DNA of 64,000 bases, taken from contig BFEA01000020.1 in assembly GCA_003427395.1 (NCBI GenBank), positions 449,645 to 513,644 on the forward strand, given 5' to 3'. A program made the translations under genes and the position numbers. The DNA is from Chara braunii. Its lineage: Eukaryota; Plantae; Charophyceae. This document shows, piece by piece, positions 1 through 64,000 of the stretch. The first letter of the stretch is position 1. The number at the start of each line of letters is the position of its first letter. Under the pieces are notes generated by a model that had not been told where the DNA came from, made no database searches, and was given only the letters and a program-made list of their open reading frames with translations.

Positions 1-1692
1 GGAAAAAATGAAGACAAGGATGAACGAGGGAGAAATATATCCCAGATATCCCAGAATTCTAACGTGATGTCCCTCTCATGCTCACTCAGCTTTTGTCTCT
101 GACACATTGTTCAATGTCCGATGTCGGAGAGGGCCGAGAGTGCGTCAAGGGACCCACTTTGGCATGCACCGAGATACATCCACAGAACGAGAAAAGACGT
201 GAAAGTGTGCCCTTCCTAAAAACCATCATAAGGGTGGCATAAACCAAGGGAAAAAAGAAGAAAACAGGCAGCAGCAAAATAATGTTGTCAATGAACTTCG
301 GCGTGGAAGCAAGAAAAAGAGACAGAGGACCCATCACAGGGGAAGAACAACCCAAGAAAGCCGCAAATGAAAAGAAACAGAAACAACAGCGCAAAACAAA
401 GCGTGAATGAATCTGCTACGGGATAGCCAGTCAAGTCCACAGACAAACAGAAGCAAAGAGGAAGAGAGAGGACTGGTTTCTCACGGCCGTCCGATGGTGT
501 CACCAGCACATCCATATAAGACCGTTATGCAAGAACTATTGGGGGAGAGAACCGCATCACAAGGGAGGCACACCCCAAAAAAGGAAGGAAATAAAAGAAA
601 AGGTGCCAAGGAATACATCCACAGACAATGTGGGGTAGATGGCGCTGGGAGGATCGAAGATACATTTTATAGTCAAAATAGGTACATAGAGAGTAAATGA
701 CATGGGGCCTAGGTAAGAGGAAGGTACAGTGAGCGATGGCAAGGTAGCCCAAACAGGTTAAGACAGGTAGCATGATAGCTGGACAAAGGCAGATTAAGTT
801 GGAAGTGACGATACAATAGTCTGTGGAGCTTGATAGGCGGCCTGAGGAACAGCAGGGGACGCTCCTCCCTGGGCCCCATCTCTCTGAGGGTCCCCCCTGC
901 TCCTTCATTGGGTGCGCTGCTAGGAAGCCTCCCGACTAGCAGGGTGGCCCCCAGAGAAAGACCATGGTTTGGGGGCGTGGGTCCCCTTTAGCAGGTCCCC
1001 CCTTGGTAGACGATCAATGCCACAAGGGTTGGGCTGTTCCCCTTTTCTGATTTGATCGCCTCCCTTTCTTTGGATGTACAAACATGCTTCCTGGTGACAA
1101 GTAACCGTAGAAGGGGGGCTTTGCGTTGGTAAAAAAAAGGAAAAGGAATACATCCACAGAAAAACAATCAGCAAAGAGGGAGAGAGAGAGAGAGAGGGCC
1201 GTTTTCCTATGACCTTTTAGCCAGCCATAAAAAGCTGTTTCCTCTCTCTCTCTCCCTCTCTCTCTCTTTCTCCAAAAAATCCATTTCGTATGAATGCCCA
1301 TGACTGGACATAACAATAGCCCCATTCGTCTACTAAATCATTCCTGTGAACGTCTCTTTTCGTTTCTTCTTTTCAATACCTCCCCACCCCCCATCTCTTC
1401 TCTTCGCCCCATATCTTATGTGGCACCATCATTTCTGACTACACAGGAGTCTTGACCCTGGATCATGCAACATATATGGGTGACGTTCACCAGCAGATCA
1501 GCATCATCCTTCTTCTTCCTCTTTCCCCTTCCTCTTTTCTTGTTCTGACATTTCTTTCGCCTGTTTCTTCATTTTGCTTTCAGTTTTTAAATAAACCTTC
1601 TTATTCATCTTTTCTGATGCTTGTTGTTCACATCCAGTTTCTTACATTAGTGGGTGATTTGGATAGCACCCGCAGCCCAATAGTTGATTCCT

Positions 1693-3634
1693 AAATAGAA
1701 GGATCAATTCTCCATTTTGGCATGCAATCATCAGGGCTTGGAAGAAAGTCCTGTCAACAGGGTGGACAGAGCCAGTCACAAAATCGGAAGTTCTGCTGCA
1801 ACCCCTATTCGAGAACCCGAAGATCACCAACGCTGACACTTCTTCAGGCAGCTTCGGTCGGTCATGGATAGAAAAAGGGGTGCTCAGAATTGAAGATTTG
1901 TGGGATGATCTCATCGGTGATTGGAAACAAGACTCCGCTCTTAGAACAGCATTGGGGCAGGTTAGACAGCTACAGATGAAAAAACTCTCTTATTGCTGCG
2001 ATACCAAGGGAATGCAAAGATCTGTTCTTCTCAGAGACCCTAGACCTCCCTGGTACGTGGTATACCTCAGAGCCTACCTCCCTCTCAATCTGGCGTCTTA
2101 CCGAACATCTGCCCGATGGCAAACGCGTCTTTCAGGCCTTCTCAAACTCTGCTCAAAGATGAAGATAACTCGCAACCTCAACTGGGTCTTCCTCTCTCTC
2201 AAGTCCGAGTTCTTCTGTCTGCAGTGGGGGAATCTGAACCACAATACAATGTATTCGGTCTAGGGCAATCTATCCTCCAGTTGAAACTGGATCCTTGTCA
2301 ATGGGAATGGACCGTTTCGGGTCACAGTGGCAATTACAATAATCTTAAGGAGTACTCGTTGAAATTGGGATATTCGTTACTGAAACCGCTAAAATGCCCC
2401 TTGGTCACAGCTAGATCTTGTTGGCTGCAACTGCTAGAGATGGACCTGGAGATGGATCCGGCTCGGATTGATTCTGCACTATGTTCATGCTGGGAGCAGC
2501 TGAAACTCATCCCGTGTCAAAGACAAGCCTCCATATTGTGGCTAGCTTCCATGGTTGCTACGCCCACAGCTGTTTGGCTGGCACAAAAGGGTATGATGGT
2601 GGACCTCAAGTGCTGTCGATGCAATTGGGCGTTTGAATCCACAGTTCATTTGTGGTGGGACTGCCCCACCTCTGACAAAATTTGGAAATGGTGGATTACC
2701 CACTGGGCTCGAATCTCAGGTCCGGCCTTCCCATGGAATAAAGAATGGACTCTGCTGGGAGGCATCCCAGAGAACTGCAACAGACAATCTGGATGGGGCT
2801 ACGTGGCTCAGGTAATACGCCCCATTATCTTCTCAGTCATCTGGCAGTTTCAGAATGATCGGTTGTTCAATAACAAAGAGTGGTCGAATAAGCAAATCAG
2901 AGGTACCTTTTCTCTCCTGTCGTGCAGCTCCATCCAAGCTGACTGGAGACGCGAAGTGTCAAGAGCAAAATCCCCACACCATGGCATCCAATGGTTTAGG
3001 TCTACCTGGTGCCTTGGCAACTCACTGGCAACAATCAATACTGAGTGCCGACTACAGTTAGATTCATGGGTTCTGATATGAGAAGGAGGTTTACCAACCT
3101 TGGACTGCTCGGTTGCTCGTTTGGTCGCAGGAGACAGGCAGAGGGTAGTCAGTGGAAGGAGCGTCAACCGTACTAAGGGATCTCTCTCCACCGTTTGTAG
3201 GTGGACAAGTAGGTATATAGGCTGTAGCTTTAACTTGGTCAACTTTGCATTTTTTTTGGCTCTGTACTTGAAGCTAGGAATAGTAATTAAGTAGGAGGGT
3301 GGGGTTCCCTGGTTTTCTTTGGTATTAATTAGGTTAGGGAAAAGGGTTGGATAGTCTTTTTGTGTACAGGGACTCTTGGTTTGTTTTTGCATTGGTGTGT
3401 GTGGCTTTCAGGCCTTGCGGACTCCTTTGTTTCCAGGGTTCGGCTTTCCGTCAGGGCAGCGGTCTTGCATTGGCCATTTCTGCCACTGGACTTTTTCCCA
3501 ACGCCTGAACCTAAGCTGAGTAATGGTCCCAGTATTTGTTTTCCGGGTTGTTTGTGGAGGGATTCCCGGCCTCCCCTTTTTTCCATATAATGAAAGTGCT
3601 TTCCGTGAAAAAAAAAAAAAAAAAAAAAAAAAAA
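1693..3634 (+). mobile_element. 5'-truncated non-LTR retrotransposon (L1-like LINE) in a SEC16 intron, antisense to the gene
   Basis: ORF2 C-terminal fragments (1880..2263, 2116..3081), a ~520-bp 3' UTR and a poly(A) at 3608-3634. Flanking duplication AGTTGATTCCT at 1682-1692 and 3634-3644. Confidence 0.85.
2116..3081 (+). pseudogene. LINE ORF2 C-terminal fragment with zf-RVT zinc knuckle
   Basis: CCRCNWAFESTVHLWWDCP (C-x2-C...E...H...C) followed by Trp-rich IW..RN-like segments typical of plant L1 ORF2 ends. Frameshifted relative to the upstream fragment. Confidence 0.8.
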
Positions 3635-3819
3635 GTTGATTCCTGACATCAGTGGGTGATTTGTTTTGCTTTCGCTAATCCCTTGTAACCTGCGCGTACT
3701 GAGGTGTACCTGCGGGGGTCAGGACGCAAACGGAACAAACACCGAAGCTACCTGTGCTTCACCAACAGAGAAGGCAAAAGACAACACCCTCCTTGTGACA
3801 GCCTACGATACGCATATAC

Positions 3820-3957
3820 CTGCATCTCATGTTCCGATGGCATAGGTTGCAGTGGATTGCTCTTCGCCGCAGTTCCCCCATTCGCCCATCCTCCCTCATT
3901 CCGATCCTTGTGAGAGGACAGGAGCTCTGCCAGAGCACTCTCAGGGCCTTGGTCTTC
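3820..3957 (-). CDS. SEC16: SEC16-like internal exon; gene continues beyond position 1
   Basis: ccgcag|GAA acceptor and ATGCAG|gtatat donor, 138 nt, phase 0/0. EDQGPESALAELLSS...PLQPMPSEHEMQ matches the plant SEC16 PE.AVAKLF...LQ.LP.E.QMQ segment. Confidence 0.85.
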
Positions 3958-4476
3958 CTGCGGCCACCATACCAACCAAGGTACCAAAAAGCCAATCACT
4001 CTTCGAATCTCACATATCAACAAGCCAGTTTCACTAAATTGCATTGAACGCACCCGTCCTGCTCTAAAGGAGATACTTACGAGGACGAAGTTGGCAAAAC
4101 CACTTCCTCCAACAGCTAGATGACCCACCCGCCTTCCAACCTTTCCTCCTTTGCACAAGGAGAGTTGCCTGCCCTTTCCTTCCTTTTCACCTGCAATCGT
4201 TTACTTGGCACCTTCCAACAGGATGATTTGTCGGCACATTGAGTGTCAGAAACAATCTTGTCTTCTAACCACCGCTGAAGAACGCCACTCACAAGGACAT
4301 CAGCTACAACAGATGACGGATAAATCTCCTGGTCTACAAGAAGCATCAAATTCGTTCTCAGAAAAAATCAGTTCCACATGTCGGAGCAAGGCACTCCACC
4401 ATACTCAAGACTCCATAGAAAGAGGTGCGGGAGATATGACCATAAACAAAGAATTCATGAGCTCCAACTACCCCCC

Positions 4477-4562
4477 NNNNNNNNNNNNNNNNNNNNNNNN
4501 NNNNNNNNNNNNNNNNNNNNNNNNNNNNNNNNNNNNNNNNNNNNNNNNNNNNNNNNNNNNNN
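4477..4562. other. Assembly gap (N run)
   Basis: Run of n bases abutting a microsatellite. Confidence 0.99.

Positions 4563-4650
<88 letters not shown>
4563..4650. repeat. Compound microsatellite (CT)n(CA)n
   Basis: Direct reading. Confidence 0.97.
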
Positions 4651-4654
<4 letters not shown>

Positions 4655-4966
4655 GCATATATGTGTCCCAGAACACGCTCCAGGTGAGGAAGGAAAATAT
4701 CTGCCAACTTGTAAAATTGCCCGCCACCTGCACAACATTCTTTTCAATCAATGCAGCGATTACCTTATCACAGCTCGATTCACCATTAACAACCGTGGCG
4801 ATTACCTTCCTCCTCCTCCGCTGAGCTCATCATCATCATTATCATCAGGCAATACAAGAGCATGCAACTGTTGTGTTGCCCATATAACTGCCCCTCCTCT
4901 CCATCCCCCCACATACATTCATCAGACGATTGCAATCTTCACCCACCGCAAACGAACTTCCCTTAC

Positions 4967-5289
4967 CTGTGAGGCCCCCGTACCAGTAACACCAACCGAT
5001 CGCAGCCTGCCATAATGCTGGCAGGCAACTTTCAGCAGTCCCCATAGCATCCGCAGTGACTCTGGATTTCGGCATTCAGGCTCCTCCACGTGGCATTTGC
5101 TTGCTCTCTCGTCTATCCACTTCAGCAAATCCTTTTGAGATACGTTTCCCCCACCGACTAACGGCCCAGCCAGAGCATTACCGCTTAACCATGCAAAGTG
5201 CAACCTCCCGTTACCTCCCATGCTGTCACCATCTTCCCCAGACGAGCACACCACCTGATTCAAACTGTAGATAGAAATTGGACCGTGAG
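4967..5289 (-). CDS. SEC16: SEC16-like internal exon (start of central conserved domain)
   Basis: Translation HGPISIYSLNQVV...LAGPLVGGGNVSQKDLLKWIDER...LRMLWGLLKVACQHYGRLRS resembles the SEC16 central domain. Donor CAG|gtaagg at 4966; acceptor tttcag at 5290, but alternative acceptors nearby are possible. Confidence 0.85.
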
Positions 5290-5723
5290 CTGAAATTGTA
5301 CCCCCAGACTACCACGAACACAGCAGATCAAGAACAAAGCAAACAGGCATCAACCACACACAACCACACAAGGAAACAACATGCCATTATTGAAAGGGCA
5401 GGTGGAGCAACCATCCAACGACAAACGCAAGCACAAACATTAACAAAAGCAGACGTGAAGAAACGGGCAATTCCAAAAGGGAGTTCTTCTCAAGGCCACG
5501 TTCTTCTATTGAGAAACAAAGGAAAAGGCTCGAAAGCGATGACCGACGGGCAATACCGCTCGGCAGTTTAACATCTGATCCTAAGGGGAAAGAAAAAATA
5601 ACGACAGGCGTCGGTACCACCACGACTTGCTCGGCTTTTGGTAAGCCGCGATCGAGACAGGCATAAACGAATTCCGCCCTGAAAATGCCGCGATTAAAGC
5701 TGTATCAGTTCTAATCGACATGG

Positions 5724-5727
<4 letters not shown>

Positions 5728-5818
<91 letters not shown>

Positions 5819-5863
5819 TCTATGCAAAGCTCATTTCCCACGGGGGGATCAGAGTGCCCTAAC

Positions 5864-5942
<79 letters not shown>

Positions 5943-5945
5943 TGT
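5728..5945. repeat. Two compound microsatellites, (CT)n(CA)n and (CT)n(GT)n
   Basis: Direct reading; separated by a ~50-bp unique segment. Confidence 0.95.
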
Positions 5946-6807
5946 GTATAGACTCACGCACAGCTCATTTCCCACGGGTGCATGAACCTGCCCTAACCGT
6001 TCTCACAGCAGGAAGACCACAAGATGAATCATTCTTCTTCTCTATCTTTATTCTCTTATAACCTCATTGCGACAATCATCACGATTAACCGGTCAACACA
6101 TTGACTATAGATCGATTGACAGATCGACTCATCAACAAAGTGATATTAAGCGGTGAGTTGCTCTCCAACTCAATAATCATTTCACCCACTAGGTGATGGA
6201 CCACCTACCTCTCCTCCCATGCATGCATACTCTAATCCTACCTCTCTATCTGCTGCCCATCTATCTGTCTACCTAGTCATTTATACGGCTCTACTTACGC
6301 TCTATTTCCTTCCATCATCCCTCCATCCCTGCTATCCAGTGGTTAATGATCTATCTAGATTATCTACCTGTATGTGTGCCTACAAATACCTGCAGGCGTC
6401 CCCCATTCGTCTACCGATTTCGTCCAGCAGAGGAAGAAGAAGCCAGTCTCGTACGCGTTGTCTTCAGCGCCTCTTCGGGATCCTCCTCGCATCCAATAGC
6501 CCCCGAGGCGGGCACACAAAATATAGAGAGAGAATGCCGGTGCCGAGGACTGAGGAGTGCAGGAGAGCGACAATGGTGGGCAGCGTCAGACGGGGCACGC
6601 GCGTGAGAGGACTGGAGAAAGTGCTCGGAACCGACTCAGGAGACCAGGGAGAGAGATTCATTTTGTTGCCCACATTCATTCGTTGATTGTATCGCTTCAT
6701 TACTCAAAGTCGGCCCCTCGGATTTCCCTCTCTGCTCCCGTCACCAGAAGAGTAAAGGATTCGACTTTTACCAAACTTAGGGAATACTCACGCTAGAACT
6801 TTCCCTC

Positions 6808-6885
6808 TGACTGCAATCACGGCCAGACCTGGATGAACCTGACTGCAATCATGGCCAGACGTGGATGAACCTGACTGCAATCACG
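6808..6885. repeat. Short tandem repeat, ~2.5 copies of a ~32-bp unit
   Basis: ctgactgcaatcaYggccagacStggatgaac repeated. Confidence 0.85.
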
Positions 6886-7017
6886 TGCAGAGCTTAGTGG
6901 AAAAAGTCCTGGTGTGTGAGTATGCCCTCATCTGTTATCTGCCTTGCAGAATGCCCAAGTTCTTTGAGTGTCTTTAGAGTCTCCTAGTACTCGACTAGCA
7001 GTCACAAAACGCGTTAC

Positions 7018-7126
7018 TACCGTCGTCACCCGAATAGAACGTGCAGTCATTACCGCTGTATCTAGACTCAAAGATGCCTCGAATACAGCTATAATGACCG
7101 GGCGTTCTATGCGGAGGAAGATGGTC
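7018..7126. mobile_element. Diverged copy of the same MITE family
   Basis: taccgtcgtcacccgaatagaacgt...cgttctatgcggaggaagatggt with an internal palindromic gctgtat/atacagc arm. Confidence 0.65.
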
Positions 7127-7658
7127 GTACTAGGCTAGTAGGCATAAAAGGTGTCGTCAAGTCCCTGACCGCTGAGGCATAAGGGAGAGATGCGTCGAGC
7201 GCAAGAGAGAGAAGACCATACGAGAGGGCCAACCGCTAGGAAGAGAACAGAGGGCAAAGAGGGTCCGTGGCGAAGAAAGGTGTTTCCCAGCAACGACAGC
7301 ACGGGAGAGGCTGTTGGAGAGCGTGGCGAGAGAGTCGGGAAAGCATGTAAGAGATGCTGCGAAACATAGATAGAGTAGAAGAGGGGGTCGGAGAGGGCGT
7401 GGGAGGGTGAGAATAGGGAGGGGGAAGGGTAAAGCGCTCGGTGGAAGATCGCTCAAGTGAGGTGGCCCTGCACAGCGCGCCAAGGAGAAAGCTCGACTGA
7501 GAGAGAGAGCGCGCAGAATCGTGCGCCAAGAGGCCCTGAAGCACGCACGCGGGAAAGGAAGACACGTTTCAACCAAAAAAAACTTCCGCTCCAAACGAAA
7601 ACCATTCCGCAAACGAACTTTATGTTCCGTCCAGAAGCAACCTTCCAATCTTTTAGGT

Positions 7659-8382
7659 CATTATGTAGTATTCTGTCCAGATGCAACGCACAAAGCCCCC
7701 ACGGGAAGTATTTCGTCCATTGATACATCCTCAGGGGAAAGTGACACCGGAGGTGGAAAACATCGAGTCCACGTGGTTTTGCATCCATTATGTAGTATAA
7801 TGTCCAGATGCAACGCACAAAGCCCCCACGTGGAGGGTCGACGACGGTACGCCCTCTTTAAGGACACCTTTGAACGTGGTTTTTGAAACCTATTCCGACC
7901 GCCTTGACGAATTTTTAGCCCTCGCCTCCTCCAACTGATCACAGACAGACACCAAAGTCGTCTGTACCTTTGACGGAGTTTTCGCCCTCGCCTCCTCTCC
8001 CGTACCGCTTTGACGAATTTTTAGCCCATTCCATCACGTGCACTGCCGTCTACAAACTACCGTCTCCACCCGAATAGAACGTACCGTCATTATTGCCGTG
8101 TAGACTGACAGTTCGCCCACGTGCAGCCACATTTAATGACCGTACGTACGTTCTATTCGGGTGAGGACGGTACTGATGATGCCGGCAGGAAAGTTACCGC
8201 CACTGTTAAAAGAGGGTGGTGCTTAGTCAATAGTACCCGTTCGTGCTGCTACTGTGATGGATGCCATGTGGACGGCGGGATGGTCTCCATGGACGAACCC
8301 AGTGCAGTGGACAAGGGCAAACCACACCCCTAGTCAACAGTATCCGTTCGTGCTGCTACTGTGATGGATGCCATGTGGACGG
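7659..8382. repeat. Cluster of short dispersed direct repeats in the SEC16 intron
   Basis: cattatgtagtaWWNtgtccagatgcaacgcacaaagcccc at ~7659 and ~7786; ttgacgaatttttagccc at ~7903 and ~8010; ccgttcgtgctgctactgtgatggatgccatgtggacgg at ~8237 and ~8344. Confidence 0.8.
8058..8172. mobile_element. MITE (~115 bp) with 27-bp terminal inverted repeats, TA-flanked (Tc1/mariner-pogo-like)
   Basis: Left TACCGTCTCCACCCGAATAGAACGTAC versus reverse complement of the right end TACCGTCCTCACCCGAATAGAACGTAC. Confidence 0.75.
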
Positions 8383-8616
8383 GGTGTCAAAAACCGACCC
8401 ATAGCTCTTTTGTTTGCTGTTGATAATCGGAAACTAGCGACGTACATATGCCATGATCGAGTTCATATTCATTGGAAAAAAATAAAAAAAAGGAAAAAAC
8501 GCACGCAACGAAGGATCAATCAAATAGGCAAAAACCACAGTAACTTCGTCATGTCGCACGCCTCAGACTTACTGTAATAAGTCGTAACACGACCAATCCG
8601 GCCATCCATTCTTTCC

Positions 8617-8702
8617 TACCTTCTCCCGAATACAACGTGCAGTCATTATTGCTGTATTTAGACTGAAAATGGCTCCAAATACAGCTATGATGGAGTAGGT
8701 AG
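8617..8702. mobile_element. Degenerate third copy of the same MITE family
   Basis: taccttctcccgaatacaacgtgcagtcattattgctgtatttagact...aaatacagctatgatg aligns with 7018-7126. Confidence 0.55.
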
Positions 8703-8972
8703 CTCTCTACCAGTACGACCACCGCCCGTTCACACCGCACCCATTCATAACGGTACAGCATTACTATTTTCTAACATTAATTAATTACAGCAATTGATGC
8801 TAACAATCCTTGATCACAGGCAGGCTTGTGTACAGGCATATCTGGCCCAATCACATGCACGTATATACGATAACAGGCCACTCCCCTGACAAAGACTCTC
8901 TGCTGTTCTGGATGATGATATGCACAATGAGAAAACAATACAGTAATAGGCCGCTTCCCTGGACGGCCCTGC

Positions 8973-9003
<31 letters not shown>

Positions 9004-9061
9004 AACGAGAACCGTGCAGAAAGTTTTTTAAGGGATGGTCCATGGCCGACCAATTCAATAC

Positions 9062-11830
9062 CTCGTTGCCAGTGCTGGTGCGCAAATGCATTGACACCAG
9101 CGGCTTCGCCACCACCATTCGTCCACCGAAGCCGAAGACAACCAAGGCGTGCGATGGCCTACCCGCCGTCGATCTCATCGCCTCATCATTCGTCTTCGGG
9201 GGGGTGTCGGCCCACAGCTGTTTTTCCAAGGCGAAATGCTTTGGCATGTACCTCATTGGTTGATGCTGCTGAGGTGGAGGCTGTTGGTACTGCGGCTGGT
9301 GCTGTGGGGAAAACGACGGGCCGTCCATCACGTCTGCCTTCCTCAGACTCGCCTCATCCTGATTCCATGTACTGCTTATCACTCCCCCATCACTGTACTG
9401 CCCACTTGAGGCATAGTGGTCTACAGGGGGCACCTGGTTGCTGTCCCCCCCCCAACCCGATTGACCAAACGATGTCGAAGCCCGCCTACCCTTCTCTTCC
9501 TCCATCCTTCCTCCACCACCACCAGGCAGGGCAACCGATGCCGACGCGCCCAACCCTTTCCCCCAGTACTCCGATCCCTCAGCAGAAGAAGACGAAGCCC
9601 CCATTCGCTTCGCTGTCCCCTCTCTCTTGTCTGAGATTTCGTCCCCTTCCCCACCACCGCCAGAAAATCCCTTTCCTCCCCCTGACACCCCGACAAACTG
9701 CTGTTGCTGCTGTTGCGGATCCACATACCACTCGTTTCCCCCCATCATCTGACTCCCTCCAGGCTGCTTCTCAGGAAAATACTCCTTGTAAACCCCCATC
9801 GCTCCTCCATCAGCATGCTGCATCTGTGTACCTGCTTCTCCTGACCTGACAATCCCCTCGTCTTGGCCACCCTGTGCCACATACGCGGCCTCCTGGTGTT
9901 CTGGCCAAGCCGCTGTGTTCGGATCGACCTCCCATTGCTGTGTTACAAGATTCCATCTCCATCCTGGATACTCCTCGGAGGTGTAATGCAGCGATTCTCC
10001 TTGAACATCCATCGTAGAAGAATCGTTCCCGCCTGCTCCGACCCTCCCTTCCATCCCGCCCAAGCCGTACCATTGTTGCTGCTGCCCAGCCTCCACCACA
10101 ACGTCACCTTGCGTCATCAATCCATATCCTCCTTGAAACCCTTCCTCCGTCCCTCCACACTCGTTTGCCTGCTGCCGTTGCCAATAGCCGCCGCTCGTGT
10201 ACCCCTCTCCACCATACCACGTCTGACCGCCAGTCGTCTGATTTCCTGCCCCCCCCGACAAGGACGACTCCACCATCTCTGCGCTTGGTGCCTCTGCACT
10301 GGCTCCGATTCCAAAGTCCCCGGAGTCCGCCATACCAGGCGCCGATTGGATAACACTCTCCAATCCCGCCGCATGTCCCGCTCCACCCCCATATCCATCT
10401 CCCCCAAACTCCGTCCCCTGCCCTCCTCCTCCCCAGCCGTATTCGAACGCTTGCCCTGGCCCTCCCGCACCCCCGAGGTAGCAGGCGTTCTGCATATACC
10501 CGTTCGGCGGACTTCCGGTGGTTATTCCTCCTCCAGTCAAGTCGTCGCCTGTCTCTGTGAGCTGATCCCCGCCCGCGTGGAAACCCCCGTCGTACGCCCA
10601 CCCGAGTGCCCCTCCATCTGCTTCCGTCGGCGCTGCGCAAGTTGCCGTCATCATCGAGTGATGATGATCTTCCTCTTCCGCCGTCGCTGCTATCTGCGTG
10701 AAGAAATCCGCGTCTTCCTCCCCACCAGCAAAGAAGTCGGCCGTGCTTCCCCCGAAGGGAATCGGGGATACGCTGTAAGTCCGCTCGGCCTGCGCCAGCG
10801 CCATTCCCTGCGTTGCCGACACTCGCTGTCCTCCCCCCGCTTGTTCTTGCCTCCTCTCCCTCTCATCCTGATCTCCGCCGCGGCCCCCTGTTCCCGCAGT
10901 ATCCCCCTCCATTCCCCCCCACCCAGCAGCGTTCTCCATGGCCGCGGGTGAACACACCTCGTCACCTTCCTTCCGAGTCGGCTCCTTGCTCTCCTTCAGC
11001 TCCATACCGCCCGTATCCTTTTTCACGTCCACGTCTCGAGCTTCAGCGCTGCGCAACAGAGGCGTATCCGCGGCCGCAGAGACTGGATTGTCGTCCTGCA
11101 AAAACGAGTTTTTTCCCGCCTTTCCCTCCACCAGTGCGATTGAATTGGAAAAATCCACCTCGTAGACATATGGTTCGCAACCTACGCCACCGAATAAATG
11201 ACCCATCCCGCCCCCGTCACTATTAGCACCTATATCCCCACCATCTCCTACCTTCCCGCCTACCTCCTCTACCAGCCCACAGGTGATGATGGGACAATTC
11301 GATTTCATGTCCCCGCGCAACACCGACCCCGAGTTCCCGTCCTCGCCTTTCTCCCCGCGTCCCTCGAAAGCAGCCGCCTCCTCATAGAATTGTGCCGCAT
11401 CACCTTCATCATCACCGGCGTCGTCATCGAACGCAAAGGAAAGCGATGGGAGGAGCCTCGCCCCACTACTACTACGCGTATCCGCTGCTGCTACATGTTG
11501 AGGAGAGGTGGACGAGGAGAGGGAGGGGGAGCAGGACACAGCGTTCGAAGTGGCCGATACTTCCTTTCCGTTCGCTTCCCCTCCTCCCCTAGTTGCGGGC
11601 TGAGCCGGATAACCGACCACCTTCTCTGGCCGAGCCGCTGCACCCCATCCCGCCGCTCCCAGTTGCCCATCCGCCATCGCCCTCGTCCCTAATTCTGCGG
11701 GCATGTGGTTCCTTCCTCTCGCAGAGCCCATGGAGCCCACGCACCTTTCCGCTGAATTGCTACCATCCTGAAAAGCACCTGCTTCTCCGCCGATCTCTTC
11801 TAAGGGTCTCCACGCTCCACCGCTCTCCAT
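9062..11830 (-). CDS. SEC16: SEC16-like COPII coat assembly protein, first coding exon (923 codons, Gly/acidic low-complexity N-terminus)
   Basis: ORF 8972..11830 has YPGWRWNLVTQQWEVD and RSTAGRPSHALVVFGFGGRMVV, matching plant SEC16 motifs as I recall them (YPGWKYD..TGQW.QVD; GRPPHALVTFGFGGKL). GAG|gtattg donor at 9061 (phase 0), after which the ORF runs into an (AAG)n repeat. Confidence 0.88.
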
Positions 11831-12629
11831 TGTCCTCCAAAATGGAGAGTAGATGGAGAGTTAGCGGACTCGAAAATCTACACTTTCCGGCCTTCGCTCC
11901 ACCTAACTCTCCATTTCGACACTCTCCAACAACTCTCCGTTCTTTTCTTTTTCACTCGCTCTTATACCGCACTGCCTCCGAGCCTCTTTTTGCCGAGGGG
12001 GATTGCCCCTGTGCGCTAAGCTTCGCCGGAACACCGGCGCAGCTCTTTTTTTTCCGGTCTGGCTCGCGCCGCCAGCCTCGGCGGTCCGGAATCCCCGAAC
12101 CTCCGGAAAACCCAGGATGATATGCCAGCCATCACTCTCCCATAGCCACGAGCCTCCGGAAAACCCAGAATGTTACGTTTTTAATTTTATTTTATTTTTT
12201 TCAAGGGCCATGGCCTTGAGATATCATCATTGAACTGACTGGCCCCAGGTAATTCAGAATTCAGAATGGTTTTATTCTGATCATCTGGTTGTGTCTCTAT
12301 TCGAACAGTTTGTGGGTGTACGAGCTGAGCTAGGCCCATCCGTAACCTTTTCACTTCGCTTGGGAAAGGTAGTGGTGGAAAGAACCGACACCAGGTCGGT
12401 TTTATGAAATTGAAGCAACGGAAGGGTTGAACAGAGTGCTCTCAATTGTTTTAAAGCATTGTAAACGGCATCTACCCGCGAGGGTGGAGGCTGCTCGAGG
12501 GGTCCTGGTCGCATCACAAATGAGGAAAACGCTAGGCATAAATATAATGAAGGAGTTGCGCCATTCATGTGGGCCAACTATATTTTTCATCAACCCCTAT
12601 GAAAAGACAAGGGTCTGCGAGTCACCATC

Positions 12630-13045
12630 CTTCAAGGCGTATCCCTGCCCAGCTACCTATCCACGTAGGGTGACTATTATATATTGTGCTAGAGGTGAAC
12701 CAGCTATGAGGAGTTTATTCTCGTTGTAGCATAGGAGAATGCATGGTAATGTTTTTGACTCATTGTCATGATCTCGTAAGGTCGCTGCATTGATCTCACC
12801 AAAACAACTTTAAGGTGACTTGTCGTCCCATAAAATTTAACATGTCCATGAGATGTGTTATCGAGGTCATCGACCCCTGCCGTTGCGTCAAGGATCTGCT
12901 TGATTGTATCATGCAATAGTTTATTTCTTTGACCCATCTCATCGAAATATATCGATTTGGCAAAGTGCGCCAACTATACCTCTCACTATTTCTCGTGAAA
13001 GAAAAGGGTATCACGAGGCAGAACTTACCTCCACCGTAAGGGGTG
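12630..13045 (-). mobile_element. Degenerate fragment of the Gypsy pre-gag leader (same family as 47500-47800)
   Basis: gcgtatccctgcccagctacc...agaggtgaaccagct...tctcgttgtagcatagg and gaggcagaacttacctccacc match 47600-47750. Confidence 0.65.
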
Positions 13046-15558
13046 TACCATTCATATATGGATGTATACCCAGTGAGCTATTAACCCATATATTGTGGTT
13101 TTTACATGTCATGTTTAAGGTGGACCAGTCGAGCATAACGGTACATACAACAACGTTCAAACGAAACTCATTTATGAGCAATCATTTTGTGTGTTAACCT
13201 CCCAAACGCAATCACAGGCCGATCTTTCCAATCGCACGAGTCCAATCTTATCTTTACATGTCTCTAGTTTTGTTTCATTATCAACCCATAATTTATTTTA
13301 TACAAAAATGATAAGTTATAATTTTCGCAAATTCGTAAATATGTTGCGTGTGACACTTTAGCGGCACTATAATACCCATGTATGTAACACCTCACAAATT
13401 GTCAAAATTACTTTTTACACGATACCCATGAATGTATGGTTTTTTCTGGGTTTTATGGTCGTGTACTGAATCTCATATGAAAAGCGTCGGGAAAGTCTTA
13501 CTTCTTGCCACCAAGGGGTTGTGTATGTAGTCGTGTGCCCCTTCATCATTTGCGTTAAGCAAAACAAAGTTATCACAGTTGCATGACGCAAGAGTGGTCA
13601 TGATTGACACTTTATAACAATCTCAGTTTTCTATCTAAGACATACATGTTCTACTATCAATCCTAAAACGAAACCACACTACACTTATATTCATATTTTT
13701 AATCCCTCATAAATTTAGTTATGCGTTGAGTCGGCGGTTGATTATGTCATACGATCAACGTCGACTTGACCATTTTAAGGAGTAATGTTTACGTTATTCG
13801 CTCGGTTGCTCGTAGTTTCACCTTTTCACATCAAAATATACTACTTAGTCAAATATAAGGTTAATATTACATTCAAATTAGTTGATCACATAAAACATTA
13901 GAGAATTCTACATAAATATACATTGGTTTCATACAGATTATACCCATTTTATTTCAATAAGATGTATTCATCCATATATTGAAGTTTTCACGCAAAACAA
14001 AATGCAGTTACTCTTATTGTGACAAATACAACTTGTCAATCCACTTTCCACATATTCAACCGCGCTTCGTTAAACATTCAATCCATTTAAATTTTTCACA
14101 AATGAACAAAATCAGAGATATATCAAATGCTTATGAGTTTAACGTTCAGTCTCGCCTTGATTTTCTCTTACACTAATAAATTATCTTCATCTTAATATTT
14201 TTCAACTTATCAATTTGCTTATAATATTTTTCAACTTATCAATTTGTTTATGTCTTTCACAATCAAAAATCATTTGAGCATCAATAAATTGAAAATCTAA
14301 TGAAATGTTTTTTTCATATAAGGTTCAAGTTTAAATATAATTGTTAACGTATACAAAGGTTAATCCGCAAACGGTTTGTTATCAATAATTAACATTTATT
14401 AGTTGATGATAAAAGTTTGTGATTATTAAATCATCGGCTATAGTGTTTCACAAATCCTTGTAATAGTATGCGATTTGAATCAGAGACACAAACTACAGTA
14501 TTATCTATGTATTTAAATCAATAGAGAATACACTTCATTTTCACATCCCGATTTGATTTATAAATCTTTCGATAGAGACTTTGTCAGTCTCTCCCATAAC
14601 CAAAGCAACTCTTACATCAAACAAAAAATACAAATTTTATACTTATGATTGGTCTCCAATTTTTATTTATTTTTTTAACAAAAATATTTGACAATAATTT
14701 TTCTAAATGAATAAATTAAAAAAATAATAACAAAGTAACATTCCGAAAGATAATTCTAACTTATATATTAATTGGAGTACTTGACTCATCAAACTTCTTA
14801 AAAATTAGCACTCTTCTTAGGCTTAGTATAAATCTTGGCAGTATTTATTTTACCAAAATAAAATTTTTATATTTATAGTAAGTTATGCTTCTGCCAAAAC
14901 ATTTTTATTCCACTCTTTCAATAGCATCACGATGTTATGGATAACAATTTTTTTATTACATTAAATTGTCAGTACTGTCTAAAGTCGTGGTACGCATGCA
15001 ACTAGTCATTGTTACAATGTCGACACGTTTCCACTTAAATAAATTTATACTAACGCTAAATCGTGTTCATCCCAGCATGTTGGGGCACACATATGGCTAC
15101 AACTTTCAGAGGTATGGATAGTTTAAAGTTAATTGTTATCATAATAGTCAATAAATAGAGAAAAAACTTGCATAATACATTACATAACTATAAAAACAAT
15201 GTTGTAGGATACATTAGTATTTTAACGACAATTCGATAGGAGATCATCTTAAAATTTATGACATTAGATTTACATTACAGAGACATGTTCACTAATGTCA
15301 GTAAAATATTGAAAAAAAATTGAAGTTCAAAAGAAAAAAATTTATGAAATAAATATACATGATTATATAAAATATATACAAAATTATCGTTTTTTTTTTT
15401 TTTTCTTTTGTTCGTGGGGTTTCCCATCCTTTAAACTATTTATAAGCAGTTTATCCTTACACATGCTTCATATTCTACAAAAAGTGATGAAAACCAATAG
15501 TTGTATGTTATATAGTTGAACTGTTCAACTTTCAGTCATCGATAAACTGTTCATATTT

Positions 15559-16089
15559 TGTAGCATCGTGTTTGCATTGGTGACCAAGCCTGAACGTCCG
15601 CGATCGAACGTGAACGAGAGTCAAAACCCTCTGAACGCGAACACAAAAATAATTAAAAATAAAATAAAATAAAATCATAAATTATATGAAATCAATATTA
15701 CGTAGAATAATTGATGATGATGATTGATGATTAAATCAAATTAAATGGTGAAAGTATGATAATTATAAACTTAGCATGACAAATCAGACAATCACACAGT
15801 CATTCGTATATCATAATCAAACACATACATGCAAGAGACAATGAGTGCGAAAGACAACAATATACCAAATACTAAGTATGTTGTGTAGAATGGTAATACA
15901 AATAACTTTTGTTTGATAGGTCTGTTCAAATTCATAACAAAACTCGAGTTCAAAAAAAAAAAATATATATATATATTTTTTAATCATAAAAAATATATCT
16001 TCGACTGAACATGTTCGGGGGAGATTCAATCGAACAGTTGAACATGTTCGGACGTTCGAAAAAAAAACGAGCATATTCGGTGTGCTACA
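15559..16089. mobile_element. Possible non-autonomous DNA transposon with short TIRs and subterminal GAAC/GTTC motifs
   Basis: Starts tgtagca and ends tgctaca; clustered gaacg motifs at left and gttcgg motifs at right around an AT-rich core. No TSD found. Confidence 0.4.
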
Positions 16090-16379
16090 CAAATTGATAC
16101 TATGTTAGTCAACAGTTAAGCACATGACTTCGTGTTTTGATGACATTGTGATGAATTCGTGATAAAAATATGATGGAATTAAAATAAAATTATGATTTAA
16201 TTATAAACAAAATTATGATGGAATTATAATAAAATTATGATGGAATCATGGCGTACGCCTAATAGGCTGGTTACAAATCAATATTGATGCATTCGTTACC
16301 GAGCACATCGGTCCCTCAAGGGGACCCTCCCGGTCGAGTCACGCAGGATGTTGCATAACTTGTCACAAAAAGCGTTTTG

Positions 16380-16700
16380 TCGCTCCGACTGAATGCGTCA
16401 ATCATACCTCTCAGGTTCACTACGACAGGATAGGGCCACGAGAGGCACAACTTACCTTTACCCTCGGGAGTTATCACCATTCCTTAGGCGAACATTTCCT
16501 CGTCGAGCGACAAAGCCCCGTGCGAAGGTTTTTCATATGTAATCACAGAGGTGGCTCGATCGAGGGTGTTTCTCATTCGTTGTAGCATTGGGGGGTATAC
16601 GCAGTTAACGCCCGAATCAGACCCACACAAGAATCGTCGCATGAGCCTCTGATATCTCGAACGCAATCCTACGTTGATGTCGGGACAGAAACCCTAACAA
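16380..16700 (-). mobile_element. Degenerate fragment of the Gypsy pre-gag leader
   Basis: catacctctc...ctacgacaggataggg...ggcacaacttacct...aatcacagaggtgg...tgtagcattgggggg aligns with 47560-47760. Confidence 0.7.
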
Positions 16701-17282
16701 GAATATTTACCATGTTTTTTTCAATGTTAGACGTTGTTCAGTCTTCAGTATGAACTTTGTTTAAAAAAGTTTGACTTGATGAAATGAAAGTATTGCCAAA
16801 CCCTATTTTAACTCGTCCATCGATTAAAAAATCAAAATTATTGTGTTTAAAAGCAAACATTTGACTATCGGCGGGATGAGAAGTTAGGAGAGGGTCGAAA
16901 AGGCAAACGGTCGTGGAGGTACTGAATTTAAATTTATTCGCTTTTAAAATTATGACACGCGGTTGTTAAGCTGCGCTATTCAGGGTTTTAAGGAGAAGTC
17001 AAGCGACTGCATTACATATGCAACAACGACATTAGTGTGCAGAGAGTTTTTGACCGACTAGGTTGGGGAAAAAAAAAGACTTACAGGGATTCAACGCCAA
17101 CACGGGTAAATCGGAAGGCCTGCATCCTATCTTGGTGGGATGGTTGTGAGTTTGCACTTGGGATCGGTAGGCGGTTTGAGGGGCGGGAACAAGCTGAAGT
17201 CTGCTATGTCGCTGACTGGCTAGCTGTGCTAGGCCTAAGTCTTAATAACGAAGAGTTGTTCCTGTTCAGCATGAGACAAGAG

Positions 17283-17345
17283 CTAGCCCAGTAGATTCAC
17301 GCACCAGACTTTCACCCGACAGATACCAGGATCAAGCCCGATACT
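17283..17345 (+). pseudogene. tRNA-Glu(TTC)-like relic
   Basis: gactTTCacccgacagataccaGGATCAAGCCCg resembles the anticodon arm and T-arm/B-box of tRNA-Glu; acceptor stem not intact. Confidence 0.35.
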
Positions 17346-17410
17346 GCGTTACTTGGGTTAGCTTCTTTTGGTGTGATCACTTACATAACGCAACCAAGAT
17401 CGGTTACGCG

Positions 17411-17470
17411 AGATTAGTATGGCCCTGCCCAAGGATGACACGTATAAATCAAGAATTGGTCCAAGTTTTT
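17411..17470 (+). pseudogene. U6: U6 snRNA pseudogene, 3' half
   Basis: AGATTAGtATGGCC-CTGCcCAAGGATGACACGtATAAATCaAGAAtTGGTCCAAgTTTTT aligns with the plant U6 3' half including the oligo-U end. Confidence 0.85.
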
Positions 17471-20400
17471 CTCTACAATGTTCGATCACATAAAGCATCA
17501 AACTTTGGTCTGTGTTTCAATAGGGTAGGGGTATGTTCCGAATGCACTGTTGGGGGAACAGGCCATTGGTTTCAACCAACGAACGAAGAGAAGAAAAAAA
17601 AAATGGAATGTAAAAGGAAAAAAAAAAATACAAACTCAACTACGAGCGCCAAGTGACGCGTATCAGAGATCATACTCCCAAACTGACAATGAGGCGTCCG
17701 TTTTAGGCGGACATCCATTTTGTTATTGATAGTTTTTTTCGTATTTTTTCTGTTTTTTTTTTTCAATGTTTTTTTCAAATTATTCCTCCCTCTCCCCACC
17801 TCCCCGCCCTTCCTGTGACTCTGAGTAGCACCACTTGTAACGACCACCTCCTGCATACCCAACATACCAAAATTATGGTGGAGTATTTTTTCAGGTTTTA
17901 GTGAAATGTTTATTCGAAGGGGGAGGGGATGTTGTATCTGCCCGTTTTGGGAAACGGGTTGCAACCGCATGAGACGCAACAAGCCTCCCCATTGTGGTTG
18001 GAATCGAACTTGGGTCTGGAAGTCAACAGTTCGTCGACTGTTCAATTCAGCTAAGTTTTCTTTCCGTTTGTTTTCTCTGTTTTTTGTTATTTTTGTTTTT
18101 TTTCTCTCTTTGTTCGCCCCCCCCCCCATTTTGTGGTCGCTGATATGTAGGGAGAAAGGGGAAACGGGGTGGGGACTTACAGATAGTTGGACGTCACATT
18201 TGATTAAAAAAAAAAAAAAATAAGGCAGTTATGCCTCGTGATCGTGGATGGAACAACTAGTTTGGTTGTGTGGGAACACAAAAGGTTTCGACTCCGGGAT
18301 CGTCGATCGCACGACCGATGTCGCTACGCGTGAAAGAGGGAGAGTTGAGGGAGTTGGCGAGAGAAACGGGGGGGGTTGGTAGGAGGTTCCCTCCCCGTTT
18401 TCGGAAGAGGGCAGAGGAAAAGAAGGAGGTGTTCGTGCTTCAACAACACACGCCTAGCCGAGGTAAGAGCCAAGCGAGTTGTAATCATAATTAGTTCTAT
18501 TTTTATTTTTATTTTTATTTTTATATTGTTTGTTTTCTTTATTTACTGCATCAGCGAGAGGAAACTTATCCTCATGAGGTGCTACCTTTGGCAGAAACTG
18601 CTAGAGGTAACTGTCAGACTCTCATTTTTAGAGCAAGCCTGAACATGAAAGCGCGGAGAAGGAAAAGGCTGAGTACAACATTGTGAGAACGAGACCAGAT
18701 ATATTAAACTGAAAGAGGTTGTATCTTTCCAACCATTTATCAGAAAAATAAAAGAAAAACCGTTTTGAAAATGCCGTGATCTCATCTATCTCGTGAAACT
18801 CCGAGATAGTTGAGATAAACGAGGAAAAAAATGATGCAGTTGAAGAAACTGCCCCCACTAAGGCCGTGTTTGTCGTGCGACCAAAGTTAATCTTTGATGT
18901 TCACCAGATCAAGGTCTCCTGTGAGTCCGCGATTTTGCCTAGGGACTGGAGTGATGGCCAACCATCCTCAGCCACTATAAAAAAACATTTGTCCCCAACT
19001 GCCACACAAAAACACTCGTGTTTCCAGTGTGTGACAACACACTTGAGTGTTGTTGGGTTGATGGAGAGGTTGTCGAAGACAACGTGGGAGGAAGTTGGAG
19101 GTCTGCAGTGAAGCTTGGAGAACAAGGAGGACAACCATAGCCGAGATATGGAACACTCTCCTCCACTTCCTTTTGTCTGATGTTGGTCTGATGGGATTGC
19201 CCTTGAAATTTTGTGCGACCAAGGCTTCACGGTGGGAGTGCACTTTGAGACTAAATCTTGTCCAGGGCCCAAATTTTATTAATTTGGCGGTAAGTTTTGA
19301 GCGGCAACAACAGACTTCAAAACCATATTGATGGTGGTACCGGCGAGCTAGACTGTTTTTCAACTTTTATGGAGAGATGCTCCCGATTGTTTTCCCACGT
19401 CAACAACAATAGTTTTTGCAGCGTTATGTTGCCGATATTGGGATTTGTCAGACGACAATAATTGAAGGGAAAATGTTGGATTTTTTTTTATGCGTCACGA
19501 GGCTCACCATCAACGTCGATGAATGGGTGAATTGCAGAGAAACTACTGCAGCGGTACGGGGGGTATTATTAAAGGTGTCGGTGATAGTCTACATATTGGA
19601 CCGGGCTTGTGAAAGTGGAACGACACACTCTCACATTATACGACCCTTTTTTTCTGGGTGCTCAAGGAAAATTTGAATGAAAGGAAAGCTTGATTGGACA
19701 TGCTTGTGTGGGACACTAGGTCTGACTTGAGTAGGTTTCTTGTTGGTTGTATTGTTGGGTTGTTGGTTTTGCTTGGCATGCAGGTGGGTGAAGTGGAAGT
19801 ATGTGGGGAAAAAATGCATATTTTGTTGAACGAGGAGATGAGGAAGTTAAATGTTCCCCTGCACTTTTCTGTGTTGTTTTCAAATGCTTATCAAGTAAAT
19901 AATAAAACTTTTTAGGCTAAAAGTAACGAGGGCCGGAAAAAGAACGGAAAAAAAAAACAAAACAAAAAACATGAAAAAATAATGAACGAACTTATTTTAA
20001 ACCTAAGGTTCCCTTTTTATATTTCAAAGACCCTTTCGACTTGTTCCCGTCCAAACGAGTCCCGACTCTCTTTTTGCCCTAAATTTTTATTTCGTCTAAG
20101 TTGCTTTCACGTGTAGTGGTTCAGGGTAGTTGACCTGACTCTAAAGTCTGAGGGTTTCCTCACTCTAGGAGGTAATCTGAGGAGGGGGGTTGTTGCTTTA
20201 GGAGCCGGCTCTATTAATGACCAAGAGTGGATCGATTAACGGGGCGAGTACTTTGTCGGTTAGGTGGAGACGACCCGACTTCTGGGTTCCGAGCCTCTGG
20301 CTCGGGCTAGGAGGAGGAGTACTCCAAACATGTTCCTAGAAAGTAGGACGTGTGATGATTAGGAGTCAGAGTTGGTTTTCTCGCACGTCTACTTGAGAAA

Positions 20401-23289
20401 AACACTGAATTAGCAGACCCTCAGGTGAACGCATTAGGTGTTTCCTTCAGTTTTAAAGATTGACACTAATAGAAGCTCGACATGTTTTGACACAAGCAAT
20501 ACACGGAGTGAAAGTAGGTATTTTCCGTCCCGAAAAGCACGCACCATAAGAATAGCGAAGTCGGGATGAGGGATCAGGGAAATAAGTTATGAGTTGTCAA
20601 TCAAAGGGTGCTAGTGAAATAGACAGAGGACTGTAAAAAAAAAAAAAAAAAAATGTATATCAGTTTGACTGAACTTAACAACTTACGAGGGGGTCAAACT
20701 TAACAACTTACGAGGGTCATTTGTGTTTTTTTTTTCCAGATGCTTACGATACTTGTGGTTGTTGTGTTATTTCCGAACAGAGAAGTTAGTGCAGGGTACG
20801 TAGTCCAGACAAGGAGGCACAAATTTAACTTAAAACAAGTTGATTGCAATGGTTATAACTCAGCTATTGTATTTTCTTCCAGAAGAGAGTTGAGTATGAA
20901 TTGAGGTACGATCAGAAACCCATCGTGAACCTATTTATTTATAACCTCAACTTATTTGCAAATCTTTGAACCAAGTTTGTTCGAGCCTGGAGGGTAGACT
21001 TACGCATTATTTATAAATTCGAAGACAAGGAGTTGTGAGCACAGTATGACCATAAGATTAGATGGTTGTATCTCAGGCTTATTACGTACTAGGATGCTCG
21101 TATGGAACGACATCGAGTTCCTCAAATGACTTTGTGTCAATCAGTTTGAAATGGTCGACAAACAGTCACCTATTGGTGTGAGGTGAGTAACTTACAGTCA
21201 CTTTTGGGAGCGTAGGCTGATTCGGTGGATTGGAATGAGGAAAACAAACTTCACACATAAAAATGTTTAAAACTCGAGATGAAAGGAGTATTTACTAAAA
21301 CAGATGTCAGGTATGTGAGCGGTGACAATTTTTTTTTGTACAGTCAATAAAGCAAGTGATTGGATGTCAACCTCGGAAGAGAATGTGATTGACATGGAAC
21401 GAACATGAACGATTAATCTTCGATCCGTTTCTCGTTTTTTCCGTGAGGGATAACTCACAATTTTGGGAACTTACGACATTTATTGCAGAGATGTCTGTTT
21501 AGAAATAGTACTACAAAAGACATTATTTAGTATGACTTTGTTCTACGAAGAAACGACGAAGTTGCACACCGTCTGGTTCGACACAGTGATGCGTAGTCTT
21601 AGTATGTAGGCAATTCCGGAAGTTAAAATGTTTTTTTTTTTGTGATGCTACTGCGCTAAAATGAGCAGCATGATTCTTTTGCATAAGGCAAAATCTGTCA
21701 TCGAACGCTCGGCAACAGATTTCGACGCTTCAGGCGAGTTGTTTTTTCTACAGAGGAGTTTGAGCACGAGAACTTGAAGCGTCGATTTTTTGGGCTAATT
21801 AATCCTTGATGTAGTTTTTTTGTGGACAGATTGACGATGGCTGGCGTGACCTTACTATGATCAAGTATCTTCTCGTCCACCATACGCCTTATGTCACTTT
21901 GTTCGTGGGGGCAGAGCAACTTTCAATAATTCGAGACGGTCCGCCGACTTGTTGGATTGGTTTTATCGGAATGCTTCGAGATGGTTAGAGATTCTTTCCA
22001 GACTCACGAGCGGATGTTCGAACCAATGTGGCTTGAACTCCTAGGGAATTTTATGGTTATACCTTGTATTTCCATCACGCGAGTAACCTCCAATGTCTCT
22101 CTCGAATCATTGTGAGTGTTAAAATTACCTAGTCCGGCGAGCACTTTGTCGTCATCGAGATTTGGGACACGGAGACAAGACACTCTCATTTGGATTGAGC
22201 CCACCGTTCTGAGCGATAATATGGAGGCTAGACTCACAGATGACCTCACTTTATGGTACACGGACAGTCAGGGTTATGCGAGGCGGACGTGTCATGACCT
22301 TGATTTTTGATGATAATGCGCTCACACGTTTCAACTCGTTAGAGACTCATGACTCTGAGGGACGCTAGCTTTGTCATGGTTAAACGCGTCCTCTGAAGAT
22401 TTCATCTGATTTCCAGAGATATCATACATCCCACTGACTCATGGCTTCATTAGATAATCACATAAAAAAAAAAAAAAACTTTATTTAGATAGGAGCGTCG
22501 GATGGATAATATCAAAATTGCCCCGATGATCTTACTATTATGCTTTCGCATTGAGGGGTAATTGCATGAGGAGGGCTAACATGGCTAACACGTGTCGTCG
22601 GTCAAGGCAAAAATTTACCACAAGTAGGAGTGAGATAATTTTTATGCATAGGCGGACGACAACTCATAAGAAACAATACGAGCTTTCAACTCGCATTGAT
22701 AGTCGTTACCGGTCCAGGGGTCGCATGAAGACAGCGTAATAAAACCAAGAGCAAAAAGAGAGAGATGAAGTACACCTTTAAGTTAATCGTTGGGCGTCGC
22801 CGATTAGCCCAACCGTATTATGTGAGAATATTTTGGAGTTGCGTGAAGAGGAGAATCTTGATTAGGATAAGACTTCTGTGGGGCAGCCTGAGGTACGACT
22901 CAAAGATCTGACATGAGAGAAATGTCTGCATGTTTCAATTAGTCGTAGTTTGATTGAACTAAAGAAAGGGGGGGGTCCTGTACATTAGACAGAGAGTCCC
23001 ACTTACATTGTATCTTTTTACAGTTTCACCATTTTTTTTAGGAGCGTGACTCGAAAATTCAACTATATCAAAGGCGAGAATAAATGTTTTTTGCAAGTCA
23101 ATTCATCAAATTAAGTCAAACAGTATTCAGTAACATCAAGTTTAACATCATGTTGATTTTCTTGACTTGCTGAACCAGCCGAGTATGAGGAGTTTTTTTG
23201 AATGGTTGCTGAAATTTTGGTTACGTGAAAACATTAAAGGTTGATTTTTGATATGGGGTGCTTTGTTGATGATTTCTGTGTTCTGCTAC

Positions 23290-25350
23290 AATGATTTTTT
23301 TTTTAGAATTTTGTGCAAGAGGCCAGGATTAATTAATTGGTTTTCACATTCGGTTGAAACCGTCCTAGTTTACCGACGTATGCCTTGAGCTTGAAAAATC
23401 ATCGCCCCTAGCAATGGGCAACATCCGAGGTACGATAAAATTTTACCCATGTCTACCTATGCTACAGTGAAACCAACAAACACGCTCGACTGACCTACCT
23501 CTGCAATCGCATGTAAAAAATTTTGCATATGGGTCAGTGACACTGTAGAGATATGCCCCTAAGGGTGGTGAAAACCCGTTAGGGAAGGTAAGTTGTGCCC
23601 CGAGAAAACCTATTCTGTCGCAGGGGAATGAGGAAAATGCGCCCGGCCAGAGCAACGAGAGGAAAACGTTACCTCGTCCCTTCTGAGATTGTTTCGATGT
23701 TGTCTCCAAATTGTCTCTCATGTTTTGTTTAACTCCAGCGTGACATGGTCGAGAGGACTCTCGCCTTTCGTGGAAAAGGTGGAAGTCGATGCGCTCGACA
23801 GGTGGCGTCGTTGCCAAACGTAACGACTAGATATAGTTTGTCCCTGGTGGAACAATAATTTAGTAAGAAAATATTATGAAGTTATGATTTAAGCTTACTT
23901 TTATTTGTTTTATGATGAAGAACTAGTAAATATTTACAAAATGAGAAATGAGAAGTGAATTTCATTAAGGTATTAATGTATGGTGTCATTGTTTTTGTGA
24001 CACTTAAGATGGTTGAAGCTAGTGGAATTGGTGCTGAGAAAATGAATGATATAAGAGAATTAGTGAAAACAATTCAGGAATCAACCACTTAGAGGGATGA
24101 ACTTCCAAAGGTGGAAGTCTCATTGTTTGATGACAACAATGCCTCTTTTTGGGCTGAAAAGTTCGAATAGTTGGCAAGTTGTCGGAAATAATCGGATGAG
24201 AAGATGTTGCAAATGGTGAAGCGATACTACAAAGTGGAGTATAAAGAGGAATTTGCCACGTTGGAGAGTGAATTATAAAATTCGACAAATTTCAATGAAA
24301 AACTCTAGATAAATGTCAACTTGGAGATCAACTTCAACATTTGGTGGATCTTCAAAAAGTTGTCCGTCGGAAGTTCGGATCGACCAAGCAGTTTTTTATG
24401 AAGTTTGAGGGAGTTGCACGGCTAGTGCCAGACCTTCAGGACAATGACAAATGTCTTATTTTCCTAGACAATGTTTTTGGAGGTCGGGCAAAGGGAGTTA
24501 ATGAAAAACATGCAAGGACGGTATAATGAACTGAAGATAAAAACTAACCTTTTGCCTGAAGGTTTTGATCAAATGCGTTACTGCGTGCTGAAACAACGGA
24601 AAAAGGATTGTGAAAATAGGATGTTGGAACTGACAAAGATCGTGCATTTTTTAAAACTTTGTCAGATATGAAAGAGATGATGACAAATATGCGAGCTGGG
24701 TGATTGAAAATCGAAATTATGATGGTAAAGGTAAGAGGTAGTAAAAGAAAAGGGAAAAAAATGACTATCGAATGAAGCAGCAATGACAATGAAAATGAGA
24801 AAAAATGAAAAACCTCTTAAGAAATTGACAAAAGCCGAAAGAATGTCTTTTAATTAGATCCGAGGCGGCCAGAGAACACGTAGGAAATAGGGAAAGCGTA
24901 AAGAAAACAATAGGAATGGTGGAAATGGTAGTGGTCAAGGGTAATTGGAACAATCTCAGCCCAAACCAAAGCAGCGTTAGGCTGGGGGAAGTCGTGGGCA
25001 AGAACGAAGAAATTGACAGAAAAACCTGACATGTAAATATCTGGATAAGAAGGGAAATATTATTCGATTATGTCAGATCCTCTCGCCAAGGATGAAGTTG
25101 AAAAAATTGTATATACTACCATCCGATGTGAGGTATTTGATTATAAAGGGAGCTTAATTGACTCAAATATTGAAGGTGAAATCGGGAAAGAGACGTTTCG
25201 ATGGATGAGTCGGAATTTGCAGGCAACATTTTAGATGACCTCTCAAGAGGAGGAGGTTTTTTTTTCAGATGATAGAGACAATTGGGAAAATTAATAGAGC
25301 AAGGTGAAATCCTTATCCAACAGAAACTGAAAGTAACGAAGAAAATGACG
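23290..25350 (+). mobile_element. Decayed Ty3/Gypsy element E: leader plus gag
   Basis: 23355-23800 is homologous to the reverse complement of 47420-47860. Downstream broken frames give EKFE*LASCRK*SDEKMLQMVKRYYKVEY, KFEGVARLVPDLQDNDKCLIFLD, a decayed knuckle CKYLDKKGNIIRLC, and VFDYKGSLIDSNIEG (cf. VFDIKGQLIDANIP at 46600). Confidence 0.75.
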
Positions 25351-27807
25351 ACATGTCATGGCGCGATTATCCAGTTATGCCTTGATATGGACGAGGAATG
25401 ATTCACGCTTCCGAACTTACACCTGTTTGAAGGATGAGACAAAGATACCCAAGTGAGACTTGAGGGTGTTTCTCCATCTATGCCAGGTTCATGTTGAGGT
25501 TGGTACTCAAGTGGGCGGCTTCAAGAGCGTTGCCACAAGCTCGTAAGACCATGAAGTCCTTGCGCAAGCAGGCCGTAGTTGAAGGAGGATCGAAGAAACC
25601 GTTAAAATAAGTACTTATTCCCTATGATAAAAAAAACGATTTGAAGCAAGAGGATAACAAGTTGCGTTCCCAACACTAGTGGTAGGCAAGGCAACGAGCT
25701 CCGGAACATTGTTGAGCATATCGGTTTTTGCAGGACTTTATCGCAGAGCGTTGCCGCTCCAGCCGAGTGCGCCATCCATACCTCTCTCGAACCCCTACGA
25801 CAAGATGTGGTTACGTGAGGTACAACTTACCTCCACCTGTCGCTGTCACCATATACAGTGCACTTGTAGCACTACAATTCATTGCACTTGCGATGTGTAG
25901 TAGCGAGAGTTTCAGCTTGAAAGCAGCAGTGTAGCACTCCAATAGATGAAGGTCCAAGTGCGAGGGTGCGTCCTGTACAAGATCCTGATGATGAAGTCTG
26001 ATCCGGATAGCAGGTCGTGATCCCTTAGGTGGGCGTATCCCCATCGAGCTACCGAACCACATGCGAAGGTTTTTCGTATGCAATCACAGAGGAGGCCTGA
26101 CTGAGGGTATTTCTCGTTCGTTTTAGCATAGGTACGTGCGGTTAACCCCTGAATTGGACTTGTGTGTGAATCATTGTCCGAGACACTGATCTCTCGAATG
26201 TGATCCTCCGATGGTCGACTAGGATGGTCAAATATAACCACACGATACACCTCACGCAAACAAAAATCAAACTCCGTACGTAATTGTGCCTAGTCCCTTT
26301 ATCCACATTTGACCCGTAACTTTTACTAGAAGGATCAGACGAGTATCGCACGTGAGACTCTGATTAAATATCGTGGCGACACAGGTCTTAGTCACATCGA
26401 CTAGCCATGCATCAATACCCAAGCAGTCGCAGTGATGACATACCAGATGATGATCATAATCACATGACCGTTGATGGTATTGGGACTCGCTTTCGACACT
26501 CAAGTGTCGGCTGACACACGTCTTGAATGATTAATCTCTCGACGCTAGACAACCGCTAAGGCGGTTGAGAATTCTACCATCTTTTGCACCTTGCACAGAT
26601 CAGTGGTAGACGGGCTTCAAACCCTTGTAGCGGTTGAACACTCCTAACACGGAAAGTGGGTTTCCATCATCGGAGGCCTGGAAAAAGGTCAATGGTTTAA
26701 CTTTGACAGATGCTACGGACTTTAACGTCCAACCAGTAAAATTCAAAGAAGTAAAATATAAAGAAGGATCTTCCTTTTCTCTTAATACAGTTCGATTTAA
26801 TCATTACGAGCGGTCATGGTAGACCACGCGGATACTCATTGTACGTATACAATATGGTTATCGAAAATGAGGCGATCACTTTCACAATCACAGTTTAACT
26901 TTCTTCAAAATATACACATGAACGCAAACAAGTCAAATCTGGACTTCAAATCACTAAACATACCTGCAGTCATATCAAAGATTTCCACATCGATAGGGCA
27001 CACACTACACGGGGTCAACTTCAACCACAATCTCTGCTCACACCCCTTGCCTTATTCACACAAGCCGACACGCGGTTAATGGAAGGCAAAAATTCCGGGG
27101 TTTTTCGCTGCATCACTACAAACAATGTTGTCGAAACTTTTGCAAACAAACTATGCAGGCTCATAATAGAAACATAAAAAAAACAAACAAGCAAAAAAAA
27201 CGAAAAAAGAAAGATGAATGACACTATAAAACTCTATTCGAAGTAACTTTTAAAGTTTGCCCGAACGTTTTTCGAATTCGATGTTTTTGCCAATTTTTTT
27301 GTTACTCGTCCAAAGACGCCGAAACTATATACAAATATACCCTAAAGCTTATAAAAAAAAAAAAAAAAAAAAACAAAAATCAGGAAAATATGACAGTTTT
27401 GGTGAAAAATTCGCCGAAAATGACATAACATATTGATCACGAGTGCACAAGTCCCAACCTTCGTCCATGCTTAAAAAAAAACACACTCAATCCCTTGTTA
27501 CATGACCATTTGATCAAAGTCCAGGTAAAACCTCAAAGAAACATTTTAACCCACAGGGATTAAGGTCTAGGGTTGAGTAGCGAGAATGAATTAGAGTTGG
27601 GCCGGAAGCTAGTAAAACTTTTACTCAATCTGAACAAAAAATACCATCAATACAGCGCAAGTCAGTGCCCAAGCCATGCTTGAGTGATCATGAAAAATTC
27701 CTAGCTTCCCATCTCACCTCTGATATCTACTTGCAAAGCACCTCGAATTTGGACAGTTCTCCTCTATTGCGAGGACAGACTATCATACTTTCGAGGCTCT
27801 AACATAT

Positions 27808-28350
27808 TCTAACTCCTCTAATTTAAAGAAAATTTCGATAGTGCTCCCTGTAAGGAAAACGTTTTTTCAAAATTTATACAAAGCTAAGTAAAGACACTCT
27901 GACTTTATAAAGCTAAATTTTATCTAACTTCCTGAACTTTGGGTAGCATGTCATCTGGACGAGTAGGCTTCTCATATTTTTATTAAGTTCGATATGAGCT
28001 TAAGATAACACTTGAATTTTGCCAAGAAAAAAATCAACTAACTCTTTGGATTTTGTAGAAATTTCGACAACGATTATCGTAGGAAAAATGACTTTCCATA
28101 ATTCATAAAAACTAAATACAAGATAAAAAGTAAATCCAACTTTTACAATTCGAATTTTGTCAAACTCCCTGAATTAGTAAAACTTTGGGCCACATTTTCT
28201 TTTGAGAGGTAGGACTCTCAAATTTATACTAAGTCATATATGAATTCAGATAAAAGTTGATTTTTGTAAAATATAATTTTTAACTAAGTCCTTGGATTTG
28301 CAAAAAATTAGGGAGCACTTTTCTTAGCAAAAATGTCTTTCTAAGATTTG
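27808..28350 (-). repeat. ~120-bp degenerate tandem repeat (5 units) in element A
   Basis: Units start (c/a)taactc at ~27808, 27922, 28037, 28160 and 28283. Confidence 0.75.
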
Positions 28351-28659
28351 TAAAAAAGAAAGAATAAAAAATAAAATTATCCCAAAAAATTATGAAATAG
28401 AACTAGGTAAAAGAAGCTTAACTAAGAAAATGCAGTGATTAAACTAACTTCTACAACTTCAACAAATAGTGAACATATAAAACAACTACCTATCAAAGCT
28501 AAGACTTAAAACAAGTCGAACTCACACTCAACCACATGCTGATTCATTCCACAATGAATTAGTATTCTTACAAAATCCCCAAGTTGTTTTTCACACAAGT
28601 AGTTCATGATCTCTCATTTGAGTAAAAACTCAATACCTTAGCTTACATATGGCATCAGA

Positions 28660-29445
28660 AAAACTAGAACATTCAATTTATAAACAATATCCCGTCTTTT
28701 GCATTTGCTTATAAACAAAACACAAAGCACAATAATTTTTTTTTTCTCCATTGGGCATATGACTAAGCTATTAAACTCAGAAATGTTGCTTCGTCGCCTC
28801 GACCTTATTTAATATCGAAGTTATATATATATTTTTTCAATTTATAATAAAAAACGAACGTATAACTGAATCATTTAACTTAGAAACAAATGTTCAGTCT
28901 GCCAGATCTGATTATATTTTTAACTGAATAATCTCTTCTTTTAGTGATAGGCTATAGTCAGACCATTCAACTTAAAAACCCTGTCTGACTAGCTTGTTCA
29001 TCTAAAGTATACAATATAATATTTAAGATTTTTTTTTTTTTTTAATTTCTCTGTTTGTCAGACTAAGTCATTCAACTTAGAAACAATACATAGTCTCAAC
29101 CTCAATTCCCTTAGAAAAAAAACACAGAAAGAGATGAGTCATTCAACATAAAAACAAATACTCATCTCTCTCATTCAGAACTTAAAGAAAAACAAGGATC
29201 TCTACATCATTCAACTTACAAATAAATGTCAAAAGTCTGTTGAGAAACTTTCCCAAAAAGCAGGTAAACAAAACCATTAAACTTAGAAATAAATATTTAA
29301 CCTATAAAAACAAACCAATTGTGTCTCCCAAAACAAAGCCACATCGACCAAACTATTTGACTTAAAAACATTATCTGGTCCATTAAAAGAAAAAAGAAAA
29401 AAAACATAGCAGTCATGCGATTCAACTTAAAAACAATGTATGACC
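28660..29445 (-). repeat. Stem-loop array A (about 9 units; core CATTC-AACTTA-RAAAC on +)
   Basis: For example tagtcagac-cattcaacttaaaaaccct-gtctgacta (~28955), agagatgagt-cattcaacataaaaacaaat-actcatctct (~29130), gtcatgcg-attcaacttaaaaacaa-tgtatgac (~29412). Confidence 0.8.
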
Positions 29446-29504
29446 CTTTATATGACTCACAACCTCAATGAAGGCGACATTCCCCCAGTTCAATCTCTTT
29501 TTAT

Positions 29505-29971
29505 GTAGGTTGTTTTACCGGACGTCCGGGACCACTGGGTTGTCCGACCGGACGTCTGGTCGGACGTCGGACGGACTCGGACCGGACAAGGGTTGTCCGG
29601 CCTAGCGCAAAAAAAAAAAAAAAAAAAAATCTTTTTTTTTTTTTGTTGAAAAACATCATGTGGCTTCTACCTTGCATAAGGTGTATGCCACCAAAATTTT
29701 GGCTCATTTGAGCCAGTAGAAAAAAAGATAAAAATCTTCAAAGTTTTTAATCCCCACCTATACCCACCCCTCCTATCCCCACGAAAACCCCTCGTACCCC
29801 CCCTCCCACCCCAAATAGCATTAATAGCCAAAAAGTAGTTGTCTGGGATCCCAGATAACCTCCCAACCGGACGGTTGGGGGAGACGTCCGGGCGAGACGT
29901 CCGGCCATCGGACGACTGGTTGGGGGGTTGTCCGGGCGAGACGTCCGGCCATCGGACGACTGGTAACCTAA
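29505..29971. mobile_element. Non-autonomous hAT-like insertion in element A
   Basis: 8-bp TSD CTTTTTAT (29497-29504 and 29972-29979); ends gtaggtt / aacctaa; subterminal clusters of ggacgtccgg/cggacgac motifs at both ends; absent from the homologous region of B and C. Confidence 0.75.
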
Positions 29972-32900
29972 CTTTTTATTCTAAACTCCAAACAAAATTT
30001 GAAGAATAAATTTGAAGTCTTATGCATGCGTCCCTTTACTTTAGTCTGAGTTAAGTCCAGAAAATCAATCAGAAAACAATAAGGATGCGTGCATTCATAG
30101 AGAGACGTGCACATAGGGGTTTGAACAAAGTTTATAAAAAGTCTTTGTCTACCAAACTTCTTCCGAGTCCCAACAAGGTCCCCGCAATCGGTGGGCAGAC
30201 TTCCTATAGAGTCTTGATGCGGTCCTATGGGTTGCAATCTTGCCTGCCGCCTTCCTCTCGTAACCTTGTACTAGACTTAGAGTAAAAAGGACAACAGGAG
30301 GGGTTTCAGACTCTTGAGATACATGAGAGGGACAACTCAACTTGTGTGACAGGGTCTTGGTAGGCTTCGATCGTGTGAGGGTCCCGAAATGGTGGCTAAA
30401 AGTCTCAACAATATGGTTGTATCGAAGATATCGCAGAATGATGGTTCTCCGACAGTCCTTCAATTTGCAGCAATGACTTTTCTGCCGAGCCTAATCACTT
30501 TCTCGAGGTTGCAACACCGTTTCTCCTCACCGAACTGATGCTACGTATGCCCGAAAATTAGTGTTTAAATAAAATACACCCCTTTGCTCCATTTGAAATG
30601 CAGATATAATCCAGTAAAGCTTGATAACCCCAATGTGCGCAGTAATCGTAGGCATGGGCATGACAAAATAGTAATGCTCTTCGGTGTGTCCCACAAACCT
30701 AACCAATTACGACAACAACTAACAAGCACCCCGCTCACAGCAATCACGAGCAAAAGTCATGCACCGCTGCAATGCCCCAAAACACGTAGCAGAGGGTGCA
30801 GTTCCACAATAACATAGCTTAGTAGAATTCGTAGCTTAGCAGAAACTCGTAGCTTAGCAGCAACAACAACCGAAACACAACTTCCTTGTACTACAAATTT
30901 GAACTCCTCCTACGGAGGCCAGTTCCAACGGAAAGGTGTGGGCGACTCACTCTAACTAACACAGTCTACTTTATCCGCTCACCAAATTCGATGCTAAAAG
31001 CACGCTTGCTCGCCTGATTGTGAACAACCTGTCCACTCGTTTGACTGTTATTAGCATGTTAACCTGCTGCGCTACTATGAATGCCTAGATGAAGGTTACT
31101 TACGAGCTAGAAAATACAAAAAAAAAATTAGGATAAATCTTCCGCTAGAATCTAGAAATATACACTGCTTTCCAGCCACGCATGCAGAAAGATAGTGAGG
31201 CTACTTCCACCATTAGGATCAACAAAGATTGAAATGAATCCTCTGCTAGAATGTGAGAAAATACTTTGATGCTTCATGCAGAAGCTGCACGATACCAACC
31301 GCACTACCTGGTAATCCTCTCTCACTCTCTCTCTGCCCTTTCGGATCAAAGCTATGCTCCGACCAGATAAGTATAACGTTGGGAAGTACGATCTCAAACA
31401 TGGAGGTAGAGAGTATTATTTAAAGAAGAAACGACTACAATCATGAACACAAAAAAAGTCATCTAAGCAAAATAAAGATTGGGATTACGATTGTCCATAT
31501 GTTCTATCTTACAAAAAAAGAATGAGGATGAATCTTCCACTTAAACACAGAAAAATACATCACTGTACTTCAAGAAGATATGTGTTTCTCCCCCTCGTGT
31601 AACTCCCCCACACTGTGTCACCAAGTCCGCTGCTTGAATCTCAATTTCATTTTCGTCATTCATCCCGCCATATGTAAAAACCTCGGTTAAATTTTTTACT
31701 CTGTCCGATTCCGTCGAGAATCGGATAAAATTTATGTTTTCTAACACCACCATATCCACACTCCATGACACTTTCGCGCACATTCTTCTTCTGTTAATAC
31801 TAGATATACTAATCTAGCAACGAAACTAACCTCACAATTGTATCAGCCTTGCCTCAAAACCCCAAGAATGAATGAACACTTTCGAGCACCTTCTTCTTCT
31901 GTTAATACTAAATATACTAATCTAGCAATGAAACTAACCTTACAATTGTCTCGGTCTTGCCTCAAAACCCCAAGATCGACGCCTCGTTCGCCCGATTTCA
32001 TTATGGAACAAGCGAGTTACAAATTTTCTACCCCTCTCAAATTATCTTTCACCATCTCCTTCGTTTGATACATTTGGTATGGATTCGCAACAAATTTATT
32101 TTGTCCTTCCTTGCATTTGCTGCCTCCACTTTCCCCGTCTCCTTTGGTCTTCTCCCTCGTCGTTGTCGAGCGCATCGGTCCAGCACCACACGAGGCAGCC
32201 CGGGACCTTTTCGGTCGCGTCACGCATGAGTTGGTTTTACTCCTCGTCGCTACTGCATATGGAGCTTCCGCAAGCCGCTCCGGCCGAGTGCGCTAGCCAT
32301 ACCTCTCGCGAACCCCTATGACAGGATAGAGCTTACGCAAGGCACGAAGCTGTCACCTCCCTTCGGTGGGCGTATCCCTGCCGAGCTACCAGTCCACAGT
32401 ACGGAAGCTAATCAGTTGCAATTGCAGAGGTGGACCAGCCGATGATGTTTCTCGTTCGCTGTAGCATAGGGGGTGCGCGCGGTAATACGCCTCTATCGGA
32501 CCCGCACACGAACCAACATCTTGGGGGGTGAGGTCCCAAGTGCGACTCATCGTCGGTCGACTAGGACGCATCCCACACGCCACGCGCACACCACTATAAA
32601 GAACATAAAAATAAATACACGTACACACTTACGGACATATACAAAACGACACTGGACAAACAACGAGACAACACTCCTAGTCCCTTAGTGACCATCCCAT
32701 AACTTTCAAATGCGGAAATCGGATAGGCGTCACTCGCGAGACTTAGTATAAAACCGCACTGACGTAGGGCTAACTCATATCGACTAGCAATGAATGAATA
32801 CACAAGCAGTCACAATGATGGCGTACTATGTAGTGCCCATAATCAAGTGGTCCCTCGTGGATCCGAGTATCGCTTATGACACTCAAGTGTCAGACTCGAA

Positions 32901-33844
32901 GTATTGTGAAGGTTTTCCCCTTCACGATATTGCATGGCTGAAGGAATAGCTGTGTGACCACCGCGACACCTCCGGCCTTTAGGCTAAGTGTCTCGGAAGG
33001 TAGGGTAAATAGGGTCTTTGAGGGGGGAGATACCTTCTATGCAGAGTTTAGGACCTGGGATGTCTTGGACAAGGACCTCGAATCCGGGCCCAGGACCAAC
33101 GTCCGCCTAAGAAACGTTTAAGAAGCATACAACAAATAAAGAGGTTTTCTTATCTTTCTCAGTCTCAACCCTAATTTAACCCTTAAGCGTGGGCCCTCTA
33201 GGACCACGCGAACACCAACATAGGTATATATGCATATACATGTAAAGGGGAATAAGTATGTGACGACCACTTCTCACAATCACTGTGGGACTCCTCACAG
33301 CCATATACAAGTCCACACACTACACGAAGTCAACTTCAACCAACCTCTATACTCATACCCCTTGCTTTAGCCATACAAGCCCCAACCCTTGTCCAACCAA
33401 CCATAATTAAATACTCAGTACCTTTGTTAAATGACCATTCAATACAAGTCCGGATGAAAACCTTAATAAAACAATAAAATCACCAGGGCTAAAACCGTTT
33501 AGGTTGAGTATTGAGGGTGAACTGGAGTTGAGTCGTAGACCGACTGATCGGCAACCGACCTGTTATCAGTGATAACAGAAGATGATCGTTGTAGGATCAA
33601 GCTGAATCTAGCCCAAATCCTGAATCAATTCGATCGAGAAGACATGTAACACAAGACAAATCAATCCCCAAGCTAAAATCATAAGTGTATGGAGAATACA
33701 ACTCCATAACCTATTATCGTGCAAGATCCTCCTACAAGCTAGGGCTAGGTCTGCCTCTAAGCCAGTGCCCAAAGAAAGATAGACCCTGATAGAGTCTCCT
33801 CTATATAGAGTGGATTGCTAGAATTGCCACATGTCAAAATATAA

Positions 33845-34410
33845 TCTAACTCCTCTGAACTAAGAAAATTTCGGCAGCGTTCCCCGTAGGAAAAGTGCCC
33901 TCTCAGAATTTATACTTACTCAAATATGAAAACAAAAAAACCTCTAATTCTGGAAAGCCAAATTTTGTCTAACTCCCTTAATTAGTAAAAATTTGGCCAG
34001 CATCTTCTTTAGAAAGGTAGACTTCCCAAATTTATACTAAGTCAGATAGAATCTCCAAAGTTATACTTTGAGTTCAACTTCTAGACAAAATTTAACTAAC
34101 TCCTTAGATTTGTAGAAATTTTGGCAGTGTTTCCCGTAGAGAAAGTGTTATCCCAAGATTTATACAAAGTTAAGTTCAGAATCTGAAGTGACTTTGACTT
34201 CTCAAGGTTCTTATCTAACTCCTTGAATTAGTAAAAATTTGGGCAGCATTCCCTTTAGAAAATGAGGTTTTCCAGATTTTTACTAAGTCAAAAAGTCAGA
34301 AAAACTGGATTCTTAAAAAGACGAAATCTGACTAACTCTTTCGTTTTGTAGAAATTTCGACAGCGCTTCCCGTAGAGAAAATGACTTATAAAGATTTATA
34401 CAAGACCAAG
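33845..34410 (-). repeat. ~120-bp tandem repeat (5 units) in element B, each containing a long hairpin
   Basis: Units at ~33845, 33968, 34093, 34213, 34330; for example ttagtaaaaatttgg...ccagatttttactaa is a 15-bp stem. Confidence 0.85.
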
Positions 34411-34651
34411 TATAATAAAAGATCCCAGAAAATGCAGAAATTGAAACTAACTCATATAGCTCTAGCACGTGGCGAGCAACTAAAGCAACTACCTATCAAC
34501 TGAAACACAGACTAAGAAATAGTCGCACTCAGTCTCATGCAGACCAAACCACAGAAGTAGGTACTCTCACCTCCCTAAAGTCAACTTATCAAACAATAGT
34601 TCATAGTCTCACAATGATTTATCCCTTTATACCCAGCTTACACAGGGCATA

Positions 34652-35380
34652 AAGCTAGACCACCCAAACTTATGGAACATGTCTAGCTTAGCCATGGAGT
34701 ATACACAAACACATGGCACAACAACTTTTATCTTCTTTGAGCATATGACTAGGCCACCCTAGTCGCCTTAAACTGTTTAAATATCCCAACTTTATATATT
34801 TGTCTGCACTTAGTCTTTTGAGGTAGCATATAACTGAACCGATCATCTTCAGCTCAAGATTCAATCTGCCCCTTCGTACCACAACTTTATTCTGAATTAA
34901 TACTCTCTTCAATTGGTGATAAGCTATAGCCAGACCACCCAAACTTATGAAACCCTGTCTGACTAGCCTGTTCATAAGTAATATAGTAATAAAATATAGC
35001 CAAATTATAACCTACTGGTTCTAGCATGTGCGAGGCGTTGGACCAAGACCACCCAAACTTATGGAACATGTTTTGGTTCTCAGCCTGATTCATTTCTCTT
35101 AAAACCAGAGAAGGAAGAGGCTGAGCCACCCAAACTTATGGAACATGCTCAGACCTCCTCGTTCAGGAACTAAAGAAACTGACAAAAACCCAAAGTAAAC
35201 AAGGCGGCCAAGCCACCCGAACGTATGGAACATGCTTGGTCTCTGAAAAGTCATTCACAGTCAGCCTCCACAAGTTAGAGTAACTAGACCACCAAAACTT
35301 ATGGAACATGTCTGGTTCTCCAGGCAATTCAAAATAACATAGCACTTGGCCTCCCCAAACTTATGGAGAAATGCCCAACC
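34652..35380 (-). repeat. Stem-loop array B (7 units; core CACCCA-AACTTA-TGGAACAT on +)
   Basis: aagctagac/gtctagctt (34652-34689), tagccagac/gtctgacta, ggaccaagac/gttttggttc, ctgagc/gctcag, ggccaagc/gcttggtc and aactagac/gtctggtt each flank a near-identical ~20-nt core. Confidence 0.9.
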
Positions 35381-38277
35381 TTTCATAAACCCTGTCAAAC
35401 TCAAGTAAAACAACCTTCCTCCCATCCTTCCCCGAGATGCAATCCCACAATATTCTCTCAGTCAAACAATAAAACTGAATCTGACATTGTACATTCGTTT
35501 CTTTACTTAGTCTGGTCATGTCCGGAAGTCAAACTGAAAGTCAAAGTAGGGATGCACACAGTATACTCAGTCAAAACATAACAAGGAATGCAACTAGGGG
35601 TTATACTGGGTTTATAGAAGGGGATGAAAGGTTACCTCTCAGTTTCCTGCCGTCAAAACTCCTCCTAAGTTCCGGCATAGCTCCCGCAATCGGTGGGCTG
35701 ACTCCTCACAGAGTCTTGTTGCGGTCCTACGGGTTGCAATCGGGCCTGCTGCCTTCTTCTCCTAACAGAACTAGACTGAGAGAAGGAAGATAGAACGAGA
35801 GGTTTAAGACGCTCGAGATACAGGAGAGGGACAACTCAAGTCCCAGGAGAGGACCTTACCTTTACTCGCCGAAGGGACCCGCAATGGTGGCCGAAGTACA
35901 CAACAGCCTGGTCAAACCGAAGTCAACAATCCACTGTCGACCTTATGACAACTCCCTAATTCGCAGCAACAACTGCACTCGCCGGTCAAATCACGTCCTC
36001 AAGCCACACTTCCTCATGCCTGGCTAAGACCCCACACCTCAGCCTAGAGTGACCGCTCTAAATAGAGTGCGCCTCCTACCCTGTGCACTTGTTCAAACTT
36101 AGTACTACTACAAGGGAAGCAGCACACACATCAATCGTACTGAACAGCCAGCTCCGCAACAAAGCTTAATGCAAACGCAATAAGACCCTAGCTCCTTATA
36201 ACATCCTTGCACATGCAGCCTACAGTAGCACATGGCGCAGTCCGCAAGGTTCAACAGCACGCTCAGCAGCTCAGCAAAGTGCACAGTAAGTGCACTGTTC
36301 ATACACAACAAAGCGCAGTATACGCTAAAAATAGCTCAGCCCGTCAATAACAACCACTGACTGTTGCAACACAGTCGCCAACATCCTACGAGTTGGCAGC
36401 GTATCCTGTTGACGTCGTCAACAACCCTCGAGATGCCTGAAGATGTCGACATTGTAAGCCACTGCCAAGCCGGGTATGTGCCTCGCATCACCATCCTCCC
36501 CTCGTTTTTTCTCTTTCTCTGTGTGCGACGCTCAATTCCAACCCGACTGCCGGTTGCCTCCCTTGCTGTTACGCTCACTATCTGTAGTAGTTACCCACGC
36601 CTATCACATTCTGCAGTACTTTGGTATACGTGACACGCCGACTATCGATCATAGTTGTAAGCACTACATAATACCAACGGACCGAGTAATGAGCACATAG
36701 CCCATGCTCGTGTACGTGCGTGCTCGTCGAAGGGAGAGTCTTCCACCCATAGGATGTCTCGATGCCCCCCTTCGCACTCGGACACACCGACCAACAGGTA
36801 AGTCTCTGTTCTCGCGGCTGGCCTCACGCTCGTTCCCGCCGATAAGATCAGCAATTCCGAGAAAAGGTTAACCGACCCCCCATTTTTCACCTCAATTTAT
36901 AAGAAAACCATAAGGCCATCCCAAACAAACTTCACACCAATCTATAGAGTGCACTTCTTACTAACATATTATTAAAAAAAACACACATAAAAAAAAATTA
37001 AAAACACATAAAATAGCAACTCAAAAGTGCATTTTCAGGCAATTTTGCCAAAAAATAACTCCATCAAAATTTCAGGATTTTCAGGATGATTAACAACACA
37101 ATTTGACCCCGAAACCCTAATTTCAGGATCATTCATCGTTACCCAAGGCTGAAAAGTAGGGGTCCCCGTTAACCACTTGCGCCAACTGAAACTTCCGCTA
37201 GGACACGAAAGTATATACTGCAGTCCAGTCGTGCACGCAGAGATATAGAGAGAGGTTGTTGCCATCAGTTCGATAAACAAAAGTCGAAATGAATCCTCCG
37301 CAATAATTCTGTTTTCTATAGCCCCCTTCTCCTTCATACAACTCAACCTCGTCGCACTATCAAGCCTATGCTTTCGAGGCTACATCCGTCGATGCCATCA
37401 TACTCGCGGTGGTTATGAACCTCAAGCTAGCCATCTTTCCCGCTCGATTTCACTGAGAGTCGAGGGTAATATCCATCTTCCCACATTCGCCATATCTCTC
37501 ATTCCCCTGCCTCTGCGCACTACCTTTCTCTATTAGCTCCCATCCTACTAACCCATCCTCAAAACTAACATCCCCAGCGGACTCGCCCGACCTTAGAACC
37601 TTCGATTATCACTTTCTCCCATCCGTTTTATCGAGTAACGGGCGCGATCTTTGATCTCGAATCCTCTCGCCATTTTTTTTCCCGATACCATGGCGCACGA
37701 CTTTTCCTTTTTAACTCTCGATTCGCTAGCCTAGTATTAAAATTAATATCAGATTCTGCTTCGCCTGGTTCCAGAACCCCTGGCTTCTCCGCCCCGATCT
37801 ACGAAGAAACATCCATGCCATCGTTTTCTCTGCCTGCCCCTGTGCCTGCTTTCTGCCATCTTCGTTGTTAAGTGCACATAGCGTGGTATACCGTCCAGGT
37901 TCGTTTTTTTCTCACTGTGCCCGCTGCCTCAACGCTCTGCCTCTTACTACTGGTGCAGTCCCTCCCCGCACGGGACCATCCGATAACGCTTTGCCCAGTC
38001 CCCTCTAGCTCCGCTATGCCTGCCTACTGCCTTCACCTTCCGTCCCTGTCTGCCCCTGCTCAACCCCGCCATCGCTTACCTCGCCTTGAATGTACCTCGC
38101 GGGGTTCACGTCCAGGTTCGGCCAGTTTGTGCTGGCCTCGTCCCCCTTTCTCTGGTAACCCGTTCTTTCCTTTTGCCTAACTCTCCTGCTGCCCATTGCC
38201 AGCCTCTCCCTCGCTCGCTAGCGGCTTCATGTGCACCCGACGCCGATGCACGTCCACATTCATTTTCTGTTATATTC

Positions 38278-38399
38278 TAGCAGGCGGAGGTCTCGTTCGT
38301 TAGGAGCAGTAACCGGATGAGTCACTCCCCTAACTGAGAGCGGCCATGCACCATTACCCATAGTATCAAAGAGGAATCCACAATCCGTCATTACTCACT
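38278..38399 (-). pseudogene. Degenerate 18S rRNA fragment
   Basis: tagcaggcggaggtctcgttcgtta...aactgagagcggccatgcaccattacccatagtatcaa aligns with the reverse complement of the conserved 18S segment GGTGGTGCATGGCCG...TAACGAACGAGACCT. Confidence 0.8.
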
Positions 38400-38439
38400 G
38401 ACCTCGCAACCCTGCCTCTCTCGTTTACCGCAACTCTTG

Positions 38440-41400
38440 AGCAGAGACGACACGAACCTCGGCGTGACGTTGCAGCAATTTACATTCATAAATTTGTTTC
38501 TTCAATGTGAAATTGAACAGACAACGAAGATTAATACAGCGGCAGACCAGATACAAAAATCATCATGTATAAGGCAGAACATCGCTTCATCAGTCCACAA
38601 CTGCGACGCAATCATAAGTTTTTCGATCTTCAAGTTGGACCGCACAATATCTATTTCTGACAGGGTCATTACATTAATTCGGGCTAACCTGCCTTTTGTA
38701 TACAGGAGTGGGGCAAACAACATAACTATTTTACGCATAATGATTTCGACTTGGAGTTCATTGCACCAACCTGAGAAAGAGGTAGAGACGGGGAGAGAGA
38801 TAGAGAAAGTTTGTGTGCTAAGCCTTGAAGAGTGGACAGGGGAGGAGAGAGGAAAACAGTGGTGTGAATGAGAAGCTTCACAGTGAAATTTGTACACTAG
38901 AGCCGAACGTCACTAGCATCGCATATTATCGAGAGACAAAGAAAAAGAAAGAAAGAGATAGAGAGAGAGAGACAGAGAGAGAGACAGACAGACAAACAGA
39001 CAAACAGACAGACAAACAGACAGACGGGCAAATGAAGATAATGACTATGACGTACGATACTCAAACAATGAGTGTACAACATATATTGTATTATAATTAT
39101 GATAAAATATTGTACAATTGGTAAGGCTGGCTATGACAGACATCCCCCACAACCTGCGAATGCTATTTGTTGTTGTTGGTGTCAGGTCGGCTACTGCATG
39201 CCACTTCATGTCTTGGATTGACATGTCGGAGAAATTGTGTCACGCACTAGTGAACCCTGCCTGTAGCAAGGCAACAAACCATATTCTTAACGCCCTCACA
39301 TGCATTCATTCATAAAATGAATTACCGTAAAGCAGAACAGGAAAAAATAAACGTTGGCTACCGTGTGCCACTCGATAAATTTTGTCAATTTTCACAAAAA
39401 CTAACCGCTCATGCCACATTCTTCTCTCTCCCTCTCTCTGTTCCCCCCCGCCTCCCCACCATGTTTTTCGACAACGTCATCAAAATGAAACCTACAAAAT
39501 TCAGTGTGTATTAGCTGACAAAAATAGGCGAATCCTCGAAGATTGAGAAACACGAAAATACAATGTATTGTGGTGCAACTATTGATAGAAACGATTTTTC
39601 GCAGGTTCTATAATTCTTGTACTGCGTTGTTGCCTCCCTCCTTTGTTAGGTCAGGATTTATGTGTCAATGTTCGGTGTCTATCATACTTCTGCACACACA
39701 CAATGACCCTATGTGTCGTAATCTGCTCAATGACAAAGACCGACTAGATCCTCATCATGTCATAATAATGTACGCTGTTTTGTCGCATTCTCTTCAGCAA
39801 CAGACAAAACTGATGTACTGATATGGGAAAAAAACAGACCACTGTATAACCCGAGCGGCAAAGAGTGTTTTTTTCTCCCAACAGGAAGTGCAATGTTTAA
39901 CAATTGGTCAACATACTTCCAACAACTTTTCAACACGGCAAAACTGTTGTTCCAGTCGGCCGTAAAAATCGAGTAGAAAGACTACTTCTGTTGAGCATCC
40001 TGCCGGCTACTGCGGTGCTCGTCTCAGGTCTCTGCTCATATCTTATTGCGAGTTGGGAGCTGGTGATCCATTTATTGTGATCGGATAAGCGGGAGGTCTC
40101 TTTCTCTGCCCAAAACCAATGCTTTAGTTGCCATATGATCTCTCCACGCACTGTTGTCATTATCCTAATGCACTCTCTTATCACTGCTCATCCCGCTCTC
40201 CGCTACATGTGATCGTAGTCCTTCCTCTGCACTTTTCCCCTATTAACTTTATTGTTGCTTGTAGCGCCATGAAAAATCCATCCTCCGTCAGGTACAATGT
40301 TGCGTCCTTTGCAGCGAAAAATGCAAAGGTTTTGTGATTGAACGGAACAGACTGTCCTTCATTTTCTTCGTGAATGCACCGCTTTGTTGGTCAGTTTTCT
40401 GCTCTCCTTCTCCACTTGCGCATGTTTTTTTTTGCAAAATCGTGACACCTAAAAGGAAACACATCAAAACAGAAAAATAATATTAATGAGCCAAAATATT
40501 GCATTTGGTTTGGTACATGTTCAATCTACAATTTAGCTGAAAAAGTACAACTTCGTTGCATCATCGATACGCCAGTATATTTTTTGACTTATCACTGCGA
40601 TTTCATACATGGGAAGCAGCGCTGACAAAGTTTGCTTACCTTCTTGAGTTCTATTTTCCTTCTGCACTAATTATCTGTTATTTGAGAGCGTGTCGTATGC
40701 ATTTTCCTCCCTGCTGCGTTTTTTTCAAATCTGCATCTCGTTCTCTCAGAAAATTGTGACATATCTCTCTCATCTGTCCCCCTCCTGTCTTCATCTGCCT
40801 CTTCTTCATCCTCGTCTCGCTCTGTGCTGTCGCTGCTCTTCTCTTCCTCTTTATCCCCCTCGTCTGCATTATGAGCACGTCCAACCGAAGTTTCACCGCC
40901 AACTCCGTTGTCTTGCACAAACCCGTTTTCCTCTCTGTCCGTCTTTTCTGATACGTAGTACTTCTGTCCGTCTTCTAGTTCCTTTTGAACAACGCTATGA
41001 AAATCACCGGAGCCTCTCTGATCGATCATCTCCACGATTTTATCCTTTTCGTATGTGATCCTATTCTTTATCCTGCATTCTCGCTATGACGTTTTTCCTT
41101 CATGCAACCTCTTCGCGGACGCTCTTGATGGACGGCTCTCGCTGCCACTGACCGGTGTCCATTTCATGGGAATGGCGGGTGGTGATTCGTTGCATTCTTT
41201 AAACTTCGAACTCTCCTTCATACTTGATGAAACAAAAATAAGTGGTTGACTACTGCGGATGTACGTTCGCTTTGTGTACGATTTTGTGCTTTCGTTTCTG
41301 CGATATTCTCTCCTGTCTTTTTTTTTGTCAGCCTTGCACATTTTCCTCCCCTTATTTTTGTTTTCCATGACCTTCAGACCTGCAAAGATCCTCATACTTG

Positions 41401-41450
41401 CTCAAAGTCCTCCTTTTCCTCGTCAAATTCATAATCGTCCCCCCTTATTC
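38440..41450 (-). pseudogene. Decayed spliced coding sequence of unknown (probably transposon-associated) function
   Basis: Broken ORFs 41084..41395 (basic), 40667..41035 (acidic), 39930..40184 and 38502..38897; gaag|gtaagc donor near 40638 and pyrimidine-rich acceptors near 40449 and 38772. No recognisable domain. Confidence 0.3.
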
Positions 41451-41951
41451 TTGTGATGAAATCTCTCCTTGCTCAAATTCGTCCTCCTTTTCCTCGTCAA
41501 ATTCATAATCGTCCCCAATCGTTCGATTGAACTTGTAAGAGTGAATTCGTAAGGTAATACACTTTACCCATCATGGCCACTTGTTCGTCCACCTGTCGAG
41601 TCTCTGCCTCGATCGTTTGCAGTTCATCCATCATCTTATAATTCGCACTAAAACTAGTTTCATCATCCATTCCGCATTTTTCCCCCGCCATGAGTTCTGT
41701 TCTATTATCGGTGTAAGTACCAAGGCAGGTTCCTTCATAAATTCAGGCGGTGGATGCCACATCGAATTTCCTTTCCTCATTACCTTACTTTCAACGAAGA
41801 TAGCCCAACAGTTGATATGAGTGAGCTTATCATCTCATTCTTCCAAAAATCCATTAACTGGAGGTGCCTCCTCTTCTGACCCTGCTTGATTTCCCCATTC
41901 AATTTTACTCATGCTATTAACCCTATTTCTGTTCCCTGGGATACGTTCCAC

Positions 41952-42347
41952 CTAAAAATCAAACATCCATATATAGGTGAACCATCTAGCTATGGTCGGG
42001 TCTGATGGCGAAAAATTGTTGAGAGAATACATGAGCGTTGTTGGGTCAATTATGAGGATAAACCTCCTTCCAAAACGGTGATGCCAGAAAATTATTAGGC
42101 AACGCAGAACTATCAAGACTTCATTTTTGAATTGCGAGTAGTTCCTTTCCGTTGAGTTGAGTGTTCGGCTTTCGAATCTTAACGGCCTTTCCTTCCCACT
42201 ACTGTCTGCCTGGATCAAGACACCTCCCAAGACGGTCGCCCCAACATCGGTTTCAACCATAAAAAGTATTTCCATAGTTGCATCAAAATCTGACACCCCA
42301 AACACTAAACCTCTTTCTTTAAATTCATTTTTCAACTCCTCGACCAC
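41952..42347 (-). pseudogene. Gypsy RNase H domain
   Basis: FMVETDVGATVLGGVLIQ...ERPLRFESRTLNSTERNYSQFKNEVL...FILIIDP. Confidence 0.9.
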
Positions 42348-42503
42348 TTCTTCGTGAAGGGCACCCCACTCCCAATTCTGATCCTTTCGTACTAGCTTCC
42401 TCAGATGCTCTGTCTTTGTGACAAATCTTTCTATGCACCTCCTCCAAAATCCACAGGCTCCAAGGAAGCTACGTACTTTTCCAATATTTTTTAAGGGAGT
42501 CGG

Positions 42504-44220
42504 TCATTCCAATATTTTGTTAGTTTTCTTACCATTGGGTCTTCGACCGTATTCATTGTATACATATCCCACAATGGTTACTTCCTTCACACAATGCCTT
42601 GACTTCACGCCATTGGCAGTGAGTTTATACTCTAACCCTTGGACATGCTCCCATAGGAACTTTCTTATCCCATGAGCCACTTCTAATTTATCTTTCTCAA
42701 TAGGGCCCTTGACGACGAGGTCGTCAATATATGCCTCAGTAATCTGAGGGTTGATTGGCTGCATCACCCTGATCATACTGCGCTGCACCACTGCCGCAAC
42801 ATTGGTTCATCCTTGTGGTGCAACATTCATATGGACTAACCCTCGAGAAGTGTGCATTGCCGTTATAGGACGGTCTGCAGGATAGACCGAAAATTGATCA
42901 TACCCTGAGTAGAGGTCAATAAGGGATACAATCGATCTTCTTGCGCAAGACTCTGACAGTTGATCAGCGTTAGGCAATCCCCCAGCATCCCTCACGATTA
43001 CCACATTCAATCGTTGGAGGTCTTGTACCCATCTGAGCACCCCGTTTGGTTTTACAAAGCAAAACCAATGAGACGCATATGATCCGCTAATAAAGCTTGC
43101 AACATTCGTACGGATCTTCCCATCTAGGTACTCCGCCACCTTTCTATGATCTTCAGGATTGCGGTACTTAGCCCCTCGAACATTTCATGACTCGTGCGAC
43201 ACAGTATGAATGTGGATCATTACGATTTTATCCACAGTTGATGGTCGACCGTATTCATTGCATACACATCCCAGAATGGTTACTTCCTTCAAATAATGCC
43301 TTCACTTCACTCCACTGGCAGTGAGGCTATACTCTTCCAAGAGATATATAATCTCTCTTAACCGTTGGACATGTTTCTATACGATCTTTTTTATCCCACG
43401 TGCCACTTCTGATTCATCTTTCTCATTATGACCCTTGATGACAAGGTCGTCAATGTATGGCTCAGTAATCTGAGGGTTGATTGACTGCATCACGTTGATC
43501 ATACTGCGCTGCACCATTGCCACAGTGTTGGTCCATCCTTGTGGTGCAACATTTATATGGATTAACCCTCGAGGCCTTTGCATTATCGTTATAGGACGGT
43601 CTGCAAGATAAACCGAAAATTGATCATACCCTAAGTAGAGGTCAATAAGCGATACAATTGATCTTCCTGCGCAATACTCAGACAGTTGATCAGCGTTAGG
43701 CAATTCCCCAGCATCCCTCACGGTCACCACATGCAATCGTTGGAGGTCTTGTACCCATCTGAGCACCCCGTTTGGTTTTACAAAGCAAAACCAATGAGAC
43801 GCATATGGTCCCCTTGAAAAGCTTGCAACATTCGTACAAATTTTTCTATCTAGGTACTCTACCACATTCCTATGATCTTCAGGATTAGGGTACTTAGCCC
43901 CTCGAACATTCCACGGCTCGTGCGACACAGTATGAATGCGGATCATTACGATTTTATTCACAGTTCATCGTCGACCGTATTCATTGCATATCAATCGTTG
44001 GAGGTCTTGTACCCATCCGAGCACCTCGTTTGGTTTTACAAAGCAAAATCAGTGAGACGCATATGGTCCACTAGAAAAGCTTGCAACATTCGTACAAATT
44101 TTTCCATCTAGGTACTCCAACACCTTCCTATGATCTTCAGGATTGAGGTACTTAGCCCTTCGAACATTCCATGGCTCGTGCGACACAATATGAATGCGGA
44201 TCATTACGATTTTATCCACA
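42504..44220 (-). pseudogene. Gypsy reverse transcriptase, two near-complete tandem copies plus one internally deleted copy
   Basis: WFCFVKPNGVLRWVQDLQRL, SLIDLY.GYDQF, NVAPQGWTN and YIDD motifs in 43377..43961 and again in 42504..43139 (W to stop); partial copy at 43971-44220. Confidence 0.92.
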
Positions 44221-44781
44221 TCCAACCGTCCACGCTAATCATCATTGAAAACATATGCTCCATGCTTTTCACGCATCAAGTTCCTTACTAGAGCCTGCTC
44301 CTGCTTTGTTAAAAACTCGGGTTCGCCTATTATTAGATCTTTCTCCTTTTCCTCATTGATGTGGCAAAGTCTATTCGTTATCTTTTCCCCCATTTGTGTA
44401 TCAATTCTCTCTCATGTTCATAGTACACTCATTCTTCTTGACTTACCAGGACTGGTACTGGATGATTTTTCTTATCTGTCATCTTGCACCGCCTTTTGGA
44501 GCCCTGCTTGAGTCGACCCCTAAAAAATGCTTACCAACAACTTGAGCATTTGTTGCATGTGGTCCTTCCATTCAGGAAGGAGGAGGTTTATACATAAGCT
44601 CAAACCTCCCGCCTTCCGGATCTTACACTCTTTTGATAAGTGTCGTGACGACATCCGGATCGGTCATCCCATAGGTTGACACCATCTCAACTACTTCCGT
44701 AATACATGACAGGCTTAATACGAGTCCATCAGTCTTCTCATCTTCTGTTTTTTCTTCGTCTTCTCCTTCTAGTTTCATTCG

Positions 44782-45200
44782 TCAATTCTCCGACTCCTCA
44801 AACGTGTATGATCCCGCATTCAGTCGGTTTTTCGAACTGTGGGGCCCATTATTTCTGTAAGTAATTACTTCAAAGTTTCCACAGGTTGGGTCACATAAAA
44901 CAACGAACATAGTGCCGTCATGTTTATTCATTATGAGAGCCTCGGATCTGGACAAAAAATTTTTTTCCAGTAGTATGAAGATATTCAGGCTCGGCATAAT
45001 GTAAAAGAAGGTACGCACCTTAACCCGTTCTATCTCCACTACTACGTTTGAGACCACTCCTGTATTGCCAGTTTTTCCACACAATCATTTTTTTTAATTT
45101 AACCCCAACCTGTTTGCCGTATCTGCATTTATAATATTCATTTCAGTCCCCGTATCAACTATACCCGGACATATCGTTCCTCTGACCATAATATCTATGG
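44782..45200 (-). pseudogene. Retroviral-type aspartic protease
   Basis: PGIVDTGTEMNII at ~45130-45168, followed after a frameshift by the 44782..45084 fragment. Confidence 0.8.
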
Positions 45201-45444
45201 ATCCTGTCCCTACAAATTTTCAGTCAATCTTGCTCCCCACAACTTTCCGTTTTATTTCTTTGAGAATCAAATCCTCCATTCTAACCGTTGCTACCCTTTT
45301 ACAGGACTACAGGGTTTTTACCATTTCTCTCAACCTTGGGGCTGATGCGAGGATCTCTGTGAGGTTTAACAACTCATTGTGATCTTCCAACAATTTATTC
45401 ACTAAACCTTCCAAATCAACCCCATCTTCGATTGTTGTCTGATA

Positions 45445-47485
45445 CTATCGTTTCTTTTGCGTGGTCTCATCCTTCTTCGTCTTGCCTTCTTTAATTCCTT
45501 GTTTCCTTTTTTTAACCCTGATCTCCGATTGCTTCTCTTCTTCCTCCCGAAGCTTATCATCCTTATCCTCACCACCTTCAAAAGTAATAGATAACTCTGC
45601 CTCGACTAATTGGGAAGTCTGAGTCTGTTCCTTTGGCGGGTTATTACTTCTAGTTTTCCGAGTTGCATACGGGATCGTTCCGGTGACATTCCTATGGCTT
45701 ATCCTAGTTCTGAAGGCCATATTCGGTCTAAAAACCCTCGGGTTTGGTTCGCTTGGTCCTCCATCTAGTCCTTCCTGCCCCATGGTCAACATTCTTGGAG
45801 GTCTGATCTCAGTTTCTCCATCTCCATCATATATTTCTTGCAGCCTCAAATGCAGTCTCTGCATTTTATCTACTAAATTTTTCATTATTTCAAACGTTTC
45901 CTTAACACTGATACTTACTTCCTCCTCTCTAGCTTCCTCGCTGATAAAGTCTTTTCTCTTGACTTCCCCGATTCTCATCTTACCCATCTTCTCCTCAAGA
46001 CCAGTTACATCCTCTACTCGGATGATAGGGTCTTCCTTCTCTTGCCATATTCTAAACATGGTCGAAATGTTGGGACCTATCCGAGCCATTCAGAAGACTT
46101 CTTTCCTCGTGCCTCGCACAAGCGGTTATCGGGTAGCTAAAAATTCAGGAATGAAAATTCTGAAGTGGGAGTTTTTGACAGTCTGAAAATCCCGAATGGT
46201 CCTGAAGTGGTGAAAGGTTCGAAGACCCTGAAAACCACCTGTTTAGGCATGCTGCATCCTGAAGTGGTGAAGGGTGTCCTGAAGTGGTCAAGTGAGACTT
46301 TTGTGTAATCTGAAAATCCTGAATGGTCCTGAGGTGGTGAAAGGTCCGAAAACTATGAAAACCACCCTTCACCACTTGAGGATGCAACTTGCCTAAACAA
46401 GTGGTTTTAAGGGTCTCCGGACCTTTCACCACTTCAGGACCATTCAAGATTTTCAGAACTGAATGGTCCTGAAGTAGTGAAAGGTCCGAACTTCCTGAAA
46501 ACCACCTGTTTAGGCAGGCTGCATCCTCAAGTGGTGAAGGGTGTCCTGAAGTGGTGATGAAAAATACGACTGTTGTTAACCTTCTCTCGTGCCTCGAGGA
46601 ATGTTGGCATCGATTAGCTGCCCCTTTATGTCAAATACGTGCCCATCTATGCTTGAGGTGATATGTCCGTCAAGCTCATCGAGCTCCCGTACGTGACATT
46701 TTTTTACCGTGTGTCCTTTGATTTGACAATGCGTACATATGCACTCACTATAGTCCACCCAACCTCGTTCGTATCCTTGCCCATTCCACTGACCATTTCC
46801 TCTACCATACCCCCTGCCGTAACTTTAATCATTCCCTTGGCCAAAACCTTATCAAATATCCTTGACCCACTTGATTGACTCCCATTTGTTGTGACTCTCA
46901 ATTTCCCATTTGTTCGCTATTACCTTTATTATTCATCCCCCATTCTCCCAAACCGTGACTTCTCCCTGCGTTTCTTCCTCTTCCACGACCTTGTCCTTGG
47001 CCCTGGGCTTGAGTTTGATTCTGACTGCTTTTGTGACTTGATCCTGGTTGTTCCTTACTCCTTTGTTGATCCTGTCTTGCTCCTTGCTCACCTCCCAAAT
47101 TCTAGTTTTGTGGTATCATCGGATAAGGTCCCATGGGTCCTTGCATCAGTCACGGTCCCATCGGGAAATACCTGAGCCACGCACCCATCGACGGCCCCAT
47201 GGGCCATTGTCCGAACTGAGCCGTGCTTCGTGACGGGTCTTGACCGTACTGGACTATCGCTTGTTGCGAGACCTGTCCTTTCCCCGTACCTTGTCCTCCC
47301 ATGGCTAAATTTCTTGTTTTTCTTGGACACTTTGTCAATTTAACTGCTATTTCAGAATCCTCTTCTTCTTCATCCTCGCCTTCTTCATTTTCTTCTTTCA
47401 GCTTCCTCTTTCCCGATGGTTGCGTTGTCGAGCGCATCGGTCCGACACCGCACAGGGCAGCGCGGGACCCTCTCGACCGCGTCAC
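45445..47485 (-). pseudogene. gag C-terminal region (Gly/Gln-rich, CCHC knuckle), interrupted by an insertion; capsid domain apparently deleted
   Basis: CTHCQIKGHTVKKC in 46576..46758; 47150..47485 and 46898..47098 share one frame; 45445..46089 continues after the insertion. Confidence 0.8.
46117..46585. mobile_element. 469-bp foldback-type insertion in gag with an 11-bp flanking duplication
   Basis: CTCGTGCCTCG at 46106-46116 and 46586-46596; an internal ~95-bp unit occurs direct (46183, partial 46310, 46461) and inverted (46363-46456). Confidence 0.75.
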
Positions 47486-48511
47486 GCAGGAGTTGGTCTA
47501 AATCCTTCGTCGCAAATATACATGGAGCTTCCGCAAGCCGCTCTGGCTGAGTGCGCCAGCCATACCTCTCGCGAATCCCTACGACAGGATAGGGTCTGCA
47601 CGAGGCACGACTTACCTCCACCTTACGGGAGCTGTCACCTCCCTTCGGTGGGCGTATCCCCGCCGAGCTACCAGTGCACAATACGAAAGCTAATCAGTTG
47701 CAATCACAGAGGTGGACCAGCTGGGGGCGTTTCTCGTTCGCTGTAGCATAGGGGGTACGCACGATAATATGCCTCTATCAAACCCGCACGCGAACCGACA
47801 CACTGGGGAGGCTGAAATCCCAAATGCGGCCCGTCATCGGTCGACTAAGACGTATCCCACTCACCACACGCACACCACTCTACGAACACAAAAACAAAAC
47901 ACACACACAACGACACGCACGAAACGACACAACACAAACAACGAGACAACGCTCCTAGTCCCTTTGTAACCATCCCATAACTTTCCGATGCAGAGTTGGA
48001 TGGGCTCCGCGCGCGAGACTTAGTATAAGACCGCACAGACGCAGGACTAACTCATATCGACTTGCAATGCAAGCGTACGTAAGCAGTCGCAATGATGGCG
48101 TACTATGTGGTGCCCATAATCAAGCAGTCCCTCGTGGATCCGAGTACCCCTTATGACACTCAAGTGTCAGACTCGAAGTATCGTGATGGCCTGATCCCTC
48201 ATGATATTGCACGGCTGAAGGAATAGCCGTGCGGTCACTGCGAGACCTCCATCCTTTGGCTTGAGTGTCTTGGCAGGCAAGGCAAATAGGCCCTGCACGC
48301 GGGCAGATCCCTTCCCTGCAGAGAATAGGGCTTGGGATGTCCTGGATAAAGACCTTGAATCCCGACCCAGGACCAACATCGGATTAATGAATCCTTAAGA
48401 AACGAACGAACAAAAGGAAGGACCTTCCTTGTTTTTTTTTTTGTCAACCTTAACCCCTAAGTAAGCCTCTGGTACGAGGCCCCTCAGGCCACGCGAACAT
48501 CCAGTATAGGT

Positions 48512-48562
<51 letters not shown>
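48512..48562. repeat. (CA)n(TA)n microsatellite
   Basis: Direct reading. Confidence 0.95.
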
Positions 48563-48566
<4 letters not shown>

Positions 48567-49244
48567 AGGGGAAGTAAGTTATGTGGCGATCACTTCTCCC
48601 AGTTTCAGTGGGGCTCCTCACAACCATATGTATATGTGTGATCATAGGCAGTCAAATCCAAAATCGAACCACAGAACATACCTGCAATCACATCAAAGAG
48701 CCCAACAAAGTCCACGCACTACACGGAGTCAACCCCAACCAATCTCTACACTCATACCCCTCGTTTTAGCCATGCAAGCCCCAACCTCCTGTCCAACCAA
48801 CCATAATTAAATACACAGTACCTTTGTTAAATGACCATTCAATAAAAGTCCGGGTGAAAGCTTAACGAAACAATAAAGTCACCAAGGTTAAAGACTTTTA
48901 GGTTGAGTATGGAGGGTGAGTTGGAATTGAATCGTAGACCAACGAATCGGCGAACGACTTGTTGTCAGTGATAATAAAAGGCGATCCTCGTAGGATCAAG
49001 CTGGAACTAGTCCAAGTCCTGAATCAAACGGTTCAAGAGGACCTGTGACACATAACATGCCAAATCCTCAGGCTAAATCTATAAGTTAACCGGAGAGTAA
49101 TCTCCATATCACGTTCTTACTCAACTCACTCTAATTAACTAAGACTAAGTCTATCTCCAAGCAAGTGCCCAAGAAAAGGTAGACCTTTGGCAGAATTTCC
49201 TCTATCCAGAGTGAATTGTCAAAATTGTCACTTGTCAAAATATA

Positions 49245-49570
49245 ATCTAACTCCCTAAACTAAGAAAATTTCGGCAGCGCTTCACATAGGAGAAGTGTCT
49301 TTTTAAAATTTATATCAGTCCGAATATGAAAACAGAAGTAGTCTTTGACTTTCCAAAGTCCTATTTTGTTTAACTCCCTGAATTACTATGAATTTGGGCA
49401 ACATTTAGAAAATAAGACTTTCCAAATTTTTACCAAGCCATATATGAACTTTAGACAAGTTGAACTTTGAAAACTCAAAATTTGACTAACTCCTTGGATT
49501 TGCAGAAATTTTGGCAGCGCTTCCCGTAGAGAAAGTAGCTTACCAAAATTTATACAAAGTCAAGTATAAC
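49245..49570 (-). repeat. ~120-bp tandem repeat (3 units) in element C
   Basis: Units start taactcc at ~49248, 49371 and 49487; homologous to 33845-34410. Confidence 0.8.
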
Positions 49571-49849
49571 AAATGATCTCAGAAAATGCAGAAATTGACC
49601 TAAGTAAAATGAACTTAGCTCAGAAAATACATGAATTGAAACTAACTCCTATGGCTCTAGCACGTGGCGAACAACTAAAGCAACTACCCACCAATTGAAG
49701 CTCAAACTAGAGTAGTAGTCGCACTCAGTCACATGCAGGCCAAACCACAAAGGTAAGTACACTCACCATCCCAGGTCAATTTGAACAAACAATAGTTCAT
49801 GATCTTTCAATGATTCAACCCTTTATACTCTGCCTTAAATAAGGCATAG

Positions 49850-50790
49850 GGTCAGGACACCCAAACTTATGGAATGAACCTTACCTTAGCCAGACCTAAA
49901 GTCAGGCCACCCAAACTTATGGAATGAGTCCAACTTAGCCAAAGTATACACAAACACAGGGCACAACAACTTTTCTCTTCTTTGGGCATATGACTAGACC
50001 AATCTAGTCGCCCTGATCTGCTTAATAGCCAAAGTATATATACCTCTCTGAACTTAATGTTCAAAACGGGCGTAGGACTGAGCCGGTCATCTTAGAATTA
50101 ATGCTCAGTCGGCCCAAGTTACCTTCAGTTATACTCTTAATTATAGTCTCTTCAGATTGTGATAAGCTATAGTCAGACCACTTAAACTTATAGAACGGTA
50201 TGATTAACTTGTTCATAGATAAAATAATAATAAAATATAGCCAAATTATAACCTTGGGTTCCAGCAAGTGCGGGCTTTAAGTCAGACCACCTAAAGTTAC
50301 AGAACATTCTGACTCTCTGCCTGATTTATTCCTCTCTGATCCAAGTTGTGTGTGGCATTGGGCTAGACCACCTGAACTTACAGAACGGTCTGCCCTTTGT
50401 CAGGTTCATTTTCTCAAAATAAAGCAGAAAGAGACTGAACCACCTAAACTTATAAAACGACTCAGACCTTCTCATTCAGAACCAAATAAACAGAGGAAAG
50501 TCCAAAATAACCAAGGCAACCAAAACACCTGAACTTACAGAACGCACTTGGCCACTGAAAAAGTCAATCACACGCAGCCCCCTCAAGTCAGAGCAACCAG
50601 ACCACCTAAACTTATAGAACAGTTTGGTTCTCAAGGCAATCCCACAACACTAGGTCTTCCCAAACTTATGGGGACTTCCCAGCCTCCAGAGCAATCAGAC
50701 CACCTAAGCTTATAGAACGGTCTGACGCTCCACGCAATCCAAAATAAACCATAGCACTGAGTCTCCTCAAACTTATGGGGACTTCCCAGT
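49850..50790 (-). repeat. Stem-loop array C (about 11 units; core mostly CACCTR-AACTTA-YAGAAC on +)
   Basis: For example gggc(t)agac-cacctgaacttacagaacg-gtctgccc (~50360), aaccagac-cacctaaacttatagaaca-gtttggtt (~50595), tcagac-cacctaagcttatagaacg-gtctga (~50695). Confidence 0.88.
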
Positions 50791-53700
50791 CTTAATGACC
50801 CAGTAAAACTTCAAAACAATACTGCCTTCCTCCCAACCTTCCCCCAGATACAATTCCTTTTTGTTCACAATCTGCCTTCATACAACTAACAAAACTGAAA
50901 CTGAGATTGCACAGACGTTCCTTTATTTAGTCCAACTCATGTCCTGACAGTCAAACAACAAGTCAAAGTAGGGATACACACCATATACTCAGTCAGAACA
51001 TGCAATGGGTAGTACATATAGGGTTATAATCTGGGTTTATAGAGGGGGATGGAAGGTTACCTTACAATTCCCTGCCTCCAGAACTCCTCCTGAGTTCCGG
51101 CAGAGCTCCCTCAATCGGTGGGGTAACCTCCCACGTAGGCCTTGCTGCGGTCCTACAGGTTGCAATCCCGCCTGCCGCCTTCCTCTCAGATCAAGACTAG
51201 ACTTAGAGTAAGAAGGGCAAAAGTCGAGACATTAAGACCCTTAGATACAAGAGAGGAGCGCTCAAACTTTTGTGAGAGGGTCTTGTTACCTTCCTTCGCC
51301 TGAGGGCCCCGCAATGGCAGCCAAGTAACGCCCGCTTGGTCAACCAGAAGTCAAGCCGCTGAAACCAACTCTCCTGACGAACCCTCAATTCGCAGCAACA
51401 TCCCTACGTTCAACATGGGGTATAGCAGCTTGCAACCCACTCGCATCACGATGAAGCCCCGCAGACCGTTGGCTCCTACCGCCCACTGAGTCAAGGAGTC
51501 ACTCCGACATCGCCCATAGGCAATACAGACATCCCGAACTGAGCGGCCCTCATCTCGGTGTGCCAGGACCGTAGCAGGGGTCAGGTTCACTCCTTGTTAT
51601 AATCTCCGAAGGCGTACCTCACTCCTCAATGCACTGGACCTCAGGTAAGTCCTCCGAGTGAACCAGCGGTTGGACTCTTCTTCCTATCGCATACACCTGG
51701 ACGGTCCTCCGACAGGGTTCATACGGTCTCGACAAGTTTACAGGAGCTAACAAGCTACAAACAGGAGGAGGCTTTCCATGTGGCGGGGTGTCTGGCAGGA
51801 TGCCGAGCAGTACAGGTCTGGTCTCGATGATCAATTACGTAATAGTTTTCGCACAAGTTTGAGCATGAATCTTTCACTAGAACACAGAAATATGTGTGTT
51901 ACTTTGATTCTATCCTCCCCACAAACGGTTCTATGCTTGCATGGCCAAGATCACAGACTAAGGATCTAAATCTACTATCATCCGCCAATTCGCCGTGTCC
52001 CAAACCCCCGAAGCCACAATTTTCCTCATTCTATTTCATCAACAACCGCTTGGCGGCTCCTTTCCGGATCCCCACCATATCTGTAGTCATAGTCGTTGAA
52101 TGCAACACTTGTTCCCCTTACCTCATGGTTCTCTACTCCATTGCGAAATCCGACACTACCAATGGATTCGCAATGGCCCCAAACCTCCAACTAGTCCCCC
52201 TTCGCTCTTACTTTCAACGTGAGTCGAGCAAACTTCTACCTTCTTGGTCGGCCATCACGCCACCTCCCCGGTCCTCTTTCCTCGATTAGCTTCTAACTTA
52301 CTAACTTTCTACCCAAACTGACTTCTGATTCGAACTTGCCCTATTCTAAAACCTAGGAATAGTCTTTTCCCCTATCCGATTTCGTTGGGAATCACACGAG
52401 CTATGCCCTCTTCGCCCTTCTTCCCTTCAACATAGCTCCCTCTGCCACCCCCGTGGCGCCGCCCGCGTCCAGGTTCCTTTTTGCTTTTCCCTTCGTTTTT
52501 CCTATCCGCCTTGCCTCCCCGTGTCGGACGCTCATCCCCCGCCTACGTTGTTTTCCTCCGGTCCGGCCCTGCTCGTCCTGCTGTCCTACTCCGCCACTCC
52601 TCTGCACTAACGTTCGTCGCCCCGCTACTTCACCTCACCGTATCAGCACTCGTCACCCGCTGCTGCTATCACTCTGCTCCGTCTTCCCGTCGTTCGCTCA
52701 CTCTCTCGATGCCCACGCCCCACTCTCTCCGCGCTTACTCCACCCATAGCCAACTCACTACCTACATGCACCCACCACACCTTTCCGTCCTGATTCATTC
52801 GCACCCTTGCTATTCGCCTCGCCACCTCTCCGCCTGCTCTCACTCCCCTTCTTCACTTTCGTTGTCGTCACCTCGGCTCCCCAACACCGTGCGGTCCGAC
52901 AGTATCCAATTCCTCAAAACACTCGACTGTCGGACCCGCCCCGATTTATGTGCATCATCAGTGCGCACGGGCCGCGCCAGTCTTCCCCGTACCGTTCAAC
53001 CTTTGACGGGTGTCTATAGGGACCCGACCAAGCAACGCCCTGCAGCGGCACCAAGGGCCGCTCAACCTTTTTACCCCCGGCCCGCTAGTACAGGGGGTTG
53101 GGGCGGACCTCGTCCCTCTTGCTTTCCGCACGCACCTGGCCCTGCCGGCGTCCGAGTTCATTCCCGGATTCCCTCACGCCCTCCCGGTGCAGTGGCCACG
53201 CGGATCCTCTCTGTATCGTTCCAATTTTTACAGATATCCCGAAGGACCTTCAACCGGTGCAGCGCCCCACGATCTCTCAGAGTCTGGGCAGCCCCTCGCA
53301 GTGCAGAATTTTGGTATCTGGGTTCAGGTACAAGCTTGTATTTTCAATAGTTTAGTGGTGCACCCACTAAACTACACTCTTGGGGTCCTAGCAGCAGCCG
53401 AGGTATCACGCCCCGAAATAGAACGGGGCCGTTGAATAGAAGTAACAATAAAGGAAATAAAATAGTTATATAAGAACCACCAACGGGGGACGAAAATCTG
53501 CCGGCACCCCGCCAGTCCCGTGGGTCGTGCTCGTTAGCCCCTTCGGCCCTCAACCCCCCAGTTCCTTCCAACGCTCAATCGCTCCCGCGCTGCCGCCCCG
53601 CTGGCCTCGATCCCTGCACCTCCGTATCCTGAGTCCAACACCGTAACCAATAGGGCTAAGCCCAAGCCTGGGGTTGGCCTGTGCAGGACCCAATAAAAAA

Positions 53701-54982
53701 TGGTGTGGCGCCTCGCCCAGACCAGGGAAAACAGTCCGGCCTCACTCCTACCTATAACTAAGCATGCGACCTCTAAGCACCCGCGCTGGCTTGCCCAATT
53801 GACGTCGTGGCTGCCTTGCGCCCCACTTCATGCCAGACCTACCATTAGTCAACCGTGCCCAATGAAAGTAATTTTTTTATTCCCTATTCTAATGTGTAGC
53901 AAAATTCGGGTCGGTCAACCAAACCAGCTGCTCAATCAATCGGAGGAATCTCATGCGCGCCTTAAAACTGCGCGCCCACATACCCTCCATCTTAGTCAAG
54001 GTAAGTCACAGACGCGTCCGTGCCTCGCACAACCTATCTTGATCCAAGCTTGCTTTCTGTCATTTGCAAAAACCAGGGCGGATACCCTTCTCAGGGTATT
54101 CGCGCCGACAGCGTAATTGTCAGTACCTTTCCTGGCGACGCCTTTTCCTTCAATTCCTTTATCTCATTTACCATATTACTCAAAACACCCCCTAACGCAT
54201 TGTTAGTCCCTTGAATCGTTCCTACTGCCTTTCTCTTCCTTCGTTCCACCTTTACGTGATGGTGAAACACTTGATCAAAATCCCCCGTGGCAATATTTTT
54301 CTTGATGGTTTCCCATGTCGTTTTCCTACCTGATGCTTCTCCCTTAGTCATCTCCATTGCCTCATATCCCGAAAATTTTCCCAGGAAAATGAGACTCTCT
54401 CGGCCATCTTCTCGAAAGCATTAGCAAACGCCCCTCTCGTGGTGAAAAAATCCTGATTCATATTATACAAGTGCTCGACAGTGTGCAGACCGACCCCTAA
54501 CTTGAATTTCCTCTACATACCGTTCTTAAACTCAATCCAATTCTCATTGACATTTCTTGCAACTTCTTCCACATCCGGCCTAAACTCCCACCATACATAT
54601 TCGTACAACTGACAAAACTTCCCATCGGGAGTCAACCGGTTGAAGATTTGTTCTAGCAATTCCAACCAGTGAGACACTCTTTCTCCTTCGAAAGGGAAGG
54701 CATCTACTTTTGGCAGTTGTGACCTTTTGACCGTCATTTTTTCTAGTATCTTGACAATTTCGGTTGCGGTTATGGGTGACGGTCCTTCTCCATTGACGCC
54801 TTCGTCACCAAGGTCACTCATTTTTTCCTTTTCTCTTTTAGTTGGACTGTCGAATCTGTTAAGACACACAAGAACGACCATCGGACCCATCCCATGTTAT
54901 GACAAAATCCCCTTGATACTTATTAATAAGTTCTGATAGGTCCTGGGAATAACGACCCTGCTTGCAATGATACATATCATAT

Positions 54983-55603
54983 TTAGTAGCCCAAATCATC
55001 CAAATCTTTCCAATTTCTGTACCAAAAGTTTCTGACCATACCAAACAAGAAGGGAATATCATCCAAGAAGACCTCGATGCATGCCTCTCCACATAGTTTG
55101 CGCCAATACACCAATCGGTCTTCTAGGTGATAGATGCTTAGATACATATTCACGATGGACAAGACGTTATAAAAGTAATTTTCGACCAATTTCGGCCTCA
55201 TTCGTAGGTACAAACAATAAATGATATCGATTATCTCAAATTTGAAACTCATATCAAATACTGATTGTGCAGTGAGCACCGCTCGCTCCACGTTTTCTAT
55301 TCCCCAAAAAGCTTCATCTATTATGAACTTAGGAAGGGTAGCCTTAACGTTCGTCGTTGGATAGGCAAATTCAGTCGCCCACCTTACCTCAATCGATTGT
55401 ATGACCACTCCTTCTCCTCCCCGGTACATCTTTCGGAAAAATGCTTCAAGGGTCAACCCTGCAGTCATAACATACTTGGAAATTGGACGACTTTCTTCTA
55501 TGGCGAGGTCAATCACATGCGTCCTCCAAAGGAGGGTCGAAAGGTACAAGGTCACCCTTACTATCTCTTGTCGTTCATTTGTGGTCCAACCAGTCTCTAC
55601 CAA
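54983..55603 (-). CDS. 206-aa ORF of unknown function immediately upstream of gag (extra ORF)
   Basis: Uninterrupted, globular-looking composition; same strand as and directly 5' of the gag-like ORF; no motif recognised. Confidence 0.45.
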   Translation of the reverse strand: MVETGWTTNERQEIVRVTLYLSTLLWRTHVIDLAIEESRPISKYVMTAGLTLEAFFRKMYRGGEGVVIQSIEVRWATEFAYPTTNVKATLPKFIIDEAFWGIENVERAVLTAQSVFDMSFKFEIIDIIYCLYLRMRPKLVENYFYNVLSIVNMYLSIYHLEDRLVYWRKLCGEACIEVFLDDIPFLFGMVRNFWYRNWKDLDDLGY

Positions 55604-57043
55604 GAGGAATGCTTAAGGTCCTATCGGTATTCCACACCATACATCTATCTCCTTCCTTTCTTCCGTTCCCTTTCGAGGTAATGTCATCTTAATTCCTCCG
55701 TCTTTCTACTCAGGCAGGTTAATAAGAAAGTTTTTGTCTGCGAACCACATACCAGGAGTCATCGGATACCCTGTTTTACACAACCAGACAAAAGACACTC
55801 TTTCAATTAGTCAATTATCCGATCCTCTCTTCCTTACTCCCCCTCTTCTTCTATCTTTATTACTAATTTTTTCCTACTTCCAAGTTTCATGGGTCGGGGT
55901 TATCGCGCTGTCGGAGCACCCTTACAAGGGTATTTGCTCATGATTTTGCATACAGTATCAACGCCAGTTACCATACAGAGGACGGTCTGGAGTGAGAAGT
56001 GAGAATATTTTTGGCATAGCGCCGTGAAGCAAACTTCTCGACCATTGAGGACGAGATTTCTAGGTGATCATACGCAGTGATATGACGAGTACGACAAGCG
56101 AAAGGGGATAATAAAAACTAAAAGTCTCCGACCACAAGGGCCAGAGGGTTGGAAAAGAACGAGAAAAGGTCGCGTGGGATGCGGCGACCACGATCTAAAT
56201 CAGTCAAAGGCCCAGGCGGTAAGGCAAAAATGAATCAAAACGAGTGACGGGGCGTCGGACCAGCCGGTGTAGGAAAGTCAGCAGGTCGTGCCGCCGTAAA
56301 ATATAAAGACGACATGAAAAATTAATATGACCCCGGTCATGCGGCCGGGGCAGTCAAAAGAAACACACTGCTAACCATAATAGGTGACGACAGTCGGTAC
56401 TCGTATGTCGTGAGCGAGGTTGAGGCTACTGCTCAGCCTCCCGTATGAAGAGAGGAAGTCGCCTCTCGAGTGGTGACTTCGTGTCCGCTCGATCACCCAA
56501 GCAACCGGTGCCTTCGTCCCTTTGAGGGAGACACCGTTGCAAGATCTGATATCGTCCGCACAGGGTCCAGACTCAGGCTACTTGAACCAGTACCAGCCTA
56601 CCTATCGGTACTAGGCCTCTACAAATGTTAACTTTTGTCTTCTTCTGCTCGGGATCAAGTATCCGACACATCTACCTCTACCTAGTGTGGTACCGACCTA
56701 CCTGCTACTTAAGTATTTTCCGGTGCTCTGAAGTGTCGCGGGCCTTTTCTCCCACCTCTTGAGTGTTTTTCCGACTATAACCCTCAATGTTAAGATCACG
56801 AGTAAGTACCGGCCCTTCGGGACTTCTGATTAACAAGTGCCCTCGTGGGTCACACACCCACGCAAATCGACAAGCACTGAGACGGGCGTGCGGAACAGCA
56901 AGCGTACACACACATAGGAATGGGCTCGGGTCACTGGTCGGACTGAGCCCACTACTGTATATGTAATAGAGCGGTTCCTCTTCTAACCGAAGTAGGAGCT
57001 AGCTCTGTAGGTTTCGAGAAAGACTACCAAGCTGGAGATGTAA

Positions 57044-57188
57044 GGATCGAATCTGCCCCGACCATTGAGCTAGTTCCTTTTGTACTATCAGGGAGCTGCG
57101 CTTTTAGCTCCGACTTCCGGCGGCGGGGACTTGAACCCGCGACCTCGCTTTTACGACTAGTTGGAGTTAGCCAGTTGTAACAGGCCCC
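57044..57188 (-). other. tRNA-derived (Pol III box-like) sequence
   Basis: GAGGTCGCGGGTTCAAGTCCCCGC (T-arm/B-box, 57123-57146), then TAGCTCAATGGT (A-box-like, 57061-57072) and GATTCGATCC (57044-57053). No complete cloverleaf. Confidence 0.5.
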
Positions 57189-57666
57189 GTTGTAAACAAG
57201 TGTCATTACGGGGTAGTTAACAATTAGATTCGTTTTTCTTTTATTTTTATTATTATTATTTTTTTTTCCCTTTAACGATTTGATTTCATTCTTTATTTTT
57301 ATTATTATTTTTCCTTTTGTTTTGTTTTTTTTCTTTTTGATCCGTGATTATTTGATATAACTTTGATTTGGTGAATCTGTCGCAGGATTCGCGACAGATA
57401 CATCAAAAGCAAAAGACCCCATACAACACCATTACCCGTCAGCTCGCACCTCGATCTTGAAGTCGAACGGGAATCGAGGCGAACCAATTGCGTGGGGAAG
57501 TGGGGAAGGCGGGGCGCAGATAGAAGAAGAAGCCCCGCGTGCAGGCACTCGGGCAATTACGGGCGCGCGGTAAAAAATGAATGTGAGTGCTACTATGTGC
57601 GCGGAGCAGCAGAGATAGCGGGCAGAGCATCGCAGAGGGGCGCGCAAAGCAGCGGAGATAGCGTGC

Positions 57667-57694
57667 AGAAGAAGAAGAAGAGGAAGAAAAAGAA

Positions 57695-57727
<33 letters not shown>

Positions 57728-57830
57728 AAAAAAAAAGAAGAAAAAGAAGAAGAAGAAGAAGAAGAAGAAGAAGAAGAAGGAGAAGGAGAAGGAGAAGAGG
57801 AAGAAGAGGAAGGATGAGAAGAAGAGAGAG
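57667..57830. repeat. (AAG)n/(AGG)n purine microsatellite
   Basis: Direct reading. Confidence 0.95.
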
Positions 57831-58378
57831 CGGGAGGGGATACTCACCTGGCCCCTTGCAGTCGATGATGGCGCTGTGAGGATGGGTCCGTCATTGCCGA
57901 TTTGCTGAAACGCGCGCGTATGCCGGTCGTGTCATCCATGTCGGTACATCGTGAGGGTTTGTATTGCGCTGCGAGCAGGGAGCGACGAGTCGGCGACGAC
58001 GACGACAACGAGAAGAGGAAGATCGAACTGGTAAGTCTTCAACTTCGCGACTGGCTATGCACTACCTCCGTTTATATGAAAAGAAAAACTGAGTGAATCC
58101 AGCTCTACATCGTGGAAGTATACACTACGATTGAGTGTATCTACCTCGCAGCTAGTCTCGTAGTAGTATGACCGATAGGAGGGACAAAATCGAGTGAATC
58201 TACAAGTAGAACATGAAAATATACGCTACCACACTCGTCTGTGTGTGTTGAGTATGTGTGTTTGAGTGTGTGCGTGAGAGTGAGAAAGAGGGAAGGAGAT
58301 GGGGCACATGGTGGTCCTTAGGTGCAAATGGCATCTGTGTGTTGGGAAACGAGGTTGTGAGTGAGGCGAGAGACATAC

Positions 58379-58665
58379 CTGGTGCTGGAAGCGTGCGACA
58401 TTGGTCGTTGTATGCACGTACTTCGAAAAGTTGTTGATAGCATCATTCGACATTATAGCATGGACAAGGTAGGATCTGCAATCCGTAGTCTGGGCGTGAC
58501 AGATAGGATATCAACATTGGTTCTTCATTGATGATGATGATGATACTTTACCAGCATTATCAGTTATGAGCTCTCGGTGTTTTCTTATTTGGTGAAGCTC
58601 GTATTGGTTCCAGGTCACGACTATCTGGTCTTGTGTATACGATGCAGTTTGATTGTTGAAGTTCG
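58379..58665 (-). CDS. Candidate exons of a spliced gene or pseudogene, weakly resembling the N-terminus of vanadium haloperoxidase/PAP2-like proteins
   Basis: catag|...QDQIVVTWNQYELHQIRKHRELITDNA|gtaaag and ...CRSYLVHAIMSNDAINNFSKYVHTTTNVARFQHQ|gtatg; further GTGAGT donor at 57847. Exon phases not cleanly reconciled. Confidence 0.3.
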
Positions 58666-60366
58666 CTATGGCACGTTATTATTAATATCTATATAATTAT
58701 TATTATATATTTATTGTAGTTATTATTATTAAGATTGTTATTATTATTATTATTATTAGTATTATCAATATTATTATTGTTGAATTTGAATAAGATCGTA
58801 GTAGGACGAAGTCGGGGAAAAAGAGGGGGAGAGAGAGAGAGAAAAGGAGCGAGAGAAGGAGAGAAGCCATCGCGGGAGGAAGATGGAAGTGACCGTTGTC
58901 AGACCAAATACCCTTACAAGGGTATTTGGCCATGTTTTTTGCATTCGACACAGTGACGGCATCGGCTACCATGACAGAGCAAGTCTGGAATGGAAAGGGT
59001 GTGCACGCTTGAGCGTGACACTCGAAACAAATTCCTCGGCCATTGAGGCCGGGGACAAATCGGTGAGAAAATTTCGAGAGTATGAGCGCGCGTTATTATG
59101 ACGCGCGCTGTGATGGTTAGACCAGTAGTAATACCCGTCGACAGAAGAGGTCGAGGGATCAGTCAGGTTAATATTGTGTCGATGAGATCTATGACACACA
59201 CAGAGACTTAATCGCCAGTACATTAGTCAGAATAAATTAATATGCGCTGTTGGCACCATTACCCTGACAAGGGTAAATGTGCATGTTTTTGCACCTCGCA
59301 GAAGAGGCGATTGAGCCGGTACATAAAAGAATGGGGGGTTTGTCGCCAGCCGCGACTGACTACTGTATGTCAGAAGTGGCAGGCGTATGTATAGCTTGAT
59401 TAGAGAATGTGTGAGCATGCACTTTGCGGGCATGCGCGAGTTTTTTGACTACCGGGTAACTTAGGAGTTTAGACCGGACTGTGTGGGCCGCAGTCTCGCG
59501 ACCACTGATAAAGTCGTGGCCGACATAAGTGTAACTAGAAGGACTACGGCCAGGAAGGAGTCCTGGCTATCCCTCTGAAAGCCGACCTCTTTTTGGGTCG
59601 CATAGTGCAGGTCGCACAATACTGAGTTGACTATGTGTCACAGGGGACCGGAGGTTGGACGAATGGATATGGACTGGTCTCGGTAGGGGCGGATGCCGGG
59701 CTTCTTCCGGTAGGACGGCAGTAAAAAGGCCGGTCACGGCGTGACCAGGAAAGCCACACACTGCGGTTAATGGTACGCAAGACCGGCATGTGCGGCAAGA
59801 CACGCAAATGCCTGCCTCAAGGCGGTGCTGTACGGCGCTGCAAAGCCATGGCTTGGGGGACATGCCTTGCTGAGGGCAAGGCATGCCTCCGCAGGCCTAG
59901 GAAATCTGCGGATACTGTTTATAGGTAAGTTTGCGCCTGCTACCATCAGGCTGGGGCTTAGCCCTATTGATTACGGCGTTGGAGTTTCACCAGGCGGATC
60001 TCGGGATCAAGGCCAGCAAGGGGCAGTGAAGTAGCGGAGGAGCGTTTGAAGGGAACTAGGGGGTTGAGGGTCCTGCGGGACTATCCCCTTTAGTTTTGCT
60101 AGGGGAGTCCGACGCCGGGCCCCCTGGGATAGGACCAAGTGTCGACGGTCCTCCTCCCTCCTCCGCCCTCTTTCCCAAAATTTTCTAAGTCACGATTTTT
60201 TTTTATTATTTTTTTTTTTTCCTAAATTTTTGATTTCATTTTATTTGTTGTTTTTTTATCCCACTATGGGACATGGTCGGGACCGATCTGTGGACCGACG
60301 GGAATGCTCAGATCGACTTAGTAGGTACGCTCACGGACCATTCAGATACCACCAGGTTGTGGTATA

Positions 60367-60446
60367 GTCCTACGGGACATCCGTTAAAAATTGGAACGAT
60401 ACAGAACAGGCTGACACGGTCCCTTCGTAGGAAGGACAAGTATAAA
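60367..60446 (+). pseudogene. U6: U6 snRNA pseudogene, 5' three-quarters, diverged
   Basis: GTCC-TACG-GGACATCCGTTAAAAATTGGAACGATACAGA matches the plant U6 5' hairpin and the region up to the ACAGA box; downstream part degenerate, no oligo-T end. Confidence 0.78.
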
Positions 60447-61549
60447 GCCGGGTCACCGCCCGTCACTGTTGCTGCTGTAGCACGAGGTAGATTGCCAAAT
60501 TCTGTGCGACCTCCTGAAGGTGCTAATCGCAGGGTAGTGTGTTATGAGGAGTGTGAAAGTGACAAGGGAAAGGGACATGGCGGAGCTGATGGGCGTTGCC
60601 CTGTGCAACTAAAAGTGCTGGCAGCAATCGAGGAGAGGAGGAAAAATTTGAGGGAACCTAGACGCAGGCCTGCGCTAGGTGCATTCGAAGGTAACGAAGG
60701 GGCAGCGGGGAGTCGGAGAGGAAAGGAGTTGGGAGGAAGAGAGAGGAGCTCACCTTCAGCAAGGCTATGGGCAGCCGGCTCATGCAAACAGCAGAAGGGG
60801 GTCATGTCCTACAGATGAAGCACCTGGCTACAACTAAGTAAGGAAAGCGGAATGAACCTGAACGCGGTTCTGCGCCAGATACATTTGGAGGATGAAGGGA
60901 AAAGAGACGTCGGGCAAGAGAGTATGGCGGAAAGAGAATCCGTAGCACGGCTATTTCCTAACGAGACTTGATGAGGGGAGTTGATAGCCTGTGGTTTTGA
61001 AGGCTGACGAACACGAATCTGCAGTCAGGGAAGGCAGAAGGTTAGTAGGAGGGGAAAAAGAAAGGAAAAATGGTGAGCGGAGATGCCGCGAAACGGTGAT
61101 GGTAGGGGTGGAAGTAGACGGATCTCGACCGTTTTTTGACCAAATTGAGCAAGGTAAGATGCTAAATAGGGTTTTTTAGGTATNCTGAGTNAGATGGACG
61201 CGTCAGAACTTGAATCTGAACAGGGTTTGGTCGGTAAAAGAGGAGGGGGCTGCGCCACCATGGCCGAGCCAGCCATCGAAGTACTCCTTTTTTTTTTTCT
61301 TTTTTTTTTTTATCTCCCTAGCAAAGAATCATTGTCCTTTTGTTCACCCATGGTATGATATCTACCCAGGCGTAGGTTTCGTGTCCACCATCAGTACTAG
61401 TACATACCCTTCATCCCCCTATGGGGATTGTTTTCTCTGTTTCCAAAGCAGTCGTCCNCATTGCTCGTCATACTCCCTTACGGGTCGTGTTGGGTTGTTA
61501 TGGCTGAAATCCTTGAACCTGGCTACTATTACAGCCAGGCGTCGTGAAC

Positions 61550-64000
61550 GGTGAGAGATATATCGGGTAGTGATCNTGTTTCATATCGNTANTGACCAGA
61601 GGTGTGAAAATAATAATAATAATAAATAAATAATAGTAATGGTAACAAGTGTTGGACGGGGAGGTGACAAACTATGAGAGAGTTGAATAGGTAGGGGAGT
61701 ATTAGAGGGGGATTGCATGTATCTAGACCCAAGCTTCGACAGCAGCCAGCAAAGGGGTAGCTAGATCAAGCAGGAATCTAACAGACTAGAACTCTTGAGC
61801 CCTCTATTGCAGTACGGAGGGGATGGAATAGCTGCAATCTGATTTTAGTATTATTAGGGTTGCTGCCGCGACATGATTAAAACTCTATAGGTTGCTGTTA
61901 AATACCGGCCACAGCAACAACTATCCTGATATCTGGATATTTGAGTAGCACCGTGAACAGCCAGTTGTGTTGCTATGTCACCAGCTGGGCTGCCGGTATG
62001 AAAATTTGATTTTGGTTGTTGTAGAGCTAAGTATCACTAAAAGAAGTCATCATGCCCAGGCTACACTACTGTTATCCTGCCCCAAGGACACAATGTGGTT
62101 ACCCTCAGAGTTGTTGTTAGTATTGTCACTTTGCCTTGTTAATAAGTGCAGATGCTGAGCACCACGGTGCGCTGCTGTTTCTGCTATAGCTTATGGCCTC
62201 CCTGTTGATTGGGACACAGACGTTTTGACTAAGGCGGAAGGCTGATACCCGCGGACGCAGGGAGTGCAGTTCCTCTTTTTATTTTTTATTTTTTTATTTT
62301 TTATTTGCAGTAAAATACTGATGTTCCAGAAGTAAACTATCGTGATACCATTGTACTATTTAGGCATGCGGGCACTTGAGTGCATCACGTCCTCGTGGAA
62401 GACTACAAAGTGAGGACTGAAACTTATATAAAAAGCAGGGGCGGTAGCTACTCAGTTTGTACCAGCATTGCTAGGCCAGGCCACAGCCTGGGGTTGCTGT
62501 TACCAAACGTCACCACTAGGTGTCAGAGATGCTGCAAGGAAGGTCGTGACAGACGGTGGCTAGTGCTAGGAGCCAGTACTACAACGAAACTTTAGATGTG
62601 TGGCTTTTGCTGCTAAATGTCGGGTCCGGCTGTTTGAAGCTGCGTCAGGGCGGTGGCTGCTGATGCCGTACTTTGCTATGAATATACTAGGTGGCCACTG
62701 TTATGAGGAGACTATAAGCATTGTACAGCTGTTCAAACAGGGCTTCGGATGCTGAAGCAGCAGTCCTGCTGGGTTTGTTATAGCTACCACCACTACAACG
62801 GGATCAGGCTGCCACTGCACTGGGACTGAAGAGTTGCTGCTGTACCGAGCTGCCCGTTGTGCCTTGCCATAGCAGACTACTGTGCAGGGTGATTGTCTGT
62901 TGACGGGCTCGCTAATGTGCAGAGCCCCACCCCTATTGCTTCACTACAAATCTGAGCGTTATTCCTCATTACGTAAAGCTGCAACATAGGCTTAAGTGAG
63001 GATACTCGGAGTGGAGGGAGTGAGTAAGGCAACTGGAGGGGTTTTCAAGAGACTGCGGGCTGTTCACCAACTATTACTGCTGCTACAGGCGGGGGGTAAC
63101 TGGTGTTACAAGTTCTGAACCAGGTTGCCATAGCACACACAGACCGTAAGTGGCTGCACTTTTGAGGACTGCTGAATACTCGTTGCCCTGCTGAATGTTG
63201 CTAGGGCCTGCTGTGTATGGCTGCGGACTTGAGGAGATGAGCAGGTTGCGCACACGGTGGTTATCACAGAGACTTAGGGGCCANTTTTGAAGGCAAGCAC
63301 CNTCNTTTGCTGTGGGTGACTGGTGTGCGCTCNGCCTAATGCTGTTGCTACGGTAACTATACCAGTACCTCCGAGAAGCCACACCCACAGGCTGTGTATT
63401 GATAGGCGTTATCAGGTTGTTGCAGCAGGGTACTGTGCAGATCCTCATTGCGGCGGGGCTGCTGCTGCTAGTACCTACTGCTGGTTATTACGGACTGTGG
63501 GAGACTCCTGCGGCCTTCTGTATCTGCTGTGTACGGCTGTGGATACTGCGGACTGGGCACGGACTGTGGCTGCTGCTGACTAGTGGCTGTGACTATTGGC
63601 ATAACTTATTGCTGCTACAGTGCATCACGACTGCACCAGGCTGTTACAGCCCGTAGCCGAATAGAGCACGGGGGGGTGTGCCCTATTCAAAGAACGACCT
63701 TTTCTGGGCTAAGTAACTGCAGTTTTGAGCACGGTAACTTGGAGGGAGGAGTCAGACTCTGCAAAGGGGTTGCTACTGCGACGTGGAGGATTGTCAGGGG
63801 GGCTGACATTCTGCATTTTGCTATGGATTGAGAGGTTCTATTGCGTTCCTGGCTGCCATTGCGGGGCCCTCAGGCGCATCAAGATTTCAAGGCCCTCTCA
63901 TTGTAAGTTGAGTTGTACCTCTCCTGGATCTCGAGAGTCTGATCTACCTACATCTGTCCTTCTTAATCTCAGTCTGATCTATTGGTGACGAGAGGAAGGC
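61550..64000 (+). mobile_element. Gypsy element D: LTR region of the same family in + orientation, running off the window (left boundary uncertain)
   Basis: 63850-64000 (ggctgccattgcggggccctcaggcg...gagaggaaggc) is homologous to the reverse complement of 51177-51325; the upstream gctgct/tactg-rich tract resembles the reverse complement of 36100-36380. Confidence 0.7.

Follow-up and report, generated by a model that had tools for sequence, protein, structure and literature searches.

Five iron-responsive elements stand in a row in the 3' untranslated region of the transferrin receptor, and these are two-stem hairpins with a fixed hexaloop, CAGUGN, carried by a 5-bp upper stem next to a C bulge or a UGC/C internal loop; the row binds protein multivalently. 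Retroviral packaging hairpins, such as the gammaretrovirus leader pair and HIV-1 SL1-SL4, are located in the 5' leader, from the primer binding site to gag, and are read by the zinc-knuckle nucleocapsid. The constitutive transport element (CTE) of Mason-Pfizer monkey virus is one long hairpin with two loops that binds a host export factor. The Su(Hw) array of Drosophila gypsy is made up of duplex-DNA sites in the 5' untranslated region, which are bound by one protein and have no hairpin character. Among plant Ty3/gypsy elements of the Tat/Retand/Ogre type, family-specific arrays are common in the non-coding parts, with a function stated there as unknown; these are head-to-tail tandems found with Tandem Repeats Finder (TRF) and lie mostly between pol and the 3' LTR (PMC11963269, PMC7004042). 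Enhancer repeats have been described in the U3 region of retroviruses and of tobacco Tnt1 (PMC3601003). The hairpin array analysed here, from Chara braunii, belongs with known kinds of feature, namely the cis-acting hairpins of retroelements and the repeat arrays of LTR retrotransposons; literature searches returned no description of such a hairpin array.

Host element and location of the arrays

The window, which is the whole stretch of DNA that was analysed, comprises 64,000 nt of Chara braunii assembly GCA_003427395.1 (contig BFEA01000020.1, positions 449,645-513,644, forward strand). It contains a degenerate Ty3/gypsy element whose two LTRs, LTR-A and LTR-B (Table 1), are direct repeats of approximately 3.8-4.0 kb around an internal part; alignment of LTR-A with positions 47423-51354 gave approximately 75% identity. 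The minus strand was taken as the sense strand of the element because the RT and RNase H remnants lie on it. The proteins closest to the RT remnants were Chara braunii gene models of the same assembly (GCA_003427395.1), at 77-81% identity, and a protein search with the RT ORF returned only fragments of another family. Assignment to Ty3/gypsy was based on the LTRs, RVT_1, and RT_RNaseH in the window and, in the relatives, on the order RVT_1, Integrase_H2C2, rve and on a primer binding site and purine tract. No protein matches were returned for the gag ORF or for an ORF within the array; through the knuckle motif in the gag region, the element's own Gag may bind nucleic acid.

Neither a primer binding site nor an integrase is present in the window element. 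Approximately 60 nt including the primer binding site have been deleted between two CGACA repeats (47421-47430), the RT region carries a 726-bp tandem duplication and an additional partial copy (42633-44242), and the internal part, from which the integrase is missing, has no match to the relatives beyond approximately position 41517. Self-priming of the Tf1 type was considered and rejected, as the LTR holds no complement of the post-LTR sequence and the primer binding site has simply been lost. Further fragments related to the LTR end occur at 63843-64000, 12621-13042, and 16381-16633, one of them inverted at the window edge, and indicate several insertions of the superfamily in the window. 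LTR-C contains a GC-rich insertion (29500-29960) with repeated GGACGTCCGG-like palindromic pieces and long A/T runs inside, which may be a small inserted element. Abrupt composition shifts were observed upstream of the elements, where a segment of GC 0.60 (10001-12000) is followed by one of GC 0.27 (14001-16000).

The array that had been noticed from the sequence alone lies inside LTR-A, 590-1320 nt from the 5' end of the LTR in the sense direction and over 2 kb ahead of both the LTR end and the primer binding site. Arrays are present in all three LTRs of the window, in LTR-A at 34652-35380 and in the other two as given in Table 1. A three-way LTR alignment placed the units as positional orthologues, with the unique spacers conserved between the LTRs and some units in LTR-B beyond those of the other two. 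A sequence-only reading had assigned the array to a leader or LTR; the LTR part of that assignment holds in three LTR copies, and the leader between the primer binding site and gag, which is where packaging signals are located, does not apply.

Table 1. Positions of the LTRs, coding remnants, hairpin units, and promoter motif in the window, and of tandem arrays at related Chara braunii loci (CM, covariance model)
Feature	Position	Strand	Evidence or remark
LTR-A, 3' LTR of degenerate Ty3/gypsy element	32165..35971	-	TGTTGCTGCGAATT at its minus-strand start, 35971; ends read from sequence
LTR-B, 5' LTR	47426..51400	-	Direct repeat of LTR-A
LTR-C, third LTR copy of the same family, AT-rich, decayed	25753..30392	-	Successive BLAST matches with LTR-A and LTR-B
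RT and RNase H remnants	41952..43961	-	Pfam RVT_1, RT_RNaseH
Candidate zinc knuckle CX2CX4HX4C, gag region	46696..46737	-	Regex match in sense-frame translation
Unit A1	34652..34689	-	9-bp lower stem, internal loop, 4-bp upper stem, hexaloop UAAGUU; CM 60.7 bits, E 3e-14
Unit A2	34927..34965	-	CM 34.7 bits (R1), 45.9 bits (R2); fold
Unit A3	35041..35078	-	CM 56.2 bits
Unit A4	35118..35155	-	CM 56.7 bits; fold -25.9 kcal/mol, z -4.3
Unit A5	35205..35242	-	CM 53.4 bits; one loop change
Unit A6	35281..35318	-	CM 55.0 bits
Unit A7v, variant single hairpin, 6-7 bp stem directly on the same hexaloop	35345..35385	-	Partial CM match 35354-35367; fold z -2.0
TATAAA, putative promoter element	34626..34631	-	Approximately 20 nt downstream of last hairpin; kept in LTR-B; TATAAG in L025
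LTR-B array	49849..50790	-	CM (R2) E 1e-9 to 3e-6
LTR-B two-stem units, first five	49849-49886, 49899-49936, 50170-50206, 50279-50315, 50360-50395	-	
LTR-B two-stem units, last four	50432-50468, 50517-50554, 50594-50630, 50692-50728	-	
LTR-B variant units	near 50659-50672 and 50768-50777	-	
LTR-B candidate of second type, weak	50075-50111	-	E 0.29; 8-bp perfect stem by eye
LTR-C array	28955..29446	-	Core decayed to UUC-UAAGUU-GAA type
LTR-C units	28955-28991, 29060-29096, 29131-29168, 29199-29234, ~29266-29303, 29345-29381, 29410-29446	-	Sequence and stems
162-bp arrays	L002:1744-2629; L004:1848-2477, 21670-22111; L020:4525-5083, 27180-27810		
68-bp arrays	L005:1573-1870, 3267-3818		

Hairpin fold, covariation, and strand

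The 20-nt core CACCCAAACTTATGGAACAT was located in LTR-A without mismatch at 34661, 35050, and 35127, with one mismatch at 35290, two at 35214, and three at 34936, and a variant seventh core with five mismatches was located at 35352. The sevenfold recurrence reported earlier for 34652-35380 was thus reproduced as six cores with 0-3 mismatches and one variant with five, and it was obtained by chance in 0 of 100 shuffles. The array consists of six two-stem hairpins and one simpler variant, each of the six having its own closing stem of 6-10 bp. All six closing inverted repeats quoted in the earlier reading are present, four of them with one or two transition mismatches (G.T or C.A). The 5' and 3' flanks of the same unit pair far better than flanks swapped between units, a value that none of 20000 permutations reached (15 units). 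Unit A1 has fold z-scores of -3.9 (sense) and -4.9 (antisense), and the lower stem of unit A4 reaches approximately 13 bp over 35113-35160.

The units are not TRF-detectable head-to-tail monomers: Tandem Repeats Finder reported no array between 33000 and 37000, and the 30-nt flanks of paralogous units are identical only at random level (25-27%), the identities within one LTR being 0.23-0.32 for the flanks, 0.88-0.94 for the cores, and 0.49-0.69 for the arms. The spacers are therefore unique, as had been read from the letters. All units share a common fold on either strand, made up of a lower stem, an asymmetric internal loop (AUGU/UG or GU/U), an upper stem of 3-5 bp, and a hexaloop. The upper stem CCA/UGG proposed earlier for the sense strand is present, with a length of 4 bp including a U.G pair instead of 3 bp, and the hexaloop described as invariant proved to be near-constant, since unit A5 has one change and the related subfamilies have A, not U, at loop position 5. 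In LTR-B both bases of one upper-stem pair are changed in seven of nine units and a single base in none of the nine. The LTR-C units are decayed; the first two gave covariance model matches at E 4e-6 and 6e-4, and the rest are weak. A second hairpin subtype, with a UUC-UAAGAU-GA core, was observed beside the main type within one LTR (weak candidate at window 50075-50111; L025:6033-6068 and approximately 6137-6170); its counterpart in LTR-A is decayed and lies in the 275-nt gap between A1 and A2.

Two covariance models were used. Model R1 was constructed from five ungapped sense-strand units and the two-helix structure, and searches were performed with filters off; model R2 is broader than R1. 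With a cutoff of E<0.02, R1 retrieved 17 units from the 64-kb window, every one of them on the minus strand within one of the three LTRs; neither model found a match at E up to 1 in 183 kb from seven other Chara braunii loci. Such a model had been suggested with the sequence-only reading, together with a comparison against Rfam, and it retrieved array units only inside the window LTRs and in elements of the same family. No Rfam 15 family matched at the gathering threshold across the 64 kb; in E-value mode (E up to 5) the arrays gave only a sub-threshold chance match to a lncRNA, E 3.1. Scans of viral and metagenome collections with the exact core pattern found only single stemless chance matches in coding DNA. 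The earlier impression that the motif had not been described agrees with the absence of an Rfam match and of any likeness in the literature searches.

Covariation was assessed for the 17 window units and for a set of 56 matches comprising 44 distinct units. Model-based alignments were used because a MAFFT alignment of all units put the B-type stems out of register. Among the window units, 90.1% of the stem cells of the alignment pair, against 75.7% in shuffles (0/500), and 12 of the 13 pairs change on both sides. For the 44 distinct units the paired fraction is 89.9% of cells, compared with 74.6 +/- 1.0 after shuffling (0/500), doubly changed cells number 142 against 44 +/- 10 (0/500), the covariation score is 0.616 against 0.342 (0/500), and both-sided changes again occur in 12 of 13 pairs; these values come from alignments fitted to the model and from units related by descent (orthologues, LTR pairs), so that the cells are not independent events. 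Controls with slid partners gave 23-53% paired, and RNAalifold, applied to the same model-fitted alignment, returned the same two helices with a compensatory change in 11 of 12 pairs. The claim that stems differ between units while pairing is kept, beyond what plain duplication explains, is borne out by the covariation in both sets.

The upper stem, which lies inside the core, covaries as well: pair 19-30 is C-G in 19 units and U-A in 20, and the loop-closing pair is A-U, C-G, or G-C among units. Such covariation would not be expected of a double-stranded binding site. The conserved columns are the loop and internal-loop bases, and the stems vary; many of the stem differences are single pair swaps rather than whole-arm copies. 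Complementary stems of free sequence combined with fixed unpaired bases are the usual signature of a protein-binding RNA hairpin, and the units would fit it. The core type is UCCA-UAAGUU-UGGG in window A, UCUA...UAGG in window B, UCCA-UAAGAU-UGGA in L025, and UUC-UAAGAU-GAA in L023, L024, and window C. From one subfamily to another the core changes jointly in all units, and the arms and spacers stay orthologous; this concerted change would fit either co-evolution with an element-encoded partner or very short conversion tracts.

Mean fold z-scores are approximately -1.9 (sense) and -2.3 (antisense), and since fold energies and z-scores are alike on both strands, thermodynamics selects no strand. 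A fourth pair, U.G, is added to the upper stem on the sense strand. At this pair, 18-31, 25 units have U-A and 15 have U.G, and because of the U.G the pair is formed only on the sense strand in the window A and B types. Non-Watson-Crick pairs of the lower stems, scored strand-symmetrically, divide in the old window copies into 10 of G.U type and 10 of A.C type, as neutral transition decay predicts. In the younger loci L023-L025 there are 20 sense G.U against 8 A.C pairs (binomial p=0.036, with units that are non-independent, being orthologues and LTR pairs). Together with pair 18-31, the modest bias in younger copies is suggestive of sense RNA or plus-strand DNA. The view that wobble counts leave the strand unsettled is accordingly correct for fold energies and for the old copies, in which G.T and A.C are equal, and has to be modified for the younger copies, which lean towards the sense strand.

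The position of the array in the transcript was approached from the TATA motifs and from LTR conservation. Conserved TATA boxes flank the array, at 35616 upstream and 34631 downstream, and more are found further downstream, where approximately 125-bp repeats (33835-34403), each with a sense TATAAA, are conserved in LTR-B, LTR-C, and L022. Assignment of a transcription start from TATA boxes was rejected, as several are conserved and the upstream one (35616) is not kept in L025. The final approximately 750 nt of the LTR are the part best conserved between subfamilies (approximately 83%) and behave as expected for R-U5, for which reason the array was taken to lie in U3, where it is probably located. 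Located in U3, the array would form part of the 3' untranslated end of genomic RNA, and at the DNA level it would precede the promoter.

Related elements and the variable LTR slot

The first seven related loci were collected through the RT matches closest to the query. Six of these are sister families, whose LTRs align with the window family in two short blocks only and hold no unit; the seventh is L022. Three further loci, L023, L024, and L025, were reached via relatives of protein P0036, and their LTRs are approximately 70-76% identical to the window LTRs, where each LTR gave 8-10 model matches, exclusively on the sense strand. Within L024, and likewise within L025, the two LTRs are approximately 96% identical to each other, and in L025 the nine units detected by the model score identically in both LTRs. 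Stems are therefore kept in younger copies, in which they are also cleaner than in the window copies; their loss there had been named earlier as an outcome that would count against the fold. A family primer binding site, TGGCGCCGTTGCCGG, which we take to match the tRNA-Asp type, and a purine tract, GGAGAAG, lie beside the LTRs in L022-L025. In the young members the primer binding site reads TGGCGCCGTTGCCGG(G/A)GAT (L025:9587-9606, L024:8623-8642, L023:21347-21366).

The array occupies a variable slot of the LTR. In the related 3' LTR at L022:23494-24808 the whole slot is absent and the first approximately 380 nt join the region downstream of the array, so that the array is not indispensable for such an LTR to exist. 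The number of units per LTR ranges from 0 to 11, and the model found none in the related families, whose slot holds other arrays; the hairpin array therefore has the family-specific sequence and variable copy number of tandem arrays. In L002, L004, and L020 a 162-bp tandem with a strong TGATAAGA...TCTTATCA hairpin lies at the same relative place in the LTR, and in L005 a 68-bp tandem is present, the unit of which folds into a multi-stem hairpin with a hexaloop, a fold that does not differ significantly from shuffles. The hairpin of the L002-type unit is strong and almost invariant. These sister arrays indicate that hairpin-forming modules recur in this slot and provide no covariation test, because the units are too alike (L002 type) or the fold is not significant (L005 type).

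A separate 9-bp hairpin was observed approximately 280 nt from the 5' end of the LTR (window approximately 51085-51107, minus strand; L022:23795-23818; L002:1219-1241), with a decayed copy at window positions approximately 35655-35680. It falls in the only block of the region that still aligns between the window family and the L002 family. Comparison of the two families shows both-sided changes in two of its stem pairs and, on the sense strand, a G.T that neither family has lost.

Explanations and comparison with known systems

The observations describe an array placed in the LTRs whose units share a fold, covary in their stems, and are retained in younger copies, and they mark a structured single-stranded nucleic acid element, most likely RNA. 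We infer a role as RNA, folding of the sense strand, and a position in U3. The explanation that we regard as probable, with moderate confidence, is an array in the sense RNA that would bind several copies of one protein. Each LTR has 7-11 hairpin modules, and genomic RNA would carry these in its 3' untranslated end. At the base of a module would be a lower stem, 6-14 bp long and free in sequence; above it would come an asymmetric internal loop, in which G-U is fixed on the 5' side and U/C-G on the 3' side, and an upper stem of 3-5 bp topped by the hexaloop UAAG(U/A)U. Selection would maintain the fold and the unpaired bases, and many hairpins in a row would provide avidity for an oligomeric partner. 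As the core is uniform within an LTR and different between subfamilies, the partner is more likely a co-evolving protein encoded by the element than a fixed host factor. The candidate is the element's own zinc-knuckle Gag, which might select its own RNA or assemble on it; the role could lie in packaging, RNP assembly, export, or stability.

A reading that acts on duplex DNA was weighed against this, in which the approximately 20-bp core would be a transcription-factor site repeated in U3 and the inverted-repeat flanks would arise from arm-to-arm template switching, not from selection of the fold. We judge it unlikely. The array does lie in a variable LTR slot and ends approximately 20 nt upstream of a TATA kept in LTR-A and LTR-B (TATAAG in L025), and the strand-symmetric fold strength is as such a site would have it; regulatory tandem repeats in U3 are known (PMC3601003), and template switching can create or homogenise inverted repeats, promoters included (PMC8794818, PMC13100816). 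The covariation, however, reaches into the core, with its upper stem of 3-4 bp, the conserved positions are the unpaired ones and form no contiguous block, and arms that differ between units would be unreadable by any factor. Cruciform extrusion from a duplex is unlikely with approximately 20 nt between the arms, and a one-strand G.U excess in young copies is unexpected from strand-blind mutation. A pattern in which unpaired bases are fixed and paired ones covary argues against a duplex transcription-factor site. Resemblances to the MADS CArG box, MYB AC elements, the U1 snRNA/5' splice site, and the tRNA anticodon arm were set aside as imperfect, and none of them explains the stems.

Template switching during replication or reverse transcription could also keep the arms of a duplicated, hairpin-prone unit complementary without any function. 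Cores that are 88-94% alike between random flanks would then need constraint or very targeted conversion, the loop bases are kept across subfamilies whose LTRs are approximately 25-30% different, and many stem differences are swaps of single pairs, all of which makes a neutral by-product improbable even though one template switch can yield apparent compensatory changes (PMC8794818), the related L022 LTR exists without an array, and the copy number varies from 0 to 11 between LTRs. Equal folding on both strands, and the early copying of the LTR into both DNA strands in the established scheme of retroelement replication, would be compatible with hairpins that act in the single-stranded DNA of reverse transcription (minus-strand cDNA, which corresponds to the window plus strand, or plus-strand DNA), for instance in RT pausing, strand transfer, or nucleocapsid binding. 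This appears quite improbable, as no known step requires an array at this position and the sense G.U/G.T bias speaks against the minus-strand cDNA form. A functional fold on an antisense LTR transcript (window plus strand) is very improbable: the upper stem would lose pair 18-31 (C.A) in all A and B units and the younger copies have 20 sense G.U against 8, set against slightly better plus-strand z-scores and, in LTR-A alone, more G.T than A.C pairs on that strand.

The preferred reading of a protein-binding array in the sense RNA may be extended, tentatively and with rather low confidence, to a self-recognition barcode, in which the element's own Gag would read the loop and internal-loop bases and pick its own genomic RNA among those of co-resident families. 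Co-evolution of tag and reader would explain why the core changes jointly in each LTR and the unit-specific orthologous stems are kept. A barcode of this kind would be a natural retrotransposon counterpart of the operator arrays of phage coat proteins and would suggest a function for the family-specific arrays of plant-lineage Ty3/gypsy elements, for which an explanation has been lacking. In the present case the array is so diverged that only a 38-nt hairpin remains, with the signature of a selected fold, which suggests a single-stranded, probably RNA-level role for at least this array. The hairpin is also a compact, testable object, with a defined fold, a covariance model that is clean on approximately 180 kb of control sequence, and Gag as a candidate partner. 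A specific binder, if it exists, could explain how related families separate their RNAs, and the hairpin might then serve as an orthogonal RNA tag.

Several described systems share part of this architecture. As in the CTE, conserved internal loops recur and helices covary, and the RNA structure would lie towards the 3' end of the genomic RNA; the array differs from the CTE in being made up of separate hairpins, without sequence likeness or an Rfam match. With the Su(Hw) array it has in common about a dozen short motif copies, separated by unique spacers, in non-coding sequence of a Ty3/gypsy element, whereas its units are hairpins and are placed in the LTR. The short family-specific modules, in a variable LTR part upstream of a TATA, resemble the U3 enhancer repeats, which, unlike the Chara units with their covarying stems and unpaired conserved bases, need no fold. 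Packaging hairpins are likewise cis hairpins of retroelements with conserved loops and covarying stems, and the Chara gag carries a CX2CX4HX4C knuckle; the Chara array, in contrast, is an LTR feature that precedes the primer binding site by more than 2 kb, and its hairpins are far more numerous. As in Tat/Retand/Ogre elements, family-specific modules of variable copy number occupy untranslated parts of large green-lineage Ty3/gypsy elements. The Chara array differs from theirs in its position inside the LTR, in being TRF-negative with unique spacers, and in that only the 38-nt hairpin, a fold with covariation, is common to the units. Membership among the iron-responsive elements was rejected on the loop (UAAGUU/UAAGAU on the sense strand, AACTTA on the antisense strand), the upper stem of 3-5 bp, and the lack of an Rfam IRE match at E up to 5. 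With a loop of UAAG(U/A)U in place of CAGUGN, and with an algal retrotransposon as its host, the array is nevertheless closest in architecture to the row of iron-responsive elements, sharing with it a fixed hexaloop, a fixed bulge or internal loop, free covarying stems, unique spacers, and several copies.
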